A model generated the notes under the pieces. It had not been told where the DNA came from. It worked only from the letters and a program-made list of their open reading frames with translations, and made no database searches. This document shows, one piece after another, positions 1 to 64,000 of a stretch of 64,000 nucleotides of DNA. Position numbers and translations under genes: made by a program. Where the stretch lies: the IMG/VR virus record IMGVR_UViG_3300035703_000005, positions 62,001-126,000 of that record, one strand, 5' to 3'. Numbering within the stretch: the stretch's first letter is position 1; each line of letters starts with the position of its first letter.

Positions 1-495
1 AAAATCCCAAGTTGCGGGGAAAAAAATTAATTTACCCTCTTCTGGTTTTATTTTAGTTCCATCTATAAATTCTGTTTCTCCGCCACCCTCTACATCATTT
101 AAATACCAAATAAAAGTTATTCTTCTAACACCATTGCAATCATCTCTACAAAAATCATGATGCCAATTATAAAAACCTTCTCCACCAATAGTTCTTTGTA
201 TTTGATATCCAGTATCGTTGAGATCTAAATCAGTTATATTAGTATATAAATTTTCAAGTAAATATTGTTTATATTCTTTTAATCCATCATTCAAAGACTG
301 GTAAAAGATTTTATCTTCCTTTTCCCAACCAGCCATATGGCTTATTGCAATGTCAGTAGATACTTTTACTTTATTATTAAGTCCACCTAAAGTTTTACCA
401 GAACATTTTCTAAGATCCCTTTCAAATTTATAAATAACATTCTTACAAAATTCACTAGTTAAAGCATTTTGTTTTTCCCATATAAATTTATTCAT
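1..495 (-). CDS. 2OG-Fe(II) oxygenase, 3' end cut by the window edge
   Basis: Manual translation MNKFIWEKQN...WHHD...RRITFIWYLNDVEGGGETEF...FFPATWDF; HxD and YLND-GGET motifs. Confidence 0.85.
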   Translation of the reverse strand, partial: MNKFIWEKQNALTSEFCKNVIYKFERDLRKCSGKTLGGLNNKVKVSTDIAISHMAGWEKEDKIFYQSLNDGLKEYKQYLLENLYTNITDLDLNDTGYQIQRTIGGEGFYNWHHDFCRDDCNGVRRITFIWYLNDVEGGGETEFIDGTKIKPEEGKLIFFPATWDF

Positions 496-689
496 TCTCT
501 TGGTTTTGGTTTGTTACACTCATTACAATAATAGGAAAACCCAGACTTAAATGACTTTACAACCTGGAAATATTCTATACAAAGTGGTTTAACTTCACCA
601 CATTTACTGCACTTCCTTTTTGTATAACTTACGCACTTTTTTGAGTTCGTTGAGTTCAGTTTTAATATTCTTGTAAGCAGTTTCAGCAT
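492..689 (-). CDS. small Zn-finger protein (real start probably downstream of the ORF start)
   Basis: CSKC...CNEC pairs. Confidence 0.55.
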   Translation of the reverse strand: MLKLLTRILKLNSTNSKKCVSYTKRKCSKCGEVKPLCIEYFQVVKSFKSGFSYYCNECNKPKPRE

Positions 690-783
690 CTATTCTTCCT
701 CCCATCTCCATAGCACAAATAATATCAACTCTTGTTCCGAAATACGATAGCGCTTTTTCGAAGGTATCTAAATTTTCATACAT
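604..783 (-). CDS. small hypothetical phage protein
   Basis: MYENLDTFEKALSYFGTRVDII...; tightly packed between neighbours. Confidence 0.6.
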   Translation of the reverse strand: MYENLDTFEKALSYFGTRVDIICAMEMGGRIDAETAYKNIKTELNELKKVRKLYKKEVQ

Positions 784-1030
784 CGTAATCAATCCTGCAA
801 TGTTCTGCAATTATATCTATACGAGCATCCAAAGAGTTCTCAAGACGATAGAGTTCACTTGTAGTTTCAATGTTTTCTTCTTCAAGTCTTTTAATATCTT
901 CAAGTGCTCCTGAATATTTTTCTTCAAGTTGCCTGACTGTAATTTCTAAATCAGACAACCTTTTGTAAACATCATCCATAGGGACTTCATCAATTCCCCA
1001 TTTTCTATGAAACCAGTGCGTTCCAATCAT
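776..1030 (-). CDS. coiled-coil hypothetical protein
   Basis: Heptad-rich ORF overlapping both neighbours. Confidence 0.55.
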   Translation of the reverse strand: MIGTHWFHRKWGIDEVPMDDVYKRLSDLEITVRQLEEKYSGALEDIKRLEEENIETTSELYRLENSLDARIDIIAEHCRIDYDV

Positions 1031-1516
1031 ATTACACCTACAGATTTTAAATAACGACGATATGCCATAAATCTACCTACACTTGGTTGTCCTGGTATAG
1101 GTCCTAAGCTATCACATATTTCACAATAACACAACCAATCATACCATGGAGTTGTTGGATCCAGAGATGGATGAAGACTTGTTTGTGTGTAATTCTTTAA
1201 GGAGTCGAAGAAGTTCTGGAGTTTCGTCCCATTCCCAAATTGTTCCATCTTTTTGTGTATAAGTTCGTTTAGTCATTTTTTTCCAATAATTCTAATTCTT
1301 TTTGATTCTTACAATATTTTTCTATTATTTCTTTTCTTAAGAAAATATAATAAAGTTTATAAGCTGGATGATCATTTTCTGGAGATAATGAAGCAGTAAC
1401 AGCTTGTTTCCATAGAGATTTTAATTTTACATCTGAAATTGATGTAGGGTTATTTAATGGCTTTTCTTCAGACATAAGAGTAAAAAAATATAATATTATT
1501 CTATTATGTATTTAAG

Positions 1517-2167
1517 TTATAAGTCAAGTCTTTTATTTTTCGATTGTATTCCATTCCAAACTTCTTGATCTAACCAATATTCATCAACATATTTAACATA
1601 TTTTTTATTGGGATCTTCGGTAATAAATTTGAAAATATCTGGATTATCATAATCAATAGGAAAATTTAAAATTTCACCAACCCATTTTAAATAATGTTGT
1701 TTATGTAAAAATAACGCTTCATTATCTAAAAAATGAATTTTAAACCCAGAAGGAATAAGAGTATTATAGTAATAATCTTGTGCAATTGGTGTTGTAATTT
1801 CTTTTCTAACTCTTAGTTGCTGTTGAGAATTAATATTAGAGTCTCTTACAATAATTGCAATTTGAACATTTATTCCAAAAGATTGGACTCGTTCTACAAA
1901 CTCTTTAATTTTTGGAACATATCTAACACCATCATAAAAAAATGGACAACTTACATTTGCTAACCAATGGTCGTATCCATCAAAATCTTTTTCTGTAACT
2001 TCTTCTGGATATACCCAATACTTTGCAAAATATTCTTCATCACTTGGAACCCAATACTTATCTAAAAGACTTTTCCAACCACCAACTTTAGGATGTGTGC
2101 TGAATATTCTACTAAACAAATGATTTCCAGATCCTTGAGGTCCAGTAATAATTAAAAGTTTTTTCAT
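1517..2167 (-). CDS. P-loop/sulfotransferase-fold protein, paralog of 2979..3602
   Basis: N-terminal IITGPQGSGNHLFSRIFSTHPKV. Confidence 0.6.
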   Translation of the reverse strand: MKKLLIITGPQGSGNHLFSRIFSTHPKVGGWKSLLDKYWVPSDEEYFAKYWVYPEEVTEKDFDGYDHWLANVSCPFFYDGVRYVPKIKEFVERVQSFGINVQIAIIVRDSNINSQQQLRVRKEITTPIAQDYYYNTLIPSGFKIHFLDNEALFLHKQHYLKWVGEILNFPIDYDNPDIFKFITEDPNKKYVKYVDEYWLDQEVWNGIQSKNKRLDL

Positions 2168-2982
2168 TATTTTTTTAGTACATCCATTCTATCAATCCAT
2201 AGATTATACATTTCTGATATTAAATTTCTATTAAATCCGGTTAGATTAAATTCATCATATAAATTTTTTATATTATCAAGTGTGTCTTCTTCATACAAAT
2301 ACCAATTAACGTCCCAAAAATACAAATTATTATGATTATAACTTGATGGTAAATTATTACCTACAAATTTATTAAATTTAAATTTATTAAATTTATTAAT
2401 CAATGAACTTTTAGTATCTTCATTTAAATTCATAAATTGTCTAAAATTTACTGGTAAAATTGGAATTATTTCTCTATGTTTATCATACTTAGTAGATTCT
2501 TCAGATAAAACACAGTTTCTAATTGATTTAAAAAGATTTTGATTAATAAACTGTATAATTCTCACATTTTTACATTCAGAAATTATGGAAAGAAGATCTT
2601 GATTATGATGAACTCGTACAAAATATAAAGATTCATCTTTACAAAGATCTTTCATTTGATGTAAAAATGAAAAGTCGATCCATATACCATCTTCGGCATT
2701 AATATTATTTAATAAATGATTTTTCCACAAAGAAATTTTTTCATTGATGTTCATTCCGTTTATAAAAATATCATCAGATAAGTATAAACAATTCATTAAA
2801 AAATTTCCTCCACTTCCAGAATCATACCAAACAACAATAATTTTATTACTGTTCGCATTAATTTTAAATATTAAACCTTCATCAATTTCTATTTTCGAAT
2901 CTTTATTTGAAAAATTTTTATGAACTATCGTATGTCCAAAATCAGACAAAAAAAGGGAAATATATTTTACATCTTCACTCAT
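2167..2982 (-). CDS. AT-rich hypothetical protein with a Gly-rich loop
   Basis: VVWYDSGSGGNFL motif; coupled to both neighbours. Confidence 0.5.
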   Translation of the reverse strand: MSEDVKYISLFLSDFGHTIVHKNFSNKDSKIEIDEGLIFKINANSNKIIVVWYDSGSGGNFLMNCLYLSDDIFINGMNINEKISLWKNHLLNNINAEDGIWIDFSFLHQMKDLCKDESLYFVRVHHNQDLLSIISECKNVRIIQFINQNLFKSIRNCVLSEESTKYDKHREIIPILPVNFRQFMNLNEDTKSSLINKFNKFKFNKFVGNNLPSSYNHNNLYFWDVNWYLYEEDTLDNIKNLYDEFNLTGFNRNLISEMYNLWIDRMDVLKK

Positions 2983-3602
2983 GATATTTTTTTTAATGAA
3001 ATTCCAGTTTTATTACAATTATCCAAAAAATATTCTTCTACATGATGAATATACTTATCATTAGGATCATTGGATAAAATTTCATCTACTCGGCAATCAT
3101 CCCATGCAATTGGTATGCCGACATTTAAGCTCTTTAGATAATCCTGTTTATAGAGATACAATAACTCGTAGCTTAAAAATATTGGATTAAAAAAATTTGG
3201 AAGTTGTTTCATGAACAGAGGCAAAGTACTTTCCTTTCTCAAACGATTTTGTTGATGTCTGAGAATATTTTGATCTCTACCGACTACTACTATTTGTGTT
3301 CCAATACCAAGGTTTTCAACTTCATTTACAAATGACATAATGTTTGGTTCCCATTTCTTTTCTTGAATACCAAGAGGGACACTGATACTGGTGAAAAAAT
3401 AATCATAAGTAGACCAATTAAAGTCTTTCAATCGAGATGGATCTTTCCAATACTCACAAAATGGTTCTGCAAATCTATGAGCTTCCCAATAGTTATCGAG
3501 AAGAGTCTTCCATCCAAATACTTTCGGATGTAATGAGAATATCTTAGACCAAAGATGATTACCGGACCCCTGTGGTCCGGTAAGGATTACCATTTTTTTC
3601 AT
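2979..3602 (-). CDS. P-loop/sulfotransferase-fold protein, paralog of 1517..2167
   Basis: ILTGPQGSGNHLWSKIFSLHPKV; shared C-terminal DPNxKY(I/V)xxVxEY. Confidence 0.6.
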   Translation of the reverse strand: MKKMVILTGPQGSGNHLWSKIFSLHPKVFGWKTLLDNYWEAHRFAEPFCEYWKDPSRLKDFNWSTYDYFFTSISVPLGIQEKKWEPNIMSFVNEVENLGIGTQIVVVGRDQNILRHQQNRLRKESTLPLFMKQLPNFFNPIFLSYELLYLYKQDYLKSLNVGIPIAWDDCRVDEILSNDPNDKYIHHVEEYFLDNCNKTGISLKKIS

Positions 3603-3853
3603 TTAAAAAATAACAAATAGATCAATCCTGGGATGATAATAAGAAACTGAGGAAGGAAGTTCATTACAATTGAAGGTTCTTTCCACTTTATTCCTACATA
3701 AGTCCAACCAGATGCAGCAATTAATTGTAGAATGCTATTCCAAGGGGTTAGTCCCAGTACGTGAAACACCATCGCAATGAGTATCAGACTGGCACTAACC
3801 CATTTAATTATACGAGTTTTATCTTTACTTCTTCGTCTTTCAATTGTACTCAT
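3599..3853 (-). CDS. small membrane protein (about 3 TM helices)
   Basis: Three hydrophobic segments. Confidence 0.6.
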   Translation of the reverse strand: MSTIERRRSKDKTRIIKWVSASLILIAMVFHVLGLTPWNSILQLIAASGWTYVGIKWKEPSIVMNFLPQFLIIIPGLIYLLFFK

Positions 3854-3870
3854 AATATAAAAGATTTATA

Positions 3871-4557
3871 TCAGACTGCAATAGCAGTATTCTTGTTACT
3901 AATTTCAAGAAGATCATAACGCATTTGTTCTACCATTGCAAGAATGCGATCTTGAACATCTGCAGCACCTTCTACAAGTTTCTCAAGTTTCCAACCACCA
4001 ATGTTAGCATGGAATCCTTCGTCTTTAGCAATAGCTGCATAACGTGAAGAGATAAACTCATCTTCTACACACTCAGCCATTTCGTTCCATACCGCCTCTG
4101 CACGACCCTCAGCAACGAGTTGATATGCAGCAAGAGCAGCAGGATCGGAAGATGCCCCATACTTGTCTAGGAGGGTGGCACCCTTAGCCTGAGGTGCAAC
4201 GGCTTCTGCAGCAAATGCAGCATCAACATCAACTTTCTCACCAGAAATATGCTCAATAACTTCCTTTACCATACGGAAGTGTTTCGCTTCATCTTGTGCC
4301 TGTTTGGTTAGTAACTCAAGTTCAGTAACATCCATAGATGCAGGAGCAGAAGCAACCTCAGCAGCAATTGCTTTCATGTTCATTGCTTCATTAACCATAC
4401 GACCACGAAAATGTTCGACCATATGTTCTTTACTTGGATTTGAAGCAAAGAAACGACGGACATTCATACGAGACTGATAAAAAAGTTCATCATTCTCTTT
4501 TTTAATTTTTTGTACAAATTCTTTTCCCGAAAGCATTTCAATAAAACTCCTATACAA
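3871..4557 (-). CDS. ferritin-like di-iron carboxylate protein
   Basis: E...DEAKH...E(GRA)...DEGFH, two ExxH motifs. Confidence 0.75.
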   Translation of the reverse strand: MYRSFIEMLSGKEFVQKIKKENDELFYQSRMNVRRFFASNPSKEHMVEHFRGRMVNEAMNMKAIAAEVASAPASMDVTELELLTKQAQDEAKHFRMVKEVIEHISGEKVDVDAAFAAEAVAPQAKGATLLDKYGASSDPAALAAYQLVAEGRAEAVWNEMAECVEDEFISSRYAAIAKDEGFHANIGGWKLEKLVEGAADVQDRILAMVEQMRYDLLEISNKNTAIAV

Positions 4558-4570
4558 TACTTTTACTTAT

Positions 4571-5149
4571 TTATTTAATAAGTGTTACAAGAATATCCGA
4601 AAATGTTTTTTCAACTAAAATGTTTTGATTAAAATTTTTACATATCCATTCCGAAGTAAAATATTCCCATACACAATTATTCAACATCCCAAATTCTAAT
4701 ATACAAGAATTTTGTTTCATAATCTCATTCAACATCATTCCACTATTTTTGTATGCAGAATAATTTGGGTATTGAATTTGAAATCCTCCAGCTTCATGCC
4801 ACCAAGCATAACTAATCATATCTGGACGATAAATCATTATGATCCAATCATCTGGAAACTTTTTACGTATTTTACCTAGATAGTAAGACCACTCATGACT
4901 CTTGATTAGTTTACATCCTTCGAATTCAGCCCATGCTTGATCAATATAATCCCCATCAAGAATTGGTTCAAACTCCATTTCAGGTCCAAAGTATGCACCT
5001 TTGTGTCCAGCATAACTATGATGAACATATTCACGTTCAGGAGTACGATCGGAGATATTCATACCAGACATCGTTTCTAATGTCTGGGCGATACCACTCC
5101 AACGGGATCCAGGAACTCCAGTAAAAAATATTCTCTTAGGTAATTTCAT
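4571..5149 (-). CDS. P-loop/sulfotransferase-like protein
   Basis: FFTGVPGSRWS; KSH; IIMIYRP. Confidence 0.55.
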   Translation of the reverse strand: MKLPKRIFFTGVPGSRWSGIAQTLETMSGMNISDRTPEREYVHHSYAGHKGAYFGPEMEFEPILDGDYIDQAWAEFEGCKLIKSHEWSYYLGKIRKKFPDDWIIMIYRPDMISYAWWHEAGGFQIQYPNYSAYKNSGMMLNEIMKQNSCILEFGMLNNCVWEYFTSEWICKNFNQNILVEKTFSDILVTLIK

Positions 5150-5684
5150 GAATCAAGAAAAATTAAATGAATACTTTGCAACAAAATGGAAAAGTAATCT
5201 AAATCAATATCTATACTCTGGGTGGAATCTGATTAATAATATTTCTGATGATGAGTGGGTTTTAGATGTTGGATGTGGACCAAATCCATTTAAAGGAAAG
5301 ATACAAAATTTAATTGGAATAGATCCTGCTTTTGATGAAGCAGATTATAAAGTAACTATAGATAAGTTCAAATCTAACAGAAAGTTTGATGTTGCCTTTT
5401 GTTTAGGTAGTATAAATTTTGGTCCTGGCGATAAAATTGTATCAGAAATAAATTCGTTAGTAAAGTTATTAAAACCTACTGCAAGAATTTATTGGAGATG
5501 CAATCCAGGAAGAAAAGATCATGAAAACAAAGATTGTGAGTTAATAAATTTTTTCCCGTGGACTTTTGAACTTCACAACAAATTTTCAAATCATTTTGGA
5601 TTTGAGTGTACTGATTTAAAATGGGATTATAATCATAGAATTTATGCAGAATGGGTTAGATCTTCCATCTTTAATTCTATATAA
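5148..5684 (+). CDS. class I SAM-dependent methyltransferase
   Basis: VLDVGCG, GID, FDVAFCLGSINF. Confidence 0.8.
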   Translation: MNQEKLNEYFATKWKSNLNQYLYSGWNLINNISDDEWVLDVGCGPNPFKGKIQNLIGIDPAFDEADYKVTIDKFKSNRKFDVAFCLGSINFGPGDKIVSEINSLVKLLKPTARIYWRCNPGRKDHENKDCELINFFPWTFELHNKFSNHFGFECTDLKWDYNHRIYAEWVRSSIFNSI

Positions 5685-5866
5685 ATTACTGGAGAAGTAT
5701 CATTCCAGTGTCGGATTACTCCAGCAACAATAAAACAATTAGTAATCAAGTAAGTAATAAAAATAAAGGTACGTATCCAAGCAATAGTATCAGATTCTCG
5801 GTCGCATTTAGATGCCTTTTCCCCGAGTGCTTTAGCCCACCATCTCCATATCGTTCGCTTCTTCAT
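5642..5866 (-). CDS. small membrane hypothetical protein
   Basis: WRWWAKALGEKAS...one TM...RHWND. Confidence 0.6.
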   Translation of the reverse strand: MKKRTIWRWWAKALGEKASKCDRESDTIAWIRTFIFITYLITNCFIVAGVIRHWNDTSPVIYIELKMEDLTHSA

Positions 5867-6089
5867 AAATTGATTTTCTGGATTTAACATATTCCAATTC
5901 TTTCCATTGATTATAGTAACATAAAACCAACAGCCTTTCGTTGCGATGTAAATGACATGCTTGGTAGTTTTGACTGTCTTTAGGTCTAACGGACACTTCT
6001 ATTGTGACATATTCTTTATCTTTAAAATAAATCCAACCCTCAATTCCTTTTGACCACATTACATAATCATTGATTTGAGGCTCATACAT
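5832..6089 (-). CDS. hypothetical phage protein
   Basis: Packed ORF, EGWIYF motif. Confidence 0.55.
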   Translation of the reverse strand: MYEPQINDYVMWSKGIEGWIYFKDKEYVTIEVSVRPKDSQNYQACHLHRNERLLVLCYYNQWKELEYVKSRKSIYEEANDMEMVG

Positions 6090-6304
6090 CAGAGTTTTCC
6101 TCCCACAACTCCTTCATATTTAACAGAATTTGATTCACTCCAACCTTCTTGTTTACCTTTAAGATAAAATCGTGTTGCAGAAATGCAAATTTCTTCAGTA
6201 AGAGAAGTCACAAGACATTTTCCTTCTTTATTATAAGAGTCCCAAGTACCCCACCTTTGTTGTTCAACCCTGAAAGTATCATCAATCCAAGTATAATCAG
6301 TCAT
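6089..6304 (-). CDS. hypothetical phage protein
   Basis: Ends YEGVVGGKL. Confidence 0.6.
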   Translation of the reverse strand: MTDYTWIDDTFRVEQQRWGTWDSYNKEGKCLVTSLTEEICISATRFYLKGKQEGWSESNSVKYEGVVGGKL

Positions 6305-6669
6305 TAGATTTAATAGTCAAAGTGTAATCTTTTTTCTTGAGTTTATGTCTGTCCAAAAACCTATTCACATGTTCTTGACACTCAAACCAACAAACTTTAT
6401 TATCCTTACCTTCTTTTACTTCCAAACGAAAAGTAAAATTTTGATAGGGAAATTTTTCACCAATGGATGAAATCATGATTACCTTGGTTGTTCACGACTT
6501 TGAGTATAGACCAAGTTCATGAGCATGTCAAGGACTTCCTGACATTCTCCATAAGTTTTTTTATCAACATTATAAATTTGTTGATATTTTCTCATTGCAA
6601 TCATCATTAATTGATATTGTTCTCTGGTAAAATTCATTAGTCGTAAATATTTTGTTCTTGTTGCCTTTT

Positions 6670-6924
6670 TCAGAAAGAGCCATTTCCCAGTCGTTCAAAA
6701 CAAACACTGTTGAATTTTCCTTCTACTCCACGAAGAATGAGTTTTGTATGAGAAGATTTTATAATTAACTCCTGGACATAATATACTCCGCCATGTACTA
6801 AAATATCTTCGGGATCTGTATTATTACCCCAATTAACTTGTTCTCTAGTACACCCAACAAACTTTACATAGTCCCCTTCTCGAATTTCACAAAATGATGG
6901 GTTAATTCTTTTTAGATTTTTCAT
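6670..6924 (-). CDS. hypothetical phage protein
   Basis: QVNWGNNTDP...FNSVCF. Confidence 0.6.
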   Translation of the reverse strand: MKNLKRINPSFCEIREGDYVKFVGCTREQVNWGNNTDPEDILVHGGVYYVQELIIKSSHTKLILRGVEGKFNSVCFERLGNGSF

Positions 6925-7056
6925 TTTTCTGTAATTGGTTGAGGTTTAGATTTGGTATGATTGGTATAAGAAACTTTTCTGTCTTCCCCATACGTCAAAA
7001 TAAATCCGCATATAAGCATTGATACTCTATCATATCATTTAGAATTAGTCAAAAAA

Positions 7057-8106
7057 TTAGTTATTTTTTAAATATTTTTTATACTCCTTTTCCGCATCTA
7101 TAATAATTTTATCCTTATATTTACTAGATAAAAATGTCCACTGAGACCATGTGGAAATATTTACTTTTGAATTGGCTATTGTAAAAAAATCTACTAGTGC
7201 TATTGAACATTTATCTAGTGGATAAAAATATAAATCGTTATTTTTGGAAATAAACTTTTTATCAAAAAAATCCAAAAATTCATCTATATAATTTTTATAT
7301 GTAACAATATTATTTGGATATTTTTCAATATAATGAGAAAGTAACTCTAATGGAACATCTGTACTCAGATAAATTTTTTGATTTTTATTTCTTTTTAAAA
7401 TTTTATCAATCAAATAAAAATAAAAATCATCCGGAAAAACAGATCTTTTTACTATATTATCTTGCATATAATTACTATTATATTCGATTATTTTTCCATA
7501 AAAACTTAATAATTTATCCTTATCAATATAAACGGAAGAAGATTTAATAAATTCTTGAGTTATACTCATACTAAAACCTCTTCTTAAGTGAATGGAAATT
7601 ACATCGGAAAAATTATTTTTAAAATAATCATCTACTATTGCATTTTTAAATTTTATTTCCCTTATCTTGTAAAATAACTCATCCATGCAATGATATCTAA
7701 TTCCCCTTCTAGAAATATTGTTAATTGAAAAATTAAAATAAAAATCAGTTTCAGTATCATCTATGCAATCATTATTGTTCATCAATTTTAAAAAACTATC
7801 AAATTCTATTGAAGAAAATTCTTTTAGTGTATCATAAGATACATTTTCCAATCTTGTATTTGGTAAATCTATGAATAATAATTCTGGCCACCAATATTCG
7901 GGAACAATCAAATCATTTCTTTTAATAAAGAGTGAAACTTGATGGATCATGGCCCAAAAAACTAATCTATCTCCAAAAGCAGTATCAAAGAGATTTATTT
8001 CCGTAAGTTTTTGCCACCAAGGATGGGAACTATATTTTCCATTAAGTTTCAAACCTTTTGACCCACCCTCCATAGGATTAGTCATGTATATTTTATTATT
8101 TTTCAT
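7057..8106 (-). CDS. fucosyltransferase-like GT-B protein (NodZ/GT23-like), paralog of 8139..9068; start approximate
   Basis: SIHLRRG, IYLSTDVP, DFFTIANS. Confidence 0.55.
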   Translation of the reverse strand: MKNNKIYMTNPMEGGSKGLKLNGKYSSHPWWQKLTEINLFDTAFGDRLVFWAMIHQVSLFIKRNDLIVPEYWWPELLFIDLPNTRLENVSYDTLKEFSSIEFDSFLKLMNNNDCIDDTETDFYFNFSINNISRRGIRYHCMDELFYKIREIKFKNAIVDDYFKNNFSDVISIHLRRGFSMSITQEFIKSSSVYIDKDKLLSFYGKIIEYNSNYMQDNIVKRSVFPDDFYFYLIDKILKRNKNQKIYLSTDVPLELLSHYIEKYPNNIVTYKNYIDEFLDFFDKKFISKNNDLYFYPLDKCSIALVDFFTIANSKVNISTWSQWTFLSSKYKDKIIIDAEKEYKKYLKNN

Positions 8107-8138
8107 TATTTTGCAGTAAATAATTTTCCCGTTTAAAA

Positions 8139-9068
8139 TCAAAAAACATTTCCAATAACTGTTTTTTCTTTGTAAATAGATGCAATTTCTGTCCATCCAG
8201 ATTGATTTGTGACCAATATATCAGAATGACATAAAGCAAAAAAATCGAATAAATTTATAAGAACTTGATCAATATTTGTAAAGTAACTATTTTTTACTAA
8301 GTTAATATTATCACTAAAAAAATTTAAGTACTCTTTAAAATAATTTTTTCTTGTCACTATGTTATTTGGATATTTCCTCAAATAATGACCTATAAATTCA
8401 TCAGGTACGTCATAACTTAAATAAATTTTTTGATTTTTATTTTTGCTAATGAGATCTTCTATAATGTTAAAATAATAAAAATCTGGAGTTATATCAAATA
8501 ATGGGTTTGGATTTTTTTCCAAACATTTTTTATAATAAGACTTTATAGTTCTAATATCAAGATAAGTACTTAATTCATCAATATACTTTTTATTAGGTTT
8601 AGTACCTATGCCTCTTCTGATATGAATAGAAGCAACATTAGAAAATGTATTTTCAAAAAATAAATTTATGTTAGAATTTTTAAACTTTAAATTTCTTAGA
8701 GGGTGGAAAAATTTTTCGGGGATTGACTTTTTTCCAAATACATGAGACAATAATTTAATAGAAGGAATGCTTGTATAAAAATTATTATTATTAAATTCTG
8801 AAGTTGAATTTTCAGTAAATAAAGAAATATCGAATAATTTATATTTTTTTATGATTTCATCTTTACTAATTTCAATATCTGTTACAGAGGGCAAAGATAA
8901 AAATAAAAATTCTGGCCAATAATAATCCTGAAGGGTTATAGTTCTATTTGGTACTTTTTTTATATAATAATAAAATATCAATAAGTAGGTAAGTCTTTCA
9001 ACAAAAGAATTGTCTTTTTCATGAGAATTCACAAGAGTTGAAGTTAATAATATTTCTTTAATATTCAT
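8139..9068 (-). CDS. fucosyltransferase-like GT-B protein (NodZ/GT23-like)
   Basis: SIHIRRG, IYLSYDVP, DFFALCHSD, SGW. Confidence 0.55.
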   Translation of the reverse strand: MNIKEILLTSTLVNSHEKDNSFVERLTYLLIFYYYIKKVPNRTITLQDYYWPEFLFLSLPSVTDIEISKDEIIKKYKLFDISLFTENSTSEFNNNNFYTSIPSIKLLSHVFGKKSIPEKFFHPLRNLKFKNSNINLFFENTFSNVASIHIRRGIGTKPNKKYIDELSTYLDIRTIKSYYKKCLEKNPNPLFDITPDFYYFNIIEDLISKNKNQKIYLSYDVPDEFIGHYLRKYPNNIVTRKNYFKEYLNFFSDNINLVKNSYFTNIDQVLINLFDFFALCHSDILVTNQSGWTEIASIYKEKTVIGNVF

Positions 9069-9734
9069 TCATTTTCTAAATTCTCTTTCTAATTCTTTTG
9101 CAAGTTTTATCGACTTTCTCCACATCACATACTTGACAATAGGATTTGATGGATTGTTCTTTAACCACCAAATTTCTCTGATTAATCTATTTTTTATTAT
9201 GACAAAAACGTAAACAGATGCATCAACAACATTTTTATCACTCACTATCATATAACCAATAATAGTAAATAGAGTAATCCAAACATAATAGGATTCCATT
9301 CTCAATGCCAACGAATGGTGTTTAGATATTCTAAAACAGTGTCTCTGACATCCATAAGTTCAGTATAACATCTTTGATCGTGTGCCGCTTGCCTAAGTTC
9401 ATGATCTGGTTTATGTACACTCTCAATAAAGAGATCCAATCCTCGATTCCATTTATCTTTTTTGGATTGCGCATCATATGTAATATACGGTTCTGTCATG
9501 ATACTTGCTCTAAATCTTCGATAGATGATACTGGTACTTCGTGATTAGCGATTCGATAATAATGTTCCCCTTCCTTTACCCCAATATATTCAATATCATC
9601 ACATCTAAATTCACGCATAAAAGCTTGAAGACGAAGATGCATCAATTCAGATTTACTCGGAACTTTCATAAACGAATACTAAACACCAGGTAATTATAGG
9701 ATATTTGGCCTATTTGTCAAGAAAAAACCGATTA

Positions 9735-10061
9735 TTAATTTTCTCTAACTGGTATAAATTCTACTTCCGTTTTCCATTTAAATCCAGGAGTATCCCAAGT
9801 TTGATTATTATTAAAAATTCTATTATTGTTTTCTCTTTCTTCTTCCGTAATGTCGGATTGATTAGATGGTAAATATTCTGCAAAAGTATTACCAGAGTAT
9901 AACTCATCCATCCTATGTCGTGATGGATAATGTTTCAAAAGAGCTCTGGCGGATAATCTAACTTTTTCTGGAACTCCAGAAATTTTTTTAGGGTCCAGTA
10001 AATCTACGAGAAACTCTCTAGTAGCAATTAAAGAATTGTGTTCTTGTTGAAGCAAAGTCAT
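9735..10061 (-). CDS. hypothetical phage protein
   Basis: L..TREFL..L...VP..VR..AR.LLKHYP. Confidence 0.6.
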   Translation of the reverse strand: MTLLQQEHNSLIATREFLVDLLDPKKISGVPEKVRLSARALLKHYPSRHRMDELYSGNTFAEYLPSNQSDITEEERENNNRIFNNNQTWDTPGFKWKTEVEFIPVREN

Positions 10062-10803
10062 AAGTCATCTAGCATACTGTTCGATAATGAATAATACTTC
10101 ATTTAAATATCTATCTGCAACTTCTTTTAAGTAATGGTCTGTCTGTTCATTATACAAATCATTTTTTAATTTCAAAACTCTAATTTTCATTTCTTGTTTT
10201 GTTAATGCATTTCTTGGCATAATAATTCTGCGACAACATATTTATAAATTATCGTGCGAGAATTTTTTACCGGAAAAATTTTTGGGGTAGAAAGGTAATT
10301 AGAAACTAGTTTTGATTTTTAATTTTACAAGCACCTCTTCCCCAACCACGACTTACACTGCTAATATAGGAACAAATCTTTCCGGATTGTCCACAATACG
10401 GGCACTTGGCATCTGGCGGATCGTTTGCATAAGGATTGTATTGTTCTTTCTTGGGTTTTCTTGCATTCTCCGTTTGTTTATGTTTACGATGATTCATACT
10501 CTCACAGGTTCTGCTTGACTCTCCGGCAACTTGATCTGAGGTAGTTTCTCAGGTTCACGAACTTCCCAAGAACCACCCACACCACCATCCATATTGACCA
10601 CGATTTCATTGGTCGGTAGTGACTTTTGGATCTCAATGTCAATCACTGGACTCATCAGTAATTTATTTTTTACAATTTCACGATTTTGTGCATCTAAATG
10701 CAACATCATTCTTGCATCTTCAAAGTCTCCACAATCACAAATCTTTTTCCAAGTTCTTTTTTCCCTTACAGTATAATACACGTCATTATACTTTTTCATT
10801 GTG

Positions 10804-11571
10804 TTATTTGACATTGTTAGTAAATGAGTTATCAATAATAGTTTTTATATGTTCTAAATTTTCGTCTTTATTTTCATAAATCATAAGAAGTTCATTGAAT
10901 GATTTATTAGTCAAATTCGGTAAGGTTGAATATTTTTCTTTCAAACTTAAATAAATTTTATATCTAGTATCAGAAATATTTTTATTTTCTAATGCACCAA
11001 TATGAATTGGATTCATACAAATTTCTTCCAATCCCCTAAACCAAAGATTTTTATGTTTTATATTATAACAAGTTTGTTTAGTATTTTTCAAAAAAGGTGC
11101 AATTATATTAGATAGTATTCCTTTAAAATTTCCATCATTATAATGATCTAAAAATAATGTATCACATGATCCTAAGTATTGAGAGGCATCACAGTGAATA
11201 ATTTCAACATGTTCAACAAATGGAGTCTTATTAACTTTGTGATATTCTATAAGATCTAAATTATTTTCTAAAATAGTTAATTTTGATACATTTTTATTTT
11301 TAAGAAGTAATGTTTCTCTTATTCCTAATCCCAATCCACTACAAATACAGTGTCCCGAAGCAAAATAAAAAAAAGGTAATGCTTCAAAAAAAACTCTCAT
11401 TGTTGTTGAGTCATCAGACATTATCCATTTTTTTCCGATGTATAATGAAATAATATTTGATAATATTATTTTATCGTTTCCAGTTTTAAAAAATGGATGA
11501 GTAAAATTCATTTTACTCATAATATCTAATCTAATATCAAAAGAATTTGTTAAATCATTTTCTTGATACAT
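10804..11571 (-). CDS. SAM-dependent methyltransferase/spermidine-synthase-like fold
   Basis: GLGLG, ILE, IIHCDA, LFLDH. Confidence 0.6.
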   Translation of the reverse strand: MYQENDLTNSFDIRLDIMSKMNFTHPFFKTGNDKIILSNIISLYIGKKWIMSDDSTTMRVFFEALPFFYFASGHCICSGLGLGIRETLLLKNKNVSKLTILENNLDLIEYHKVNKTPFVEHVEIIHCDASQYLGSCDTLFLDHYNDGNFKGILSNIIAPFLKNTKQTCYNIKHKNLWFRGLEEICMNPIHIGALENKNISDTRYKIYLSLKEKYSTLPNLTNKSFNELLMIYENKDENLEHIKTIIDNSFTNNVK

Positions 11572-11890
11572 GTTATTTAAAACCTTTATCTTTTTTTGAG
11601 ATACGAATAGAACGATCTAATACTTCTACATAATTCAAAAACTGTCCTGGAGTTTCCCACCAAGTTCTTCTTAAATCTTCATAGTTATCAAATATAATAG
11701 ATTTTCCACTGGAAAAAATTAATTTATAATCATGTCGATCATAAGGTTTATTACAAGTTTGTTCAAAGTCCTTTGGTAGGTTCATGATTTTTTTCTTTAT
11801 TATACTCTTTTTTTATAGGTTTGTAAAGTTGAGGCCAAGTATCTCTAATAATATTAGCGAGTTTATGTGGTGTTTCTGAACTAATCATAA

Positions 11891-12451
11891 TTATTTTTCT
11901 ATATACTCCGATAATATTTCTAATGCATCATCCCACAAAACTCTAGTTTTATCAAAATAAAAAAGAGCCAAAGTGATTGAAAATCTCGATTCATTTGTTG
12001 GATTATGTGAACTGTGTAATGGACCTACATTAACTAAACTTGAAGTTCCAATTTCCACTTCATATTCCAATGAAGAATCTTGAGGTTCTGAAATTAATAT
12101 TTTTCCATATCCAGTATCATGATTTATAAACTTTTCTGATGTCCACCACCTCATGGTACTTCCTTTTGCTCCATATTGAAAAATAATTTTTGCCCAATTT
12201 TCGTAATTACTATTATCGGAATGAATAAGACTATCACTATTTGAATCTGTATGAAAAACTTGTATCCAGTTGCTTGTCAAATTATGACTATGAAGAAATT
12301 CAACTAATTTTGGATTATTTAATTGTTCCAATCCAAGAGTTTTAAAATTATGCCATTCCCATGTATTTGAAAACCATTTAGAAAAATCTACTTTAGGTGA
12401 GTATTCTTCCGTAAGTTTCAAGTATCTATGGTATTTGTTAATATTTTTCAT
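11891..12451 (-). CDS. cupin/2OG-Fe(II)-like protein
   Basis: IHSD...GPLHSSHN...R; putative HxD...H triad. Confidence 0.5.
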   Translation of the reverse strand: MKNINKYHRYLKLTEEYSPKVDFSKWFSNTWEWHNFKTLGLEQLNNPKLVEFLHSHNLTSNWIQVFHTDSNSDSLIHSDNSNYENWAKIIFQYGAKGSTMRWWTSEKFINHDTGYGKILISEPQDSSLEYEVEIGTSSLVNVGPLHSSHNPTNESRFSITLALFYFDKTRVLWDDALEILSEYIEK

Positions 12452-12513
12452 ACAAATAAGTTAAAATTATTTTCAATAAAAATAAATTTTAGTATAATAT
12501 ATTTAATCATAAT

Positions 12514-12535
12514 AAAAAAAGACCCTTTCGGGTCT
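12514..12535 (-). terminator. intrinsic terminator after psbD
   Basis: AGACCC-GAAA-GGGTCT followed by a T run. Confidence 0.75.
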
Positions 12536-12541
12536 ACAAAA

Positions 12542-13603
12542 TCAAAGAGCGTTACCTCTTGGCAAGACCTCCTCAGGAAACACAAAGTTCTCGTGAGGTT
12601 GATCAGTGGGTGCCATCCAGGCACGAAGACCTTCATTCAGAAGGATATTTTTCGTGTAGAACGTTTCAAACTCCGGATCTTCTGCTGCACGAATTTCCTG
12701 TGATACGAAATCGTATGCTCGAAGGTTAAGAGCCAACCCAATAATTCCAATACTAGATGTCCACAGACCCATAACAGGTACAAACAACATAAAGAAATGG
12801 AGCCAACGCTTATTACTAAAAGCGATACCAAAAATTTGAGACCAATACCTATTCGCTGTAACCATTGAATAGGTTTCCTCTTCTTGAGTGGGTTCAAATG
12901 CCTTAAAAGTATTTGATTTTTCCCCATCTTCGTAGAGGGTGTTTTCAACTGTTGCACCATGAATAGCACAGAGTAGAGCACCTCCTAGTATACCAGCAAC
13001 TCCCATCATATGGAAGGGGTTGAGGGTCCAGTTGTGGAAACCCTGAAGGAACAGAAGGAACCTGAAGATTGCTGCAACACCAAAGGATGGAGCGAAGAAC
13101 CAACTGGATTGACCCAGAGGGTACATCAAGAATACAGAAACAAATACTGCAATAGGACCAGAGAATGCAATTGCATTATAAGGACGAATGCCAACTAATC
13201 TAGCAATCTCAAACTGGCGAAGCATGAATCCAATCAGAGCGAAAGCTCCGTGGAGCGCCACAAAAGGCCAGAGTCCCCCAAGTTGGACCCAGCGGACGAA
13301 ATCCCCTTGAGACTCAGGACCCCAAAGTAGAAGAAGAGAATGACCCATAGCGTCAGCAGGCGTTGACACAGCTGCCGTGAGAAAATTAGCCCCTTCAAGG
13401 TAACTAGACGCCAACCCGTGGGTGTACCAACTTGTAACAAACGTTGTGCCAGTAAGCCAGCCACCAAGGGCCAAATAAGCAGTGGGAAAAAGAAGTAATC
13501 CAGACCAACCCACAAAGACAAAGCGATCTCGTTTAAGCCAGTCATCCAAGACATCAAACCATCCTCTCTGCGAAGTTTGTTGTGAAAGTGTAGAAGATAC
13601 CAT
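12542..13603 (-). CDS. psbD: photosystem II D2 protein
   Basis: Full-length D2, [14 protein letters not shown]...[10 protein letters not shown]. Confidence 0.99.
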
Positions 13604-13606
13604 AGT

Positions 13607-13792
13607 TTACTTTACCTTACCGTAGATTGAAGTGTCACCATAGTCACGGTGAGTTTTATAACCAACCACAGCACCTTTGGTATTCATCAGTGCAGGCATA
13701 AAAACAATTGTGAAGAATACTGATGGTGCTCCGATAATAAGTGCTCCCGCAATAACATAACCAATTAAGATTTCAACGATTGTGTGATCCAT
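13607..13792 (-). CDS. small membrane protein
   Basis: Hydrophobic N-half; stop lies 3 nt before the psbD start. Confidence 0.55.
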   Translation of the reverse strand: MDHTIVEILIGYVIAGALIIGAPSVFFTIVFMPALMNTKGAVVGYKTHRDYGDTSIYGKVK

Positions 13793-13870
13793 AATTTTTT
13801 CAATCTTTCATTAAGATTTGTAATATTTATGTTACCATATCTTAACAAAGAAGTCAATGAGTGTTCCTAC

Positions 13871-14419
13871 TCAATTCAAAAGTCCCTTAAGGAGATGAGT
13901 GGCTTCTGAAAATCTATCAACATAGTGAATGAGTTTGATTTCTTCATTACTCATAAATCCATTATCTAACATTTCTTCTTCAATCCAATGTTTGAATGTT
14001 CTCCACATTCTGCCAACACAAATGATTGGTTTTTTGTCCATATGATCTACCTGAACCAACTGATAAATCAATGCCATTTCTAGAAGTGTACCAATACCAC
14101 CGGGAGTAACTATAAAAGCATCGCAATCCGTGAAAGTCTTTAGACGAGAATAAAAAGTTTTATGTTTCTCATATTCCTGGACATAAGGATTTACATCTTC
14201 TTCAAAGGGTAGGTAGATCGCCTGTGCGATAGAACAAAGTTTTTCATCACCACAGACACTCATCGCACCCTTATTCGCTGCCTCCATCGTTCCAGGCCCT
14301 CCGCCAGTGACCACAATCCATCCTTGTTCCGCGATATTGCGTCCGAGTTTCTCCACGGCATTATAGAGACCAGAATCGGGTTTGGTACGAGCAGATCCAA
14401 AAATTGCTACTTTCTTCAT
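13871..14419 (-). CDS. LOG-family nucleotide phosphoribohydrolase
   Basis: FGSAR, TGGGPGTMEAANKGA, PGGIGTLLE. Confidence 0.9.
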   Translation of the reverse strand: MKKVAIFGSARTKPDSGLYNAVEKLGRNIAEQGWIVVTGGGPGTMEAANKGAMSVCGDEKLCSIAQAIYLPFEEDVNPYVQEYEKHKTFYSRLKTFTDCDAFIVTPGGIGTLLEMALIYQLVQVDHMDKKPIICVGRMWRTFKHWIEEEMLDNGFMSNEEIKLIHYVDRFSEATHLLKGLLN

Positions 14420-14574
14420 ATTTTTTTGTATAAACCATTAATAGTTATAATTATCCCCAATAGATTAAACTGAGAGTGAATATAACAAATATAAGAACTG
14501 TAAATATCATAATTCCCACTCCTGCCCATATAACCCAGGGCTCCATAGGTTCGTGTTGTGGTTTATGAGACATA

Positions 14575-15282
14575 TTATTGATGCTTTTGTATAAAATTAA
14601 TAACTTCTTGAGTTGGTAAAGTATCTATAAAGTGTTCGGTCATTCCACGACCCATACTCATTTCATTTAATGGTGCCTTATATTGTGAAAACTCTTTAAG
14701 AACTTTCTTTTCCAAGTTCCAAATATCTATGGATTTCCCAGACCATTCACCAAGAAGTTCTGCTGTTTCTTTTTTACGATACAACCAACCTTTATAAGAC
14801 CTACCAACTTTATATTTTCCATTATGGAGTTTTATAAAATAAAGTTTATCTGGACGGTCAGGTTCCTTACAAATCCAACCAACTGATTGTGGAAAAGGTT
14901 TTCCTTTTTTTGGACTTGGTTTACCAGTGTTTGCTCTTTTGGTTGCTTCTATTGACTTTTGAGAGCAAGTCTTTCCATAATTTGGATTATTTTCTCCACT
15001 ATAACTTCTCCTCTTACTCAATACTCTTTTATAAAAATCGGGTGTTTGTGCGGGGTTTCCATAATCATTTTTAATTCTTATCTTAACATTATTTTTTTCT
15101 AAAGATTTTTTTATCCAGACCAATCCACATCCAAGAATAGATTTTATCTCTTTCATAGTTTTACCTTCTTGGTAAAGAGATACTATTTTTTCTGGTGGAT
15201 ATTTTTCTATAAGTTTTTTCTCTCTTTCTTCATTTAGTTTAGAAAGGGCATCTATACATTTTTTACTTGTTCCTCTACCCAT
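14575..15282 (-). mobile_element. free-standing homing endonuclease (NUMOD-type DNA-binding motifs, GIY-YIG-like C-terminus)
   Basis: SGENNPNYGK; LYFIK...YKVGRS...E...TEHF; own late promoter; directly downstream of psbA. Confidence 0.7.
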
Positions 15283-15312
15283 TTACAATAACCTCTATTC
15301 CAAACTCATTAC

Positions 15313-15320
15313 TATTTATA
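15313..15320 (-). promoter_or_regulatory. T4-type late promoter TATAAATA
   Basis: Exact match about 30 nt upstream of the endonuclease. Confidence 0.75.
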
Positions 15321-15345
15321 AAAAAAGAGACCCAGAGGGTCTCTT
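15320..15345 (-). terminator. intrinsic terminator after psbA
   Basis: AAGAGACCC...GGGTCTCTT followed by a T run. Confidence 0.7.
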
Positions 15346-15359
15346 AATTATATCACATC

Positions 15360-15447
15360 TTAACCAATTGTGGGAGCAGTGAGAGCAACAGGAGTTGCTT
15401 CTGCTGCAGCAAGGTCAAGAGGGAAGTTGTGGGCGTTTCTTTCATGC
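15360..15447 (-). CDS. psbA: psbA exon 2 (D1 C-terminus)
   Basis: G|CAT GAA AGA... reads HERNAHNFPLDLAAAEATPVALTAPTIG*. Confidence 0.95.
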
Positions 15448-15701
15448 CGTTATTGTTATCGTAAAGACTCTTTATTCTTTACTTCTCTATGTCACCATAG
15501 AGTCCAGACTATCTCTTCATCCGTTCTGGATGCTGGGCATTCGTGGGTAGATTATTGTTGGAACTCACTACCTAGTCGTTAGACCTGCCGAAGAACCTAT
15601 GTCCTCTTCGGATTGGTACGGGATTGTCTACTTGAGAGTTTCCCCGTTTAACCCAGTTTCGTCAAGGAATATTCCTATTCCAGGGTGACTACATTTAAGA
15701 A
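15448..15701 (-). mobile_element. ORF-less group I intron (254 nt) inside the Met331 codon of psbA
   Basis: 5' exon ends in U, intron ends in G; P1 GUGAU/GUCAC with a U.G pair; R (ACGACUA) and S (AAGAGAUAGUC) elements; splicing restores ATG CAT. Confidence 0.92.
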
Positions 15702-16693
15702 ATCACTTCCATGCCGAGTCCAGCACGGTTCAGGACATCTGCCCAAGTATTGAGGACACGACCTTGACTATCCAGAATACTCTGATTGAAATTCAGTCCG
15801 TTGAGATTAAAAGCCATCGTAGAAACACCAAGAGCGGTGAACCAGATACCTACAACAGGCCAAGCGGCGAGGAAGAAGTGCAGCGAACGAGAGTTGTTGA
15901 ACGAAGCGTATTGGAAGATAAGACGACCAAAGTAACCGTGTGCAGCAACAATGTTGTAGGTCTCTTCTTCTTGACCGAACTTGTAACCATAGTTCTGAGA
16001 TTCGTTCTCAGTGGTCTCACGGACTAGCGAAGACGTGACCAAACTTCCGTGCATAGCACTAAAGAGAGAGCCACCAAATACCCCAGCAACCCCAAGCATA
16101 TGGAACGGATGCATAAGAATATTGTGTTCTGCTTGGAAGACGAGCATGTAATTAAACGTTCCCGAGATTCCAAGAGGCATTCCATCAGAGAAGGAACCTT
16201 GACCGAAAGGATAAACAAGGAACACCGCAGAAGCAGCAGCAACAGGAGCGGAGTAAGCAACACAGATCCAAGGACGCATACCAAGACGGTAGGAAAGTTC
16301 CCACTCACGACCCATGTAGCAGAAGATGCCGATGAGGAAGTGGAAAACAACGAGTTGGTAAGGACCACCATTGTAGAGCCATTCATCTAGAGACGCAGCC
16401 TCCCAAATAGGATAAAAGTGCAAGCCGATGGCGTTGCTTGAAGGAACTACAGCACCAGAAATGATGTTGTTTCCGTACATGAGTGAACCAGCAACTGGTT
16501 CGCGGATGCCGTCAATGTCTACAGGAGGTGCAGCAATGAAGGCGACGATGAAACATACAGTAGCAGCAAGCAGTGTAGGAATCATCAGAGTACCGAACCA
16601 ACCAACATAAAGGCGGTTGTTCGTTGAAGTAACCCACTCGCAGAATTGTTCCCAAGTGGAAGAAGATCGTTGTTGAGCAATTGAAGCAGTCAT
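15702..16693 (-). CDS. psbA: psbA exon 1 (photosystem II D1; 359 aa spliced; Glu130 type)
   Basis: Canonical D1 sequence up to LGMEV. Confidence 0.99.
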
Positions 16694-16699
16694 TTGTTT

Positions 16700-16820
16700 T
16701 AAAAGGGTAAGTATAAGTCCAGGGGGTTCTGGATGTTACAGTATTCCCCACAACACCCTCCATTGTGGGTATGAGAGACGTAATTTATACACCCTAGAGG
16801 TCTCGGTTTACGGGGTGTTA
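16700..16820 (-). ncRNA. structured psbA leader, PhotoRC-II-like
   Basis: AAACCGAGACC...CGTCTCTCATA plus paired segments upstream of psbA; recognised from memory. Confidence 0.6.
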
Positions 16821-16904
16821 CAAAGATTAAGAATTATGAGGAATCCTTAACATTTGTTTACCTATTTATCATACCACTGCTATAAAACCCTGTCAAGAGC
16901 CCCC

Positions 16905-17753
16905 TTACCCCAATTCGGATTTTATTAATTTATATATTTTTTTTGCAGCATTAAAATTGTCTATTCGACCACGATGAATAAGATCTCTCGATTTATTACT
17001 TAAATTAAAATCATTAGATGAAAACAATTTATGACAAAAAATATTATAGTCTATTTTATTCACAAATTCACTCGTTAAATGATATGGTGTAAACTCCTTA
17101 TAGATTACGTCATTTTTCCACAAATTTCTAAACATTTTAATATGCATTAAATTTCGACAAATTGTATCAATTGACGAAAATTTTTCATCAGAATTCCAAT
17201 CACCATAATGAGTTATTTGATTTTTACCATAAATTTGATAACGGTTTAAGTTTGTCCAAACAGGTATTACAACTTTAGGCGTTGGATATTTGGAATCTTT
17301 TAGTATTAAACCATTATGTAAAACGGTTTGGATAGATGATCCTGCATATCCAAAATTAACCACTGGTCTACCAGAAATCTGTTCTAAAAAATAAGGAATG
17401 GTATGCGTATCATCAACACCGATTCCAAATACATGAGAGCACCCAAACATCACAATAGATTCTTTCCAATTAATTTTATAAAATTCTTCAGTCCGGTAAC
17501 CGTATGAATTTAATGTATAATTAACTGAATGTGTTCTATAATACCAATTCTCGGGTTGTGATTTTAAATTTATTTCAAATAATTCTTTTGTATCTGATGG
17601 AACAAATTGGAGAATATATTTTCCATTCTTCTTATAATCATTAACATTACATATGTTTAGTGTTAAATCACAATTACAAAAGTCATTATTAAAAATTCTT
17701 GAAAAAGTGTTATCACATTTTAACTGGTCAAAGCTAACAGATTCCTCTGTCAT
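16905..17753 (-). CDS. SGNH-like hypothetical protein, paralog of 19300..20181
   Basis: YTLNSYGYRT, FGCSHVFGIGV, NFGYAGSS, RDLIH. Confidence 0.6.
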   Translation of the reverse strand: MTEESVSFDQLKCDNTFSRIFNNDFCNCDLTLNICNVNDYKKNGKYILQFVPSDTKELFEINLKSQPENWYYRTHSVNYTLNSYGYRTEEFYKINWKESIVMFGCSHVFGIGVDDTHTIPYFLEQISGRPVVNFGYAGSSIQTVLHNGLILKDSKYPTPKVVIPVWTNLNRYQIYGKNQITHYGDWNSDEKFSSIDTICRNLMHIKMFRNLWKNDVIYKEFTPYHLTSEFVNKIDYNIFCHKLFSSNDFNLSNKSRDLIHRGRIDNFNAAKKIYKLIKSELG

Positions 17754-17863
17754 ATTTTATTTGTATATGAAAGGATCTTTAAAATCAAGAGCTTTTTTTA
17801 AAAGTGCATCTTGTCTTCTTGATTTTATCTTTAAAAAAATTTTTCTAATAAATTTAAACATTT

Positions 17864-19288
17864 TCAATTAAAAACCTTTACGCCATATTTATTTTCCCAT
17901 TCTTTACAATCTTTCTCATCATTCGCCATAGGTTTTCCTTTAATATTCAAACTAGTATTCAATAACATGGGACAACCAGTTTTTTCATTCCACAATTTCA
18001 AAAGATCATAAAGTTCTGTATTCTGCTGTCTATTTACGGTTTGAACTCTACTTGTCTTATCTATATGAACAATCGCAGGGAACTTTTTAGAGTATCTACA
18101 TTTCACTGCATACTGCATATATGGTGAAGAATTCGTAGGCATCCTAAAATAATCATGCACATATTCCTCCATAATTACAGGAGCAAATGGTCTGAACTGT
18201 TGTCTCTGTTTTATATCGTTGACCATTGACTTGATCTTTGGATCTCTAGGATCAGCAAGCAAACTACGATTACCTAATGCCCTAGGACCAAACTCTGCAC
18301 GACCTCTGGCGACCCCACAAAGACCATGATCCATCAAGTGATTAACAATTTCTTCGTTTGATGCAACTGGTTTAATATGATATCCAAGATAAGGTCCATG
18401 CCAATCAATATGTTTCTTTTTGTGTGCAAGCACAGCACCAATTGCAGATCCATTATCTCCAGGCGCAGGCATAATCCACACATTATCATAATAATAATAT
18501 GCAATTGGATTTGCAACACAATTCAATGCACATCCACCCATTAATACTAAATTTTTACTTTTTACTTTACTAGATGCCACTTGCATGATATCTCTAAACA
18601 TTGTTTCATAAATGCTTTGAGTTGCAGCGGCAATATTAAAAGTGTTTTTAATGTCTGGTCTCCAATCAGAACATCCTCTATGTAAATTTTTAGTAAATGT
18701 AGCCGTTCTATATCCTATAAAATCATCATAGATTGCATCTTCACAGACTCTTTTGTCCCCATAAGCAGACATGCCCATGAGAATATATTCTTCTTCATTT
18801 GGTTTTAGTCCACACCTTTGGGTCATTGCAGAGTACCAAAGTCCGACGCTGTGTGGATATCTACGTTGAAATTTAAGTTTTAGTTTATTACCTTTTGCTT
18901 CCCAGATTGTAAGTGTTTGAAATTCTCCTATAGCATCAATAACCACCACGCAACACTCGTCAAACTGACTGGTGAAATAACCAGCACAAGCATGAGTATA
19001 GTGATGATCATAATACTTGATCGGAGCATCAACATACTTCTTGACATTTTGAATCCATCCTTGACCTGCAAGAAGTTGTCTAAGTGTTTTCTTGTATGGA
19101 TTCTCATACCAACAGACCAGTTCTGGTTTTCCAAATTTTAATGCATAGTTAATTATGCCATCATTTAACTGAGGATCATTTTTGATACCACTAAATCTTT
19201 CACTTTCACTTGCAAAGACTAATGTATCATTAACAAATACGGAAAGTGCGGCATTATGACTTTCTGATGATATTCCCCAGGTTATCAT
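17864..19288 (-). CDS. carbamoyltransferase (NodU/CmcH family)
   Basis: SERFSGIKND, HHYTHA, GGCALN, EFGPRALGNRS, LLNTSLN. Confidence 0.95.
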   Translation of the reverse strand: MITWGISSESHNAALSVFVNDTLVFASESERFSGIKNDPQLNDGIINYALKFGKPELVCWYENPYKKTLRQLLAGQGWIQNVKKYVDAPIKYYDHHYTHACAGYFTSQFDECCVVVIDAIGEFQTLTIWEAKGNKLKLKFQRRYPHSVGLWYSAMTQRCGLKPNEEEYILMGMSAYGDKRVCEDAIYDDFIGYRTATFTKNLHRGCSDWRPDIKNTFNIAAATQSIYETMFRDIMQVASSKVKSKNLVLMGGCALNCVANPIAYYYYDNVWIMPAPGDNGSAIGAVLAHKKKHIDWHGPYLGYHIKPVASNEEIVNHLMDHGLCGVARGRAEFGPRALGNRSLLADPRDPKIKSMVNDIKQRQQFRPFAPVIMEEYVHDYFRMPTNSSPYMQYAVKCRYSKKFPAIVHIDKTSRVQTVNRQQNTELYDLLKLWNEKTGCPMLLNTSLNIKGKPMANDEKDCKEWENKYGVKVFN

Positions 19289-19299
19289 GTGTTTAACTT

Positions 19300-20181
19300 T
19301 TATACATTATAAGATTTTAAAATTTTTGCTAATTGTGAAGCAGCATGTTTATTTAAAATTTCTCCTGGATGATGCAAATCTCTTGCGGAAAAAAGTAACA
19401 TATTTTCCTTAGATAATTCTCGATGTCTATTCCAATCAATGTAATGAGTTTCACAATCGGGAAGTGTTTTTTTGATAAAATCAAATTCAAGTCGATTCCA
19501 AGAAAAATCAATGTATACTGTTTTATGTTTCCACATATTTTTTACAGATAACATTGAAGTCATATTTTGAATTGTAAAATCAAATTCATGTCTTTCAGAA
19601 TATTTTTCTTTGTACCAATTACCATAATGAATAACAGTATTTGGATAATATCCAGTATGTCTCGATAATCCACAATAACCATGTATTACAGCTCTAGGAG
19701 TTGGATAAAAACTTGATAAAATTGTGGAGTTATGTAAATGAAAATTATTTGATGATCCAGCAATACCCATATTAATGACTGGTATTCCCAGTTCTTGTTC
19801 TAAAAATGAGGTTACTGTATGTTTATTGTCTACTCCTACACCACAGACAAAAGAACATCCAAAAATTACTATCGAATTAGCCCAATCTATTTCATCAAAT
19901 TGTTTAGTTCGATATCCAAAAGAGTTTACAGTGTAATTTACAACTTTATCCTTATAACGCCAATTAGTATCTTTATATTTTTTAAGATTCTCAGAAAATG
20001 TAGTTGAATTATCTCCCGCATTAAATTTCCAAGTAGTATATCCACTTTTTTTTAATTCCGAAACAGATTTGTGCCTAAATTTATCATATAAATTATCCTC
20101 CTTATTTTCATTCATAAATGAAGGATCAGGTATGGGAATAAAGCATTTTTCTGTAAAAGATTCTATAATTCTTGAATACAT
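19300..20181 (-). CDS. SGNH-like hypothetical protein
   Basis: YTVNSFGYRT, FGCSFVCGVGV, NMGIAGSS, RDLHHPG. Confidence 0.6.
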   Translation of the reverse strand: MYSRIIESFTEKCFIPIPDPSFMNENKEDNLYDKFRHKSVSELKKSGYTTWKFNAGDNSTTFSENLKKYKDTNWRYKDKVVNYTVNSFGYRTKQFDEIDWANSIVIFGCSFVCGVGVDNKHTVTSFLEQELGIPVINMGIAGSSNNFHLHNSTILSSFYPTPRAVIHGYCGLSRHTGYYPNTVIHYGNWYKEKYSERHEFDFTIQNMTSMLSVKNMWKHKTVYIDFSWNRLEFDFIKKTLPDCETHYIDWNRHRELSKENMLLFSARDLHHPGEILNKHAASQLAKILKSYNV

Positions 20182-20227
20182 TTTTTAAACACATAAAAAA
20201 AGGAGGGGGCCCTCCTCAAAATATTTA

Positions 20228-20761
20228 TTAAACAATTACGGGAATTGTAGATTTTACATATGTAAGAACTTTTTCTGGAGTAGACCATTCATAAGGATCA
20301 GTGTCTGCATTATCGCGTTTGCCATCTTCCATGAAGAGTTGTTCAATCACTCCATCATTGATGATTGCTGCATAACGCCAAGAACGAAGAGCAAATCCAA
20401 GATTACGTTTCTGAACAAGCATATCCATACCCTGAGTAAATTCCCCATTTCCATCAGGAATCATTTTCACATTGGTAATCATTTGATCTTTAGCCCAAGC
20501 GTTCATAACAAAGGCATCATTGACAGACAAACAATAAATTTCATCAATACCAACTTCCCTAAATTCAAAGTACTTTTCTTCAAAACCCGGAAGTTGGTAC
20601 GCAGAACAGGTTGGAGTAAAAGCACCAGGAAGTGCAAACAGAACCACTTTTTTACCACCGAAAAGTTCATCAGTGGAACGAGTCACAAATTCACCATTCT
20701 CACGGAACATAAAGTCTACGGAAGGAATATTTACGATTTCTTCGGGAGCAAGTTGAGGCAT
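20228..20761 (-). CDS. peroxiredoxin (type II/Prx5)
   Basis: PGAFTPTCS, SVNDAFVM, RSWRYA. Confidence 0.95.
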   Translation of the reverse strand: MPQLAPEEIVNIPSVDFMFRENGEFVTRSTDELFGGKKVVLFALPGAFTPTCSAYQLPGFEEKYFEFREVGIDEIYCLSVNDAFVMNAWAKDQMITNVKMIPDGNGEFTQGMDMLVQKRNLGFALRSWRYAAIINDGVIEQLFMEDGKRDNADTDPYEWSTPEKVLTYVKSTIPVIV

Positions 20762-20765
20762 AATT

Positions 20766-21056
20766 TTAATTAATAGAATGTTGTTGTTTAAGTTCAGGGT
20801 TTGGTTGGGAAGGTACTACAGGATTCTTAGATTTGTTCTTAATCACAATGAACGCATCATTTTGATAAGAAACTGTTCCAAATGGTTTAGCCCATTTTGG
20901 ATTTGCATCTGGATGAGTTGCAGTTCCTGTTACCGCAACTCCACCGATTTCAACTGAAAGTTTATCACTAATATCCCAGGTTCCAGTTTCCAATAATGTT
21001 TGTAGGACAACATTAAGTTGACTTAACATATCTTGATGATTATGTTCTGTCACCAT
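20766..21056 (-). CDS. hypothetical phage protein
   Basis: Packed between hli and prx. Confidence 0.55.
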   Translation of the reverse strand: MVTEHNHQDMLSQLNVVLQTLLETGTWDISDKLSVEIGGVAVTGTATHPDANPKWAKPFGTVSYQNDAFIVIKNKSKNPVVPSQPNPELKQQHSIN

Positions 21057-21172
21057 ACACCAGGAATAATTTGGCCAGTAGTGAGATAAGCGCCAACAGC
21101 GGCGACGAATCCAAGCATAGCGAGACGACCATTCAGGCGTTCAGCTGTTTCAGTAAATCCAAAGTTTTTCAT
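21050..21172 (-). CDS. hli: high-light inducible protein (40 aa, absent from the ORF track)
   Basis: MKNFGFTETAERLNGRLAMLGFVAAVGAYLTTGQIIPGVW. Confidence 0.95.
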   Translation of the reverse strand: MKNFGFTETAERLNGRLAMLGFVAAVGAYLTTGQIIPGVW

Positions 21173-21183
21173 TTGATTTTTCC

Positions 21184-21270
21184 TCAATAAGTTTCAGATA
21201 GTTTTTCTACAGAATAACTCAGAAGCACAAAGAAGGCAACTGAAGTTAGAGTAAAGATTAGTTCAGTCAT
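21184..21270 (-). CDS. 28-aa single-TM peptide between the hli genes
   Basis: MTELIFTLTSVAFFVLLSYSVEKLSETY; start overlaps the upstream hli stop. Confidence 0.6.
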   Translation of the reverse strand: MTELIFTLTSVAFFVLLSYSVEKLSETY

Positions 21271-21464
21271 CAGAAGATGCCGAAGAAGAACTTACCAGTG
21301 ATAGCATAAGAAATAAACCCAGCAATAATACCGACCATTGCCCAGCGTCCATTGATGCGCTCCTTTACTTCTGTGGGGGAATACATCCCATAATTCTCAT
21401 AATACATCTGTGGTTCTTTAGCAAACATATTTTGCTGACCACGTTCATTAGTCGTTACTGTCAT
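21270..21464 (-). CDS. hli: high-light inducible protein
   Basis: ERINGRWAMVG. Confidence 0.92.
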   Translation of the reverse strand: MTVTTNERGQQNMFAKEPQMYYENYGMYSPTEVKERINGRWAMVGIIAGFISYAITGKFFFGIF

Positions 21465-21556
21465 TTCGTTTATTACGAATTGTTACACAATTATATAGGA
21501 AAAATAAAGGGGTGTCAAGCACCCCCCAGTATTATCCGATACTTTTTTGTCAGAAA

Positions 21557-22525
21557 TTACTGACCGATACGATTTACAGCAAGTCGTGAGCGATTCAAAA
21601 TGCTTCCAGAAAGAGGGACATAACCCAAGTCATCAGCAATTCCTTGTGCCTTACCACTCAAAGCATAATTGATGGCAGCACGAATATCACTTGTTTTAGC
21701 ACCATTACCATTCTTATAAGCAAGAATCCAAGTCAGAGTTGAGATTGGATATGCATTTGCACCAGAAGGATTTGGGTCTTCACCAGCAAGAGTTACGGGA
21801 TCAAGTTTGATGTTATTCAATGCTGCAGCACCAGACTTTGCGGTAGGAAGAACAAACTTACCTGCCTTATTTTGAATTGCTGCTGCCTGAAGACGATTTA
21901 CCTTCACAAATCCAGTATTCACATAACCAATGGCACCAGGAGTTTGTCGGATGTTTCCAGCAACACCTTCGTTACCTTTTCCACCAACACCAACAGTCCA
22001 CTTGACTGCCTTACCTACACCAGGACCCCAACCACCAAAAGCGTCCAGAGAATTAGTGAATGCAAAAGTAGTTCCAGACCCATCAGAACGATATACGACC
22101 CTCATCGGACCTGCAGCACAACCGACTTGTTTCCAGTCCTTAATACGACCAGAGAAAATATCAACGGTTTGCTTTTGAGTCAGTTTCAATTTACAACCAG
22201 GTTTGTTATAAGCAACTGCAATCGTTCCTCCGACCATAGGAATTTGAACGACACCACGCTTGACCTTTGCTGCTTCTGATGCCTTGATAGGTTCATCAGT
22301 AGCACCAAAGTCAACAGTTCCTGCAATATATTGACGGACACCAGCACCAGAACCTACTGACTGATAATTCACACGATTACCAGTTTGTTGTGAGTATTCT
22401 TGGAACCAACGTTGGTAGATAGGTGCAGGAAAAGTTGCGCCAGCACCATTCAGAGCAGGTCCAGCAAGTGCGGCAAAAGGTGCAGTAGCAAAAGTAATAG
22501 CAAAAATTTTAGTAGTGAGTTTCAT
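21557..22525 (-). CDS. pstS: phosphate-binding protein PstS
   Basis: GAGATFP, GSGAG, RSDGSGTT, YPI; signal peptide. Confidence 0.97.
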   Translation of the reverse strand: MKLTTKIFAITFATAPFAALAGPALNGAGATFPAPIYQRWFQEYSQQTGNRVNYQSVGSGAGVRQYIAGTVDFGATDEPIKASEAAKVKRGVVQIPMVGGTIAVAYNKPGCKLKLTQKQTVDIFSGRIKDWKQVGCAAGPMRVVYRSDGSGTTFAFTNSLDAFGGWGPGVGKAVKWTVGVGGKGNEGVAGNIRQTPGAIGYVNTGFVKVNRLQAAAIQNKAGKFVLPTAKSGAAALNNIKLDPVTLAGEDPNPSGANAYPISTLTWILAYKNGNGAKTSDIRAAINYALSGKAQGIADDLGYVPLSGSILNRSRLAVNRIGQ

Positions 22526-22548
22526 AAAAATTGAGAGACTACGAAAGA

Positions 22549-22588
22549 ATTATAGTATATGAAAGTTAAAAGATAGTTAAGTGTTAAG
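22549..22588 (-). promoter_or_regulatory. cyanobacterial Pho box with -10 element
   Basis: CTTAACTA-N3-TTTAACTT (11-bp period), extra CTTAACAC, then TATAAT. Confidence 0.7.
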
Positions 22589-22595
22589 GAATCAT

Positions 22596-22623
22596 AAAAA
22601 AACCACCCTAGAAAGGGGTGGTT
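22596..22623 (-). terminator. intrinsic terminator after the porin
   Basis: ACCACCCCT-loop-AGGGGTGGT followed by a T run. Confidence 0.75.
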
Positions 22624-22645
22624 CCACTCAAGATATGAGTAGTTA

Positions 22646-24124
22646 TCAGAAGGTAAACTTCGTCTGAATCACGCCACCAACATTGCTGGAAGCACCAGAG
22701 AATGCTTGGTTGTTGGAGACATAGAACAGAGCGGGAGTGACACTGATATTATCACTTACGCGATAACGATAGAACACTTCCCACATCGTTGCGTTTGCAG
22801 GGAGTCCCTGTGCGTTGCCAGGTTGTCCGATAGCAAATCCAGCAGCATTACCCTTCGCAAAGACATCGCTCCACTGAAGACCTACCATCCAGGTTTGAGA
22901 GTTGGTTGCATTGGTAGGAGTAGAAGGTCCTGCAACATAGTTCCAACCATAAGCAGCAGAAACAGAAGGAACCCAACCACTCTGCAGAGGTTGCCAGTAA
23001 GCATTGATTGCATAACCGTTAGAACCCTGATTTCCAGCAAGAGTTCCAGTAGCACCATTCAGACCATTGAAGGTACGAATACGAGTGCCTTGAGTGCCGT
23101 AACGATAACCGAAAGCAACACCCCAGTTAGGAGCACGATAACCAAGTTGTGCCAGAGTATTCAGACCACCAGTGGAGTTGAATACACCAGTCGAACTATT
23201 GTCACCATCTTGAGCAATATAGTTAAGACCAGCAACGATACCACCTTTCTTACCAGGTTGGACATACTGAATACCGAAACCTTGACCAGTTGCCTTGTTG
23301 TAGACACCAGGAGCACCAGCAACAGCAAAGAAGTCTAGAATGTCTGCCTTATAAGCAGAAGGAATCCATGCCATCTCAGTGTTACGAACCAGAGCACCAG
23401 CAGTCAGAGTTACACCCTTAGCAAGGGCAGGGAAACTGTAGTATAGACGGTCAATGATTACACCATCGGCAGTGGTTTCTGCCTTATCCAGTTTAAAGAG
23501 TGAACCAGAGGAACCAAAAGGTTGACTGGAGAAATTACCACTACGCAGACGAGTGCGAAGCAGATCCTTACCAGTAAACGAAGTATCAAAATTCAGACGG
23601 AGGTCATAGTTGAAAGCAGTGTTTCCAACTTGAGTTCCATTACGAAGTTGAGCACCACTTACACCACCAAGAATGAAGTTTGCTTCACCACGAAGTTTGG
23701 TAGTAGTGGAGAACTGTTGTGCTTCCAGAACACCAACTTTCTTTTCCAGACCATCAACGCGACCACGAAGGACAGCAAGTTCCGATTGGAATTCGTTAAG
23801 TAGACGACGAAATTCGTCAGTGGTTTCAGTCACACGTTCAAGGCAAGCATTCAGAAGTGCTGCTGCCTCAAAACGAGTCATTGCCTTTCCACCACCAAAA
23901 GTTCCGTTAGGGTAACCAGCAACACACCCATAACGCTCTACAAGGTTAGAAAGTGCCTGATATGCCCAATCGGTAGGTTGGACATCAGAGAATTGTGAAA
24001 CACTCGTAACCTGACTCTCAGAGTATTGATTGACTTCTACCATATTCAGATCTGCGGCATTCGCAGCAACAGGAGCAACCATTCCCAGAGCAACAGGTGC
24101 GAGCATCAGTTGTTTGAGTTTCAT
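22646..24124 (-). CDS. cyanobacterial SLH-domain outer-membrane porin (Som/OprB-like)
   Basis: FSDVQPTDWAYQAL..LVERYGC, QFSTTTKLRGE, C-terminal Phe. Confidence 0.95.
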   Translation of the reverse strand: MKLKQLMLAPVALGMVAPVAANAADLNMVEVNQYSESQVTSVSQFSDVQPTDWAYQALSNLVERYGCVAGYPNGTFGGGKAMTRFEAAALLNACLERVTETTDEFRRLLNEFQSELAVLRGRVDGLEKKVGVLEAQQFSTTTKLRGEANFILGGVSGAQLRNGTQVGNTAFNYDLRLNFDTSFTGKDLLRTRLRSGNFSSQPFGSSGSLFKLDKAETTADGVIIDRLYYSFPALAKGVTLTAGALVRNTEMAWIPSAYKADILDFFAVAGAPGVYNKATGQGFGIQYVQPGKKGGIVAGLNYIAQDGDNSSTGVFNSTGGLNTLAQLGYRAPNWGVAFGYRYGTQGTRIRTFNGLNGATGTLAGNQGSNGYAINAYWQPLQSGWVPSVSAAYGWNYVAGPSTPTNATNSQTWMVGLQWSDVFAKGNAAGFAIGQPGNAQGLPANATMWEVFYRYRVSDNISVTPALFYVSNNQAFSGASSNVGGVIQTKFTF

Positions 24125-24311
24125 AAAATTTGTTTTTTAGTACTAAACGACATTGTACTTTAGAGTTACTTGAACTCCTAGTATTTTAAACCACATAATA
24201 GCGCGAGTAGTTGGGGCGCCTCTCATGCGTCTCTATTTAGAGAGTCTTAAGAAAGACTTAAGATTTCACATATATTACTACGATTTTGACAATCTGTCAA
24301 CTAAGAACAAG

Positions 24312-25133
24312 TTAAGAAGTTTGTTGTTGAGCCTCGGATGTTCTTCCCAAATAAGGATCATAGTCCATAAGTTTTTCAATTTCTAAGTCAGAACCACGAG
24401 TTTCCCAAAGATTACGAAGACCATCGTGAGATCCACGATGAAAAATTTCAATGTGTTCTGGGTGAATAGAAGAACCCAATTCAATTTTATAAAGGAAAAG
24501 AGGAATAGCAAAAGTATTTCCAGAATTATAAATCAAGTCATCAGCAACTGCACGAGGTTTGATTGCATAATCAAGTTTATATTTTTCTCCACGACAATGG
24601 AACTTTACAACTTTTTCAGCATGATGACGAGTAATTATATAACAAGCTGTAGAAAAGTCGTTTACAAATCTACGATGAAGATTTACATGTAAAGTTCCTG
24701 GACAAATGATTGCAAGTTGAACTACATCATAATCATATGGAAGTCGTGCAATGAATTGATTCCAAGTGAAGTTCCAATACTTTGCAACACTAATGTCAAC
24801 ATCGTCTTCCATAACAATACAATATGGAGAATCGGATGTTTCCAAATAATGTTTAAGAAGTTTAAGGTGCGAAGTCACACAACCAATCTCACCCGAACTC
24901 ATATTTTCCGGATATCTCCCATGAATAATATCACTTAGATCATCATTTCTACCATCATAAGCAGAAATACGTTCATAATTCTCCACTTCCCAATAAGAAA
25001 ACATATCTTCCATATATTGTTTTCTTTCTGGTTGATCATCCAGATTAATATAATAGATAGGGCCCATGCCCTTAAGTTTATAAGAGGCTTTGTTTTTATC
25101 CATTACAAGAGATTCCATCAGATAACTTCCCAT
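24312..25133 (-). CDS. glycosyltransferase family 25
   Basis: YINLD..ER, GEIGCVTSH, MEDD. Confidence 0.85.
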   Translation of the reverse strand: MGSYLMESLVMDKNKASYKLKGMGPIYYINLDDQPERKQYMEDMFSYWEVENYERISAYDGRNDDLSDIIHGRYPENMSSGEIGCVTSHLKLLKHYLETSDSPYCIVMEDDVDISVAKYWNFTWNQFIARLPYDYDVVQLAIICPGTLHVNLHRRFVNDFSTACYIITRHHAEKVVKFHCRGEKYKLDYAIKPRAVADDLIYNSGNTFAIPLFLYKIELGSSIHPEHIEIFHRGSHDGLRNLWETRGSDLEIEKLMDYDPYLGRTSEAQQQTS

Positions 25134-25972
25134 CCTTCACAATAAAGATCATCAGTAATCTTGTCCGCATAAGCAGGACCAAACCACATCTTAGGTGCTA
25201 CAATCTTACCAACACCACGTTGCAACCAAGCACCCCACCAAGACAATGAAGAGTTGGCGATAATACCACCCTTACAATTTGACATAATACACAAATCAAC
25301 ATAAGGAGTATAAGATCCATCAGGATACTTTTCCTCTGGAGTAGAAACATAAAAACGATCTGGTTTGAAGAGTTCTTGTTCAAGAACCCACTCAGGAGAA
25401 TCTGAAACTATTACAACTTCTTGATCCTCAGGGAAGAGTTTCAAAGCTTTTTCATAATACTCAATAGGTTGTGGTGGATGTTGATCCGAACACTTGGTAT
25501 AAGACCACTCAAATCCACGAGCATCTACAAGGTTAGGATCGCCGCGACGAACATGAAGAAAAATTGGATCTTTAAGTTCATCAAGAAATCCTTTTACTGG
25601 AATCATCAAGTCATCATGAAAAGTAAAATCTTTAAAAATTTCGTCTTTGATGTGTTCAAAGTATTTTTCTGTTTGAAAAAATCCTTGAATAGATACATCA
25701 TTAGGACAAAGTTCGAGAAGTTCTTTGTCAAAATGAAACTGTTTTTCTTGAACAATGGGTGCAAATCCTCTATCAAGAATATACAAATTTGTCGGTTTTA
25801 CAGACTCAAGGGTAAAACAATTTGATAAACTATAATTATCAATTCTACGAGTATTGTATGGAGGGATACACCAGTCATATCCTTTTGCAGCTGCAATACC
25901 CCGTAGTGCTGCATACTGAAACATCTGGTTTCCTAAACGACCAATGTTTCCTAGTTCATTAAACGCTAACAT
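25118..25972 (-). CDS. glycosyltransferase family 11
   Basis: GRLGNQMFQYA, HVRRGD, ANSSLSWWGAWL. Confidence 0.92.
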   Translation of the reverse strand: MLAFNELGNIGRLGNQMFQYAALRGIAAAKGYDWCIPPYNTRRIDNYSLSNCFTLESVKPTNLYILDRGFAPIVQEKQFHFDKELLELCPNDVSIQGFFQTEKYFEHIKDEIFKDFTFHDDLMIPVKGFLDELKDPIFLHVRRGDPNLVDARGFEWSYTKCSDQHPPQPIEYYEKALKLFPEDQEVVIVSDSPEWVLEQELFKPDRFYVSTPEEKYPDGSYTPYVDLCIMSNCKGGIIANSSLSWWGAWLQRGVGKIVAPKMWFGPAYADKITDDLYCEGWEVI

Positions 25973-26780
25973 TTAATTGTTCTCCTCTCTTTTTAACGTA
26001 CTCTTGTTGTTGATAGTATTGTAATAATTTAGGTGCATCCCAAGTTCTAATATTTTGCCAGAGATTATGATTATCCATAAACTTTGGATTGTGATAATGA
26101 GAATTGAAAGTTCTACCGTGTTCAAAATGATAGATGTCTTCATTCACTCTGGCAACTTTAAATCCAAAAGAGTTTAACCTAAAATAAAACTCACAGTCTT
26201 CTGCTCCCCAAGATATAAAGTTTTCATTCCAAAGACCAGCCTTAATTTGAACTTCTTTTTTTAACATTTGACCCCAACCAATAGAAGAGGCAACTCTAAA
26301 CTTAGAATCGTTTAAAACATTAAAATTGAAATTAGAATCTAAAAATTCAAATAAAAGTTCTTCAGAATAATTTACTGCCCATTGATATACTCCGCATCCA
26401 AAGGGGTATACGACATCTACATTTTCAGAAATTATTGCATCATATGCAATTTCATAACTACGTTTTGGTAGTATGATATCTACATCATGATTATAAATGA
26501 TTTCAGTCTCAGAAGCAACTAGTAAATCATTTAAAATTTTTGTTTTATGAAAAAACTTTTCGTCACTCTCTTCGAAAATATGTGTAAGATTTTTAGTATC
26601 TGCATATTTGGCAATAACTGGCAAAGCTCTAAACTTGAACTTAGAGTGACTATCAACTTCTTTAAGTATTATTTTTGATTCTGGAAAATTTTTTAGAAGA
26701 TATGTAACTGAAGTAACTACATTTTTAAGTCTATCTTCAGACTCAATACGACATGGTAATAAAAACGTTAAATTTTTCAT
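25959..26780 (-). CDS. GT-A glycosyltransferase (GT2/GT7-like)
   Basis: HDVD, WNENFISWGAED. Confidence 0.8.
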   Translation of the reverse strand: MKNLTFLLPCRIESEDRLKNVVTSVTYLLKNFPESKIILKEVDSHSKFKFRALPVIAKYADTKNLTHIFEESDEKFFHKTKILNDLLVASETEIIYNHDVDIILPKRSYEIAYDAIISENVDVVYPFGCGVYQWAVNYSEELLFEFLDSNFNFNVLNDSKFRVASSIGWGQMLKKEVQIKAGLWNENFISWGAEDCEFYFRLNSFGFKVARVNEDIYHFEHGRTFNSHYHNPKFMDNHNLWQNIRTWDAPKLLQYYQQQEYVKKRGEQLNVSV

Positions 26781-27673
26781 GTTTCTGCGGGAACTGGAGA
26801 TGGGTCATTATAAATTTTTATCCACCTTTCAGGGATCATATCTTTCATATTATAGTGAGCGTAAGCAGGTCCAAACCATGGTTCAGGAGCAATTACTTTA
26901 CCTGAATCATTTTGTAACCATGCGCCCCACCAAGAAAGAGAAGAGTTGGCGATAATTGCACCACCACAAAGAGACATAAGACAAAGATCAATGTAAGGGA
27001 CTGAAGCACCGTCTCCGAAGGTCTCATAAGAAGAATCGGAAAAATGGAAACGATCTCCTTGCAACCAATCTTGACGTTTACACCAGTCAATAAGATCGGA
27101 AACTACAATAACATTCTTGTCTTCTGGAAATTGTTTCAGGGCTTCAAGATAATAATCAACTTTACAAAGTGGGTGATATTCTTGTACCATCTGATAAGAC
27201 CACTTTTCGCCTCTTCTGCCAGTCAGATTAGGAGATCCACGACGAACATGAAGGAAGATACAATTTTCTCTACCACCTAATGAATCAATGTATTCCTGAC
27301 AAGGTTCCAGATAATAACTCTTAAAAGTAAAATCTTCTCGAATACTATCAGCAATAGCCTCAAAATATTTCTCTGTCTGAAAGTTACCTGAAAAGTTTGT
27401 ATTGTCCTCACACTTATTGAAGATTTCTTCATTGAAGTGCATATCACGATACTCTACAGTCTTGTAGAATGGTTCTCCAGTATTCTTTTCTAGATCACAA
27501 TTAGTTAATTCAAATGCATCAAACAATCCATAATTGTCTAAACGATCTGCATCTGGTCCAGGAACCACCCAATCAAATCCTCGATTTGCAGCAAGACCGC
27601 GAATAAATGCGTATTGAAACATTTGGTTTCCAAGGCGCCCCTCGTTACCAAGTCCTTTAAATGAAACAGCCAT
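26777..27673 (-). CDS. glycosyltransferase family 11
   Basis: GRLGNQMFQYA, HVRRG, ANSSLSWWGAWL. Confidence 0.92.
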   Translation of the reverse strand: MAVSFKGLGNEGRLGNQMFQYAFIRGLAANRGFDWVVPGPDADRLDNYGLFDAFELTNCDLEKNTGEPFYKTVEYRDMHFNEEIFNKCEDNTNFSGNFQTEKYFEAIADSIREDFTFKSYYLEPCQEYIDSLGGRENCIFLHVRRGSPNLTGRRGEKWSYQMVQEYHPLCKVDYYLEALKQFPEDKNVIVVSDLIDWCKRQDWLQGDRFHFSDSSYETFGDGASVPYIDLCLMSLCGGAIIANSSLSWWGAWLQNDSGKVIAPEPWFGPAYAHYNMKDMIPERWIKIYNDPSPVPAET

Positions 27674-28533
27674 TACTTACTCCACTCTTGAATAATCCAA
27701 CGATCAGGTACGATATCTGAAGTATCTAGGTGAGTCATTGCAGTACCAAACCACTTCTTAGGATCTGGAGCAACTATCTTACCTCTATCGTTCTGTAACC
27801 ATGCACCCCACCATGAAAACGATGAGTTTGCAATGATAGCGCCAGAACAAAGACTCATTAGACACAGATCAACCTGTGGTAAAAGAGTATTCTGCATTTG
27901 GCCAGTACCATCAATAGTACGGTACGTATATCTACCATTACTTTCATTAAACAAGAAACGATCTTGTTTGAAGAACTCTTGGGATTTGCACCATTTAATA
28001 TCGTCTGTGAATACGAAACACTGAGTATCATCAGACCAATTACTCAACGCTTCTTCAAAAAATGAAATTGGGAGAATTGGATGGTATTGTTCTCTTCCGA
28101 TATTATCACTTTGTCTAATATGAAGAAAAATAGGAGGAGTATCCAAAGAATCAATGTACTCTTTACAAGGAGTAAGGTAATCCTTTTTAAATGTAAAATC
28201 TTCACGAATCTCTTTATCAATATGACTGAAATATTTTTCAGTTTGAAAATAACCATCAAGACTTACATTATCTGGACATTCGTCAAAAAATTCTGGAATA
28301 AAACAATGATCATTCTCCTGAATGTACTCACCATTCACAAATCCAATATTTAGAGGTTTAACATTTGTAAGTTCAAATGTTTCAAAAAGACCATAATTAT
28401 CTTTATGATCATAAGTATCAGGGGGAATGCACCAATCATATCCTCGTTTTGCAGCAATACCTCTGAGTGCTGCATACTGGAACATTTGATTACCTAGGCG
28501 ACCATTACTTCCTAGTCTATTATAGCCAATCAT
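27673..28533 (-). CDS. glycosyltransferase family 11
   Basis: GRLGNQMFQYA, HIRQSD, ANSSFSWWGAWL. Confidence 0.9.
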   Translation of the reverse strand: MIGYNRLGSNGRLGNQMFQYAALRGIAAKRGYDWCIPPDTYDHKDNYGLFETFELTNVKPLNIGFVNGEYIQENDHCFIPEFFDECPDNVSLDGYFQTEKYFSHIDKEIREDFTFKKDYLTPCKEYIDSLDTPPIFLHIRQSDNIGREQYHPILPISFFEEALSNWSDDTQCFVFTDDIKWCKSQEFFKQDRFLFNESNGRYTYRTIDGTGQMQNTLLPQVDLCLMSLCSGAIIANSSFSWWGAWLQNDRGKIVAPDPKKWFGTAMTHLDTSDIVPDRWIIQEWSK

Positions 28534-29675
28534 AAATTAATTGCAATTGTTTTGATATCTTCAGGTGGTTTACCAAACTTGACTCTATCACCATACTCTC
28601 CAGTCAAAAATTCTTTTACTTGAGAAATAATAGAATCAACATCATCAATGTATACAATGTATCCTGCATCTAAAAGATCTTGGCACAAAATATATTGTTG
28701 ACTCTCGGTAAGAATATCAGTTCCTTTCTTATATGAAATATAACTGAAATAGTAGGGACGATTATCTTTATTCTTTTCTACAAAATACTTTTTAAGAAAC
28801 TTGGAATGTTCGTAGTTAAAGTTATCCGTAGTTTCTCCTAGATTATAAGTTAATCCAAGTTTTTTCGCAAATGCAGCAAAAGATCTGTTATCCCTTGGAA
28901 GACATGGACCACCGAATCCATATCCATATCTGAGATATTTAGTTCCTACTCTAGAATCGTTTCCAATTGCATTTAAAACAATCTCAATCTCTTCTTCCAT
29001 TCCAGCCATGGTCATCACTTCACCAACCATATTTGCATAACTGATCTTGGTTGTGAGATAACAATTAACCGCAAGTTTCACAAGTTCTGCAGCAGTCAGA
29101 GACATGCGACTAATTTTGGGTTTGATAACCTGAATCTTTTTATACATCTCGGAGAGATAATCCATTACCTCTTCATTATCCCCACCAATCAGAACCATAT
29201 CCGCATGAGTGAGATCTTTAATAATTGAACCTTGAGCAATAAACTCAGGATTATAAATTACACTCACGCCATAAGGACGAAGTGTATCTTGGAATCTTTC
29301 ACAATCTCCTGGATTTGTAGTGCATCCAACAACTAAAGTTTTACCTTGAACATTTGAAGATTCTTGGAAATCACGAACAACATCCCACACAGAACTTACG
29401 TCATAAGATCCATCAGGAGAAGATGGAGTTGCAACAAGAGTAAAGACAATATCACACTCCGCAATAACTTTCTTATTGTCAGTAGTTGCTTCAATATTCG
29501 TTGCTTCTTTTAAGTGTTCAGTAACATGCGGTTCTGCAGTTTGAATAATTTTTTTATTGAGGCTATCTACATAATCCTCACGAATATCAGAGACAAGGAC
29601 ATCATATCCTGCATTTTCCATGAGAAGTGCAAGACAAATTCCAAGTCTTCCTGCGCCGATTAATCCAATTTTCAT
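28530..29675 (-). CDS. UDP-glucose/GDP-mannose dehydrogenase family protein
   Basis: GAGRLG, NPEF, AELVK, GFGGPCLPRD. Confidence 0.9.
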   Translation of the reverse strand: MKIGLIGAGRLGICLALLMENAGYDVLVSDIREDYVDSLNKKIIQTAEPHVTEHLKEATNIEATTDNKKVIAECDIVFTLVATPSSPDGSYDVSSVWDVVRDFQESSNVQGKTLVVGCTTNPGDCERFQDTLRPYGVSVIYNPEFIAQGSIIKDLTHADMVLIGGDNEEVMDYLSEMYKKIQVIKPKISRMSLTAAELVKLAVNCYLTTKISYANMVGEVMTMAGMEEEIEIVLNAIGNDSRVGTKYLRYGYGFGGPCLPRDNRSFAAFAKKLGLTYNLGETTDNFNYEHSKFLKKYFVEKNKDNRPYYFSYISYKKGTDILTESQQYILCQDLLDAGYIVYIDDVDSIISQVKEFLTGEYGDRVKFGKPPEDIKTIAINL

Positions 29676-30463
29676 AGTTTGAATGTAGGAATTTCCGTCA
29701 TTTTATGTTTATTTTGCATATGAAACTTCTGATACACGTTAATTGCATTGATCTGTTCTTCACTCAAGAACATTGGATCTTCATGTAATCCCTTTTCCAT
29801 GACCCATTCTAACATTGAATAGGAAGTTCCAATTTGGTCTTCATCCGTTCTACCATCATCCCACAAACCATCTGTAGGAGGTGCAGAAATAATTCTTTCA
29901 TCTACTCCAAGATGTTCACCAAGCATCCATACTTCGGTCTTATAAAGATCTGCAATAGGAGCAATATCAATACCACCATCACCATACTTAGTGTAGAAAC
30001 CTACACCATAATCTTCAACCTTATTACCAGTACCAACAACAATACCATTTACGGAAGTTGCAATCTGATAAAGAGTTATCATGCGAAGTCTTGAACGAGT
30101 ATTAGCTTGTGCAAGTTTATTTGTTGCAAAGTTTTCCCCAATATCATTAGAAATTGTCTGGAGAAAAGAATCATAGACCGAACTCATATCAGTCTTGATA
30201 AAAGTTACATTATTAAATTTTTTAGTTAGTTGTTCGCCATGAGCATCAGAAAGAGACTCCTGATTCTCAAGTTGATTAATAGGCATTCCAACCACATAAG
30301 TTGGCATACCAGTCAAAGCACAAAGAGTAGAAACCACGGAAGAATCAATTCCTCCAGAAATTCCCACTACAAGACTCTTGATTTTGGGATGAGTAAGACA
30401 ATACTCAGAAATCCATCCTACAATGCGATCTTCTAACTCATCATAGTCTTTGATACGATTCAT
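29672..30463 (-). CDS. nadE: NH3-dependent NAD+ synthetase
   Basis: GISGGIDS, RLRM, GTGNKVE, FYTKYGDGG, PTDGLW. Confidence 0.95.
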   Translation of the reverse strand: MNRIKDYDELEDRIVGWISEYCLTHPKIKSLVVGISGGIDSSVVSTLCALTGMPTYVVGMPINQLENQESLSDAHGEQLTKKFNNVTFIKTDMSSVYDSFLQTISNDIGENFATNKLAQANTRSRLRMITLYQIATSVNGIVVGTGNKVEDYGVGFYTKYGDGGIDIAPIADLYKTEVWMLGEHLGVDERIISAPPTDGLWDDGRTDEDQIGTSYSMLEWVMEKGLHEDPMFLSEEQINAINVYQKFHMQNKHKMTEIPTFKL

Positions 30464-31245
30464 GATTCTTTTACCTTGGCGAGAATTACAGTGTTTTCGT
30501 AATCTTTATTCGTGGTGAACTCAAATCGTTCACTCATCCTTTCGGTAAACTTATTATAGTAGAAATCATTAAAGTTGACAAGATTGTAGATAATGTAAGC
30601 AAACTTAGAATTGGATACCAATTTATCATAATAATTTACTTGAGTTTCATAATCACACTCGGAAAGAGCATAATTACTAATAAACAAATCTACATCCTTT
30701 ACCTCTTCAAGTTCATCACAAGGAACAAATTTACACTTTGCATAAAGTTCAGGAAAGTTTTTGAGATACTTTTCTTGAACTGCAACAGCTTCTGGGAGAT
30801 CAACTAAAATATATTCATCAAAATCACAGACAACACTCAAGGTCTTACAAAGTCCGCCATACCCGCCACCAACTTCAACTACACGACTAATAGGATATTC
30901 TCCAAGAAGAGTCGCCATCTCAAATACATTTTTAATGTATCGGATTGTAGTGGGAGAGATTTTACCCGTTTCTGGATAAGAGAACCTATCGGGAGTCCCG
31001 ATAGTATCGTTCTCTTTAAAAGCTTCTAGATTTTCAAATAGTGCATCTTCAGCCATTTCCATGGCAACTTGAAGATACTCTGTACCTTGTCTAGGAGTTA
31101 CGTGTTCAAGAATATTTTTATATCCTTGAAGTGATTTAAATTTTGCAAATATTTCATCATCAGCAACTGCACTGCGGCAAGTCTCTAGATAATCAATTGC
31201 AATTTGTTCTTCGGCTTCCCAGCCTTTATAAGTACTCATTTCCAA
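30460..31245 (-). CDS. putative sugar O-methyltransferase
   Basis: VEVGGGYGG, VDLPE, ISNYALSE. Confidence 0.8.
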   Translation of the reverse strand: MEMSTYKGWEAEEQIAIDYLETCRSAVADDEIFAKFKSLQGYKNILEHVTPRQGTEYLQVAMEMAEDALFENLEAFKENDTIGTPDRFSYPETGKISPTTIRYIKNVFEMATLLGEYPISRVVEVGGGYGGLCKTLSVVCDFDEYILVDLPEAVAVQEKYLKNFPELYAKCKFVPCDELEEVKDVDLFISNYALSECDYETQVNYYDKLVSNSKFAYIIYNLVNFNDFYYNKFTERMSERFEFTTNKDYENTVILAKVKES

Positions 31246-32036
31246 TAAGTCTCGTATAGGTAATCTTCTGCTACTGGCAGATTGTTTGCGCGTTCAAAGT
31301 TATCTTTAATCGCATCCATTTTAGAATAATATAAGTCTTCTGTCAATGTGGAAACATCAAAGTCGTCATCCAAGAATATGATTCCATCCTCGTTGAAATA
31401 CTCTGTTACTCCCCTACAACCGTAGAAGATGGGAATTGTTCCAGTAGCGAAACAATCCGTAAGTTTCTCTGTAAAGTATGTATCATAGACGGCATTCTCC
31501 ACGGCAATAGAAAACATATAATCTTTCAAACCTTCTTCTTTTCTAGGAAGATCACGAAACCCACGACCATAAAGATGAACTTGATCCTTAAACTTATCAA
31601 CAAACTCAAGTCTCTTTCTATGTCCAGGGACCATAGATTTATTAGAAGAAATCATAGAAACAAGTTGAGTTTTTTCATAGATTTCTCTTTCCTCAATCCA
31701 TGGTGCAGCATTAGTCAGAGAATAAATGAACTTTGGGTATTTTTCACAAAGTTCACGATCACAACTAAAAATACCATCCACTCTAGAAGAAACAAATTCA
31801 TAATTTTCCAGAATCCAATCATAAACATTTTGAATAATTTGTTTTGATTCTAGGAGCCAAATGTACTTAGGAGTTGATGAAACATCTTGAAGTACAGCTA
31901 AAGACTTTTGATTCACATAAAGACTTACAGAACCCGATCTATCATAAACCCATTCAGTAAACTTAGAAGTATTTTTATCTGAGGTTGAAGGGAGAAGAGA
32001 ATCGTTACAGTATAGATTAATTTTGAACTCTCTCAT
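31236..32036 (-). CDS. glycosyltransferase family 10-like
   Basis: YMFSIAVEN..YFTEKLTDCFATGTIPIFYG. Confidence 0.85.
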   Translation of the reverse strand: MREFKINLYCNDSLLPSTSDKNTSKFTEWVYDRSGSVSLYVNQKSLAVLQDVSSTPKYIWLLESKQIIQNVYDWILENYEFVSSRVDGIFSCDRELCEKYPKFIYSLTNAAPWIEEREIYEKTQLVSMISSNKSMVPGHRKRLEFVDKFKDQVHLYGRGFRDLPRKEEGLKDYMFSIAVENAVYDTYFTEKLTDCFATGTIPIFYGCRGVTEYFNEDGIIFLDDDFDVSTLTEDLYYSKMDAIKDNFERANNLPVAEDYLYETYWK

Positions 32037-32874
32037 TCTTCATAGCCTCAAATACTTTAGCAATACCTTGGTCAATGTTTGTTTTAGGAATCCACCATTT
32101 GGTCAAATATGTGTCCGGTTTATTTCTTTTATCAAGTTGAACACTATCCTTTTCTGAAGATGGTTGCAATTTAACATTATACATACCCATCAAATTGAAT
32201 TGCCCCATAATTATGTTTGCAACATCAATGATTTTTGTAGAGTGGAAACTGGTGATGTGAAGATTGTCTTCTGAAGTAAAGTCAGTGTAATTTTCCATGA
32301 TCGTTTCAAGTGCATCGCAGCAGTCTTCTGCGTATAGAAACTCTCTCTCTTCTTGACCATCAGTAAGCATGTCAATAACACCAGTTTCAAAACCCTTGCG
32401 GATAAAATCTGTAATTGCATGGGATTTTTCGTGATCTTTTTCGATTCCATAAACATTCCAGAACTTAACAATAAGACCATTCAATGATTTTGTATAAAGT
32501 TCACCAACATTTTTAAGAACTCCATAAGGAGAATAACTCATGTTACTCATCTGAGATGACGCAAAGATGAACCTCTTGTTATACTTTTGAAGATATCCAA
32601 AAGCATTTGCCATCAGACGAGTATTGTTATTAATAAACTGGAAAGTATGTTGATACTTTTTGAGATAACGAGAACCACCAACATCAAATGCAAGGAAGAA
32701 TACAAAATCGGAATCTTGTATTGTCATTTCCAATGTTGAATTGGGAATTCTGGTCATATCTTGTTCAGGACCATTAACAACATCAATCTCATGAACAATG
32801 TGACCTTTATTACGAAGATATTCTGTTAAGTAGGCACCGATCTGCCCACTGGAACCTAGTACTGTAATTTTCAT
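32017..32874 (-). CDS. NAD-dependent nucleotide-sugar epimerase/dehydratase
   Basis: GSSGQIG, YGVLK, NVYG. Confidence 0.85.
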   Translation of the reverse strand: MKITVLGSSGQIGAYLTEYLRNKGHIVHEIDVVNGPEQDMTRIPNSTLEMTIQDSDFVFFLAFDVGGSRYLKKYQHTFQFINNNTRLMANAFGYLQKYNKRFIFASSQMSNMSYSPYGVLKNVGELYTKSLNGLIVKFWNVYGIEKDHEKSHAITDFIRKGFETGVIDMLTDGQEEREFLYAEDCCDALETIMENYTDFTSEDNLHITSFHSTKIIDVANIIMGQFNLMGMYNVKLQPSSEKDSVQLDKRNKPDTYLTKWWIPKTNIDQGIAKVFEAMKNERVQN

Positions 32875-33443
32875 CAGACAATAGTAATTTCGTGTGCATT
32901 TCCAAAGTTGACGATACCAGTTCCACTCATATGAGCAATATCAGTAACATCAAACTTTTCTTCAGGAATTTCATCCCACATTAGTTGAATATCAGGCCAA
33001 TCTGGACCAATATCATCATGGATCATGATACCCTTCCAACCTTTTTCCCTCAACCAATCCATCATGACACGTTCTTGAGAACCATCATGAGGATCAACAT
33101 CAATCATAACGATTGAAACATTATCCCAATCAATCTCTTCATCTTCCATGAAGTCTTGGATTTTCCAAGTAATATTATCTTTTTGAATAGAACTTGCACC
33201 TTGTTCTACCAAATCATAACTGATGACTTGGTTATTTGGATTATAAGAAAGTGCAAGAGCGGACCCACCAGTACGAGTACCAATATCCAAAATAGTAGTT
33301 TTATTGAAAAACGTAGAAAGATAAGCATAAAGTCTATACTCACTTTGTCCAGCAGGAAGCCAGTCATTGTCATTAAGAGAAATATCCCTTAAATGACCAA
33401 CATCCAAATTTTTTACATGATCCTTAATAATTTCAATTTTCAT
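32874..33443 (-). CDS. class I SAM-dependent methyltransferase; start approximate
   Basis: ILDIGTRTGGS, IDVDPH, HDD, GTG. Confidence 0.75.
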   Translation of the reverse strand: MKIEIIKDHVKNLDVGHLRDISLNDNDWLPAGQSEYRLYAYLSTFFNKTTILDIGTRTGGSALALSYNPNNQVISYDLVEQGASSIQKDNITWKIQDFMEDEEIDWDNVSIVMIDVDPHDGSQERVMMDWLREKGWKGIMIHDDIGPDWPDIQLMWDEIPEEKFDVTDIAHMSGTGIVNFGNAHEITIV

Positions 33444-34494
33444 TATTCTTCTTAGCAATTTGTTCAGAAATCCATGCGTATGTCTTACGAATACCCTCTT
33501 CAAGTGTTTGAGAATAATCCCAACCGAGTTCTCTGCGGACTACATCATTATTAGAGTTGCGTCCACGAACACCAAGAGGAGCGTCTAATTTATGTTGTTT
33601 AGTAACAGTCTTACCAGAAACTTTTGCAGCAGTTTCAACAAGTTGGTTAATGGTAACCATTTCTTCAGATCCAATATTCACAGGACCAATGAAATTAGAA
33701 TCCATCATACGACGAGTTGCTTCAATGCACTCATCAATGTAAAGGAATGAACGAGTTTGTTTTCCGTCACCCCAAACTTCAATAGTACCACCTTGTTCTG
33801 GAAGATAAGCTACTTTACGACAGATTGCTGCGGGAGCTTTTTCACGACCACCTTCCCAGGTTCCTTCGGGGCCAAAGATATTATGATAACGAGATACACG
33901 CACAGGTATGCCGTAATTCCTATGATATGCGAAGTATAGTCTTTCAGAAAAAAGTTTTTCCCAACCATATTCCGAATCTGGGTTGGCAGGGTAAGCAGAT
34001 TCTTCACGGCAATCAGGATTATCGGGATCTAGTTGATTATGTTCTGGATACATGCAAGCAGATCCAGAATAGAAAATTCTAGTTTTATTTACTCCTTTGG
34101 ACTCATTAAGTTGTCTCTGAGCCTCAAGAACATTTAAGTTAATGGTTACGGAATTGTGCATGATATCTGCATCATTCTCACCAGTGAAAACAAATCCTGC
34201 ACCACCCATATCAGCGGCGAATTGATAAATCTCATCAAATGTATCAATATATTGATATGGTACAGAATTATAAAAATTTGCGTATGGTCCTTTGTATTGA
34301 AGGACTCTTTCTACGAAATGAAGATCTCTCAAATCTCCTTGAATGAATTCATGAGCTTCTGTGGGAGAAAATTCAGGTCTTTTAAGATCTACACCACGAA
34401 CCCAATATCCTTCAGATCGCAGTCTCTTTACCATATGACTTCCGATAAAGCCACCTGCACCGAGAACAAGTGCAGTCTTAACGTATTGACTCAT
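33433..34494 (-). CDS. GDP-mannose 3',5'-epimerase-like SDR
   Basis: GAGGFIGSH, AADMGG, SACMYP, YGWEK, GGREKAPAAICRK, GVRGRNS. Confidence 0.88.
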   Translation of the reverse strand: MSQYVKTALVLGAGGFIGSHMVKRLRSEGYWVRGVDLKRPEFSPTEAHEFIQGDLRDLHFVERVLQYKGPYANFYNSVPYQYIDTFDEIYQFAADMGGAGFVFTGENDADIMHNSVTINLNVLEAQRQLNESKGVNKTRIFYSGSACMYPEHNQLDPDNPDCREESAYPANPDSEYGWEKLFSERLYFAYHRNYGIPVRVSRYHNIFGPEGTWEGGREKAPAAICRKVAYLPEQGGTIEVWGDGKQTRSFLYIDECIEATRRMMDSNFIGPVNIGSEEMVTINQLVETAAKVSGKTVTKQHKLDAPLGVRGRNSNNDVVRRELGWDYSQTLEEGIRKTYAWISEQIAKKNNEN

Positions 34495-34536
34495 ATTTTG
34501 ATCAAAAATAATAATCTCAATAGTATATATTATACT

Positions 34537-34567
34537 AAAAAAGGTGGGTTTATGCAACCCACCTTTG
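34537..34567 (-). terminator. intrinsic terminator after the wcaG-like RNA
   Basis: AAAGGTGGGTT-loop-AACCCACCTTT followed by a T run. Confidence 0.75.
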
Positions 34568-34571
34568 GTAA

Positions 34572-34645
34572 CTCAGGCTCGCCACTTGTTTTGAGTACGA
34601 GAAAACAAGAAACTCGGCGGGGTTTCCCCATCCACACCAGTCGGC
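34572..34645 (-). ncRNA. wcaG RNA motif-like element
   Basis: Two UGGYG motifs (CUGGUGUGG; GUGGCGAG), GGGG-AAA-CCCC and CUUGUUUU/AAAACAAG stems, upstream of a sugar epimerase. Confidence 0.65.
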
Positions 34646-34696
34646 ATATTTAATGTCCAATCCGACGAGGACAAAATGGGTCATTGACTCCACCAC

Positions 34697-34930
34697 CTAG
34701 TTTGTCTTAACTAGGAAAAGATGGGTTAACTTTGATATTTCGGTGATACCAAAGAATGCACATAAGAATAGTACATCCCAAAGTTTAAGTTTGATAGCAA
34801 AAGGAACTGTAAGAAGACCTCCAATAACTTTAATCATCAAACCGTGTTTAAAATCTCCCCATAACATAGTTTGATAACCAATTACGAGAAGAAGATTCCC
34901 AAGATATCTTAGGATACTTGTCTTTGACAT
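34697..34930 (-). CDS. small membrane protein
   Basis: Three hydrophobic segments. Confidence 0.6.
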   Translation of the reverse strand: MSKTSILRYLGNLLLVIGYQTMLWGDFKHGLMIKVIGGLLTVPFAIKLKLWDVLFLCAFFGITEISKLTHLFLVKTN

Positions 34931-34957
34931 AAGGGGTTTGCTCCCGACCAGTTTTTT

Positions 34958-35452
34958 TTACGACTCTCCATGTCGCTCTAACTTTTTTCTTTTCCAATAT
35001 TCTTTTTTTGCGAGAGATAATTTTAACCTTGTTTCGGAAGAAAAACTTTGGGGGTTTTTCTTTTTTGTTTCTTTTATTTTATTTTTGTGTTCTTCAGTTA
35101 GAGGTTTTCCATAAAATGGATGATTTTTTCCACTTACAGATTCTGATATTTTTCTTTTAGATTCTTCCGAATGTTTTTTACCAGTCCATGAAGGTGGGTT
35201 ATTATATTTTCCACCATCATTTATATTTTCTAATAATCCACCTTCAGATTTTTTTCCAAATAAAAATATCATATATTTTTCATGAATAAATGCTTCTTCT
35301 TCTGTTAAGTTATCTTTAAGAATAAGAATTCTGTCTTTCGGAGGGACAGAAACATTATCATGAACATGGTATGCTCTACGCCCAGTTCCTTTTCCTACGT
35401 AATAGGGAACGTTATTTTTATCAAAATAACAATAAGTATAAAACTTGGACAT
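34958..35452 (-). mobile_element. free-standing GIY-YIG/NUMOD3 homing endonuclease-like gene
   Basis: FYTY..PYYVGKG..RR..H; HSEESKRKIS, HPFYGK; late promoter at 35476-35483. Confidence 0.8.
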
Positions 35453-35497
35453 AACTACCTTACTTAATCTATTAATATTTATAATAGACCAGTGCTG

Positions 35498-35758
35498 TTA
35501 TAGACCATCCGTGTCTTCATCATCTCTAACATAACATGGCACACGATCTGGATCTAACCATTTCGCATACTCAATATCTTCCATTGCAGTAGAACATTGT
35601 AGAACATTATCAAAAAGATAAATGTCATTCCAGCGTTTGGTATAAGGATCTTTTTTCTGCATTCTATAATCAGGCATACCATTAAGTTCAATGATACCCT
35701 TTTGAACAAACCTGTATCCTTCTCGTTCGAGAAGAACTTTAGGAAGTGTTTCAATCAC
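35498..35758 (-). CDS. hypothetical phage protein
   Basis: NGMPDYRMQ...WLDPDRVPCY. Confidence 0.6.
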   Translation of the reverse strand: MIETLPKVLLEREGYRFVQKGIIELNGMPDYRMQKKDPYTKRWNDIYLFDNVLQCSTAMEDIEYAKWLDPDRVPCYVRDDEDTDGL

Positions 35759-35976
35759 GATACAAGAGCTCCTTCGGATTCAAGATCACTATAGATATAT
35801 TCCATAAGAATCTCGTAGTCATCCAAAGGATCTCCAGAAAAAATTACACCATTAGATTCATAAAACCTACGAACTTTTTTATAAAGTTTCGGATTCTTTA
35901 CATCAAGATAAGACTCTCCGTTCGCGGCAGACTTCAGAGTTTGAATGTCTTTTTTGAATTTAGCAGTGAGTGACAT
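35755..35976 (-). CDS. hypothetical phage protein
   Basis: LDVKNPKLYKKV...FSGDPLDDY. Confidence 0.6.
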   Translation of the reverse strand: MSLTAKFKKDIQTLKSAANGESYLDVKNPKLYKKVRRFYESNGVIFSGDPLDDYEILMEYIYSDLESEGALVS

Positions 35977-36053
35977 TTGTTTGAATTTGTTTACCTTGTT
36001 ATTATAGGGGTTAGACTTGAAAAAGTCAAGAAGGACAGTTGTTGAAGTGTCCA

Positions 36054-36126
36054 TGCTCGATGAGAGGATCGAACTCTCCTGGGACCGATTATGAGTCGGG
36101 TGCTTTCACCAGATAGCTAATCGAGC
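36054..36126 (-). tRNA. tRNA with CAT anticodon (probably Ile2)
   Basis: Cloverleaf; CCGA-CTCATAA-TCGG arm. Confidence 0.85.
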
Positions 36127-36127
36127 T

Positions 36128-37240
36128 TTATTCAAATGTCCATTGTGGATGCGATGATGAAGACCAATACCAATATTTTTTGTGTTTTATCCAAGGAAGT
36201 GGGTGACTATAATCACAAATTGGTTCATATAAATTATTAATACCCATTGCATCTGATGTCTGTTTATTTTGATATCCCCTTAGAATATTAATTCTTTTGG
36301 AGTATGTAGATTGGTATGTGCCATAAAATAATTCAGAATTTACACATATTAACTGTTCAATGATTGATTTATCCAATCCCTGATAACAATCATAAAAATC
36401 ACTAAAAAAATAAATGTTTTTATGAGTTCCCAATTTATCAAAAAATTTTAAATCTTTTTCATCAGTAGATATGTATAGAGGTTTATTTTCTTTAAAAAGA
36501 TATTTTATCGAAAATAGTAATTTTTCTGGTGTAGATACTGATGAAATATCTTCAGATTTGAGGTCTAAGAAATCAGTTCTACGAATATGAACAGAATCAT
36601 ATGGGCCCAAAATATCGTATACTTTTTTAGATATATCTAAAAATTTAGAGTCATATAAGAGACAAGAATTTATTTTTTGTTTTAGTTGATTTCGTTTAAA
36701 AGAATTACCGGGATAAATTGAATACCAATATTGTGCAAAAAGATTAGCTTCAAAATGCAAAAATTTTTCATCAAAATTTAAATTTATAATTTCAGTTCTT
36801 TTACCACAAAATTTAGAAAAATCTAAATCACTTTCAATTTGTCCACAAAATAAAACAATTTGAGTATCCGCAAGTCTACAATTTTCAGCAAATGTAATTT
36901 TTTTTAAATCATTAATACAATTTTCTATATTTCCAGTATATGAATATATGCATTCTGAAGTTTCTTTTTTTTCTATCTTAGAAAAAAGTTCTGAAAATTC
37001 AGGAACATCATAAAAATCAATACAATTAAAATTAGAATAAATGGATTCTTTGTTTAAGAATTTCAATATGTCAACAAAATGTTCTTTTCCAAATCCTTCT
37101 GATACATCAAAACACCAAAAATTTGGAGGAATAATTAAGGTTCTTCCTGTTATTTCACTCAAGGCCAAAGCGACCTCTAAACTCATTAATATATTAATTA
37201 GTCCTGCTTGGTGAGTTGAAAATGATATATATTTACTCAT
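36128..37240 (-). CDS. O-fucosyltransferase-like protein
   Basis: AGLIN, VHIRRTDF, YISTDE, EQLIC, GTYQSTYS. Confidence 0.75.
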   Translation of the reverse strand: MSKYISFSTHQAGLINILMSLEVALALSEITGRTLIIPPNFWCFDVSEGFGKEHFVDILKFLNKESIYSNFNCIDFYDVPEFSELFSKIEKKETSECIYSYTGNIENCINDLKKITFAENCRLADTQIVLFCGQIESDLDFSKFCGKRTEIINLNFDEKFLHFEANLFAQYWYSIYPGNSFKRNQLKQKINSCLLYDSKFLDISKKVYDILGPYDSVHIRRTDFLDLKSEDISSVSTPEKLLFSIKYLFKENKPLYISTDEKDLKFFDKLGTHKNIYFFSDFYDCYQGLDKSIIEQLICVNSELFYGTYQSTYSKRINILRGYQNKQTSDAMGINNLYEPICDYSHPLPWIKHKKYWYWSSSSHPQWTFE

Positions 37241-37248
37241 TTAAAAAA

Positions 37249-37419
37249 TTATGGTGCTTCATTATTCAAATCAGTATACATGCATATAAGTTCATCGTCT
37301 ACAGGGATCATTACATAAGTATTTTTTCCGTTAGTTATACCTATATGTTCTCCGTTTTCCACTCTTCCAATCATTTCATCCCAACGTTCTTGAAATTGTT
37401 CCACCGTGTAGATTTCCAT
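37249..37419 (-). CDS. Phd/YefM-like small protein
   Basis: TVEQFQERWDEMIGRVENGEHIGIT..V. Confidence 0.5.
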   Translation of the reverse strand: MEIYTVEQFQERWDEMIGRVENGEHIGITNGKNTYVMIPVDDELICMYTDLNNEAP

Positions 37420-37438
37420 AGTTGTTGTATTTATTAAG

Positions 37439-37512
37439 TCGGAACGATAGGACTTGAACCTACGACTTCCAGCTCCCAAAGCAGGCGCTCTACCAAACTG
37501 AGCTACGTTCCG
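37439..37512 (-). tRNA. tRNA-Pro(TGG)
   Basis: Cloverleaf. Confidence 0.93.
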
Positions 37513-37841
37513 TTTTTCTTTTCATCTTTGGTTGAATGTACATACATTATACCCAATGTAGGAACGACTGTCAACCCCATACCAATGATAAAAATTGATA
37601 TGGGATTATTTAGTACAAATTCCACAAACTTAAATACCAAATTAGTATGTGGTTCCATTCCTTTTATGCAAATATTCCTGGAATATAATTAATTCTTTTA
37701 CTAATTTCATCAAGAATAACACCATATTCTTTGAATCTTCTATCACCTGCGATGAAACGTCGTTGTCTCATCCAAACAGCATCTGCTAAAAGTTTTAGTT
37801 CGTAATCCGAAAAATCTTTGAACCTTTCCATTGAGTAGCTC

Positions 37842-38876
37842 CTATCTAACGTGATGTCCACCGAACATGTATCGCATACCATTTAAAATTTTGGCTGCGA
37901 AAGTGCCCAGATTGCGTGAATTAAATCTTTCATAAAGCGCAGTGGTGATGACAGGAGCGGGAACCCCCAGGTCCACAGCGGCAGTAACTGTCCAGCGACC
38001 CTCACCGCTGTCGGATACACCTCCAGAGAATTGTTTAAGCTCAGTATTGCCGCGTAACACATCAGCAGTAAGATCCAATAACCAAGAACCAACAACGCTA
38101 CCACGACGCCATAACTCAGCCACCTCAGCAACGTCAATATCATAACAGTAACTTTCTGGGTCTGCCATTGGGGCAACCTCTGCATCCCCTTCCCTAACAT
38201 ACTTGGCACCTGCATTGGCATTTTTTAGGATATTGAATCCTTCTGCATATGCTTGCATTATACCATACTCAATTCCATTATGAACCATCTTTACGAAATG
38301 TCCTGCACCAGGTCCGCCACAATGCAACCAGCCATACTCTGCAGAAGTTATGTCTGAGTCAAATTGAGTCCTGGGGGCAGCGTCGATTCCTGGAGAGAGG
38401 GCATTAAAAATACGCGAACAAGTGGCGACTGCAGTATCTCCGCCACCAACCATAAGACAGTATCCACGATCCAAACCATAAACACCGCCGCTAGTGCCGC
38501 AATCAATATATTGGATACCCATCTTTGCCAAACGTTCTGATCTTTTCCTACTGTCTTTAAAATTGCTATTGCCATGATCAATAATAATATCTCCTTCACC
38601 ACAAAATCGTAGTAACTCATTGATAGTCTCCTCTACTGTTTCTGCAGGTACAACCATTTGGAAAATTCCTGGTTGTGTTCCTCCTTTATTATTCTGTTTA
38701 ACTACTTTAACAAGATTTTCAATAGTAGTTGCAACTCCATTAATATATCCCTTTTCATAAGCTTCTTGAGCCTTTTCATAATTTCTCCTATAACCCCAAA
38801 CTTCTATTCCTGATTTCATCATACGACGGGACATTCCTTCTCCCATCCTTCCAAGTCCAATTAATCCTACTTTCAT
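37842..38876 (-). CDS. gnd: 6-phosphogluconate dehydrogenase (short type)
   Basis: GLGRMG, GTSGG, GHFVKMVHNGIEY, DSGEGRW, FGGH. Confidence 0.96.
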   Translation of the reverse strand: MKVGLIGLGRMGEGMSRRMMKSGIEVWGYRRNYEKAQEAYEKGYINGVATTIENLVKVVKQNNKGGTQPGIFQMVVPAETVEETINELLRFCGEGDIIIDHGNSNFKDSRKRSERLAKMGIQYIDCGTSGGVYGLDRGYCLMVGGGDTAVATCSRIFNALSPGIDAAPRTQFDSDITSAEYGWLHCGGPGAGHFVKMVHNGIEYGIMQAYAEGFNILKNANAGAKYVREGDAEVAPMADPESYCYDIDVAEVAELWRRGSVVGSWLLDLTADVLRGNTELKQFSGGVSDSGEGRWTVTAAVDLGVPAPVITTALYERFNSRNLGTFAAKILNGMRYMFGGHHVR

Positions 38877-39079
38877 TCAACCCTCCCAAGATTCGTATTG
38901 TTCTCTAAAATATCTATCAACTTTATTTAAATCATCAAGATGAATATCACACATATAATTATGATCGTCACACCACTGTAAGGCAAATGCGTGAAATCTC
39001 TCTTGTTTTTTTATTGTAGGAACACCATAAGTTCTAGCAAAAGAAGACATTATGAAATGCCAACACATATTTTCTGGTT

Positions 39080-39739
39080 TCATTTTTGATCTTTCATAAC
39101 TTGTTCCCAGTCCTTCTGGAATAACTCAAGACCCTTATCAGTCATAATGTTCTTATACATTGACCAAAATACAATGGGAGGAATTGTAACTACATCTGCA
39201 CCACAAAGAGCAGACTGTTCTACCTGTCTTACATCACGAAGAGATGCTGCAAGAATTTGTGTAGATGTTCCCGAATAATCAAATGCTTTACGAATGTTCT
39301 TAATGAGTTCGATTCCATCAATCGAATTATCCATCCAACGACCAACAAAAGGTGAAATGAATGTTGCTCCTGATTTAGATGCAAGAATTGCCTGAGCGAC
39401 TGAGAATACAAGAGTTACATTGACTTGAATTCCTTTATCAGTCAAAAATTTACAAGCCTTAAGTCCTTCTACTGTACAAGGAACTTTAATTGTAACTGCT
39501 GGTGCAATTGTATAAAATTGTTGTGCTTGTGAAAGCATTTCTTCTGCAGTATCGGCAACAACTTCTGCAGAAATACTTTCTAGTTTTGAAAAAGACTTTG
39601 ATATTTCTTCGATAACTTCATGAAGTTGTCTACCACTTTTAAGAATTAAAGTGGGATTTGTAGTAACTCCATCCAATAGTCCAGTCTCGTATGCTGGACT
39701 AATCATTGAAACATCTGCGGTATCTAAAAAAATCTTCAT
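39080..39739 (-). CDS. talC: transaldolase (TalC/Fsa type)
   Basis: FLDTA, GVTTNPT, IKVP, SPFVGR. Confidence 0.95.
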   Translation of the reverse strand: MKIFLDTADVSMISPAYETGLLDGVTTNPTLILKSGRQLHEVIEEISKSFSKLESISAEVVADTAEEMLSQAQQFYTIAPAVTIKVPCTVEGLKACKFLTDKGIQVNVTLVFSVAQAILASKSGATFISPFVGRWMDNSIDGIELIKNIRKAFDYSGTSTQILAASLRDVRQVEQSALCGADVVTIPPIVFWSMYKNIMTDKGLELFQKDWEQVMKDQK

Positions 39740-40671
39740 ATAGTACTCCTATTGTGGATAAGCGTTATTTAATCCCCAAGTTATAAAAAGCATGATTGAT
39801 CCAAATATACAAATTGTAGAGAAAGTTAGTCTGTGCATCTTACCCCCCACTACCGTTTCTGAAACCTATCATATATCCAATCAATAATCCACACATAAAT
39901 GACACAAACATGTAAAGGACATGAGACGTAAACTCAATAAATTCAATCCATTCTGTATTCTTCATCGTCCTCATAAGTAGATGGTTCTTCAAAAAGTTCA
40001 TCCATTTTTTGTTGTAGAACTCTTTGTTGCAGTTCTTCTAAATCCTCTTCTGTAAGAATTATCATTTGTCCTTAAGTAATTCCTCTATTCGTTTACGCAT
40101 GTTTGTACTTTCTTGTTTCATATAATCTCTGAGAGAATATCCTCTTTGACCTTTCATAATACAAGTTCCTTGATAGAACATTGTAACGGCAAATACCAAT
40201 AATAAAACTATACCAATTATTTCAGAGTAATGTTGAGCCATGGCAGTAAAGGTGGAATGATACCAATTAATCGGAGAAGTCCCTCAGCAAATAAAGCAAG
40301 AACCACCCAACCAACACACATAGAAATAATGGAAGCATTCCTATTGTGCCTTCGTATAGAAGCATCAATCATCTCCTGTACTTCAGAACGACTTACGGAT
40401 TCAGCATTATCAATATCCATTTTTATCATCTCCAAGATATTTCGATAAAGGATCTTTTTTGGTTTTGACAATCTCACACGCTCTTTTATAGAACATATTA
40501 TCCGTATTACCAGAGGCTTCAAAAGTAGCCTTGATCTTCACCCAATTACCGTAGGTGTGGTCGTCCATGAGGTTATTAACTTGTACATAATTATATAATA
40601 ATCACGGAAGCTATAACGTCAACCTTATGTGTTCATATCGTAACACTGATTAAGCAAATATTAAAATAAAA

Positions 40672-40756
40672 CGGAAAGGAGAGGATTCGAACCTCCGGAT
40701 GCTCTCACATCGACTGTTTTCAAGACAGTTGCCTTAAACCACTCGGCCACCTTTCC
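40672..40756 (-). tRNA. tRNA-Ser(TGA)
   Basis: Class II cloverleaf. Confidence 0.93.
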
Positions 40757-40759
40757 ATA

Positions 40760-40848
40760 CGGAGAATGTTGGATTCGAACCAACGGAGAAGCATAAACTC
40801 CTCAAGAACTTAGCAGGTTCCCGCCTTAAACCACTCGGCCAATTCTCC
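40760..40848 (-). tRNA. tRNA-Ser(GCT)
   Basis: Class II cloverleaf. Confidence 0.93.
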
Positions 40849-41099
40849 TATCGGATTTCGAAATCCAGTTTACGAACCTTACGAGCTCGTCTGGACTCCT
40901 GGAAAGCAAGTTCAGATGGACTGAACACACTATCCCTTTTGTTTTCTTTAATTGAGTTTAACATAACTACTTGATTTAAGTCAACAGCAGTGATAGTGTC
41001 TCCTTTTACAAGTGTCATATTATCACACCCACAGCATACCGATTTAGTTGGATGCGACTCCAACTCGGTGTTACACACTTTGCATCTTACTCTTAACAT
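40848..41099 (-). CDS. Zn-binding hypothetical protein
   Basis: CKVC...CGC. Confidence 0.6.
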   Translation of the reverse strand: MLRVRCKVCNTELESHPTKSVCCGCDNMTLVKGDTITAVDLNQVVMLNSIKENKRDSVFSPSELAFQESRRARKVRKLDFEIR

Positions 41100-41115
41100 T
41101 GTCTTATACCTTTAA

Positions 41116-41637
41116 TTAATCTTCAGTTGTTTCTTCTACTTGAATTTCAGATTCTTCTTGTTCTTCAATTTCTTGAACTTCTTCTTTTGCGAGTCCAGGA
41201 GAGGATTCAAGATACGATCTCAACATCCAAACAAATTTTCCATGAGACTCATTTAGATCATCTATAAGATTTGAAGTTGCTCTGGACTTCTGAGCATCAG
41301 CTTCCTCAGCAACTTCAGTAAATAGATCACACAAATCTTGATTTGATTTTAACAGATCTCTTACCATTTTATGGCAATCTGTTGTACTTTGTCCAGTTTT
41401 GACTTTGGAAACTTCTACAATTCTTTCTAAACTATTAAGTGGTTTTACATTTAGAAACCTCATGTGTTCAGAGATACGATCGATCTCCTCAAACATTGTT
41501 TCATACTGATCACCAAAAAGAGTATGAAGTTGTGGAAAATCTTCTCCAATTACATTCCAATGATACGCCCATGTCTTATGAAATAAGACAAATAGGGATG
41601 CTTGTGCATCACTTAGTAGTTTAAAAAGTGTTTCCAT
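41116..41637 (-). CDS. dps: Dps mini-ferritin with an acidic tail
   Basis: HWNV.G.DF..LH..F...Y...D..SE, K.VWML; late promoter at 41658-41665. Confidence 0.92.
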   Translation of the reverse strand: METLFKLLSDAQASLFVLFHKTWAYHWNVIGEDFPQLHTLFGDQYETMFEEIDRISEHMRFLNVKPLNSLERIVEVSKVKTGQSTTDCHKMVRDLLKSNQDLCDLFTEVAEEADAQKSRATSNLIDDLNESHGKFVWMLRSYLESSPGLAKEEVQEIEEQEESEIQVEETTED

Positions 41638-41667
41638 TATACAGATACTTTTTCAAGTATTTATAAG

Positions 41668-41739
41668 TGGGCAATATCGGATTCGAACCAATGACCAACT
41701 GCGTGTAAAGCAGCTGCGCTACCGCTGCGCTAATCGCCC
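41668..41739 (-). tRNA. tRNA-Val(TAC)
   Basis: Cloverleaf. Confidence 0.93.
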
Positions 41740-41740
41740 G

Positions 41741-41948
41741 TGGGGGTGGTGAGATTCTGTCATACTCACAATCGGGAAGGTTACACTGACAACGTATTTC
41801 CCAACACTTAGGTTCTTCTTGGTGAGAAGTTCTATACCTTTGATTTCTCAACGATACAGCGGGCACCACCCCTAACCTATTACATTATCCCGTGAGTAAC
41901 CACAAGGATTGTTCTGTCACACCCAGAGAACTCCCGTCGAAGTTCTCA
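41741..41948 (-). ncRNA. multi-stem structured RNA, possibly the manA motif
   Basis: GGGGUGGUG/CACCACCCC closing stem, internal stems, repeated UGACAGAA, ACUCAC/GUGAGU complement. Confidence 0.55.
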
Positions 41949-41950
41949 AG

Positions 41951-42022
41951 AGCGGAATACCGGATTCGAACCGGTGACATCCAACTTGGAAGGATGGCGT
42001 TCTACCACTGAACTAATTCCGC
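41951..42022 (-). tRNA. tRNA-Gly(TCC)
   Basis: Cloverleaf, U73. Confidence 0.93.
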
Positions 42023-42061
42023 AATAAGACAATTATAGAGTAGTTGAGTATAATTGTCAAG

Positions 42062-42144
42062 TGCTCCAGAGAAGATTTGAACTTCCACGCTTTTTAAGGC
42101 GGCGGATTCTAAGTCCGCTGTGTCTACCGTTCCACCACTGGAGC
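42062..42144 (-). tRNA. tRNA-Leu(TAG)
   Basis: Class II cloverleaf. Confidence 0.93.
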
Positions 42145-42262
42145 TAATTTTTAATTGATGAGTAGTGAGTGCCCACCACTCGCAGAAGACACTTTCTGCA
42201 ATTTTCACTGCATTAGAGGGCAGTGATGATATGAAAGAATCGGAAATTTCCAACCCTTCCAA

Positions 42263-42335
42263 CTCCCCCAGTCCGACTCGAACGAACAACCCCAGAGTTA
42301 ACAGCTCCGTGCTCTGCCAATTGAGCTATAGGGGA
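42263..42335 (-). tRNA. tRNA-Asn(GTT)
   Basis: Cloverleaf, U1-A72. Confidence 0.9.
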
Positions 42336-42386
42336 ATATAGGGGAAAGGAGAGCTCTTGGGCGAACCCGCAGGATCACTTTCCCAG

Positions 42387-42459
42387 TGGAGAATAGGAGA
42401 CTCGAACTCCTAACCTTTGCCTTGCAAAGGCACTGCTCTACCAATTGAGCTAATCCCCC
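42387..42459 (-). tRNA. tRNA-Ala(TGC)
   Basis: Cloverleaf with G3.U70. Confidence 0.94.
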
Positions 42460-42462
42460 ATT

Positions 42463-42537
42463 TGGTGGCGGGGGGTGGAATTGAACCACCTACCTGAAGC
42501 TTATGAGACTTCTGTGCAACCGTTACACTTCCCCACT
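42463..42537 (-). tRNA. tRNA-Met(CAT), initiator-like
   Basis: A1xC72 mismatch, encoded CCA. Confidence 0.85.
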
Positions 42538-42540
42538 ATA

Positions 42541-42776
42541 AGGCCGCTTTTCACGGCACCGTAACACTTTCTTTACAGGGCTGTTATCACCCCGTCTCTC
42601 TATACTAGGGCAGTAGTCTTACTGCGAGAGAATGCAACAATGTTGTTTGCGTTTGTTTTTTGTCCCGTCAACAGATACAACCTTACCACCTCGTCGAAAC
42701 CTTGGCAACCCCTAGTTATGGAGTTGTGGGGAGTCGAACCCCAGTCCGAAGCAACAGACTTTGCATCCTCTTGAAC
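42541..42776 (-). ncRNA. ssrA: two-piece (circularly permuted) tmRNA
   Basis: Acceptor piece ends GGACTGGGGTTCGACTCCCCACAACTCCA at 42719; 6-nt spacer; coding piece starts GGGGTTG...GGTTTCGAC at 42712; tag ANNIVAFSRSKTTALV* at 42600-42650. Confidence 0.92.
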
Positions 42777-42783
42777 ATAGTAT

Positions 42784-42812
42784 ATAGTATACTAAAATTA
42801 TTCAGTTGTCAA
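42784..42812 (-). promoter_or_regulatory. sigma70-type promoter of the tmRNA
   Basis: TTGACA-N17-TACTAT. Confidence 0.7.
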
Positions 42813-42813
42813 G

Positions 42814-42900
42814 CGGAGAGAGAGGGATTTGAACCCTCGGTGAAGTTACCCCCACACAGACTTTCCAGGTCTGCTCCTTAAGCCACTCGGACACCTCTCC
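42814..42900 (-). tRNA. tRNA-Ser(GGA)
   Basis: Class II cloverleaf. Confidence 0.93.
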
Positions 42901-42937
42901 AACATAAACATCATACCATAATTACGGAAGATGTCAA

Positions 42938-43011
42938 CACTCTCTGCAGGATTTGAACCTGCGACACATCGGTTCGTAGCCGATTGCTCTAGTCCACTGA
43001 GCTAAGAGAGT
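42938..43011 (-). tRNA. tRNA-Arg(ACG)
   Basis: Cloverleaf. Confidence 0.93.
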
Positions 43012-43014
43012 AGG

Positions 43015-43086
43015 CGAAGGGCCAGAGACTTGAACTCTGATCTTTGGTTTTGGAGACCAAGATGCTACCAATTGCACCAACCCAAC
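43015..43086 (-). tRNA. tRNA-Trp(CCA) with two U.U acceptor-stem mismatches
   Basis: Intact D, anticodon and T arms; acceptor GTTGGGT/GCCCTTC. Confidence 0.75.
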
Positions 43087-43087
43087 A

Positions 43088-43164
43088 TGGTATCCGTGAG
43101 AGGATTTGAACCTCCAACAAATAGATCCTTAGTCTATTGCCTCTTCCAATTGGGCTACACGGAC
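43088..43164 (-). tRNA. tRNA-Leu(AAG) with a short variable loop
   Basis: ATAGA-CTAAGGA-TCTAT; A73; encoded CCA. Confidence 0.8.
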
Positions 43165-43167
43165 AAA

Positions 43168-43839
43168 CTATAAGATTCCGAAAAGTTTACATCTTTTACG
43201 AATAGCATTATCAGAAACTCCAAACATTTTACCAATAGAAACTAAAGAATAAGAAGCAAGAAGTTTTTGAAGTTCTTCTTTAGATACTTCAAATTTTCTT
43301 TTTCTTGGAATTGAAATTCTAGGTTTTTTAACCCTTTTTACATTCCTACCAGCAAATGTATCAGTTTGACTATTGCAGTTTGGACATAAAAATCTTAGAT
43401 TTTCTAATCTATTATCATTAGGAATTCCATTTATATGATCTAAAACCATAGATAAAGGATTTCCATTCCATTTAGGTTCCAATCCACAATTGAAGCAAGA
43501 ATAAGAAATAATATTTTCTTGTATTAGTCTTGCCCTAATAACACTCCTAGAAGTGCTACTATTTTCAACAAATAGTATATTATTTGGAATTTTATTTTTA
43601 CTAGGACCAAATTTTTTTCCTTTATTGGAATCAAGTCCTTTTTTTATATGAGAAGTATCAATTTTTTCATATTCTATTCTTCTTTTTAGTGTGTTTATAT
43701 TAGAACCTTGAGAAAATATATTAAGTTTTCTCAAAATCTCAGAATAAGAAGAACTATCAGAAACAATTAATTCTAGTTGTTTTTTTGGAACAGACCATAA
43801 GATACTTCTTTTTTTTCTGGATTTATTTTGATTTGACAT
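43168..43839 (-). mobile_element. free-standing HNH endonuclease inside the tRNA array
   Basis: CFNC...LDHINGIPNDNRLENLRFLCPNC; late promoter at 43860-43867. Confidence 0.9.
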
Positions 43840-43911
43840 AGTAATTATTCTTTATTAGTTATTTATAACACATAAAGTCAAAAAATACTAGTCTTACCAT
43901 TATAAATCCAA

Positions 43912-43986
43912 ATCCCAAGGCAGGCTTCGAACCTGCAAAAATTCTCCTTCAAAGGGAGATAGCTTTACCAGTTTGCTCACTTGGGA
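43912..43986 (-). tRNA. tRNA-Gln(TTG)
   Basis: TCTCC-CTTTGAA-GGAGA; U1-A72. Confidence 0.85.
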
Positions 43987-43992
43987 ATTAGG

Positions 43993-44068
43993 AGTTCAGG
44001 GTGGGATTTGAACCCACGGTGAAAGAAGTTTTGCAGACTTCCGCATTCGACCACTCTGCCACCTGAAC
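43993..44068 (-). tRNA. tRNA-Cys(GCA)
   Basis: Cloverleaf, U73. Confidence 0.9.
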
Positions 44069-44101
44069 ATTTGAACTATCTGGAATTTCCAGATAATTGA
44101 G

Positions 44102-44172
44102 AGCCCAATAACAGAATTGAACTGTTCTCTGCAGTTTACTAAACTGCTGCATCACCACAATGCTTATCGGGC
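44102..44172 (-). tRNA. tRNA-Thr(AGT)
   Basis: GCAGT-TTAGTAA-ACTGC. Confidence 0.85.
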
Positions 44173-44174
44173 GG

Positions 44175-44246
44175 GGTGCCATATGAGATTTGAACTCATC
44201 TACCCAGTTTCACAAACTGGTTCCTTAACCACTAGGATAATGGCAC
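44175..44246 (-). tRNA. tRNA-His(GTG)
   Basis: CCAGT-TTGTGAA-ACTGG. Confidence 0.88.
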
Positions 44247-44247
44247 A

Positions 44248-44319
44248 AGGCAGTGGGTAGAATTGAACTACCGACATAGAGGGTATGAATCTCTTGTTCT
44301 ACCACTGAACTACACTGCC
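44248..44319 (-). tRNA. tRNA-Met(CAT), elongator-like
   Basis: Cloverleaf, loop TTCATAC. Confidence 0.85.
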
Positions 44320-44323
44320 AAGT

Positions 44324-44413
44324 AGGGAGAGGGTGGAATCGAACCACCATTGCCAATGGACGGAATCGAACCGTCTCTGATACCGTCGTATCCACCATCC
44401 AAGGTGCTCTCCC
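44324..44413 (-). ncRNA. tRNA-like RNA with two T-arms and no 7-nt anticodon loop
   Basis: GGGAGAG/CTCTCCC stem; GACGG-TTCGATT-CCGTC and GGTGG-TTCGATT-CCACC. Confidence 0.7.
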
Positions 44414-44426
44414 ATATCGTAGGTGT

Positions 44427-44509
44427 ATCATTTGAGAGGATTCGAACCTCCATTGCCGCCTCCAAAACGCAAGTGCTATGGCGGAGTGTTACCGTTACAC
44501 TACAAATGA
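44427..44509 (-). ncRNA. tRNA-like RNA (Gln-like body) with a 19-nt anticodon loop
   Basis: Intact acceptor, D and T arms; CCGCC-N19-GGCGG. Confidence 0.7.
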
Positions 44510-44725
44510 TATCCTTACGTTGCTTACTCCTAGATTCTACTCATCAGATTTACTTGTTGGACCTAATCGTTGGAATACTCGCTGCGTTCAACTTATTACC
44601 CTGTCTCGACTTGAACGAGACTGTTTTCTATAGCCTTTGCGTTTGTTAGTAATAAGCATACTGACAGGTTTCTTTTACCTTTCAGTTTTCCGTTCAACCC
44701 AACTTTGGAATAAAGTTTGGGCAAG

Positions 44726-44797
44726 TGGAACCGACAAGATTTGAACTTGTGACCGCTCGGTTATCAGCCGAGTGCTCTACCACTGAGCTACGATTCC
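44726..44797 (-). tRNA. tRNA-Ile(GAT)
   Basis: Cloverleaf. Confidence 0.93.
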
Positions 44798-44917
44798 ATC
44801 AAGGTAGGAGTCGATATCAACAACCTACCAGTTTCAGTTTTCGGACTGAAAAACCTATCACTAACCAACCGAAGTTTCATAACGGAGAAAGTGAATCTCC
44901 GTGACCATAAGGTCAAG

Positions 44918-44991
44918 AGGGAACAATCGGATTTGAACCGATAACACCATGATCTTCAATCATGTGCTCTACCAATTGGAGCTATGTTCCC
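44918..44991 (-). tRNA. tRNA-Phe(GAA)
   Basis: Cloverleaf. Confidence 0.92.
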
Positions 44992-44994
44992 AAG

Positions 44995-45068
44995 TCCAGA
45001 TGAAAGGATTTGAACCTCCGACTTCTCCGCCCCAAACGGAGCGCTCTACCAAACTGAGCTACACCTGG
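44995..45068 (-). tRNA. tRNA-Pro(TGG), second divergent copy
   Basis: CTCCG-TTTGGGG-CGGAG. Confidence 0.9.
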
Positions 45069-45069
45069 A

Positions 45070-45144
45070 TGGTAGTCCTAACGGGATTTGAACCCGTGTC
45101 TTCACTGTGAAAGAGTGATGTCCTCACCACTAGACGATAGGACC
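45070..45144 (-). tRNA. tRNA-Glu(TTC)
   Basis: Cloverleaf with encoded CCA. Confidence 0.93.
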
Positions 45145-45323
45145 AGATGGGAGGGGTATCCCACACGAAGTTACTTACGGATTACGCTTCGTAGCCTTAT
45201 GAATCCTGCCATCATCCGATGGTGGCTAGAAATCCCTCCCCAATTCCAGTTATTACTACAACATTCTTCTGCAAACTGGCAACCTCTGAAGAATGCGTGG
45301 AGATTCGTACTGATGATCTCCAA

Positions 45324-45397
45324 CGACCCATAGGGGATTTGAACCCCTGATCTCCTCTTGGACAGAGAGGCGCGTTAGACCGCTACGCTAATGGGCC
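45324..45397 (-). tRNA. tRNA-Asp(GTC)
   Basis: Cloverleaf, G73. Confidence 0.92.
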
Positions 45398-45444
45398 AAG
45401 AGCACAATCCACTACCAATGGTATCATTGGGCAGATCATGCAGT

Positions 45445-45534
45445 GAGAGAGGAGGGAATTGAACCCCCGATGGTTCTTATGTACGTGTTTTACAGACACG
45501 GACTACACATATTGCCGACAGTAGCCACTCTCCC
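45445..45534 (-). tRNA. tRNA-Tyr(GTA) with an enlarged D arm
   Basis: CGTGT-CTGTAAA-ACACG; long variable region. Confidence 0.8.
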
Positions 45535-45929
45535 TAGATTTTATACTGCAAATAATTTTCACCAAGATTGATTGAGTTTTTATTATCTTTTATGATGTCT
45601 TTGGGAATAAGATACTTATCACCATCAGCAGTTAGTATGAATAACTGGTCATAAAAGATTTCAGTATTGAGTTTATTGACAAAATTAGATTTACTATTTC
45701 CACCAGTAATCCTCAATCCCACTACATATTTTCCACTAGAAGATTTGGAGTTAGTTGTCTTTACTTGTATTTTTTGTAATCCAAGTTCAGGAAACTCAAC
45801 AATCAAATCGTAATCTTGACTATCTGTTAATGGGATAGAAACAGTATATCCAAGACCACAAAAGTGGGCAATACAAATACCCAATCCAACATCACCTTGT
45901 TTCTTGGTGTTTTTGCAGTTATGGAACAT
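45534..45929 (-). mobile_element. free-standing PD-(D/E)XK endonuclease (group I intron-associated type)
   Basis: KKQGD.G...VSIPLTD...YDLIV...KIQVKT; late promoter at 45955-45962. Confidence 0.85.
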
Positions 45930-45978
45930 ATCTTATAACGGAGTAATACTCTGTTATTTATAAGAGTTATGTTCCATA

Positions 45979-46051
45979 TGGGTCTGGTGGGACTCGAACC
46001 CACGATATACTGGTTAAAAGCCAGGTGCATTAGCCGCTATGCAACAGACCC
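45979..46051 (-). tRNA. tRNA-Lys(TTT)
   Basis: Cloverleaf. Confidence 0.92.
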
Positions 46052-46239
46052 AAATAATATAGGATAAATATTCGGTTGTCTAGGTTCGGTGTGGTCTCTC
46101 TCAACCACTCGATTAGAATACCACCATTTGAACTCTGATTGGAGGATGGTGGACACTTGGGAAACTGTCACAAGCAACAAAAAAGGGGAGGAAACTTTTG
46201 GTTTCTCTCCCCTTCTTTTGCTTTTATGGATTAAACATC

Positions 46240-46341
46240 TTACATATGTCTTTCCATATCCGCAAACAGGGGAGCACCCTCAATATGCCAATAGCGGCAA
46301 TCGAGAATACTAAACTGTTTTGTGGGCATTGGGTAAGACAT
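46240..46341 (-). CDS. 33-aa peptide with its own late promoter and terminator
   Basis: MSYPMPTKQFSILDCRYWHIEGAPLFADMERHM; TATAAATA at 46363-46370; hairpin at about 46178-46215. Confidence 0.55.
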   Translation of the reverse strand: MSYPMPTKQFSILDCRYWHIEGAPLFADMERHM

Positions 46342-46394
46342 TGTTTTCGACCTAAGTGTTTTTATTTATAAGACTTTTTTGTTAAAAAGTCAAG

Positions 46395-46467
46395 CACCCC
46401 TGGTAGGATTTGCACCCACGACCAACGGCTTAGAAGGCCGATGCTCTATCTACTGAGCTACAGGGGC
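46395..46467 (-). tRNA. tRNA-Arg(TCT)
   Basis: Cloverleaf; T loop TGCAAAT. Confidence 0.9.
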
Positions 46468-46534
46468 ATGTTTGGTATGAAGTTATTATAGTGGGGGAAG
46501 GGTTTTCTGTCAACCCCTCCCTCCTATTTAATTG

Positions 46535-47182
46535 TTAAACTTCTACCTTGATCAGACGGGATGCATAATCATAAGCATAAGATGTGCGAGCACCATGATG
46601 CCCCCATCCAATCCAACTATACGCATAGTCCATATAACGATTGATAGACTTACCAGGAATTTTCATTCGGTCTTCAATCTCTTTCCATTGGACTTCATTT
46701 GTTAGATAACGAAGTTGCGTGTGAAGTGATGATGGTGAACCACCAAACTTCCTAGCAAAATCACCCAATCCATAATAACGATTGGCAGATGTCCATTGAA
46801 TCAGTCCGTAACCACCATCGCAGTTACGCCAACTGGTTCTGCTACCACCTTCGCAAATGTTAGGAATAAAAGTTGATTCCTGACGAATATTGCCCATAAT
46901 GGTAGCAAGGGCGTTTCTGTCTTTAATACCACGATCCTGGAAGTATGCCAGGGTAGCATTCTCATGTTCATTACACCCTTTACAAATTAACCTTAACTCT
47001 TTAGGTTTTTCGGGAGCAACCTCGCGGATTGCTGTCTTTGATGTAGGCTCCTCTTGAACAATTGCGAAAGGTGGTTTTGAAGGACCATTCACGGGTGGAG
47101 GAGGAAACACTGAAGGCAGTGATGCCGTTGTGGTTGTAACCGTTGCCAAAAGAGGCAGGGTTACTGTAAAGAAATTTTGCAT
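46535..47182 (-). CDS. exported lysozyme-like cell-wall hydrolase (phage lysozyme2-like)
   Basis: Signal peptide, Pro-rich linker, IMGNIRQES, GYGLIQWT. Confidence 0.8.
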   Translation of the reverse strand: MQNFFTVTLPLLATVTTTTASLPSVFPPPPVNGPSKPPFAIVQEEPTSKTAIREVAPEKPKELRLICKGCNEHENATLAYFQDRGIKDRNALATIMGNIRQESTFIPNICEGGSRTSWRNCDGGYGLIQWTSANRYYGLGDFARKFGGSPSSLHTQLRYLTNEVQWKEIEDRMKIPGKSINRYMDYAYSWIGWGHHGARTSYAYDYASRLIKVEV

Positions 47183-47470
47183 TTAAATTAATTGAACTCT
47201 ACATCCTAATAGAGAAAGCGCACTTCCCCTTTCTCAAGGGGCAATCTCCTAGGCTCTAATTGTCACTTCAAACTCTCATTACAAGAAAACCCACATAAGT
47301 GGGATTTTTCATTATAAGTTAATATTTAGTTTTTTGCAAGCCGTCACATGTTAGTGCTTAGAATCTCTTCACGAAACTCTTCATAAACCGCACAAGCATT
47401 CAAATAATCTCCCATTTCTGCGAGATAATGAAGTCGGTCAATAACACTATCCTTCAGATCTTCAACGTTG

Positions 47471-47908
47471 TCAATGAGCTGATGTTCCATGAAAGTAATC
47501 CTTCCTGTAGTAACGACCGAGTACATTGCTATTGTAGTACCGAGGTTCCCCAGTGTCAAGGGCCTCTGTCAGGACATTATTTAGGAACAACTGACGGGTC
47601 TCCTCATAATTCGTTTTACCTACAGTATCGTGTAGAGAAATTATGAATCTTCTGAACTTATCTTTTCCGTATTTCTTAATATCATCTTTGAGTTCTGGAC
47701 AGGATCCGTAATACTTTTTCCAATCAGACTCCTGTTTAGATCTTCGAGTTGCACCCTTTTTCTTTCGGAAGCTCCAGAAATACTTTCTCCCAAAGTAACT
47801 CCGATTATTTTCAAGGCAGTCAATACGATAAACAAAACCAAAATGATCCTGAATATGATCTGACTCAAAAACCTCTCCATTATAAGTCCAAGGGTTTTCA
47901 TAGCTCAT
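47471..47908 (-). CDS. GIY-YIG endonuclease (T4 endonuclease II-like)
   Basis: GFVYRI...YFGRK...ESDWKKYYGS...YYN. Confidence 0.8.
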   Translation of the reverse strand: MSYENPWTYNGEVFESDHIQDHFGFVYRIDCLENNRSYFGRKYFWSFRKKKGATRRSKQESDWKKYYGSCPELKDDIKKYGKDKFRRFIISLHDTVGKTNYEETRQLFLNNVLTEALDTGEPRYYNSNVLGRYYRKDYFHGTSAH

Positions 47909-47935
47909 AAAGCTTTAAAATTCACTAAGCTTTAT

Positions 47936-48460
47936 TTAGTTAGAACGATCTAAAATTAAAAATAAATTTCCAAATCCACTATCCCATTTATAATCTGTCA
48001 TACTAAACTTTGTTTGTGTAGAAACAAATCCTTTTTCTAGAAATTTTAATTTAAAAATTTCTACAACATTATTAGCTGATATTGATATTCTATCATATAT
48101 TAAAAATTCAAAATTAATATTTAAAATTATTCTAGATTCTTTTTTTAAATAAGAACTATAATTTAATACTTTTTCAATAATTTCCAAATGAGTACAATAT
48201 TTAAATTCAGAGTTATTTACTAATATTAAAGTACTATAATTATTATGTTTCGGAATTACATCAACATTAATAATATTTTTATAAATTTGACCTAAACAAT
48301 TTAAAGCCAAAACTGGAAAATTTTTAACAGAATCTAAAACAAATTTATCTAATGGTAAAATTACTTTATCATCATTTTTTTTATTATGAACAAAAGATAC
48401 CCATCTTTCTCCATAATGTTGTTGAAGATACAACAATTTGAAATATTGATCTTTATTCAT
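47936..48460 (-). CDS. very AT-rich hypothetical protein
   Basis: 174-aa ORF coupled to its neighbour. Confidence 0.5.
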   Translation of the reverse strand: MNKDQYFKLLYLQQHYGERWVSFVHNKKNDDKVILPLDKFVLDSVKNFPVLALNCLGQIYKNIINVDVIPKHNNYSTLILVNNSEFKYCTHLEIIEKVLNYSSYLKKESRIILNINFEFLIYDRISISANNVVEIFKLKFLEKGFVSTQTKFSMTDYKWDSGFGNLFLILDRSN

Positions 48461-48962
48461 TTTTTTTAAATATCATTTGTGTAACTGGATATATAAAATT
48501 ACCCAAATTACCTATATCATCTGATCTGGATTTACTATAAACTAAAGTAAAATTTGAAATATTACTAAAATATTCAATGAGTTTTTCATCAAAATCTAAA
48601 AAATTACTTTTAAATTCTAAATTATTTTTGTTATAAATTAAAAATTTATTTAAAGAAATACAAAAATATACATTAGAAAATTTACTAAAATTATTTAATA
48701 ATATTTTTACATCTTCCGTTGAAATAAAATTATCTGGATTAATTACTAACACTATACAAATATAATTTCTATCTGGAATATCAAAGTTTTTATTAACGTA
48801 AAAAACATCTTCAATTGATTTTAAATTTAAAAATTTTTTAATCAATTCTTCTTGAGGAAATGGCCCAGGATTTTGCATTAAAAATGGATTTATTCTATTC
48901 TTAATTGGTAAATTATCTACATACGATATTTTAACCATAAAGCTCTTAAAATCACTGAGCAT
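48453..48962 (-). CDS. very AT-rich hypothetical protein
   Basis: 169-aa ORF. Confidence 0.5.
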   Translation of the reverse strand: MLSDFKSFMVKISYVDNLPIKNRINPFLMQNPGPFPQEELIKKFLNLKSIEDVFYVNKNFDIPDRNYICIVLVINPDNFISTEDVKILLNNFSKFSNVYFCISLNKFLIYNKNNLEFKSNFLDFDEKLIEYFSNISNFTLVYSKSRSDDIGNLGNFIYPVTQMIFKKNE

Positions 48963-49046
48963 TATTTATCCTTTGAACCCGGACAGAGTTATTATAGTCA
49001 CAAAAAAGGGGGTTAGTCAACCCCCCAAGTTATATTTTAATTGTTC

Positions 49047-50126
49047 TCAACGAACATTAGCACGATACCACTTCTCAAAATCTTCTCTACGCTTATCACC
49101 TCTTGGTGGCATAGGAGTTTTTTCTCCACGAACTTTTTCATACTTTCTATCTTCCTTCTCACCCTTCTCGGGATCACGCTGATAACCTTCGGTTTCTAGT
49201 TCCTCTGGAAGAGAACCACTTCTTAATCTTGAAGGAGGTCTCTTTGCCATTCTACGCTCAATCTCACCATGTTTACCCTTTGTTGGGGGTTCATAAGACA
49301 TTGTTTTTGATTTGGCAAATCTTTTCTTATTTCCCTCAATTCTATCTCTTTCTTTTTGATGTTTCATAATTTCTGCTTCAGTGAGTCCCATGATGATGGA
49401 CTCTCTCCACTCTTTACTCATGTTTGCCATCATTACGAGTGCATTCTCTTCGGTCTCTGCATATCCTTCATCTAGAAGGTGACCTTTGACTAGATCAAAG
49501 ATATCAACATCAGCAGCAAGATTTACACCCTTCTTAGCAAGGTCAAAACCCGTCTTTGCGGTTGATGCTGCAGGAGCCTTAGGTGCAGGCATAGAAGACT
49601 TCGTATCCTTCATAAGAGGATTGGTGGTTGCACTAGTTCCTCTTGTGCGATCTCTCTCTGCCTTTGCAGCAGCAAGTTTTGGATTTGCTTTTGCCCATTG
49701 ATCCATCGCAGATCCTGCGGGTTTTGCAGGAGCTGGAGCAGCTGGTTTTGGTGCAGTAGTTGCAGCAGGTTTTGGAGTAGTTGCAGGAGCTGAGGAAGCA
49801 GGTTTTGATCCTACAACTGAAGAACCTTTAATTTTTGAAGCTTTTGCAAATGCAGCATCACGAGCACCAGCAAATCTAGATTTATATGGTGTTGCAGATG
49901 GTTTTGATGAAGAAGTTGGTACTGGAGCTGCGCCTCTTCTTGATCCAGAACCACTTGGAGTTGGTCTAAAAACAGTTGAAGTTTGTCCAGTTGATCTAGC
50001 TCCAGCTTGACCCATTTCATCAATCTGTTCTACGTTTTCTTCAACGACTTCTTCACTGAGAACTTCGGGAGTCTCATGAACCTTTGAATAGGCCTCCATG
50101 AGACCCTTGATTTCTTCTGCTCTCAT
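49047..50126 (-). CDS. low-complexity late protein, possibly an internal head protein
   Basis: PAK/PAA-rich; multiple hydrophobic-x-E sites. Confidence 0.55.
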   Translation of the reverse strand: MRAEEIKGLMEAYSKVHETPEVLSEEVVEENVEQIDEMGQAGARSTGQTSTVFRPTPSGSGSRRGAAPVPTSSSKPSATPYKSRFAGARDAAFAKASKIKGSSVVGSKPASSAPATTPKPAATTAPKPAAPAPAKPAGSAMDQWAKANPKLAAAKAERDRTRGTSATTNPLMKDTKSSMPAPKAPAASTAKTGFDLAKKGVNLAADVDIFDLVKGHLLDEGYAETEENALVMMANMSKEWRESIIMGLTEAEIMKHQKERDRIEGNKKRFAKSKTMSYEPPTKGKHGEIERRMAKRPPSRLRSGSLPEELETEGYQRDPEKGEKEDRKYEKVRGEKTPMPPRGDKRREDFEKWYRANVR

Positions 50127-50158
50127 TTTCCTGCAATAAAAGTACTTTATATTGTTAT

Positions 50159-50596
50159 TTATTTATCTTCAGGTTTCCAAGAACAATCAATTCCCTCAAA
50201 AACTGGAGAACAAATTCTCATAGGTGGTGCAAGTTGTTTACAATCCTCAGAATAACATAATGATTCATCATTCGTCTCTTCAAGGTATCGTGGTTTATAT
50301 TTTTTATCCGACTCTACAATAATACGATCATATTCCTTTGTTACATCTTTTATAGCGTTATCAACATCTCTGACAACCCTACGGTTTACTTTGTCAGGAT
50401 CTTGTAGTATAATCTCATTAAGAACACCTTGCGGGAAATACTTTCTTTGAATTTCGTCCAATAAGTTCCAAAGTCCATTTTCTGATATTCCTGTACATTG
50501 TGAAAGAGCTGCAATTATAGTTGATACTACCACTCCAACTATAATTAGTTGTTTTTTATTTGATTTCTTTTTACCAAATTGAAAATTGAATTGCAT
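50159..50596 (-). CDS. membrane-anchored hypothetical protein
   Basis: N-terminal TM; C-terminal Cys cluster. Confidence 0.55.
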   Translation of the reverse strand: MQFNFQFGKKKSNKKQLIIVGVVVSTIIAALSQCTGISENGLWNLLDEIQRKYFPQGVLNEIILQDPDKVNRRVVRDVDNAIKDVTKEYDRIIVESDKKYKPRYLEETNDESLCYSEDCKQLAPPMRICSPVFEGIDCSWKPEDK

Positions 50597-50667
50597 GATT
50601 TGAAATCATTCTATTAATAGTTATAATCATCAATAAATATAAAATAGGGAAAGACTGAGGAACATTA

Positions 50668-51219
50668 ATGTCTAGACTCGGGATCAATACTGGTGCAAAT
50701 CCTAATGATGGTCAGGGAGATCCATTGAGAATTGCAATGGGTAAAATTAATAGTAATTTCCAAGAAGTTTATACTAAATTTGGAGATGGATTTGACTTAG
50801 TAAGTTATGCAAGCACTGCAGGAATTTCCACTCTTTCTAGAAACTTAACAGGAAATCCTATTATCAGTGTTTCTGGAGTTTTAAATGCAGGAATTACAAC
50901 AACAGAACATCTAGAAGTAAGAAATATAACTTCAACTGGTGTAGTTACTGCTACTCAATTTGTAGGTGATGGAAGTCAACTTACAAATGTGACTGCTCTT
51001 GTTGGTGGATTGGAAGTTTTAGATAATAATGTAAGAAAAGGTGTTGCAAGAGAATTAAACTTCGGTGATAATATTACATCAACTGGACCCGATGGGGTCG
51101 GAAGAATAACCATTGGCGTATCCACAGTGATATTGACTTCCCCAAATGGAAGTAGATATAGATTAAATGTAGATAATAATGGTAATTTAAGTACAACTTT
51201 GGTAAACTTTATTCCATAA
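50668..51219 (+). CDS. baseplate/tail-fibre-related structural protein
   Basis: T4 gp9/gp10-like N-terminus INTGANPNDGQGDPLR.A..KINSNF; C-terminal LTSPNG.RY.L.VDN.G.L. Confidence 0.7.
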   Translation: MSRLGINTGANPNDGQGDPLRIAMGKINSNFQEVYTKFGDGFDLVSYASTAGISTLSRNLTGNPIISVSGVLNAGITTTEHLEVRNITSTGVVTATQFVGDGSQLTNVTALVGGLEVLDNNVRKGVARELNFGDNITSTGPDGVGRITIGVSTVILTSPNGSRYRLNVDNNGNLSTTLVNFIP

Positions 51220-51231
51220 TATAGAGGGTTT

Positions 51232-51423
51232 ATGCCACGAGAATGGAACACTCCAGAACGTGAGTGTTGGAATGCACCCATTCATCAGATCCTAAAAGCA
51301 ATCGATAATCATACTCGATTGTGGATGGAAACTGGAGATTATTGGCATGAAAATCAAGCAAATATATTAAGAAACTATCTATACGAACTTAAGAATTGGA
51401 TTCATCGACAAGAAGAACGTTAA
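51232..51423 (+). CDS. hypothetical phage protein
   Basis: MPREWNTP.RE.WN. Confidence 0.55.
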   Translation: MPREWNTPERECWNAPIHQILKAIDNHTRLWMETGDYWHENQANILRNYLYELKNWIHRQEER

Positions 51424-52034
51424 GACTTCCAAAGTTTTCCTTCCGCTTTTCTTCTGCGTAAAAGTCCAAGTTCAACTTTACTACCTGGATTACGATAAAG
51501 TTCTAATGCAGATGGAACTTCACTCCACTTTTTTTCTCTGAGAACTCTAGATATTGTACTAAATCCAGAAGAATTATAAAAATTAGCTCCAAGATTATAA
51601 GCAAATGATAAAAGTGCGCCTTGTTGGTTTTCACTCATTTCATTCCAATAAGGAATTTTTTGCAAAGAAGGAAGGAACTCACGACGTAATTGATGATAAA
51701 GCAAATCATCCGCTTCATCTTGCGTAATTGAATTGCCAATCATAAAACTAGAACCATCCTTTCTACGGGTACTTCCCCACCCAATTGTTATGGGAAGTCC
51801 TCCAGTATGAGGATCATAATACGCTTTTAATTTGCATCCTTCAAATTCCTTGATCAAATCAACCCCAGAAAGGGGAAGTCCCTCAAGAGTTGGCTCTACT
51901 TTTTGATTTCTATAGAGTCTTGCAAATTCATCAAGAATTTCCTTATGTACTGATGCTTGAAGAAATTCCCACGCCTTATTCTGGTGTGGGAGATCTTTGT
52001 AATTTTTTACCGCATCGATAAATTTTATAGTCAT
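51420..52034 (-). CDS. endolysin, GH24 lysozyme
   Basis: IKEFEG..L.AY.D...TIGWG, SFAYNLG, GLLRRR..E. Confidence 0.93.
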   Translation of the reverse strand: MTIKFIDAVKNYKDLPHQNKAWEFLQASVHKEILDEFARLYRNQKVEPTLEGLPLSGVDLIKEFEGCKLKAYYDPHTGGLPITIGWGSTRRKDGSSFMIGNSITQDEADDLLYHQLRREFLPSLQKIPYWNEMSENQQGALLSFAYNLGANFYNSSGFSTISRVLREKKWSEVPSALELYRNPGSKVELGLLRRRKAEGKLWKS

Positions 52035-52711
52035 GAGAAAATTCTACCCCAACCATCATTGCCGGCAGGGCACCATCTACGAGAAAGTTCTGAACGCTTA
52101 TATACTGCGCCTCTACCATTTGAGACGGGTCCAGTATATCCATCATTAAGACTTCCATATGGATCATTTACGACATAATCTCCGGATGGAGTTTTGCCAA
52201 TCACTACGAGTATATGACCCCCAGTAGGAGAAGATAAAGGACCACGATGGAGTATCCCAATACAAACGGGTCTCCCAGCAGATAACTCACGATCAAGATC
52301 GGCAAATGTAAGATTATACCTAAACTCAGACTTAATACCATAAGATTGTAAAGTGCGGGTCTGAACCGAGTGATCTGTTGTGTCACCCACTGAGAACACT
52401 TTGCGAATGTATGCATCATCGCCTTTTGGTCCTACGAGTGTACCTGGTTTAAAATACTCAAGGCACATTGCGCAAGATGAAGAATTACAGGTTCTTTGCG
52501 CATCCCTATAATTATCTGTTTGTGGAAACCAAGGAACTGGGAGAACGTTTGTTTTTGGTGGTTCCACTTTTGTTCTGTAAACTTTCACCCATTCCGAACT
52601 ATCTTCAAGAAATAATCCAGGTAAAGTATCCTCTAAAATCTGAACTGCTTTAACATGATTTTGGTTTTTTTCATCGTAAAATTTAAAAAAACTATGAAGG
52701 TCTATTTTCAT
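52031..52711 (-). CDS. C39-like cysteine peptidase
   Basis: Q.DN...CNSSSCAM, GGH, VNDPYG. Confidence 0.85.
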   Translation of the reverse strand: MKIDLHSFFKFYDEKNQNHVKAVQILEDTLPGLFLEDSSEWVKVYRTKVEPPKTNVLPVPWFPQTDNYRDAQRTCNSSSCAMCLEYFKPGTLVGPKGDDAYIRKVFSVGDTTDHSVQTRTLQSYGIKSEFRYNLTFADLDRELSAGRPVCIGILHRGPLSSPTGGHILVVIGKTPSGDYVVNDPYGSLNDGYTGPVSNGRGAVYKRSELSRRWCPAGNDGWGRIFS

Positions 52712-52735
52712 ATCATTTACATATTCTACGGATAT

Positions 52736-53302
52736 TTATGATCTACCACCCCATTGAATATCCGGATATGCATCTGAAACATTTTGTTTAGAAATACTAT
52801 ACTTTGTTTGTAACTTTTTATCTTTTACAAGCATAAGAATCTCAGCCTCAAGAGGGTGCAATCCCTCAAGAATACTAATAAACATAGTCTCTCGTTTCAT
52901 ACTAGAGAGTCTATCATTACCACCTTTAACAAAATTATAAAAATAAGTATATTCTTTACGGATTGAAGTTCGACCTTGGTCTTGAGATCCAATAGAATTA
53001 GATCCAAGTTCATCCATCATTTGAACAGATCGTTCAATATTATCACTTAGATTTCCGGAACGAACATTCTGTTGTCCAACGCTTGCATAGGGAACTAATC
53101 CCTCTGGAAGCATTGATATGATCGTATCATCAAAATTCCAAATTAAGATAGTTTTTAATGATGGATCAGAGTATTTTTGTAGGATTTCTGCCTTTTTTGC
53201 ATTTGATTTTTGTTTTGCAGCAAGTGCAAGAACTTCAAAAGTAAAAGGATTGGAGGGTAGTTCCTCAGAAACCACCCTCGGAATTTGAGTTTGAGTAACC
53301 AT
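52736..53302 (-). CDS. conserved T4-like phage hypothetical protein
   Basis: LPEG.VPY...RE..FI..LEGLHP.EA. Confidence 0.65.
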   Translation of the reverse strand: MVTQTQIPRVVSEELPSNPFTFEVLALAAKQKSNAKKAEILQKYSDPSLKTILIWNFDDTIISMLPEGLVPYASVGQQNVRSGNLSDNIERSVQMMDELGSNSIGSQDQGRTSIRKEYTYFYNFVKGGNDRLSSMKRETMFISILEGLHPLEAEILMLVKDKKLQTKYSISKQNVSDAYPDIQWGGRS

Positions 53303-53339
53303 GAAACTTATTTCAAGTCAGTTGTTATTATTATTTAGA

Positions 53340-54485
53340 TCAAAGTTTGAACCCAGCAAAAGTATCCTTTTTAACGTCTTGTTTAATGCCACCAACAACA
53401 TAAGATTCAACTTCTGTTTCTTGAGGTGCTACCTGAAGACCCTTAGAGGAAATCCAATGTTCAGTCCAAGGAAGAGGATTGTTCTTTGCAGGAATATCAT
53501 ACAATGGGCGAAGTCCAATAGCCTTCATACGACGATTTGCAATCCACTCAACATAGTTATTGAGAAGTTTATCATTAAGACCAATCATGGAACCATCTTT
53601 AAAAAGATATTGAGCCCAAGTTTTTTCCTCATTGACACAATTTTCAAAAGCATTTACTACCCAATCTTCCTCTTCTTGAGCAATTTTTTGCATTTCTGGA
53701 TCATCGCCTTCACGCCATTTGTTGAGGATGTTTTGAGTAATGACAAGGTGCTGATTTTCATCTCTTGCGATGAGAGAGATAATTTTAGCGGATCCTTCCA
53801 TAAGTTTGAGTTCACCAAACGCAAACGAGCAAGCGAATGAGACATAGAATCTGATACCTTCGAGAATATTGACATTGGCAATTGCACGATAAAGTTTTCT
53901 TTTTAATTCAATACGATCTTCTCTAGAATGACCTGCACCTTCTTGAGCAAACTTCCATGCATTAGAAGTGCCATATTCTTGTGCAGAATTAATGAAATCA
54001 TCATAAGCACCTGTTACAGTTTCAGCTCGACTGACAATTTTTTCATCATCTAAAATCGTATCAAATACTTCTGCGGGATCAGAATACACATTTTTGATGA
54101 TGTATGTGTATGAACGTGAGTGAATCATTTCCATGAATCCCCAAACTTCCATACATGCTTCCAATTCGGGAAGTGAACAATATGGAATGAATGCCATTCC
54201 TGGTCCGCGACCTTGCACAGAATCCAACATGATCTGATACTTCAGGTTGGAAGTAAAGATATGTTTTTGTTCTGGACGAAGAGTTTGATAATCTGAACGA
54301 TCTTTTTGAAGAGAAACTTCTTCAGGTCTCCAAAAATATCCCAGTTGTTGTTGAGTCAACTTATCAAAAACTGGATATTTGTATTGATCATAACGCTGTA
54401 AACCTAATGGTTGACCAAAAAACATTGGTTGTTTACGGGTATCAACATCGGTACTGGTGTTAAATACAGTCATTTTTTCTATCAT
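53340..54485 (-). CDS. nrdB: ribonucleotide reductase class Ia beta subunit; start approximate
   Basis: FWRPEEV, EMIHSRSY, EGIRFYVSF, DENQH, APQETEVESY. Confidence 0.97.
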   Translation of the reverse strand: MIEKMTVFNTSTDVDTRKQPMFFGQPLGLQRYDQYKYPVFDKLTQQQLGYFWRPEEVSLQKDRSDYQTLRPEQKHIFTSNLKYQIMLDSVQGRGPGMAFIPYCSLPELEACMEVWGFMEMIHSRSYTYIIKNVYSDPAEVFDTILDDEKIVSRAETVTGAYDDFINSAQEYGTSNAWKFAQEGAGHSREDRIELKRKLYRAIANVNILEGIRFYVSFACSFAFGELKLMEGSAKIISLIARDENQHLVITQNILNKWREGDDPEMQKIAQEEEDWVVNAFENCVNEEKTWAQYLFKDGSMIGLNDKLLNNYVEWIANRRMKAIGLRPLYDIPAKNNPLPWTEHWISSKGLQVAPQETEVESYVVGGIKQDVKKDTFAGFKL

Positions 54486-54504
54486 TAGAGACTCCTTTGT
54501 TTTG

Positions 54505-56814
54505 TTAGATTTTACAGCTTTCACAATCTTCCTCACTTGCATTCATAATGTCATCAATAAGTTTATCCAATTCTTTTTTTGTAGTTTCCTCCTTAACTTC
54601 ATCAGATTTTTGGTCGTGAGTGTTCTGATAATATGAAGTTTTCCATCCATATTTGTATGTTCTCAAAAGATCTTGAGCCATTACCGATACGGGAACTTCA
54701 TTATCTGGATAGTTTTCTGGATTATAAGACCAGTTTCCGGAAATAGCCTGATCAAAGAACTTTTGCATTACAGCAACAACATTAATATACCCAGTGTTAT
54801 CAGGCATATCCCACAAAAGCGTATAATTGTTTTTGAGGGCATTATATTGAGGAACAATTTGTTTAAGTGGTCCTTTTTTAGATTTCTTAATGGACAAGTA
54901 CCCTCTAGGTGGTTCGATTCCATTAGTTGCGTTTGACACAACGGAACTGCTCTCCGATGGCATCTGTGCGGACAGTGTTGAGTGCCTGAGACCGTGTTCC
55001 AAAATGGATGCTCTAAGTGTTTCCCAATCATAGTTAAGGTGGTGTAATACAATTTCGTCTACATCTCTCTTATATGTATCGATAGGAAGAATACCAGTAG
55101 AATATTTGGTCCTATTGAAATCTACACACTGACCTTTTTCTTTAGCAATTTGATTAGAAGACTTTAGTAGATAATACTGAAATGCTTCTGTAAGTTCATG
55201 AACAATACTCCAAGCCTCATTAGAATCATATTTTACACCATTCTTTGCAAGATAGTGTGCAAGACCAATATATCCAATACCAAGAGATCTGCGAGATTTT
55301 GTTGCAACCTCAGCCGCATGAACAGGATAATCTTGATAATCAATTAGTTCCTCAAGTGCGCGAACAGAAAGATCGCACAATTCTTCCAGATCATCAATAT
55401 GCTTTAGTTTTCCTACATTAATTGCAGAAAGAATACAAAGAGCAATCTCACCATCAATGTCATCGATATGCTGAATGGGATCTGTTGGTAGAGTAATTTC
55501 TTGGCATAAATTACTCATCCAAATTTTATCAATAAAAGAACTATGAGAATTGCAATGGTCAATATTCATGATGTAAATACGACCGGTTTCCGCACGTTCT
55601 TTTAGGATGTCCAGAATAAGTTCTTGAGCTCTGACAGTTTTTCTTGGAATAGACTCATCTCGTTCTGCAGCCAAATAGAGATCATCAAACTCAGGAAGCC
55701 CGAAAGAATCAGAAACTGATGGAACGTCATGAGGTGAGAAGAGGGACATTTCTTCATCATTGATGAATCTTTCATAGAAAAGTTTGCTGATTTGAATTGA
55801 ATAATCAAGTTTACGAACACGGTTATCTTCAGTTCCTTTGTTGTTCTTGAGAACAATGATGTCTTCTATTTCTTGGTGCCAGATTGGAAAGTGGACAGTA
55901 GCACTTCCACCGCGAATCCCGTTTTGTGTACAACATCTGACAGTTGATTCAAACTTTTTGAGGAATGGGATAACGCCTGTATGAGTAACTTCTCCCCCTC
56001 TGATTTTGCTGTTGATGCCACGGATGCGACCTGCGTTGATGCCGATACCCGCCCTTTGTGCAACGTATCTGCCAATAGCCATATCACTAGTAAAGATACC
56101 ATCGAGGGTGTCATCAACATCAACAAGCACACAGCTAGCGAATTGTCTAAGTGGCGTTCTAACTCCTGCCATGATGGGAGTTGGAATGTTGATTCTGTGT
56201 TTTGAGATTGCATTGTAATATTTACGAACGTAATCTAGTCTGGTTTCTTTTGAATATTCTGCAAAAATAGTTGCAGAAATTAACATGTACATGTATTGTG
56301 GAGTTTCATAAACTTTTCCACTACTACGATCTTGAACCAAATATTTATCTACAACTTGTCGTAGACCTGCATAAGTGAAAAGAAAATCACGATCATGATC
56401 AATCCAAGAGTTAATCTTGTCCCACTCATCACTGCTATATTTTGCGGGGAGATGTCTATCGTAAATATTACTGCAAGCTCCATGTACTAAGTGATCGTAA
56501 ATGTGAGGAAATCCCTGATTCCAAGATGGGCCAAAGACTTGCTTGTATAGTCCAAACAAAAGAAGTCTAGCAGCAACAAATTGATAATTTGGAGTTTCAA
56601 GATCAATTAGATCAGAAGCTGAACGAATCAAAATTTCTTGAATCTCTGATGTAGTAATACCATCATAAAATTGAATACCTGATTGCATTTCAACCTGAGA
56701 TGCAGAAACTCCCGCGAGACCTTCGCAGGCACTTTCTACCATTTTATGAATTTTGTCTAGGTTCAGGTTTTCGGTATTTCCGTTTCTTTTTACAACTTTA
56801 GTCCCGTTACTCAT
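54505..56814 (-). CDS. nrdA: ribonucleotide reductase class Ia alpha subunit
   Basis: ATP cone, PTPIMAG, SNLCQEI, MPSESSS, terminal CESC. Confidence 0.98.
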   Translation of the reverse strand: MSNGTKVVKRNGNTENLNLDKIHKMVESACEGLAGVSASQVEMQSGIQFYDGITTSEIQEILIRSASDLIDLETPNYQFVAARLLLFGLYKQVFGPSWNQGFPHIYDHLVHGACSNIYDRHLPAKYSSDEWDKINSWIDHDRDFLFTYAGLRQVVDKYLVQDRSSGKVYETPQYMYMLISATIFAEYSKETRLDYVRKYYNAISKHRINIPTPIMAGVRTPLRQFASCVLVDVDDTLDGIFTSDMAIGRYVAQRAGIGINAGRIRGINSKIRGGEVTHTGVIPFLKKFESTVRCCTQNGIRGGSATVHFPIWHQEIEDIIVLKNNKGTEDNRVRKLDYSIQISKLFYERFINDEEMSLFSPHDVPSVSDSFGLPEFDDLYLAAERDESIPRKTVRAQELILDILKERAETGRIYIMNIDHCNSHSSFIDKIWMSNLCQEITLPTDPIQHIDDIDGEIALCILSAINVGKLKHIDDLEELCDLSVRALEELIDYQDYPVHAAEVATKSRRSLGIGYIGLAHYLAKNGVKYDSNEAWSIVHELTEAFQYYLLKSSNQIAKEKGQCVDFNRTKYSTGILPIDTYKRDVDEIVLHHLNYDWETLRASILEHGLRHSTLSAQMPSESSSVVSNATNGIEPPRGYLSIKKSKKGPLKQIVPQYNALKNNYTLLWDMPDNTGYINVVAVMQKFFDQAISGNWSYNPENYPDNEVPVSVMAQDLLRTYKYGWKTSYYQNTHDQKSDEVKEETTKKELDKLIDDIMNASEEDCESCKI

Positions 56815-57815
56815 GTTTTCTTCCAACTAGTAAGTTTTGTTTTAGCTTGTAATCCACTATAGACATTTGATTCTATCACAGACTGGACATTAAGTCCAGA
56901 TAAAATCATATCATTAATGTCTTTTTCGTTGATAGTATCTGGCCAAATAACTATTGGAAATTTCCAATCTATTGACTTTTCCATCCTATCAACAATTTGT
57001 TTATTTCGTTTTTCATTATCATAAACCATCACAAAATTTGTTTCAAAGTTTGAGATAAAAAACGATTTATCAAAATCGGCACCAACCATTGCGATAGAGT
57101 TTTCAATAAACATACTATCAAATGGGCCTTCTACAATATAAACTGTTTTATTCCAGTCAACCTTATCCAAACCATAAATCTTGGGGTTGTTGTCATCCAA
57201 AATAATTGTAATGTACTTAAGTTTTGATTTTGGATTAAGCGATCTCCCCTGGAACCCAAATATTTTTTCTTTATTTTTTAGGGGAATAATGATTCTTGGT
57301 TCGTCATTCTTTAAGTTATCGAAAGTATATTTTTGGGAATTAGTCCATTCCTTAAAATTTTCGGCGAAGTAAAGTTCGCCCAGATACTTAACGGGAATTC
57401 TTCGGTTGTCTAAAAATTTTCTTGCGGGGTGTGTTGTATTTAGTTCTGAAATTTTTGGTAGATCAAAATCTTTTTTTGAAAAATCTGGTTTCTCAAATTT
57501 GAATTTTTTTGGTTCAGGAGTATTTGATCCACGTCCTGTAGCCCCCGTTTTATACCTCTCAAAGACGTACTGATCATGTAGAGATGGATCAATGTCTTTT
57601 AAAAAGTTTGTAAAGGTTCTAGAGGCGCCGCAGTTATGACACTTAAAGTTATGATCATTCTTTAGACGATATAAGTAACCTCTGGCTTTATTTTTATGTC
57701 TTTCAGAATCACCACAATAGGGGCAACGAAAATTATATAATCCTTCCTTCTTTTTTGAAAATTTCTGGAGTTTAAGTGAAACTAATCCAATGTATTTGGT
57801 GTCAATAAGACTCAT
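56811..57815 (-). CDS. DNA primase (T4 gp61)
   Basis: CPYCGDS...CHNC; EGPFDS; DINDM. Confidence 0.95.
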   Translation of the reverse strand: MSLIDTKYIGLVSLKLQKFSKKKEGLYNFRCPYCGDSERHKNKARGYLYRLKNDHNFKCHNCGASRTFTNFLKDIDPSLHDQYVFERYKTGATGRGSNTPEPKKFKFEKPDFSKKDFDLPKISELNTTHPARKFLDNRRIPVKYLGELYFAENFKEWTNSQKYTFDNLKNDEPRIIIPLKNKEKIFGFQGRSLNPKSKLKYITIILDDNNPKIYGLDKVDWNKTVYIVEGPFDSMFIENSIAMVGADFDKSFFISNFETNFVMVYDNEKRNKQIVDRMEKSIDWKFPIVIWPDTINEKDINDMILSGLNVQSVIESNVYSGLQAKTKLTSWKKT

Positions 57816-58234
57816 TTTGTAGTATTTTGGATCTGAGTAGATCCATTGTACTGCACCTGCACAATGTTGTCAATAAAAGGAACTAGTAAACTTGTAGCAA
57901 AAGCGATTACTCCAACAATAGCTAGAGATTGCCACTTAAATTTTGATAGTTCAGATATATCTTTCTCTACAGTTTCCAATCTCTTGACAACTGTAAGATG
58001 TTCTTTAGAATTTGATTCTTTAACATCTTCAATCATTCTGATAATTAACTCATCAGTTTTAATACTTTGTTCTATACGTTCATCATGTTTTGTAAGAATC
58101 ATTGCTATACGATTATTTCCTTCGGAAATTTTTTCCACAGCTGCTTCCAACTTAGATAACATTTCGCGGGATAGCTCTTCATAAATGTTGAGTTTGGATT
58201 CAAGAACCGCTAGTTTTGATTCTTGCGAGAACAT
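57812..58234 (-). CDS. coiled-coil protein with a C-terminal TM
   Basis: Heptads followed by a hydrophobic segment. Confidence 0.55.
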   Translation of the reverse strand: MFSQESKLAVLESKLNIYEELSREMLSKLEAAVEKISEGNNRIAMILTKHDERIEQSIKTDELIIRMIEDVKESNSKEHLTVVKRLETVEKDISELSKFKWQSLAIVGVIAFATSLLVPFIDNIVQVQYNGSTQIQNTTK

Positions 58235-58444
58235 TTTATTTCTTCCTATTTGTTAAATGTTTACTATATTCTATAGGCAATCTTTTCATAATCTTTGTAC
58301 GTCTATCCAATTTAATAGGAGGATCGAACCCAGCAACAGGACCTTTTGGATCTGCAGAGCCAGTGAATCCACCAGATCCAACAACCATACCATCTTCCAT
58401 AAGATTACGAATAATTTTAATAGAATTTTCTAAAATATGGTCTT

Positions 58445-58816
58445 TCATATTGTGTTGAGATCTTTAAGACAATTTTCATCCATTGGTATATCGTGCAAAG
58501 CAGACTTTGGATATTCCGGAAGTCTACCAAGATAAACGACGAATGTTTTAACTACAGACCACAACTCACGATCGATCTTGAAAAAAAGCAGTGGCGTTGT
58601 GGCCTCTCCGAAAACATTATAAAGAATTATAAAGTGATTAATGAGTAAATGTGACTTTAAAACACCAGTGGTTTGATATCTCTTTAAAAGTCTTTTTATC
58701 CATTTAAATCTTTTCATATCTTCATTAAAATCCTCTTGAGTTACGGCATGAGGATTTTCATAATGTTTTATAGCAAACATTATATAATTATTTTCGTTCA
58801 ATTCATCAAATCTCAT
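58445..58816 (-). CDS. conserved T4-like phage hypothetical protein
   Basis: FAIKHY.NP...F..D..RF....RL...NH...LYNVF. Confidence 0.65.
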   Translation of the reverse strand: MRFDELNENNYIMFAIKHYENPHAVTQEDFNEDMKRFKWIKRLLKRYQTTGVLKSHLLINHFIILYNVFGEATTPLLFFKIDRELWSVVKTFVVYLGRLPEYPKSALHDIPMDENCLKDLNTI

Positions 58817-58831
58817 AATCTATTTTAAATA

Positions 58832-59395
58832 TCAAGTGGTTGTAACGCCAACAGTAGTTGTAATTCCACTACCACCAGCACCAGTTACTTCAGTAGAAAC
58901 AAAGATCTTATCAGAAGCAACAGAAGTTGAAGTATCGGTAATAATTCCAGCAATTGTCTGGCCAGGAATTACAAGAGTCTGTGCGGCCGCAGGAGTTGTA
59001 AATGCAAATCCGACTCTCTTGTTTCCAGTTGTAGTTGTTGCATAAGCAACCAAAGTACCGTCAATGGAACCAGTTACATTAAGAGTTGCAGCAAGATTCT
59101 GGACATCTACTTTTTCATTATACTGAACGTAAACTGTTCCAGTAGAAGATGTAGAATAACCAGTTGCACCAAAATAAACACGAACGATAGTCGCATTTCC
59201 AAGACCAGCTGCAGTAGAACCAGCACCAGCTAGTCCACCAATTGCAACTAAAACTTCTTCATTACCATCAGCGTGTCTAATCACCCAACCTCTCTCATCA
59301 GCAAAACACTCGTTGAGATCATTAGCTGGTTTATCACCTTCTCTTAACCAGGTTGGTCTTTTTTCGTCTGAAGTAGAATTTCCCCAAAGAGGCAT
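58832..59395 (-). CDS. virion structural protein (beta-rich)
   Basis: MPLWG start, G/T/A-rich; late promoter near 59429. Confidence 0.65.
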   Translation of the reverse strand: MPLWGNSTSDEKRPTWLREGDKPANDLNECFADERGWVIRHADGNEEVLVAIGGLAGAGSTAAGLGNATIVRVYFGATGYSTSSTGTVYVQYNEKVDVQNLAATLNVTGSIDGTLVAYATTTTGNKRVGFAFTTPAAAQTLVIPGQTIAGIITDTSTSVASDKIFVSTEVTGAGGSGITTTVGVTTT

Positions 59396-59997
59396 TGGTT
59401 TTCTCCAAATATGTTCTTTTACTAAAGATATTTATAAAAAAAGGAGAAGTAACATTACTTCTCCTTTGATTTATTTTTACTTGTTACAGCAATTAAAAAG
59501 TGATGAATGAATTGATATAAAGTGTTTTCTTTTATATTTGGATTTCTTCCAATATACTCAGATAATGCATAAAGTATTGCGAATAATACAGTTAATCCAC
59601 TATTTAATACTAGACAACTATACCAAGTAATCATTTATTATTGGCAATTCTTGAGAAGAGCGTTTCTTACTAATTCTACAAGTTTATCATCAACATCATT
59701 GTCAGTACTCTTAGAATACTTTTCTAAGAGATATACTACGAACTTTTTAACTTCGCAGCTTTGCCAGAACCATCCTACAACTACTTCACCGCCTTTGCGT
59801 AGTAAATTCAGATCCATTATTCTTCCTCCTTATGGAAGTATCTGAGATATTTATAATTTATTGTTTATCGATATCATGAAACTCGGATATTTCATCTTTC
59901 ATCTCCAAATATGCTAGTCGAAGTATGTAATAAATTGTCCCACTAGTGAAAATTAATCCACATAAAAGAATAATAAAAACGCCCAAAGGAAATTCAT

Positions 59998-60738
59998 TCA
60001 TAATTCATTTTTTATTAATAATAAATCAAAAGCAGCGGTATATCTTCCATTATTACTTCTTGTAGTAAGTCTTATATCAATATCTGAATGCTGTGGAATT
60101 TGTTGCGGAAAAGCAAATTTATAAACATACTCTCCACCAGAACCACTAACTTCAAATGTATGGCCTACTCTAAATGCTTGTCCAACTGTATTATATCTAA
60201 TCATCATGAATCCAGTTGCGTCTGCAAGTGCTTGGGCACTGCATACACCTTGATATAAGTACGCAGTATATCCATTTGGAACTGTGTAGATAGCCATTAG
60301 AGTTTGTCCGAGTCCGGCATTAATCCTAAGAACTTCAGTTCCATTTCTAGAGAAATTTATTTGTCCTACATTTGTAGATCCAGTTTTTACATAACCACGA
60401 AAAACTCTCTTAAAAGTTTTAGTTCCAGTAACAGTCCCGGTACTAGATAATGTAAAATCTTCTTCAATTAAATCCCAATTCGAGTCCAATCCAACAATAG
60501 TTATAACTTTATCATTGTCATCAGCACCAACTTGCGCTCCCACAAGAACTCCAGGAATATCAAAAGCACTCCAAGGATAAAGAGTATTTTCCTTATCCCA
60601 AACGGTTGCAGTCGTATTAGTTGATTGAGATGGAGTTGCACCAAACTTATGAATTGTTGATGCTCCACGAGTTTTTCCACGGGCAACGTTCAATTCAAAA
60701 TTTTCATCCCAAATATAATTTTTAAAACCCATAATCAC
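59998..60738 (-). CDS. putative virion protein
   Basis: HKFG...TVW; beta-rich. Confidence 0.55.
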   Translation of the reverse strand: MIMGFKNYIWDENFELNVARGKTRGASTIHKFGATPSQSTNTTATVWDKENTLYPWSAFDIPGVLVGAQVGADDNDKVITIVGLDSNWDLIEEDFTLSSTGTVTGTKTFKRVFRGYVKTGSTNVGQINFSRNGTEVLRINAGLGQTLMAIYTVPNGYTAYLYQGVCSAQALADATGFMMIRYNTVGQAFRVGHTFEVSGSGGEYVYKFAFPQQIPQHSDIDIRLTTRSNNGRYTAAFDLLLIKNEL

Positions 60739-61049
60739 TCACCCCAAGTCAATCTTTCTGGTTGATATCTCTGTGCGTTTTTGATTTTTATAGAACTGGT
60801 TGAGTTTGGATAAATGTTATGAACGATTGCACCTGGATATTCATCTTGCAGTTGTTCTGCAAGTTCATTCTTACTCACCATCTTACCTTCAACTTCCATA
60901 CGATAAATCTTACCTTGCCAAACTACATCAGCAAGAAAAGATTCTTTGACTGGTTCTGATTCAGTTTCGGAACCATTAATGTAAAGATTTCCGTTGAAAT
61001 CTCCAGCAATGTTGATACTCTCTGATAAAAATTGTTTAAAGGATTTCAT
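60735..61049 (-). CDS. hypothetical late protein
   Basis: MKSFKQFLSE leader typical of T4-like head proteins. Confidence 0.55.
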   Translation of the reverse strand: MKSFKQFLSESINIAGDFNGNLYINGSETESEPVKESFLADVVWQGKIYRMEVEGKMVSKNELAEQLQDEYPGAIVHNIYPNSTSSIKIKNAQRYQPERLTWGE

Positions 61050-63370
61050 TAGTTGCAGTTCCAACGACGAAGGGCTTTGTTGATTCTAGAATCTGGGTCT
61101 CTTGCAGTTTCTGTTGAAGTGAGTTTCTTCTTCATTCCACTCATTCTACGGCAAAAGGACTGACGACGTTCAGCTCTTTTGCCCGTAGGCTTTTTTTCGG
61201 TTACTGCAGTTTGTAGTTTTGAACCTGGATTTTCTCTACGATATGCATCAACGGCTTTCTGACTTAAACCATCAGTTTTATCTTTGCGATTTACAGATTG
61301 CCAATCTTCCTTTACCTCATCAGTAGAAACCATCACAATAGGATTTTTAACCCCCATTGATCTAGCTTTTGTTCTAAGGAGATTAACTTTAGTTGGAAGA
61401 TCTCTCATATCCTTTTTTGGGTTCTCTTCCATTTTCTCCTCATCTTCACATCCACAAGCTTCACTCATATTTGGATTAATTTCAATTTTGTTTTTCTTTT
61501 TTGAAACATCAATTACTTTTTGTTGTGGGTCTTTTGGGGTAGATTGATCATCTACTTCAAAAATAAATTCCTCTCTCCAGTTGAAGAATTCTTCATTATT
61601 TTGATTCAATGTACTTTCATTTTCCTTTTTTCCTTGTCTTTTTATTTTAGCAATATCATAAGCAGCCTTTCCAGCCTTTGCGATTGAAACTAAACCAGAT
61701 CCAATATTTGATAGTGTTTTTTTGGCAGCAGATCCAGTCGGTTCTTTATGAGAAATCGACTGCATTTTTGGTCCAGTTACACTACTTGCTTTTTTTTCTA
61801 TCTCCGATTTTCTTTGTGTTTCGGCTTGTTTTTTGAGAGATTCTTTTTGTTTTTCAACCTTTGCAATAGCTTCAGCTTCTTTTCTTTTTTCTCTCATCTT
61901 TCTTATTCGGTCCAACTTTATTCTTTCTCTCGCTCTCTCTTTCTTAGATTCCTCTCTAGCTTGTTTTTTAGCCTCAATTTTTTCTCTCTCAGTTTGTTGA
62001 AGAATTTTAGCAGCCTTTACTCTAGTTGCACCACGAACTCTCTCAGCTTTCTCAGTCGCAGTTAAACCTTTTTTTGGATTTTCTTCAGTTTTTTTTGGCT
62101 TTTTTTCAGTTTTTTTTGGCTTTTTTTCATCATCACCATCACCACGAATATCCGCAAGAAGATCATCTAACTTTCCCTCAGACAATGGAGAGAATTCCAA
62201 AATCATTTTTTGAACTAAAGAAACTTTCTCTTTAACTTCTTCTTTCTTTTTTTCAGGAAGACCTTCATGTTTTGTCTTTGCAAAGTCTCTTGCTGCCTTC
62301 TTGCTCATACCTTCAGCAGCCTTTGCAACCTCAGGAGATGCAGGAGTTCCTCCCTTCTTTGCAGCATAAACCATTCCCATAAATCTTTGTTGCGCTCTAC
62401 TTAAAGCCTTTTCTTCAATGTATTCTTCCTTAGTAAGTTCTCCAGTTGCTTTTGCTTTACGAATCTTCTTTGGATTCTTTAACTTACCGCCTGGATACAT
62501 ATCCTCTTCATCGTCACGATCATAGTCAGGATCCACATTCGCACGATGTCTTGCTGCTCTCTCTGGAGATGCCTTATCGTCATGAATACCTGATCTACGA
62601 AGAGGTGAAGTCTTTTCTGCTTCTCTCTTATCCTTTTGCTTTTGACGACTACGGTTCTTCTTGAAGTCCTTCATCGTCATGCCTTCTTCAACCATTTCAC
62701 CTTCTAGATCATAAGATTGACGAAGTTGTTTCATTGCATCATTCAATGCATTATTTCTCTTCTGCATTCCATATGCAGCACCTGCAATACCTGTTCCAGG
62801 ATTCTTGATATTTTGGCCTTTATTTGCAGCACTTACACCAGAGTCTGCAGCTTTTTTCGCTCTATTAATAGCTGCACCAGCAAGTGCAGCACCACCAGCA
62901 GCAAGCCCAGCAGCAACTAATGGTGCAATTTCATCAAGTTGTTCAGTTTCTTCCTTCATCTTTTCACGTTTTGCCTTTGTCTTAGCAAGAAGTCTTTCAC
63001 GAGCAGCTTCCTGTTCAGACTTAGAAATATTAAACATATCCCTATCGGTTTTAAGTCTCTCCTGGGGAGGAATAACTTTAGCTCTAACTTTTCTACGATT
63101 TAGAAGATACTTATCTGACTTATCGTGATCTCCGTCGTTATCAATATCCTTATCTTCCTTACCAACAGGATCTAAAGCTTCTTCTACCTTCTTCTTTTTA
63201 TCGGCAGCAATCTCGGCACCGACAATCGCTCTCCTCTTCTTTAAATAACTATCGGAAGAATCCGAATCACCATCATTATCCACATCGTCATCTTCTTGAC
63301 CGATAGGATCTAGTTTTTTAGGTGTTTTAGCTTCTGCAACAATACGTGAAAATTCTTCCCAACTAGCCAT
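61049..63370 (-). CDS. large charged modular late protein
   Basis: Two DxDNDGD repeats; C-terminal SFC.RM.G...SRINKALRRWNC domain. Confidence 0.65.
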   Translation of the reverse strand: MASWEEFSRIVAEAKTPKKLDPIGQEDDDVDNDGDSDSSDSYLKKRRAIVGAEIAADKKKKVEEALDPVGKEDKDIDNDGDHDKSDKYLLNRRKVRAKVIPPQERLKTDRDMFNISKSEQEAARERLLAKTKAKREKMKEETEQLDEIAPLVAAGLAAGGAALAGAAINRAKKAADSGVSAANKGQNIKNPGTGIAGAAYGMQKRNNALNDAMKQLRQSYDLEGEMVEEGMTMKDFKKNRSRQKQKDKREAEKTSPLRRSGIHDDKASPERAARHRANVDPDYDRDDEEDMYPGGKLKNPKKIRKAKATGELTKEEYIEEKALSRAQQRFMGMVYAAKKGGTPASPEVAKAAEGMSKKAARDFAKTKHEGLPEKKKEEVKEKVSLVQKMILEFSPLSEGKLDDLLADIRGDGDDEKKPKKTEKKPKKTEENPKKGLTATEKAERVRGATRVKAAKILQQTEREKIEAKKQAREESKKERARERIKLDRIRKMREKRKEAEAIAKVEKQKESLKKQAETQRKSEIEKKASSVTGPKMQSISHKEPTGSAAKKTLSNIGSGLVSIAKAGKAAYDIAKIKRQGKKENESTLNQNNEEFFNWREEFIFEVDDQSTPKDPQQKVIDVSKKKNKIEINPNMSEACGCEDEEKMEENPKKDMRDLPTKVNLLRTKARSMGVKNPIVMVSTDEVKEDWQSVNRKDKTDGLSQKAVDAYRRENPGSKLQTAVTEKKPTGKRAERRQSFCRRMSGMKKKLTSTETARDPDSRINKALRRWNCN

Positions 63371-63395
63371 TTATTTTGTAGAAATACTGCTAGTT

Positions 63396-64000
63396 TTATT
63401 TATTCTTTTTGCCCTTGCGGAATTTATCATAAATTGAAGTAATCTTAACTCCAGTATAACTCTTAACTTCTTGACCTGGAGTTAATGATTGAACATATTC
63501 CCTATATTCATCTGTTCCAATTTCGTGAGGATTCTCTACAAGATCTTTCAACCATGACTTAAACATTACGTCATCTTCAGTTACACAAATGACATAATTT
63601 GTTCCTCTACGAATTACCTCTCCTCTGAGTCCGGTATTCATATTTTCAACAAGATTACCAACCTCATAGATATGATCTACAAGATATGCATCTCTCATAC
63701 CTTCCTCATCGAGTTTAGGAGCTATTTCCCATACTTCAGTTCCTTCTTCAATATTCATAGATCTACGAAGGACATTAAATAATTCCTTTTTCTGCATATT
63801 ACCAAGAGTATCTGGAACACCCTTAGCAAATTTTACAAAATCTCCTTCTGCAGCCGCAAGTCTCAACTTAGATGCAGACATTCCAGTTACATCATCCGAA
63901 TCAGGATCTCTTTCTCCAGCAGAAACTACTTCAAGTTGATCATAGTTATAAAGCTCTCCATTATACTTATGACTTAAACCTTGAAATTCACCAAGTCTAT
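63396..64000 (-). CDS. cytidylyltransferase-like nucleotidyltransferase, C-terminal part (5' end outside the window)
   Basis: VVSAGERDPDSDDVTGMSASKLR. Confidence 0.75.
   Translation of the reverse strand, partial: RLGEFQGLSHKYNGELYNYDQLEVVSAGERDPDSDDVTGMSASKLRLAAAEGDFVKFAKGVPDTLGNMQKKELFNVLRRSMNIEEGTEVWEIAPKLDEEGMRDAYLVDHIYEVGNLVENMNTGLRGEVIRRGTNYVICVTEDDVMFKSWLKDLVENPHEIGTDEYREYVQSLTPGQEVKSYTGVKITSIYDKFRKGKKNK

What the first reader, a model, noticed from the sequence alone, without database searches (positions are those of the whole stretch)
1517..5684. Uncharacterised pathway-like cluster: di-iron enzyme, P-loop proteins, methyltransferase and membrane protein
Seen: seven tightly packed genes. 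They include two GPQGSGNH paralogs, a GVPGSRWS protein, a GSGGN protein, a ferritin-like protein with two ExxH motifs and host-like codon usage, a 3-TM protein and a SAM methyltransferase. Known: this iron-ligand pattern occurs in enzymes such as MiaE and aldehyde-deformylating oxygenase. Inference: an oxidation/group-transfer/methylation pathway acting on a small molecule, lipid, glycan or RNA.
Basis: partly seen in the sequence, partly recalled or inferred. Interest (0 to 1): 0.6.

Follow-up and report, generated by a model that had tools for sequence, protein, structure and literature searches.

The report
Phage oxygenase–sulfotransferase-like–methyltransferase tailoring module
A freshwater T4-like cyanophage carries a tightly packed, widely shared but uncharacterised enzyme set (a di-iron oxygenase, four sulfotransferase-shaped proteins, a methyltransferase and a tiny membrane protein) that most likely oxidises, sulfates (or similarly tags) and methylates one common target during infection.

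The parts
1517..2167 (-). g1: 216-aa sulfotransferase-fold protein, GPQGSGNH paralog A. It is the type retained in the bacterial clusters (56-57% identity).
   Evidence: (family alignment A2; invariant GPQG-GNH, R109-D110, Q117-Q118-R120).
2167..2982 (-). g2: 271-aa variable accessory protein (motifs GSGGxFLxNCLxLSD, FxNxxLFxxxR, WDxNWY), probably sulfotransferase fold. It occurs in 0-5 copies per locus in freshwater relatives and is absent from the marine and bacterial versions.
   Evidence: The Atlas's own low-confidence model has Sulfotransfer_1/3 structural neighbours (TM 0.43-0.49).
2979..3602 (-). g3: 207-aa sulfotransferase-fold protein, GPQGSGNH paralog B.
3599..3853 (-). g4: 84-aa small membrane protein, DUF6552.
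   Evidence: Pfam PF20189, 44.6 bits against cut-off 27. Hydrophobic segments. Present in 24 loci including the kinase-type modules.
3871..4557 (-). g5: ferritin-like di-iron oxygenase or oxidase (likely start at 4536; 221 aa). Ligands are E50, E83xxH86, E143 and E173xxH176.
   Evidence: ligands conserved down to 19-25% identity; PDB profile: ADO-like 3.3e-6, VlmB homolog 3.5e-6, R2lox 3.7e-5; pLDDT 93.9.
4571..5149 (-). g6: 192-aa sulfotransferase-like protein. It has P-loop PGS(R/K)W, an invariant K83-S84-H85 triad, and R108...S/C113.
   Evidence: Bacterial homologs hit the Sulfotransfer_3 model at positions 106-142 (E 0.004 and 0.11). UniRef names the Massilia homolog 'Sulfotransferase family protein'. 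Atlas neighbour cluster carries Sulfotransfer_3/1.
5148..5684 (+). g7: 178-aa class I SAM-dependent methyltransferase, transcribed divergently from g6.
   Evidence: Motifs in alignment A6. Relatives give weak Methyltransf_23/31/25/11/12 hits. NCBI names the Massilia homolog 'class I SAM-dependent methyltransferase'.

Best explanation
This is a mobile, co-inherited tailoring module that acts in the cytoplasm on one acceptor. The ferritin-like di-iron enzyme g5 oxidises the acceptor: it either hydroxylates a carbon or oxygenates a nitrogen, as its nearest relatives VlmB, AurF, ADO and PaaA do. The sulfotransferase-fold proteins (g6, the g1/g3 pair and the variable g2) then transfer a group from a 3'-phosphonucleotide donor. 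That group is most likely sulfate from host PAPS. The class I methyltransferase g7 adds a methyl group. g4 is a small membrane partner of unknown role. What is shown: co-inheritance of the genes, the folds, the metal-ligand and PAPS-site-like motifs, and the link to an APS-kinase-family gene in sister modules. What is inferred: the donor, the order of steps and the acceptor. My leading guess for the acceptor is a sugar or glycoconjugate made during infection. This phage encodes a GDP-fucose pathway and at least four fucosyltransferases, and in a sister layout a NodU-type carbamoyltransferase abuts g6. That recalls the Nod-factor decoration set NodH/NodQ/NodS/NodU/NodZ (my own knowledge).
For: Co-inheritance: g5 sits with g1 and g3 in about 78 of 80 viral loci and with g7 in 67, in a collinear and a convergent layout. 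A third layout is L093. g5, g1, g6 and g7 lie within 9 kb in 60-62% GC chromosomes of Massilia and Janthinobacterium. Fold: g3 ranks sulfotransferases above kinases, and g2 and g6 give leads to the same fold. Motifs: there is no Walker A Lys; the 3'-PB-like Arg is invariant in g1/g3 and g6; g6 has a KSH triad and a basic loop residue; hhalign local alignments are in register with genuine sulfotransferases. Donor link: an APS-kinase-family gene (PF01583, 39.8 bits against cut-off 21.1) lies between g5 and g3 in L093, and 19 of 80 kinase loci carry g3, g6 or g7 relatives, often with the kinase abutting g3. The kinase matches only APS kinases in the PDB. g5: ligands are invariant, the model is confident, and the best profile hits are substrate-oxidising di-iron enzymes. 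Glycan context.
Against: No protein of the module reaches a curated sulfotransferase HMM threshold, and the profile-profile scores against genuine sulfotransferases are not significant. g1/g3 have an invariant Gly where sulfotransferases have the catalytic PSB Lys/Arg. The window's phage has no APS kinase, and none of the 80 g5-anchored loci has one within 6 kb. The kinase-carrying phages searched have no ATP sulfurylase. Most kinase loci (61 of 80) show no module genes nearby. The g5 fold search is split between haem-oxygenase-like and ferritin-like enzymes. The acceptor rests on context only. In marine relatives the module sits among tail-fibre and neck genes instead, and the glycan island is 20 kb away.
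Confidence: 0.45

Rival explanations
1. The architecture is the same, but the transferred group is not sulfate. The sulfotransferase-fold proteins would use another PAPS-like donor, for example a 3'-phospho-NDP-phosphoramidate as in Campylobacter O-methyl-phosphoramidate (MeOPN) capsule decoration. The methyltransferase would then methylate the transferred group.
For: g1/g3 lack the sulfate-activating PSB Lys/Arg. Sister modules hold an APS-kinase-family gene, a class-I amidotransferase/Peptidase_C26 gene (3.9e-13) and a HAD phosphatase. In L099-type loci the kinase is fused to an HxGH (NMNAT-like) nucleotidyltransferase. These are the same enzyme types as Cj1415-Cj1417 plus methyltransferases, and that pathway makes CDP-phosphoramidate 3'-phosphate (PMC11800397). 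The bacterial clusters add a phosphodiesterase-type alkaline-phosphatase-superfamily enzyme and a 2H phosphoesterase or a 5'-nucleotidase.
Against: DUF2972 is the Campylobacter family the Atlas flagged for g2; that the MeOPN transferases Cj1421/Cj1422 belong to it is my recollection, not tested. It gives no signal in this phage or in four other carriers. No glutamine-kinase-type gene was seen. Most carriers, this window included, encode no donor-synthesis genes, so they would need a donor the host already makes, which favours PAPS. g6 keeps a SULT-like K-S-H and Arg...Ser pattern.
Confidence: 0.15
2. The module makes or tailors a diffusible small molecule. This would be a secondary metabolite or antimetabolite that includes N-oxygenation, with O-sulfonation and methylation as tailoring or leaving-group chemistry. 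It would not decorate a polymer.
For: The nearest relatives of g5 with known chemistry are the N-oxygenases VlmB and AurF. In the bacterial clusters and in two MAG contigs a metal-binding cupin lies next to g5 and g1. Di-iron plus cupin pairs are typical of amino-acid-derived N-oxygenation and N-N chemistry. g5 is 62-63% identical between phage and betaproteobacteria, which suggests a universal, well-defined substrate. Freshwater relatives add radical SAM/SPASM enzymes.
Against: No scaffold-forming enzyme (NRPS, PKS, ligase) was seen in any layout. The cupin is absent from the T4-like cyanophage loci. The ABC gene in the bacterial clusters is only an importer-type ATPase domain. The copy-number variation of g2 and the glycan and carbamoyltransferase context fit polymer decoration better.
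Confidence: 0.2
3. The module modifies proteins after translation, for example by hydroxylating and then sulfating or methylating virion proteins such as tail fibres, and so alters adsorption or stability.
Against: In this phage the module is about 100 kb from gp15. In the bacteria it is not next to any structural or phage gene. The high phage-to-bacterium identity of g5 argues against a phage-specific protein substrate. No conserved candidate substrate gene travels with the module in all layouts.
Confidence: 0.12
4. There is no pathway. The region would be a hyperplastic phage segment of unrelated small genes, with g5 acting as an iron-storage or peroxide-detoxifying ferritin or rubrerythrin and the P-loop-like proteins as inactive or structural proteins.
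For: JGI pipelines label some g5 homologs 'rubrerythrin'. Bacterioferritin and rubrerythrin give weak profile matches (E about 0.01). Six of the seven proteins have no curated family.
Against: The set co-occurs across three phage layouts and two bacterial chromosomes. Motif residues are strictly invariant in every family. The best profile hits of g5 are substrate-oxidising enzymes. g5 has extra N- and C-terminal helices beyond a ferritin bundle and no rubredoxin domain. Genes overlap in a way that suggests translational coupling.
Confidence: 0.04

Closest known systems
PAPS-dependent sulfotransferases: TPST1/2, the olefin-synthase/CurM ST domain, heparan-sulfate NDST and 3-OST, and cytosolic SULTs
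   Different: No curated sulfotransferase HMM is reached. g1/g3 have an invariant Gly in place of the catalytic PSB Lys/Arg and Gln in place of the 3'-PB Ser. The proteins are short (about 190-270 aa). The families are almost exclusively viral.
Ferritin-like di-iron oxygenases and oxidases: VlmB and its homolog 6d9f, AurF, cyanobacterial aldehyde-deformylating oxygenase, PaaA/C, R2lox, MiaE, DUF455
   Different: g5 itself reaches no Pfam or NCBIfam threshold. It forms a narrow family of its own: 103 clusters at 50% identity among 1.8 billion representatives. Its overall helix arrangement aligns equally well with haem-oxygenase-like enzymes. Its substrate is unknown.
Rhizobial Nod-factor decoration genes: NodH sulfotransferase + NodP/Q PAPS synthesis, NodS methyltransferase, NodU carbamoyltransferase, NodZ fucosyltransferase (own knowledge)
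   Same: The combination of enzyme types matches when the module and its relatives are taken together: sulfotransferase-fold proteins, an APS-kinase-family gene, a SAM methyltransferase, a NodU/CmcH-type carbamoyltransferase abutting g6 in L093, and fucosyltransferases elsewhere in the window.
   Different: No sequence-level orthology was shown. The Nod systems have no di-iron oxygenase. The acceptor here is unknown.
Campylobacter jejuni MeOPN pathway (Cj1415-Cj1422)
   Same: An APS-kinase-family 3'-kinase, a nucleotidyltransferase, a class-I amidotransferase/Peptidase_C26-type enzyme, methyltransferases and dedicated transferases make and use a PAPS-like donor. These are compared.
   Different: No DUF2972 signal. 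No glutamine kinase was seen. The donor-synthesis genes are absent from this window. MeOPN biosynthesis has no di-iron enzyme.

Membership tests
PAPS-dependent sulfotransferase superfamily | Sulfotransferase alpha/beta fold (a P-loop-kinase-derived core with the acceptor-binding extension) | tested here: met
PAPS-dependent sulfotransferase superfamily | 5'-phosphosulfate-binding loop with a catalytic Lys or Arg directly before the S-G of the loop | tested here: not met
   In g1/g3, Gly12 is invariant at that position (24 of 24 sequences). hhalign places it opposite the Arg of genuine Sulfotransfer_3 proteins. g6 has a basic residue shifted within the loop (R/K16 or K19), which is inconclusive.
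PAPS-dependent sulfotransferase superfamily | 3'-phosphate-binding motif: Arg at the end of a strand, then Ser on the following helix | tested here: inconclusive
   The Arg is invariant (R109 in g1/g3, R108 in g6) and sits at the end of strand 101-108 before helix 111-122 in the model. The Ser is replaced by the invariant Q117 in g1/g3, and by S/C113 in g6.
PAPS-dependent sulfotransferase superfamily | Score above the curated cut-off of Pfam Sulfotransfer_1 or Sulfotransfer_3 | tested here: not met
   No hits. The bacterial g6 homologs reach only 18.8 and 14.5 bits (cut-off 27) over model positions 106-142.
PAPS-dependent sulfotransferase superfamily | Binds PAPS and transfers sulfate | not testable with these tools
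   The support is contextual only: an APS-kinase-family gene lies inside sister modules.
   The loops are GPQGSGNH (g1/g3), PGSRWS or PGSGWAK (g6) and SGSGGNF (g2). None has Lys followed by Ser/Thr in register. By contrast, the L093 kinase has GLPGAGKT.
Ferritin-like di-iron carboxylate enzymes | E / ExxH / E / ExxH ligands on two antiparallel helix pairs | tested here: met
   E50 lies on helix 36-62, E83xxH86 on helix 70-98, E143 on helix 132-156 and E173xxH176 on helix 160-188. The ligands are invariant or at least 90% conserved down to 19% identity.
   MiaE scores 14.9 bits against cut-off 27, and there is no ADO-family hit. The similarity to ADO-like structures is at profile level only (3.3e-6).
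Haem-oxygenase-like di-iron oxidases (CADD, UndA, SznF, HrmI) | Ligand pattern with H-x3-D-x2-H on the last ligand helix (from my own knowledge of the family) | tested here: not met
   g5 has nine helices in 221 aa with N- and C-terminal additions. Bacterioferritin and rubrerythrin match only at E about 0.01, below the oxygenases. Cage assembly cannot be tested here.
Class I SAM-dependent methyltransferases | Motif I (hh-D-x-G-C-G-x-G/N), an acidic residue at the end of strand 2, and family HMM hits | tested here: inconclusive
   VLDVGCGPN and GIDP are invariant. Only sub-threshold Methyltransf_23/31/25/11/12 hits appear, and only in relatives. NCBI names the Massilia homolog a class I SAM-dependent methyltransferase. 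g7 was not folded.
DUF6552 | Pfam PF20189 above the gathering threshold | tested here: met
   g4 scores 44.6 bits against cut-off 27, covering 71 of 78 model positions.
MeOPN-type phosphoramidate transfer system | DUF2972 transferases (I recall Cj1421/Cj1422 as members; not tested) plus donor genes of the types Cj1415-Cj1418 | tested here: not met
   DUF2972 gives no match at E up to 10 in this phage or in four other carriers. The window has no kinase. Kinase, amidotransferase and nucleotidyltransferase types occur only in sister modules.

The most novel reading that the evidence does not exclude
The GPQGSGNH proteins (g1/g3) would be a new, almost purely viral branch of the sulfotransferase fold that has lost the sulfate-activating Lys/Arg and transfers a non-sulfate group from a PAPS-like 3'-phosphonucleotide donor. 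That donor is made in sister phages by an APS-kinase-family enzyme, sometimes fused to an HxGH nucleotidyltransferase. Together with a new di-iron oxygenase family and a methyltransferase, they would install a previously unknown methylated phospho- or sulfo-type decoration on host or virion glycans in abundant uncultured cyanophages, changing the cell surface during infection.
Probability: 0.15. Interest if true: 0.85.

Novelty: new variant of a known kind. Interest (0 to 1): 0.66.

Why it matters
The families are abundant. The g5 search found 2,113 proteins and the g3 search 1,486. The Atlas cluster of g3 has about 9,900 members, 99% of them viral. The carriers are T4-like phages from marine and freshwater metagenomes. 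Yet none of the four core families tested (g5, g1/g3, g7, g6) was found in cultured phages, and the only hit among the 50,697 deposited phage records was a g6-like gene in one single-cell-derived viral fragment. Six of the seven proteins have no Pfam, PHROG or NCBIfam family. If the module sulfates, or otherwise tags, and methylates a glycan or metabolite during infection, it would be a new class of auxiliary metabolic function in cyanophages, with consequences for host surface chemistry, superinfection and sulfur or organic-matter cycling. It also offers a new di-iron oxygenase family and a sulfotransferase-fold family with an altered active site. Homologous clusters in culturable Massilia and Janthinobacterium make the question experimentally tractable without first isolating the phage.

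Tried and rejected
- Direct family scans of the seven proteins (Pfam, PHROGs, NCBIfam) gave nothing usable except DUF6552 for g4.
- megablast and tblastn of g5, g3 and g7 against 50,697 phage records found no match, although the gp13 control found 1,781 records. A g6-like query hit only one single-cell 'Marine virus' fragment.
- phmmer and profile searches of g3 (A2), g6 (A4) and g7 (A6) against PDB sequences found nothing meaningful.
- hhalign between the g1/g3, g6 and g2 profiles, and against a three-sequence profile of genuine sulfotransferases, was not significant. Only short in-register local alignments appeared.
- Foldseek of g5 against the PDB gave no E-value at or below 1e-3.
- The search for related loci with the deep alignment A3 failed for lack of a conserved stretch; A1 was used instead.
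- Sulfotransfer_1/3, APS_kinase and DUF2972 were searched in the phage genome. No module gene matched.
- ATP sulfurylase was not found in five kinase-carrying phages.
- Promoter and terminator scans were at chance level, and there is no T4 late-promoter motif near the module.
- The 'sulfatase' of the bacterial clusters was considered as a sulfur link and rejected. It lacks C/S-x-P-x-R and looks like the phosphodiesterase/phosphotransferase branch.
- The long N-terminus of the bacterial ABC ORF is a high-GC ORF artefact.
- The careful tree search did not finish. Only the quick tree is reported.

Full report
**What the window is.** The window is bases 62,001-126,000 of a 248,835-bp IMG/VR virus record that CheckV rates complete. 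It is a T4-like cyanophage. It carries psbA, class I ribonucleotide reductase, a carbamoyltransferase and an OprB/SLH porin, gp15 at 167.8 kb and 29 tRNA genes. Its GC content is about 0.35, falling to 0.28-0.30 over the first 12 kb.

**The observation.** All seven ORFs exist as described.

| Gene | Window coordinates | Strand | Length |
|---|---|---|---|
| g1 | 1517-2167 | - | 216 aa |
| g2 | 2167-2982 | - | 271 aa |
| g3 | 2979-3602 | - | 207 aa |
| g4 | 3599-3853 | - | 84 aa |
| g5 | 3871-4557 | - | 228 aa |
| g6 | 4571-5149 | - | 192 aa |
| g7 | 5148-5684 | + | 178 aa |

The six minus-strand genes overlap or are separated by at most 34 nt. The start codons of g6 and g7 overlap back to back by 2 nt. 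The quoted motifs are all present. Homologs of g5 align from residues 6-8, so Met8 (window 4536) is the likely start. One sub-claim fails. The higher GC of g5 (0.416) comes from first codon positions (GC1 0.635; 16% Ala). Its GC3 (0.252) equals that of neighbouring phage genes, so its codon usage is not host-like.

**The genes travel together.** A scan of viral contigs with g5 found 129 relatives, and I examined 80 loci. g5 is 72-96% identical across them. BLAST mapping and clustering of all ORFs show the g1/g3 family in 78 loci, usually as both paralogs. g7 is in 67 loci, g6-type genes in 33, g2-type in 27 and g4 in 24.

- **Layout A** is the one seen here: g7(-) g6 g5 g4 g3 [g2 x 0-5] g1.
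- **Layout B** is marine: [g6 g6] g7 g5 with g1 and g3 convergent. It lies between tail-fibre or virion-structural genes and gp13, gp14 and gp15.
- **Layout C** (L093) runs: carbamoyltransferase, g6, g4, g7(-), g5, APS-kinase-family gene, g3, g1, class-I amidotransferase/Peptidase_C26, HAD/PNK3P phosphatase.

In this phage the module is about 100 kb from gp15, so it moves as a unit and is not tied to one genomic neighbourhood.

The same families also occur in cellular genomes. The 60-62% GC chromosomes of Massilia atriviolacea and Janthinobacterium sp. UMAB-56 hold g5 (62-63% identity), g1 (56-57%), g6 (38-40%) and g7 (36-37%) within 9 kb. Both clusters also contain a cupin between g5 and g1, an alkaline-phosphatase-superfamily enzyme and an ABC ATPase. 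Only 1 of 301 sampled genomes of that bacterial family has g5, so the cluster is sporadic there. Two low-GC MAG contigs show cupin, g1, g5 and an amidotransferase together.

For g2, the Atlas's own low-confidence model has sulfotransferase families as its named neighbours. For g6 there are three leads. A neighbouring viral Atlas cluster carries sulfotransferase domains. The two bacterial homologs give weak hits, in the same model region, to Sulfotransfer_3. UniRef names the Massilia protein 'Sulfotransferase family protein'.

At motif level, g6 keeps a basic residue in its loop, an invariant K-S-H triad and an invariant Arg followed by Ser/Cys. This resembles the SULT arrangement as I know it. 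g1/g3 keep the strand-end Arg (R109-D110) but have an invariant Gly where sulfotransferases carry the catalytic Lys/Arg. hhalign places that Gly opposite the Arg of genuine sulfotransferases taken from the Massilia and Janthinobacterium genomes. No curated sulfotransferase model is reached. So the claim 'works like a sulfotransferase-fold group transferase' is well supported, while 'is a canonical sulfotransferase' is not shown. For g1/g3, one defining feature is missing.

**The donor.** In layout C a 142-aa protein with a true Walker A (GLPGAGKT) that passes the APS_kinase threshold (39.8 bits against 21.1) sits between g5 and g3. This kinase family has 108 relatives in viral contigs. In 19 of the 80 loci examined it lies within 5 kb of g3-, g6- or g7-type genes, often abutting g3, but it lies with g5 in only two. 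In L099-type loci the kinase is fused to an HxGH, NMN-adenylyltransferase-like nucleotidyltransferase domain. The kinase domain matches only APS kinases in the PDB.

A 3'-kinase of the PAPS-making type is therefore a recurrent partner of the sulfotransferase-fold proteins. This is the strongest contextual argument that they use PAPS or a PAPS-like donor. This window's phage has no such kinase. Neither do the 80 g5-anchored loci within 6 kb, so those phages must rely on a host-made donor, which favours PAPS. No ATP sulfurylase was found in five kinase-carrying phages.

**The di-iron protein.** The g5 family is narrow: 103 clusters at 50% identity among 1.8 billion representatives. It is highly constrained. 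E50, E83xxH86, E143 and E173xxH176 are conserved down to 19-25% identity. The model is confident (pLDDT 93.9) and places the four ligand positions on two helix pairs.

g5 is thus an enzyme-type di-iron protein of a new family. Its nearest characterised relatives oxygenate nitrogen (VlmB, AurF) or act on acyl or aryl substrates (ADO, PaaA). It is not MiaE or ADO by their family thresholds.

A quick midpoint-rooted tree puts the T4-like cyanophage sequences in one supported clade, nested among the kinase- and cupin-associated forms. The two bacterial proteins form a pair at the base of that larger clade. I draw no direction of transfer from this.

**The rest of the module.** g7 has the class I SAM-binding motifs, its relatives give sub-threshold methyltransferase hits, and NCBI names the bacterial homolog accordingly. 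g4 is a DUF6552 membrane protein.

**Mechanism.** I commit to an oxygenate / transfer / methylate tailoring module that uses a 3'-phosphonucleotide donor, most likely host PAPS (confidence about 0.45). The acceptor is unknown.

I favour a glycan, for these reasons:
- This phage encodes GDP-mannose dehydratase, an epimerase/reductase, UDP-glucose dehydrogenase, GT11 x3, GT10, GT25 and a GT2-like enzyme at 24.3-34.6 kb.
- A NodU-type carbamoyltransferase abuts g6 in layout C.
- The copy number of g2 varies, as that of acceptor-specific decorating enzymes does.

The rivals are:
- A non-sulfate PAPS-like donor, as in Campylobacter MeOPN biosynthesis. The enzyme types match, but there is no DUF2972 signal.
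- A small-molecule product involving N-oxygenation, suggested by the cupin pairing and the VlmB/AurF kinship.
- Modification of virion proteins, suggested by the marine position and the TPST-like fold (compare PMC2938197).
- No pathway at all, which the synteny makes very unlikely.

**Novelty.** The folds are known. What is new is the combination, the altered active site of g1/g3, the new di-iron family and the distribution. The module is abundant in uncultured T4-like phages. None of the four core families tested was found in cultured phages; among the 50,697 deposited records, g5, g3 and g7 had no match and the g6-like query hit only one single-cell-derived viral fragment. The module is sporadic in Oxalobacteraceae. 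I found no paper describing it.

Noticed in passing
window 24312-34557 (-): A large glycan-synthesis island. It holds GT25, three GT11 fucosyltransferase-like genes, a GT2/GT7C-like gene, UDP-glucose dehydrogenase (28530-29675), NAD synthase (29672-30463), an O-methyltransferase-like gene, a GT10 fucosyltransferase, an epimerase/reductase and GDP-mannose 4,6-dehydratase (33433-34557). Together these amount to a GDP-fucose pathway plus at least four fucosyltransferases in a phage.
   Followed up: partly
window 7057-8196 and 8139-9068 (-): Two paralogous ORFs (379 and 309 aa) with an 'IH(L/I)RRG' motif that recalls the HxRRxD motif of fucosyltransferases. They have no Pfam or NCBIfam hit and no homolog in the 80 related loci, so they are not part of the conserved module.
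   Followed up: partly
window 36054-46467 (-): An array of 29 tRNA genes. ARAGORN also calls a permuted 'tmRNA*' at 42509-42808 that overlaps a tRNA-Met. That call is unverified.
   Followed up: no
window 22646-24124 (-): An OprB-family carbohydrate porin with an SLH domain, encoded by the phage. Its GC is 0.466, well above that of its surroundings.
   Followed up: no
window 5148-5149; also L002:2840-2841: g6 and g7 are transcribed divergently with start codons overlapping by 2 nt, so there is no intergenic promoter space. The arrangement is conserved in layout-A relatives.
   Followed up: partly
window 3559-3583: A perfect 10-bp inverted repeat with a 5-nt loop lies inside the codons for the g3 P-loop (LTGPQGSGN). 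The terminator scan flagged it, but it is probably a coincidence of coding.
   Followed up: no
L008:4093-5346; G000:C1:50045-51211: One or two radical SAM/SPASM genes follow g1 in many layout-A relatives, with the SPASM domain N-terminal to the radical SAM core. This phage has a 35%-identical homolog about 12 kb upstream of the window.
   Followed up: partly
L099:4995-5789 and L099:2644-3306: In kinase-type modules that lack the di-iron gene, the APS-kinase-family domain is fused to an NMNAT-like HxGH nucleotidyltransferase domain. A 220-aa ORF with H-x-D ... H motifs lies between g6 and a g2-like gene. It may be a DSBH oxygenase replacing g5, but this is unverified.
   Followed up: partly
L082 and L084 (Massilia and Janthinobacterium chromosomes): The 'sulfatase-like' enzyme of the bacterial clusters lacks the C/S-x-P-x-R formylglycine motif and carries PYTSASH, with a Thr nucleophile, like phosphodiesterases and phosphotransferases. 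Janthinobacterium adds a 2H phosphoesterase. Massilia adds a glutaminyl cyclase fused to a 5'-nucleotidase C-terminal domain.
   Followed up: partly
window 1-495 (-) and 17864-19288 (-): A 2OG-Fe(II) oxygenase at the window edge travels near the module in several relatives, and three such genes lie upstream in L093. The window's carbamoyltransferase has a homolog that directly abuts g6 in L093.
   Followed up: partly

What the first reader, a model, noticed from the sequence alone, without database searches (positions are those of the whole stretch)
34572..35517. Four copies of a gene-junction element ending in the wcaG-like RNA
Seen on the - strand: hairpin, stop codon, then (C/G)UGGU(C/G), then a second hairpin. 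Copy 1: AGAC-ACGGAUG-GUCU AUAACAGC ACUGGUC (35487-35517). Copy 2: CGAC-AUGGAGA-GUCG UAAAAAAA ACUGGUC GGG..CCC (34932-34977). Copy 3: CUAGU..ACUAG GUGGUGG (34678-34714). Copy 4: GUCC-..CGGAUU-GGAC AUUAA..ACUGGUGUGG (34632-34672). Copies 1-3 overlap the stop codons of three consecutive genes, and three loops carry GGA. The endonuclease cassette begins right after ACUGGUC of copy 1 and ends with its own copy. Inference: multivalent protein-binding RNA sites (CsrA-like GGA loops, wcaG UGGYG) or cassette recombination junctions.
Basis: partly seen in the sequence, partly recalled or inferred. Interest (0 to 1): 0.6.

Follow-up and report, generated by a model that had tools for sequence, protein, structure and literature searches.

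The report
Modular wcaG RNA array with endonuclease
The four repeats are real, conserved building blocks of a longer-than-annotated cyanophage "wcaG" structured RNA; small genes sit between the blocks, and one is a homing endonuclease that brings its own spare half-block.

Summary
The window is part of a 249-kb freshwater cyanomyovirus. On the minus strand, one early operon ends in five related RNA modules. Each has a helix, then UGG(U/C)(G/C), usually then a G-rich/C-rich helix.

- **Copy 4** is the 5' half of the Rfam wcaG RNA (60.2 bits).
- **Copies 1 and 2** belong to one small-hairpin family. A covariance model built without the window finds only these two in 64 kb.
- **Copy 3** is a separate 7-bp-hairpin module found in dozens of viral contigs.

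Helices covary, and G·U outnumbers A·C 103 to 12, so these are RNA elements.

In 177 related arrays, the wcaG core halves are never separated. The other junctions are either compact or hold one gene-sized insert, from at least eight ORF families.

The GIY-YIG endonuclease cassette sits after UGGUC in 15 contigs. It always ends with its own hairpin plus ACUGGUC, which rebuilds the downstream module.

CsrA is absent from the phage and from 201 host-family genomes.

Function is untested. I favour repeated sites for an unknown RNA-binding factor.

The parts
36001..36029 (-). Sigma-70-like promoter (TTGACT, 17 nt, TATAAT), the likely start of the early transcription unit that carries the array
   Evidence: 11 of 12 consensus positions. 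Consensus match only; promoter-like hits in the region were no more frequent than in shuffles (6 found, 7.0 expected), so this is an inference.
35755..35976 (-). phrog_552-family small gene of unknown function. The listed ORF runs to 36054, but the family match starts at residue 27, downstream of the promoter.
35498..35758 (-). phrog_481-family gene (86 aa, unknown function). It is the usual upstream neighbour of the array, and its last codons and stop lie inside copy 1.
   Evidence: E 3.3e-40; 460 phage records
35487..35516 (-). Copy 1: resident small-hairpin (type II) half-module. It has helix AGAC/GUCU, loop ACGGAUG, a 10-nt A-rich linker and UGGUC. The endonuclease insertion has cut it off from its second helix.
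   Evidence: model R1 38.8 bits. The stem covaries AGAC/GUCU with AGUC/GACU in 106 of 106 cases, with 0 mispaired combinations found.
34946..35486 (-). Homing endonuclease cassette (541 nt). It holds a late-promoter-like TATAAATA (35476-35483), a GIY-YIG/NUMOD3 ORF (34958-35452) and its own half-module at the 3' end.
   Evidence: The same boundaries occur in 14 other contigs. The endonuclease-free junction is seen in relatives and in public DNA and RNA libraries.
34933..34975 (-). Copy 2: the endonuclease-borne hairpin, linker and UGGUC (34946-34975) joined to the resident second helix (34933-34945). That helix holds the GGAG ribosome-binding site of the next gene.
   Evidence: Model R1 51.5 bits, E 4.5e-15
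34697..34930 (-). phrog_2318-family gene for a 77-aa hydrophobic, probably membrane, protein (judged from the sequence, no prediction run). It is the commonest insert between the first and second modules, and its 3' end runs into copy 3.
   Evidence: It is absent in S-SZBM1 and other compact arrays.
34678..34715 (-). Copy 3: module X, a 7-bp hairpin directly followed by UGGUGGAG and a small GUC/GAC helix
   Evidence: 90.6% of cells paired, with CG/UA and AU/GC exchanges and G·U pairs.
34571..34674 (-). Rfam wcaG RNA core (modules 4 and 5). Copy 4 is its 5' half: pseudoknot helix GUCC/GGAC 34655-34672, P1 GUCGG/CCGAC, UGGUG 34635-34639 and P2 to 34616. The 3' half has P3 34585-34609 and UGGCG 34580-34584.
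   Evidence: (60.2 bits, gathering score 42)
34529..34566 (-). Intrinsic terminator hairpin with U-tract (34540-34566). It has a -35-like word in its loop and a TATAAT (34529-34534) 17 nt downstream, so it is a composite terminator/promoter separating the RNA from the epimerase gene.
   Evidence: 154 of 175 related wcaG cores have such a terminator about 20 nt downstream, and 113 then have TAtAAT.
33433..34494 (-). NAD-dependent nucleotide-sugar epimerase/dehydratase (the 'wcaG' gene)
   Evidence: (PF01370, 2.8e-38)

Best explanation
Shown:
- The region is one extended, modular structured RNA of the wcaG family, encoded on the minus strand at the 3' end of an early operon.
- It consists of five modules of common design: a helix, a conserved single-stranded UGG(U/C)(G/C), and usually a second helix that is G-rich on one side and C-rich on the other.
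- Rfam's 98-nt wcaG model covers only the last two modules. These always stay together.
- The upstream modules (copies 1/2 and copy 3) are separable units. The gaps between them are preferred sites for small ORFs.
- One insert is a free-standing GIY-YIG homing endonuclease. It enters exactly between UGGUC and the second helix of a small-hairpin module.
- The endonuclease cassette has a late-promoter-like box at its 5' end and a replacement hairpin-linker-UGGUC at its 3' end. The module in front of the downstream gene is therefore rebuilt.

Inferred:
- Each module is a binding site for the same trans-acting factor, most likely a protein that is not CsrA.
- Binding sets the fate of the transcript and the translation of the embedded ORFs. 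The ribosome-binding site of the 77-aa gene lies in the 5' arm of the second helix, 2-3 nt before its AUG.
- The stop codons inside the modules are a by-product: upstream ORFs run on until they reach the A/U-rich linker.
For: Family membership and homology:
- Rfam wcaG match at 34571-34674.
- The wcaG model also scores a copy-1-type module plus a wcaG 3' half above its threshold in S-BM3 and Syn1.
- Model R1, built without the window, hits only copies 1 and 2 in the window. It hits twice in the whole genome and once in each of four other phage genomes, always at the wcaG array.

Architecture:
- The order E1, X, W5, W3 recurs across more than 100 contigs, with spacings of about 66, 53 and 55 nt.

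RNA-level structure:
- Compensatory changes occur in all helices.
- G·U outnumbers A·C 103 to 12 on this strand.

Inserts:
- At least eight ORF families sit between modules.
- Junction lengths are bimodal: 195 are 90 nt or shorter, 133 are longer than 180 nt, and none lie between.
- The W5-W3 gap is always 51-62 nt.

Endonuclease:
- 14 relatives plus the window share the cassette boundaries in several different contexts.
- The endonuclease-borne ACUGGUC is intact in 14 of 14 cassettes.
- The resident UGGUC has changed in 6 of 15.
- Endonuclease-free junctions occur in the same public DNA and RNA libraries.

Ribosome-binding site: in the relatives inspected it lies in the second helix, 2-3 nt before the AUG.
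Against: - No binding factor has been identified.
- The conserved upstream protein phrog_481 has no recognisable RNA-binding fold.
- Transcription is shown only as contigs in metatranscriptome libraries, which can contain DNA.
- The set of arrays was gathered with patterns taken from the modules themselves. Frequencies are therefore biased towards arrays that have them.
- The wcaG core has pseudoknots and an invariant two-half arrangement, as expected of a ligand-binding fold. A small-molecule sensor is not excluded for that part.
- Module order is sometimes inverted, with X before E1.
Confidence: 0.6

Rival explanations
1. Small-molecule riboswitch reading. The wcaG core is an aptamer that controls the terminator just downstream. 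The upstream modules are degenerate or accessory duplicates of its 5' half, with no function of their own.
For: - wcaG was proposed as a riboswitch candidate (PMC2864571).
- The core has three covarying helices and a well-supported pseudoknot.
- The two halves are never separated.
- A terminator follows in 154 of 175 cores.
Against: - Orphan 5' half-modules are strongly conserved on their own, with compensatory changes. They also occur without any wcaG core.
- The terminator does not visibly overlap the conserved RNA; the gap is about 20 nt.
- The terminator is followed by a promoter-like -10 box, so the sugar gene may not be in the same regulated transcript.
- Copy number varies from 2 to 5 or more.
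Confidence: 0.15
2. RNA-processing or stability punctuation. The modules are sites for a host or phage ribonuclease, or protective structures, that cut the early polycistronic RNA into separately stable pieces. Each has a hairpin followed by an A/U-rich single strand.
For: - The modules sit exactly at cistron boundaries.
- The small-hairpin type has an A-rich 10-13-nt single-stranded linker next to a helix.
- The array lies at the 3' end of the operon, before a terminator.
Against: - The strict conservation of UGGUS and of the loop GG goes beyond what generic RNase E-type sites need.
- No read-end data are available. Only contigs could be laid, and they show no ends.
Confidence: 0.15
3. Purely DNA-level recombination sites. 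On this reading the repeats are PeSL-like shuffling junctions or endonuclease targets, kept alike by gene conversion, with no RNA role.
For: - Gene content varies at the junctions.
- A homing endonuclease targets one of them.
- T4-type phages are known to shuffle genes at composite promoter/terminator repeats (PMC2839356, PMC4122927).
Against: - Stems change by paired substitutions rather than staying identical.
- G·U is tolerated but A·C is not.
- All copies have the orientation of the genes.
- The modules at different positions (E1, X, W5) are too unlike for homologous exchange.
- The modules contain neither promoter nor terminator.
Confidence: 0.07
4. CsrA/Rsm-type sponge. Hairpin loops presenting GGA titrate a CsrA-family protein.
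For: - The small-hairpin loops are 7 nt long with a central GG, mostly GGA (ACGGAUG, AUGGAGA). From my own knowledge, this resembles CsrA/RsmE sites.
- There are several copies, and the array ends in a terminator.
Against: - PF02599 was not found in the phage genome.
- It was not found in 201 genomes of the family of the closest psbA donor, a Cyanobium. The same search rings in E. coli, B. subtilis and T. maritima.
- The 7-bp-hairpin modules have no GGA loop.
Confidence: 0.03

Closest known systems
wcaG RNA motif (Rfam RF01761; Weinberg et al. 2010, PMC2864571)
   Same: - The last 104 nt of the array match the family at 60.2 bits.
- It has the same phage group, the same neighbourhood of nucleotide-sugar genes and the same three helices.
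- Copy-1-type modules can stand in for its 5' half and still score above threshold.
   Different: - The described motif is a single 98-nt element taken as a 5'-UTR regulator.
- Here it is the end of an array of up to five modules, with ORFs between them.
- It is followed by a terminator plus a promoter-like box rather than directly by the gene.
- It was not found in 151 host-family genomes.
- The upstream modules are not in the model and are not mentioned in the papers I could search.
PeSL composite promoter/terminator cassettes of T4-type phages (Arbiol et al. 2010, PMC2839356; Comeau et al. 2014, PMC4122927)
   Same: - Short conserved elements lie at gene boundaries of a variable region, and gene presence and absence coincide with them.
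- The terminator/promoter at 34529-34566 has this composite build.
   Different: - The modules themselves hold neither promoter nor terminator.
- They keep a fixed order rather than being interchangeable repeats.
- They evolve by compensatory base-pair changes, as RNA structures do.
Free-standing homing endonucleases of T4-like phages (seg and mob genes; e.g. mobE, PMC2790892)
   Same: - It is an intergenic GIY-YIG/NUMOD3 gene with its own late-type promoter box.
- It is present or absent at one exact site among close relatives.
- The site is a highly conserved sequence.
   Different: - The cassette carries a diverged copy of the 5' half of its own target, about 67% identical over 30 nt by my own ungapped position-by-position comparison of the two copies.
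- That copy keeps the RNA hairpin and ACUGGUC, so the interrupted RNA module is rebuilt downstream.
- The resident half then decays in some lineages.
CsrB/RsmZ-type decoy RNAs
   Same: Repeated short hairpins present GGA in the loop, and the array ends in an intrinsic terminator.
   Different: - No CsrA-family protein was found in the phage or in the sampled hosts.
- The invariant element is the single-stranded UGGUS after the hairpin, not the loop.
- The modules are interleaved with coding genes.
Tandem riboswitch or tandem aptamer arrangements
   Same: Related structured units lie in series on one transcript. Syn1 has two consecutive wcaG matches: 45.1 bits, and 40.9 bits which is just under the gathering score of 42.
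   Different: The units here are half-modules that occur alone and are separated by ORFs. No ligand is known.

Membership tests
wcaG RNA (RF01761) | Covariance-model score at or above the gathering score (42 bits) | tested here: met
   34571-34674 scores 60.2 bits. This covers copy 4 and the fifth module only.
wcaG RNA (RF01761) | Copies 1-3 match the model on their own | tested here: not met
   No wcaG hit at E up to 10 was found over 34675-35800. However, the same kind of module fused to a wcaG 3' half scores 49.5 bits in S-BM3 and 45.1 bits in Syn1. Copies 1 and 2 are therefore relatives of the 5' half, not full members.
wcaG RNA (RF01761) | Helices P1, P2 and P3 supported by covariation | tested here: met
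   P1 has 5 of 5 and P3 6 of 7 pairs with changes on both sides. A linker/P3-loop pseudoknot shows six compensatory combinations.
wcaG RNA (RF01761) | Position in the 5' UTR of the regulated gene | tested here: inconclusive
   The RNA lies upstream of the epimerase gene. A terminator, then a -35/-10-like pair, lies between them. No transcript ends are available.
Small-hairpin (type II) module family defined here (model R1) | 4-bp helix, 7-nt loop with central GG, 10-13-nt A-rich linker, UGGU(C/G), then the second helix | tested here: met
   Copy 2 scores 51.5 bits and copy 1 38.8 bits. Copy 3 scores 8.0 bits, and copy 4 is not found.
CsrA/Rsm decoy RNA | GGA presented in hairpin loops, in several copies | tested here: met
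   The loops of copies 1, 2 and 4 contain GGA.
CsrA/Rsm decoy RNA | A CsrA-family protein in the phage or host | tested here: not met
   PF02599 gave 0 hits in the phage and 0 of 201 host-family genomes, with controls positive.
PeSL cassette | Composite early promoter plus stem-loop terminator within the repeat | tested here: not met
   The modules have no U-tract terminator and no -35/-10 pair. Only the element at 34529-34566 after the array has that build.
Free-standing GIY-YIG homing endonuclease | GIY-YIG catalytic domain and DNA-binding modules | tested here: inconclusive
   NUMOD3 scores 50 bits, above its cut-off. The GIY-YIG Pfam model scores only 20.8 bits against a cut-off of 27. PHROG homing-endonuclease families match at 4.4e-13. 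The N-terminal YYVGKG..R motif is visible.
Free-standing GIY-YIG homing endonuclease | Presence/absence polymorphism at one precise site among relatives | tested here: met
Free-standing GIY-YIG homing endonuclease | Site-specific cleavage of the endonuclease-free allele and gene conversion | not testable with these tools
   Needs enzyme assays or co-infection crosses.
Riboswitch | Direct, specific binding of a metabolite that changes an expression platform | not testable with these tools
   No ligand is known. The terminator is adjacent to the conserved RNA but does not overlap it.

The most novel reading that the evidence does not exclude
wcaG is not a single 5'-UTR riboswitch. It is the terminal unit of a phage-specific, multivalent RNA scaffold built from half-modules, each of which binds an unknown factor. 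A homing endonuclease has adapted to live inside this RNA by carrying a working replacement half-module. That would be an RNA-level counterpart of the way introns and inteins hide their insertion from selection.
Probability: 0.3. Interest if true: 0.75.

Novelty: new variant of a known kind. Interest (0 to 1): 0.6.

Why it matters
wcaG has been an orphan riboswitch candidate since 2010, with no ligand and no tested function. Four results here change which experiments make sense:
- Its 5' half exists as an independent, strongly conserved unit.
- Such units are strung along an early operon with genes between them.
- The array ends at a terminator followed by a promoter-like box.
- The family was not found in sampled host genomes.

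Together these point to searching for a protein or RNA partner of the UGGUS junction as well as for a metabolite. They also give cultured phages in which to do it: S-SZBM1, S-SRM01, Syn1, S-B43 and S-BM3.

The endonuclease is a clean natural experiment. Its replacement copy keeps the hairpin and ACUGGUC, while the orphaned resident copy decays. This marks which parts of the module are under selection.

The result also shows that short annotated ORFs over these arrays in isolate genomes are probably RNA, not protein. An example is the 30-codon ORF in Syn1.

Tried and rejected
- **Word counts.** ACTGGTC and STGGTS alone do not exceed chance usefully. I used the composite pattern and conservation instead.
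- **Loose hairpin scan.** A scan for any 6-bp hairpin followed by UGGYS in the genome was unspecific: 41 found against 19 expected, with no further convincing modules.
- **RNAalifold on the 65-sequence alignment.** It missed the copy-3 hairpin because of alignment gaps. I tested that helix by naming it.
- **Pseudoknot columns.** My first columns (helices 3 and 6) were out of register for most rows. I recounted directly.
- **phrog_481 as the binding partner.**
  - No PDB sequence match.
  - The AlphaFold model (pLDDT 81.5, four strands and two helices) has no significant Foldseek hit.
  - The best VIA-align Z is 4.8, within noise.
  - Weak PC4/Pur-alpha-like rows were not pursued.
- **CsrA.** Absent from the phage and from sampled hosts.
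- **wcaG in hosts.** None in 151 genomes. That run's control set also had none; the positive control is the phage itself.
- **Promoter reading of copy 1.** The TATAA in its linker varies among relatives (TTAAA, TCTAA, TGAAA), so I dropped it.
- **Loop-linker pairing.** I found no consistent pairing between the small-hairpin loop and the linker, although loop and linker variants are correlated.
- **Metatranscriptome contigs.** They cover the region but cannot prove transcription or show ends.
  - Read laying was given 1,701 letters.
  - The large protein searches were not used.
  - No other genetic code was needed.
Full report
**Setting**

The window is bases 62001-126000 of a 248,835-bp virus record. 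Several features mark it as a T4-like cyanomyovirus:
- 28 tRNA genes and a tmRNA gene.
- Rfam matches to manA, PhotoRC-II and wcaG RNAs.
- Closest DNA matches to Synechococcus phages.

Its psbA is 94% identical to that of a freshwater Cyanobium. Public runs that hold the stretch are mostly lake and river metagenomes.

All genes around the finding lie on the minus strand. In order they are:
- a phrog_552 gene;
- a phrog_481 gene (35498-35758);
- a GIY-YIG/NUMOD3 endonuclease (34958-35452);
- a 77-aa hydrophobic protein of phrog_2318 (34697-34930);
- the Rfam wcaG RNA (34571-34674, 60.2 bits against a gathering score of 42);
- an intrinsic terminator (34540-34566);
- a nucleotide-sugar epimerase (33433-34494).

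**The observation**

The three stop codons do fall inside copies 1-3.

The short words are not informative. ACTGGTC occurs 8 times against 4.8 expected, and the degenerate hexamer is frequent because of glycine codons.

The composite is informative. I defined it as a 4-bp Watson-Crick stem, a 7-nt loop with central GGA, a 4-16-nt linker, and then UGG(U/C)(G/C). It occurs three times in the whole genome against 0.82 expected. Two of those are copies 1 and 2, with identical 10-nt linkers.

**Conservation**

- The core of copy 3 is found in 51 contigs, at least two of them chance matches in unrelated GC-rich DNA.
- In phage S-SZBM1 the same 34 nt follow the phrog_481 gene. There is no endonuclease and no 77-aa gene, and copy 3 and wcaG follow at once.
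- In S-SRM01 the element is followed by the 77-aa gene, then copy 3, then wcaG.
- In S-CAM7, copies 3 and 4 are recognisable with changed but still complementary stems.

**Architecture**

I name the modules as follows:
- E1: the copy 1 type.
- X: copy 3, ending UGGUGGAG.
- W5: the wcaG 5' half, UGGUGCGGAUG.
- W3: the wcaG 3' half, UGGCG.

The order E1, X, W5, W3 recurs across the fetched contigs. Spacings are about 66, 53 and 55 nt when no gene intervenes. Rfam's model covers W5 and W3 only.

Modules come in two builds:
- **Type I** is a 7-bp hairpin, with a loop ending in A's, directly followed by UGGYG. Copy 3, W3 and most W5 are of this type.
- **Type II** is a 4-5-bp hairpin with a 7-nt loop carrying GG, an A-rich linker of 10-13 nt, then UGGUS. 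Copies 1 and 2 are of this type.

Either build can occupy the X or the W5 position.

The window's copy 4 is a pseudoknotted variant. Both helices change together in other contigs, to GUCUC/GAGAC with GCAGG/CCUGC.

Copy-1-type modules are homologous to the wcaG 5' half. The Rfam wcaG model aligns E1 plus a type I hairpin as a full wcaG in S-BM3 (49.5 bits) and Syn1 (45.1 bits).

**RNA, not DNA**

On a 65-sequence alignment, the named helices are 90.6% paired, against 41-59% when partners are slid by 1-3 columns. There are 332 cells changed on both sides, and 0 of 500 shuffles reach the observed score.

The copy-3 helix shows CG/UA (19), AU/GC (13) and GC/AU (5) exchanges.

For the type II stem I scanned all of IMG/VR with the third stem base forced away from A and its partner left free.
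- All 106 distinct hits had U paired with A.
- The converse pattern, A with a partner other than U, had no hit at all.
- Other compensated stems also exist: CGAC/GUCG, UGUC/GACA and CGUC/GACG.

In the four wcaG-array helices, G·U cells number 103 and A·C cells 12. Most of the A·C cells come from misaligned rows. Pairing is therefore selected on the strand of the genes.

A pseudoknot between the P2-P3 linker and the P3 loop is supported by six compensatory word pairs.

**Covariance model**

I built model R1 from 76 type II modules of other contigs and ran it over the window with filters off.
- Copy 2 scored 51.5 bits (E 4.5e-15) and copy 1 scored 38.8 bits (E 5.5e-11).
- The next hit scored 8.5 bits, and copy 3 scored 8.0 bits.
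- The whole genome has just these two hits. Four isolate genomes have one each, at their wcaG arrays.
- DSL-LC02 has three in tandem.

**Genes between modules**

In 177 distinct arrays the W5-W3 spacing is always 51-62 nt. The other junctions are bimodal: 195 are 90 nt or shorter, 133 are longer than 180 nt, and none lie between.

The inserts belong to at least eight unrelated ORF families:
- the 77-aa hydrophobic protein;
- a 65-aa ORF (of helical, coiled-coil-like look by eye);
- the endonuclease;
- a 65-70-aa family;
- a further, unrelated 65-aa ORF;
- a 236-242-aa protein;
- 49- and 50-aa ORFs;
- a 119-aa ORF.

E1 also follows different upstream genes: phrog_481, phrog_552, a tryptophan halogenase in Syn1, and a sugar isomerase in S-B43.

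X occurs alone, followed by a gene or by a terminator.

The set was collected with module-derived patterns, so these proportions describe arrays that have the modules, not all wcaG RNAs.

**The endonuclease cassette**

Fourteen IMG/VR contigs encode a relative at 75% identity or more. All share the following:
- The cassette starts directly after the UGGUC of a resident type II module.
- It opens with a TATAAATA box, which from my own knowledge is the T4 late-promoter word.
- It ends with a hairpin (loop AUGGAGA), an A-run and ACUGGUC, joined to the resident second helix.

The resident hairpins and the downstream contexts differ among contigs, so the 3' copy travels with the endonuclease.

The endonuclease-borne ACUGGUC is intact in all 14 cassettes with data, counting the window. 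The resident UGGUC has changed in 6 of 15, to UAGUU, UGGUU or UGCUU. This fits loss of function of the orphaned half and retention of the rebuilt module.

The window's resident copy is still consensus, which suggests a recent arrival.

In public libraries, contigs that match the window down to 35487 continue directly with the second-helix sequence. This is the endonuclease-free allele. It occurs in the same two metatranscriptome runs and one DNA run that also hold endonuclease-containing contigs.

More distant relatives (42-45% identity) sit behind ordinary terminators, not in modules.

**End of the array**

A terminator-like hairpin lies about 20 nt after W3 in 154 of 175 distinct cores. In 113 of those it is followed within 30 nt by TAtAAT, often with TTGACA in the terminator loop.

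This is the composite build described as PeSL in T4-type phages. It puts the wcaG RNA at the 3' end of the upstream unit. A promoter-like site lies at 36001-36029. The sugar genes may therefore have their own promoter.

**Function**

None of this shows what the modules do.

I favour repeated binding sites for one factor, for these reasons:
- The same junction, helix-UGGUS-helix, is repeated 2 to 5 or more times.
- Two different hairpin builds are accepted at one position.
- Genes can separate the modules without loss of the modules.
- The second helix of E1 holds the GGAG of the 77-aa gene, 2-3 nt before its AUG.

Other results bear on the alternatives:
- CsrA is excluded as the factor, as far as absence can show: 0 hits in the phage and 0 of 201 host-family genomes, with positive controls.
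- wcaG was not found in 151 host-family genomes, so the system looks phage-specific.
- The indivisible, pseudoknotted W5-W3 core could still be a metabolite sensor.
- phrog_481, the constant neighbour, gave no fold match.

**Novelty**

The papers that I could search describe wcaG only as a 98-nt candidate cis-regulator. I found no mention of upstream modules, interleaved ORFs, or an endonuclease targeted to them.

I rate this a new variant of a known kind.

Noticed in passing
window 34529-34566 (-): The terminator after the wcaG RNA has a -35-like word in its loop and a TATAAT 17 nt further on. This composite terminator/promoter, as in PeSL elements of T4-type phages, recurs after most related wcaG cores.
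   Followed up: partly
window 34585-34616 (-), and related loci: The four bases between P2 and P3 of wcaG pair with the first bases of the P3 loop. Six compensatory word pairs support this (CUGG/CCAG, CGAG/CUCG, CUAG/CUAG, CCAG/CUGG, CCUG/CAGG, CAGG/CCUG). I could not check whether Rfam annotates this pseudoknot.
   Followed up: partly
window 36054-46467 (-): ARAGORN lists 28 tRNA genes plus a cyanobacterial-type permuted tmRNA (Rfam 42543-42798, 105.8 bits; ARAGORN 42509-42808). A manA RNA (41739-41946) sits between two tRNA genes. One ARAGORN call (44425-44510) has an odd two-base anticodon.
   Followed up: no
window 16733-16830 (-) and 15695-16693 (-): A PhotoRC-II RNA (82.1 bits) lies directly upstream of psbA. 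The psbA protein is 94% identical to that of a freshwater Cyanobium genome.
   Followed up: partly
window 35755-36054 (-): The longest ORF of the phrog_552 gene overlaps a strong sigma-70-like promoter match (36001-36029), and the family match begins at residue 27. The true start is probably the ATG at 35976.
   Followed up: no
L310:934-1023 (Syn1) and L312:889-978 (S-BM3): In both isolate records a 30-codon 'hypothetical protein' is annotated over the wcaG-type module array. It is more likely RNA than a gene.
   Followed up: no
L004:2950-3030 (ACG-2014f): This phage has the phrog_481 and 77-aa genes side by side but no Rfam wcaG hit. After the 77-aa gene there is only a short UGGCG-containing stretch and a terminator, perhaps a remnant of the array.
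   Followed up: no
L035, L046, L076, and L312:849-950: In a few contigs, and in S-BM3, the order is inverted: module X comes before the E1-type module. The order of the upstream modules is therefore not absolute.
   Followed up: partly
window 21700-23900 (-): There is a dense run of CTGGTG/GTGGTG words at 3-nt phase, which suggests a glycine-rich, collagen-like repeat protein.
   Followed up: no
window 35506-35512 (-): The word CACGG (CNNNG) lies 23-27 bp upstream of the endonuclease insertion point. From memory, I-TevI cuts at such a motif about that far from its insertion site. This is a lead only. The endonuclease-borne copy has CATGG, which is also CNNNG.
   Followed up: no

What the first reader, a model, noticed from the sequence alone, without database searches (positions are those of the whole stretch)
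41741..45441. Top candidate: tRNA array interleaved with about ten structured non-tRNA RNAs
Seen: many inter-tRNA spacers are GC-richer than ordinary spacers here and fold by eye into multi-stem elements: 41741-41948, 42155-42262, 42341-42385, 44324-44413, 44427-44509, 44510-44722, 44802-44915, 45148-45241, 45246-45322 and 45402-45441. Several are closed by acceptor-like G-rich/C-rich stems, and several have loop-loop complements. Known: RNase P and 3' processing release whatever lies between tRNAs, and phage tRNA arrays can host ncRNAs (GOLLD, Y RNAs, theta ribozymes). Inference: the phage uses tRNA punctuation to produce a set of small RNAs acting on translation or on host defence.
Basis: partly seen in the sequence, partly recalled or inferred. 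Interest (0 to 1): 0.85.

Follow-up and report, generated by a model that had tools for sequence, protein, structure and literature searches.

The report
Small structured RNAs inside cyanophage tRNA array
A cyanobacterial virus has packed its cluster of tRNA genes with at least five conserved, folded non-tRNA RNAs, four of which match no Rfam family, so the cluster probably also serves as a production line for small RNAs of unknown function.

Summary
The window is an uncultured T4-like cyanophage, and its tRNA array lies on the minus strand. The ten listed spacers are GC-richer than the window (39-60% against 35%), but they are not ten separate new RNAs.

- Item 1 is the known manA RNA.
- Item 4 is a conserved tRNA-like RNA that cannot decode. 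It has two T arms and a GACG tetraloop where the anticodon loop should be.
- Item 5 is a cloverleaf with an invariant 19-nt loop. Together with item 6 it forms one composite unit of about 300 nt.
- Items 8 and 9 are one 175-nt RNA between tRNA-Asp and tRNA-Glu.
- The 3' part of item 2 is a conserved triple hairpin.
- Item 3 is a small hairpin with weak support.
- Items 7 and 10 have only near-identical copies, so no structure can be tested.

Covariation supports the two-T-arm RNA, the cloverleaf, the triple hairpin and the main helices of the Asp-Glu RNA. None of these four matches Rfam 15. Exact-motif scans of reference bacterial genomes for the two-T-arm and Asp-Glu RNAs gave nothing real. 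Two of the four also occur, unannotated, in one cultured phage each (S-CREM1, S-SRM01).

Release of these RNAs by tRNA-processing enzymes is inferred, and their function is untested. The closest precedent is the pair of small RNAs (species I and II) in the phage T4 tRNA cluster.

The parts
40671..46467 (-). Core of the tRNA array. It holds 24 canonical tRNAs called by ARAGORN plus the non-canonical tRNA-Tyr. Two more tRNAs lie at 36054-36126 and 37438-37512, giving 27 in the window. All 20 amino acids are covered.
   Evidence: ARAGORN, Rfam tRNA hits, tRNA-Tyr alignment
41739..41946 (-). manA RNA (a known Rfam family). It sits 3 nt after tRNA-Gly and abuts tRNA-Val.
   Evidence: RF01745 scores 109.3 bits against a gathering score of 55.2. 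The same motif is tRNA-flanked in S-CREM1 (Asn/Leu) and L023 (Ala/Met).
42032..42060 (-). Consensus sigma-70 promoter TTGACA-N17-TATAAT. It fills the Leu-Gly spacer, which looks like a hairpin.
   Evidence: 12 of 12 consensus matches. This spacer type is conserved in relatives (cluster 4).
42158..42226 (-). The loops AGUGUC and GGCAC are conserved. The 5' hairpin at 42232-42261 varies or is replaced in relatives.
   Evidence: Alignment A11 has 12 distinct sequences, 97% of cells paired and 10 pairs with compensatory change; 0 of 500 shuffles reach the score. Fold z-score -6.3. It is present, unannotated, in cultured phage S-SRM01.
42341..42385 (-). Small hairpin (item 3). It has a 7-bp acceptor-like closing stem and an apical GGG-UUCG-CCC stem.
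   Evidence: Five variants show GGGAAAG/CUUUCCC against GGGGAAG/CUUCUCC, and GGG/CCC against GGA/UCC. There are few sequences, so support is weak. z-score -2.0.
42543..42798 (-). Permuted (two-piece type) tmRNA with tag ANNIVAFSRSKTTALV. A promoter-like site lies at 42784-42812.
   Evidence: RF01851 scores 105.8 bits against 70, and RF04321 scores 78 bits. ARAGORN calls it tmRNA*. Promoter scan gives 10 of 12 matches.
42910..42937 (-). Sigma-70 promoter TTGACA-N16-TATGAT with an extended TG, in the Arg-Ser spacer.
   Evidence: 11 of 12 consensus matches.
43168..43839 (-). HNH endonuclease ORF (223 aa) inserted in the array. A TATAAATA motif lies upstream at 43860-43867.
   Evidence: Pfam HNH_3 and HNH, both just below their cut-offs. 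Motif position.
44324..44413 (-). Two-T-arm tRNA-like RNA ('2T', item 4). It has a 7-bp acceptor stem, a 4-bp D-like arm, a 5-bp stem capped by a GACG tetraloop in place of the anticodon arm (44379-44392), a T-arm-like hairpin in the variable-arm position (44359-44375) and a true T arm (44332-44348).
   Evidence: Alignment A6 has 16 distinct homologues, with 100% of 400 cells paired and 6 compensatory pairs; 0 of 500 shuffles match. With model R1, members score at least 105 bits, a diverged tandem copy scores 44 bits and ordinary tRNAs score at most 32 bits. Rfam's tRNA model gives no hit. ARAGORN's anticodon call is inconsistent between homologues: Leu-CAG, Ser-CGA or none.
44426..44510 (-). 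Cloverleaf with an invariant 19-20-nt loop in place of the anticodon loop (item 5). Motif M2, CAUAGCACUUGCGUUUUGG, lies at 44462-44480.
   Evidence: Alignment A10 has 10 distinct sequences, with 100% of 210 cells paired and 9 compensatory pairs; 0 of 500 shuffles match. Rfam tRNA scores 49 bits. ARAGORN calls it tRNA-???.
44511..44724 (-). 5' domain of the same composite unit (item 6). Motif M1, AAACGCAAAGGCUAU, lies at 44630-44644. It sits inside a helix formed by 44649-44657 and 44592-44599, with an internal hairpin at 44605-44619.
   Evidence: M1 lies 131-166 nt upstream of M2 in every full-length instance, and 57 nt upstream in the deletion variant L071. That includes a very diverged copy in a 455-kb phage contig, where the enclosing helix covaries. 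Within cyanophages the domain is at least 94% identical, so no helix can be tested. Fold z-score -1.6.
44798..44916 (-). Phe-Ile spacer (item 7). Several hairpins are predicted.
   Evidence: z-score -3.4. Only copies at 96-100% identity were found. The few changes are not compensatory. Structure is unproven.
45145..45322 (-). Asp-Glu RNA (items 8 and 9 are one unit).
- Variable hairpin P0 (45299-45321).
- Hairpin Pa (45288-45296 with 45261-45269). Its loop segment CCAGUU (45274-45279) can pair with AACUGG (45246-45251).
- Domain B, closed by P1 (45234-45240 with 45149-45155) and P2.
- A distal pseudoknot (45202-45206 with 45179-45183, crossing 45187-45193 with 45164-45170).
   Evidence: It occurs in 32 IMG/VR loci, 29 of which show tRNA-Asp upstream and tRNA-Glu downstream. 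Pa has 5 compensatory pairs; 0 of 500 shuffles reach the score. P1 and P2 have 3 compensatory pairs. Crossing helices are kept in three unrelated sequence versions. It is 83% identical to an unannotated S-CREM1 spacer.
45399..45442 (-). Hairpin between tRNA-Tyr and tRNA-Asp (item 10).
   Evidence: z-score -4.2. Only identical or near-identical copies were found, so it cannot be tested.
45443..45537 (-). Non-canonical tRNA-Tyr(GUA). It has a 5-bp D stem, a 14-nt D loop and an unstructured 15-nt variable region.
   Evidence: It aligns with ARAGORN-called Tyr(gta) and 'Arg(gcg)' homologues, shares the anticodon loop CUGUAAA, and shows compensatory changes in the anticodon stem. ARAGORN and Rfam's tRNA model both miss it.
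45534..45929 (-). PD-(D/E)XK endonuclease ORF (131 aa) inside the array. A TATAAATA motif lies at 45955-45962.
   Evidence: Pfam PF11645 scores 65.8 bits. Motif position.
46053..46393 (-). Arg-Lys spacer, which is a small gene cassette. It holds a promoter with TATAAATA (46363-46370), a conserved 33-aa ORF (46240-46341), an intrinsic terminator (46179-46213), a covarying hairpin element and a promoter for tRNA-Lys (46054-46082).
   Evidence: An alignment of 25 distinct homologues shows synonymous-type changes and in-frame indels in the ORF.

Best explanation
The region is the heart of a cyanomyovirus tRNA super-array on the minus strand. It is transcribed in several units from consensus sigma-70 promoters that sit in the short AT-rich spacers.

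At least five conserved structured RNA modules lie between the tRNAs:
- the known manA RNA;
- a triple hairpin;
- a two-T-arm tRNA-like RNA that cannot decode;
- a composite RNA of about 300 nt that ends in a cloverleaf with an invariant 19-nt loop;
- a 175-nt RNA between tRNA-Asp and tRNA-Glu with predicted pseudoknots.

A permuted tmRNA is also present. None of these modules has a promoter of its own, and they end 0-15 nt (mostly 0-4 nt) from the next tRNA or tRNA-like unit.

The most likely mechanism is co-transcription with the tRNAs. RNase P would cut at the 5' end of the downstream tRNA, and RNase Z or RNase E would cut after the upstream tRNA. This would release the modules as discrete stable small RNAs, in the way phage T4 encodes its RNA species I and II within its tRNA cluster. 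The two tRNA-shaped modules would themselves be substrates of these enzymes.

Shown here: conservation, covariation, strand, position and absence from Rfam. Inferred: release by processing, and a trans-acting role on tRNA- or ribosome-associated factors, suggested by the tRNA mimicry.
For: - Covariation is positive for four modules. 2T: 100% paired, 6 compensatory pairs. Cloverleaf: 100% paired, 9 compensatory pairs. Triple hairpin: 97% paired, 10 compensatory pairs. Asp-Glu RNA: Pa with 5 compensatory pairs, P1/P2 with 3.
- The distal pseudoknot of the Asp-Glu RNA keeps its topology in three unrelated sequence versions.
- Many of the pairs are G-U, which fixes the RNA strand as the tRNA strand.
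- The modules recur in IMG/VR arrays at fixed or shuffled tRNA junctions.
- The promoters lie in other spacers, not in these elements.
- Apart from manA, the modules have no Rfam 15 match at E up to 1.
- The exact 2T motif is absent from 185,579 reference genomes, and all 13 genome matches to the Asp-Glu motif are chance.
- The T4 tRNA region also holds RNA species I and II and a homing endonuclease gene (PMC2330249).
Against: - There are no expression or RNA-end data of any kind.
- Folding energies of several elements are no better than shuffled sequence.
- The Asp-Glu pseudoknot CCAGUU/AACUGG and the M1/M2 pairing are invariant, so covariation cannot test them.
- Items 7 and 10, and the 5' domain of the composite within cyanophages, have only near-identical copies.
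- Many related arrays lack one or several modules, so none of them is essential.
- The alignments come from exact-motif searches, so the anchor motifs are conserved by construction.
- Related sequences can exceed shuffle controls without any real structure.
Confidence: 0.6

Rival explanations
1. The spacers are cis-acting parts of the tRNA operons. They would be promoters, terminators, or structured insulators and nuclease entry sites that keep neighbouring tRNAs folding and maturing correctly, with no function once released.
For: Three short spacers are consensus sigma-70 promoters, and one long spacer carries a terminator. Items 3 and 10 are simple hairpins. Hairpin P0 of the Asp-Glu RNA keeps only its pairing, not its sequence.
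Against: Insulation does not need invariant loops (AGUGUC, GACG, the 19-nt M2), double T arms or pseudoknots kept across unrelated sequences. Many arrays join the same tRNAs with spacers of 0-3 nt.
Confidence: 0.2
2. The tRNA-shaped elements (44324-44413 and 44426-44510) are real decoding tRNAs of unusual form. Examples would be recoding or frameshifting tRNAs, or a tRNA with a short intron.
For: Both have acceptor, D and T arms with perfect pairing. Rfam's tRNA model scores the second at 49 bits. ARAGORN calls both.
Against: The first has a 4-nt GACG loop on a covarying 5-bp stem, so it has no anticodon. ARAGORN's anticodon call changes between homologues. The second has an invariant loop of 19-20 nt. 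The array already covers all 20 amino acids. No splicing system for 12-nt bacterial tRNA introns is known to me (own knowledge).
Confidence: 0.08
3. The elements are decaying tRNA genes, or scars left by the homing endonucleases and recombination that shuffle the array. They would be neutral DNA shared because of recent common descent.
For: HNH and PD-(D/E)XK endonuclease genes sit in the array. Module positions differ between arrays. Items 6, 7 and 10 exist only as near-identical copies. L071 carries a deletion that breaks the cloverleaf.
Against: Neutral decay would not keep 97-100% pairing through 6-10 compensatory pairs per element. It would also not keep two 15-19-nt motifs identical in a 455-kb phage whose flanks have diverged.
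Confidence: 0.07
4. The larger elements (manA, the Asp-Glu RNA) are ligand-sensing cis-regulators, that is riboswitch-like, controlling downstream expression. Rfam classifies manA this way.
For: manA is filed as a candidate riboswitch (PMC2864571). The Asp-Glu RNA has an invariant core and pseudoknot-like folds.
Against: Here and in two other arrays manA is followed directly by a tRNA, not by an ORF. The Asp-Glu RNA is followed after 3-4 nt by tRNA-Glu, with no terminator or ribosome-binding site to control.
Confidence: 0.05

Closest known systems
Phage T4 RNA species I and II, encoded in the T4 tRNA gene cluster
   Same: They are small non-tRNA RNAs encoded among the tRNA genes of a T4-type phage, next to a homing endonuclease gene (segB in T4; HNH and PD-(D/E)XK ORFs here) (PMC2330249). 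From my own knowledge, they are co-transcribed and processed with the tRNAs, and their function is still unknown.
   Different: No sequence comparison was possible with these tools. Here there are more modules, and they are modular and shuffled between arrays. Two are explicit tRNA mimics, and a tmRNA and a manA RNA are also present.
manA RNA motif (Rfam RF01745)
   Same: 41739-41946 is a full-length member at 109 bits. The family is known from T4-like cyanophages (PMC2864571).
   Different: The family is filed as a cis-regulatory 5'-UTR element. Here and in two relatives it is embedded between tRNAs with junctions of 0-3 nt, which fits a processed small RNA better.
Canonical tRNA (Rfam RF00005)
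   Same: The two tRNA-like modules share the acceptor stem, the D-like arm, the T arm with a UUCGAUU/UUCGAAU loop, and their place in the array.
   Different: The 2T RNA has a tetraloop hairpin instead of an anticodon arm, has an extra T-arm hairpin, and gets no RF00005 hit. The other has a 19-20-nt invariant loop.
tmRNA (two-piece cyanobacterial type, RF01851) and bacterial Y RNA-like YrlA (RF02553)
   Same: Both are tRNA mimics that do not decode by an anticodon. A real permuted tmRNA lies 1.6 kb away in the same array. M1 shares the 12-mer AACAAACGCAAA with that tmRNA's resume-codon region.
   Different: The composite unit is not hit by any tmRNA model. It has a complete cloverleaf with an anticodon-type arm, and changes in its tag-like frame are non-synonymous. 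YrlA scores only 20-24 bits against 69, and only on T arms. I did not look for a Ro60 gene.
Other RNAs hosted in phage tRNA arrays (GOLLD, HDV-like theta ribozymes)
   Same: They share the genomic habit: structured RNAs placed next to or among phage tRNAs.
   Different: No Rfam hit to GOLLD or any HDV-like, hammerhead, twister, pistol or hatchet model at E up to 1. The predicted topologies are H-type pseudoknots and cloverleaf variants, not a nested double pseudoknot.

Membership tests
manA RNA (RF01745), for 41739-41946 | Covariance-model score above the curated gathering score | tested here: met
   109.3 bits against 55.2, with the full model length 1-192 matched.
manA RNA (RF01745), for 41739-41946 | Position in the 5' UTR of a protein-coding gene (cis-regulatory class) | tested here: not met
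   It lies between tRNA-Gly (41950-42022) and tRNA-Val (41667-41739). It is also tRNA-flanked in S-CREM1 and L023.
tRNA (RF00005), for 44324-44413 (2T) | Covariance-model score above the gathering score | tested here: not met
   There is no RF00005 hit, even at E up to 1 with lax filters.
tRNA (RF00005), for 44324-44413 (2T) | Anticodon arm with a 7-nt loop carrying an anticodon | tested here: not met
   A 5-bp covarying stem is capped by a 4-nt GACG loop (GUCG in one homologue). ARAGORN's anticodon call differs between homologues.
tRNA (RF00005), for 44324-44413 (2T) | 7-bp acceptor stem stacked on a 5-bp T stem with a T loop | tested here: met
   All cells are paired in helices 1 and 5 of alignment A6.
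tRNA (RF00005), for 44426-44510 | Covariance-model score and four-arm cloverleaf | tested here: met
   49.2 bits against 29. The cloverleaf is 100% paired with 9 compensatory pairs.
tRNA (RF00005), for 44426-44510 | 7-nt anticodon loop | tested here: not met
   The loop is 19-20 nt and invariant in all 10 distinct sequences and in the diverged L085 copy.
tmRNA, for the composite 44426-44724 | Match to a tmRNA covariance model or an ARAGORN tmRNA call | tested here: not met
   There are no tmRNA-family hits at E up to 1, and ARAGORN makes no tmRNA call there. The same holds for L085.
tmRNA, for the composite 44426-44724 | Conserved tag-peptide reading frame | tested here: not met
   The changes between variants in the candidate frame are all non-synonymous, and the frame differs in L085.
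Permuted tmRNA (RF01851), for 42543-42798 | Model score, tag ORF and G3-U70 acceptor pair | tested here: met
   105.8 bits against 70. ARAGORN reads the tag ANNIVAFSRSKTTALV. The acceptor GGGGUUG/CAACUCC, read from the sequence, contains G3-U70.
Y RNA-like YrlA (RF02553) | Model score above the gathering score | tested here: not met
   The best hits score 20.8-24.2 bits against 69 and cover only T-arm positions of ordinary tRNAs.
Self-cleaving ribozymes and GOLLD in Rfam 15 | Any model hit in 40500-46600 | tested here: not met
   None is listed at E up to 1. I did not check whether Rfam 15 holds a model specific to theta ribozymes.
T4 RNA species I/II | Sequence or structure homology to T4 rnaC/rnaD | not tested
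   I made no comparison with T4 sequence. The likeness is one of genomic habit only (PMC2330249).

The most novel reading that the evidence does not exclude
Some of these modules may be a new class of phage tRNA mimics that act on the host's tRNA or ribosome-rescue machinery.

The two-T-arm RNA has no anticodon but carries two tRNA 'elbow' elements. It could be a decoy or sponge for factors that recognise the T arm, the elbow or the acceptor end, such as processing or modification enzymes, or tRNA-targeting defence nucleases and toxins.

The composite RNA is a cloverleaf whose invariant 19-nt loop is complementary to an upstream motif. That motif resembles the resume-codon region of the phage's own tmRNA. 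The composite could therefore be a self-tethered tRNA-message mimic that interferes with or redirects trans-translation.
Probability: 0.18. Interest if true: 0.85.

Novelty: new variant of a known kind. Interest (0 to 1): 0.62.

Why it matters
Phage tRNA clusters are usually read as codon-usage or counter-defence kits. This array shows that, in one clade of cyanophages, the same transcription and processing line probably also makes a set of conserved structured RNAs.

- Four of the RNA families appear to be undescribed. They have no Rfam match, are unannotated in the cultured phages that carry them, and were not found in the literature searched.
- Two are tRNA mimics with unusual architecture: a double T arm in one and a giant invariant loop in the other.
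- The manA motif, filed as a cis-regulator, looks here like a processed small RNA.
- Two of the new families occur in cultured phage-host pairs: the 2T and Asp-Glu RNAs (with manA) in S-CREM1 on Synechococcus CB0101, and the triple hairpin in S-SRM01. The half-century-old question of what small RNAs in T4-type tRNA clusters do could therefore be tested directly.

Tried and rejected
- **Known families.** I checked whether any spacer matched a known family. Apart from tRNAs, only manA and the tmRNA reach their thresholds in the array, and the YrlA hits are sub-threshold T-arm matches.
- **Item 6 as a small ORF or tmRNA tag.** The frame AKAIENSLVQVETG** is open, but the differences between variants are all non-synonymous and the diverged L085 copy has a different frame. 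Rejected.
- **M1/M2 complementarity by shuffling alone.** Only 4.9% of shuffles do as well, which is marginal. The case for it rests on the two motifs always occurring together and never varying.
- **Pseudoknot CCAGUU/AACUGG.** I searched IMG/VR with anchors that left both strands of the pseudoknot free. No new loci came back, so it stays untestable.
- **Diverged homologues of items 6, 7 and 10.** nhmmer over all fetched loci found only near-identical copies. RNAalifold on the composite found compensatory pairs only in the cloverleaf.
- **Hammerhead-like CUGAUGAG.** It occurs in a relative's Arg-downstream spacer but is not conserved.
- **Published catalogue of 10,006 viral structured RNAs.** I could not check whether it already lists these elements, because no supplement text is held.
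- **Reference genomes.** Of the two motifs scanned, the 2T motif has zero matches, and the 13 matches to the Asp-Glu motif lack the flanking signature, so they are chance.
- **Short 'hairpin' spacers.** 42023-42060 and 42901-42936 are promoters.

Full report
**Identity of the window**

The window is an uncultured T4-like cyanophage. Locus L028, from a 248,835-bp IMG/VR contig, is 100% identical to every array element compared. The closest cultured phage is Synechococcus phage S-CREM1 of the family Kyanoviridae, but identity there is only 76-78% and mostly within tRNAs. Rfam also finds the cyanophage motifs PhotoRC-II and wcaG elsewhere in the window.

**The array**

ARAGORN genes on the minus strand. 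Three of these calls are not ordinary tRNAs: a permuted tmRNA, a 'tRNA-Leu(CAG)' and a 'tRNA-???'. One real tRNA was missed, a non-canonical tRNA-Tyr(GUA) at 45443-45537. The window therefore holds 27 tRNAs covering all 20 amino acids.

Consensus sigma-70 promoters sit in the short AT-rich spacers on the minus strand. They are at 46513-46485 and 42060-42032 (both 12 of 12 matches), 42937-42910 (11 of 12) and 42812-42784, just before the tmRNA (10 of 12). The short spacers that look like hairpins are therefore transcription signals.

Protein ORFs inside or beside the array are an HNH endonuclease, a PD-(D/E)XK endonuclease, a conserved 33-aa ORF with its own terminator, and a ferritin-like protein. 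Each is preceded by the T4-type late-promoter motif TATAAATA.

**Check of the observation**

The ten listed intervals are GC-richer (0.39-0.60) than the window average of 0.353. Folding energy alone separates only some of them from shuffled sequence. The z-scores are -6.3, -4.2 and -3.4 for items 2, 10 and 7, but only -0.6 to -1.6 for items 5, 6, 8 and 9. I therefore relied on homologues and covariation.

**Item 1 (41741-41948)**

This is the known manA RNA, at 109 bits against a gathering score of 55. It is flanked directly by tRNAs here (Gly and Val). The same is true in S-CREM1 (Asn and Leu) and in locus L023 (Ala and Met). That fits poorly with its Rfam class of 5'-UTR cis-regulator (PMC2864571).

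**Item 4 (44324-44413), the two-T-arm RNA**

ARAGORN calls it tRNA-Leu(CAG), but Rfam's tRNA model does not hit it at all. A motif scan of IMG/VR returned 35 loci with 16 distinct sequences.

The fold has five parts:
- a 7-bp acceptor stem;
- a 4-bp D-like arm;
- a 5-bp stem capped by a GACG tetraloop where the anticodon arm should be;
- a T-arm-like hairpin in the variable-arm position;
- a true T arm.

All 400 alignment cells form standard pairs, and six pairs change on both sides. No shuffle of 500 matches this. A covariance model separates members (at least 105 bits) from ordinary tRNAs (at most 32 bits). It also finds a diverged tandem copy in L057 at 44 bits, which keeps the GACG hairpin and both T arms.

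ARAGORN assigns Leu-CAG, Ser-CGA or nothing to different homologues. This is expected if there is no anticodon. The motif is absent from 185,579 reference genomes. In S-CREM1 it lies in an unannotated Phe-Ile spacer. A relative, L023, carries an element with three T arms.

**Items 5 and 6 (44426-44724), a composite unit**

Item 5 is a cloverleaf. It is 100% paired in 10 distinct sequences, with nine compensatory pairs spread over all four stems. One variant has a textbook D arm. In place of a 7-nt anticodon loop it has an invariant loop of 19-20 nt, which I call M2.

Every full-length instance found in IMG/VR and in metagenomes also has motif M1 (AAACGCAAAGGCUAU) 131-166 nt upstream, inside item 6. 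In the deletion variant L071, M1 lies 57 nt upstream. The two chance matches to M2 lack both M1 and a T arm.

A very diverged copy lies in a 455-kb phage contig (L085/L091), between tRNA-Asn and tRNA-Pro. It keeps M1 and M2 letter for letter while the rest has diverged. The helix that encloses M1 covaries between the two versions (GCUUAUUAC/GUAAUAAG against GUAUUAACAG/CUGUUAAUAU).

M1 and M2 are complementary: 5 bp, a 2x2 internal loop, then 8 bp. Because neither motif varies, the pairing cannot be tested by covariation, and by shuffling alone it is only marginal at 4.9%. M1 shares a 12-mer with the resume-codon region of the phage's own tmRNA. Even so, no tmRNA model hits the composite, and its tag-like frame changes non-synonymously.

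Within cyanophages item 6 is at least 94% identical, so its own helices cannot be tested. No GenBank phage record matches the composite.

**Items 8 and 9 (45145-45322), one RNA between tRNA-Asp and tRNA-Glu**

An 18-nt junction motif found 32 IMG/VR loci; 29 of them show tRNA-Asp upstream and tRNA-Glu downstream. The RNA has these parts:
- Hairpin P0 keeps its pairing but not its sequence.
- Hairpin Pa has five compensatory pairs, and no shuffle of 500 reaches its covariation score.
- The loop segment CCAGUU of Pa can pair with a downstream AACUGG. Both are invariant, and a search that left them free found nothing new.
- Domain B is closed by a 7-bp G-rich/C-rich stem and a 5-bp stem with three compensatory pairs.
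- The distal part of domain B forms two crossing helices in three unrelated sequence versions, with compensatory changes in a fourth. Short versions replace it with a hairpin whose stem and loop contain the conserved GAUUUUAAAU.

Rfam has no match. The matches in bacterial genomes are chance. Among 50,697 GenBank phage records, only S-CREM1 carries this RNA, and it is unannotated there. The S-CREM1 paper lists Rfam hits only (PMC9964418).

**Item 2 (42155-42262)**

The 3' 69 nt form three hairpins with conserved loops. In 12 distinct sequences 97% of cells are paired and ten pairs are compensatory; no shuffle of 500 reaches the score. The first of the three hairpins exists in two unrelated sequence versions. 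A fourth, 5' hairpin varies. Cultured phage S-SRM01 carries the element unannotated.

**Items 3, 7 and 10**

Item 3 is a 45-nt hairpin with a few compensatory changes. Items 7 and 10 occur only as copies at 96-100% identity, and their few changes are not compensatory. They may be structured, but nothing here shows it.

**How it most likely works**

None of the supported modules contains a strong promoter. They lie 0-15 nt (mostly 0-4 nt) from the flanking tRNAs or tRNA-like units, and they are on the tRNA strand, as the many G-U pairs show. The simplest reading is co-transcription with the tRNAs followed by release by RNase P and RNase Z or RNase E. This step is inferred.

The array is modular. 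The same modules occur at different tRNA junctions or are absent in related arrays. Homing-type endonuclease genes sit among them, as segB does in the T4 tRNA cluster, which also encodes RNA species I and II (PMC2330249).

Function is unknown. Two modules mimic tRNAs and a tmRNA is present, which makes action on tRNA-binding or ribosome-associated factors the most attractive guess, but nothing here tests it.

**Novelty and limits**

Four module families appear to be undescribed: the two-T-arm RNA, the composite with the 19-nt loop, the Asp-Glu RNA and the triple hairpin. They have no Rfam 15 match, are unannotated where they occur in cultured phages, and did not turn up in the literature I could search. 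A published catalogue of 10,006 viral candidate RNAs could not be checked. The kind of thing, small RNAs housed in a phage tRNA cluster, is known.

The alignments were gathered by exact-motif scans, so the anchor motifs are conserved by construction and diversity is limited. There are no expression data.

Noticed in passing
window 42543-42798 (-), promoter-like site 42784-42812: The phage encodes a permuted (two-piece type) tmRNA with tag ANNIVAFSRSKTTALV. Related arrays carry homologues with slightly different tags. blastn also matches unannotated DNA in the cultured cyanophages S-CAM1, S-CAM3 and S-CRM01. I did not look for a phage smpB gene.
   Followed up: partly
window 46363-46370, 45955-45962, 43860-43867, 41658-41665 (-): The T4-type late-promoter motif TATAAATA lies about 20-25 nt upstream of each protein ORF inside or beside the array: the 33-aa ORF, the PD-(D/E)XK ORF, the HNH ORF and the ferritin-like ORF. 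The tRNAs instead follow TTGACA-N17-TATAAT promoters. This suggests two temporal classes of transcription interleaved on one strand.
   Followed up: partly
window 46053-46393 (-): The Arg-Lys spacer, about 335 nt in most related arrays, is a mini-cassette. It holds a conserved 33-aa ORF (46240-46341) with synonymous-type variation and in-frame indels, an intrinsic terminator (46179-46213), and a covarying hairpin followed by GUGGUUGAGAGAGACCAC. That last module is duplicated in some relatives.
   Followed up: partly
window 45443-45537 (-): A non-canonical tRNA-Tyr(GUA) with a 5-bp D stem, a 14-nt D loop and an unstructured 15-nt variable region. ARAGORN and Rfam's tRNA model both miss it. ARAGORN calls some homologues Arg(gcg). 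Its D loop contains GGCAAU, which also occurs in the linker of the two-T-arm RNA.
   Followed up: partly
window 41739-41946 (-); L002 4217-4431; L023 1853-2068: The manA RNA is embedded between tRNAs in three different tRNA contexts. This argues for a processed small RNA rather than the 5'-UTR regulator given by its Rfam class.
   Followed up: partly
L023 4307-4446; L017 665-737; L085 6804-6866; L057 689-780: Other multi-T-arm elements occur in related arrays. One has three T-arm hairpins closed by an acceptor-like stem. L057 holds a tandem, diverged second copy of the two-T-arm RNA.
   Followed up: partly
window 43168-43839 (-) and 45534-45929 (-): HNH and PD-(D/E)XK endonuclease genes are inserted among the tRNAs, recalling segB in the T4 tRNA cluster. 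They may drive the shuffling of modules seen between arrays.
   Followed up: no
window 44069-44100 (-): A 32-nt near-perfect palindrome lies between tRNA-Thr and tRNA-Cys (fold z-score -5.4). It is conserved in L021, L064 and L035. It is neither a consensus promoter nor a terminator, and might be an operator or a processing hairpin.
   Followed up: no
L001 3869-3921 (S-CREM1, Ile-Ser spacer): A 12-bp hairpin whose loop contains AUCGCACUUGGGUU, which matches the invariant M2 loop at 12 of 14 positions. It sits at the equivalent array position, just after tRNA-Ile.
   Followed up: no
window 16733-16830 (-) and 34571-34674 (-): Known cyanophage RNA motifs: PhotoRC-II (82 bits) and wcaG (60 bits).
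   Followed up: no
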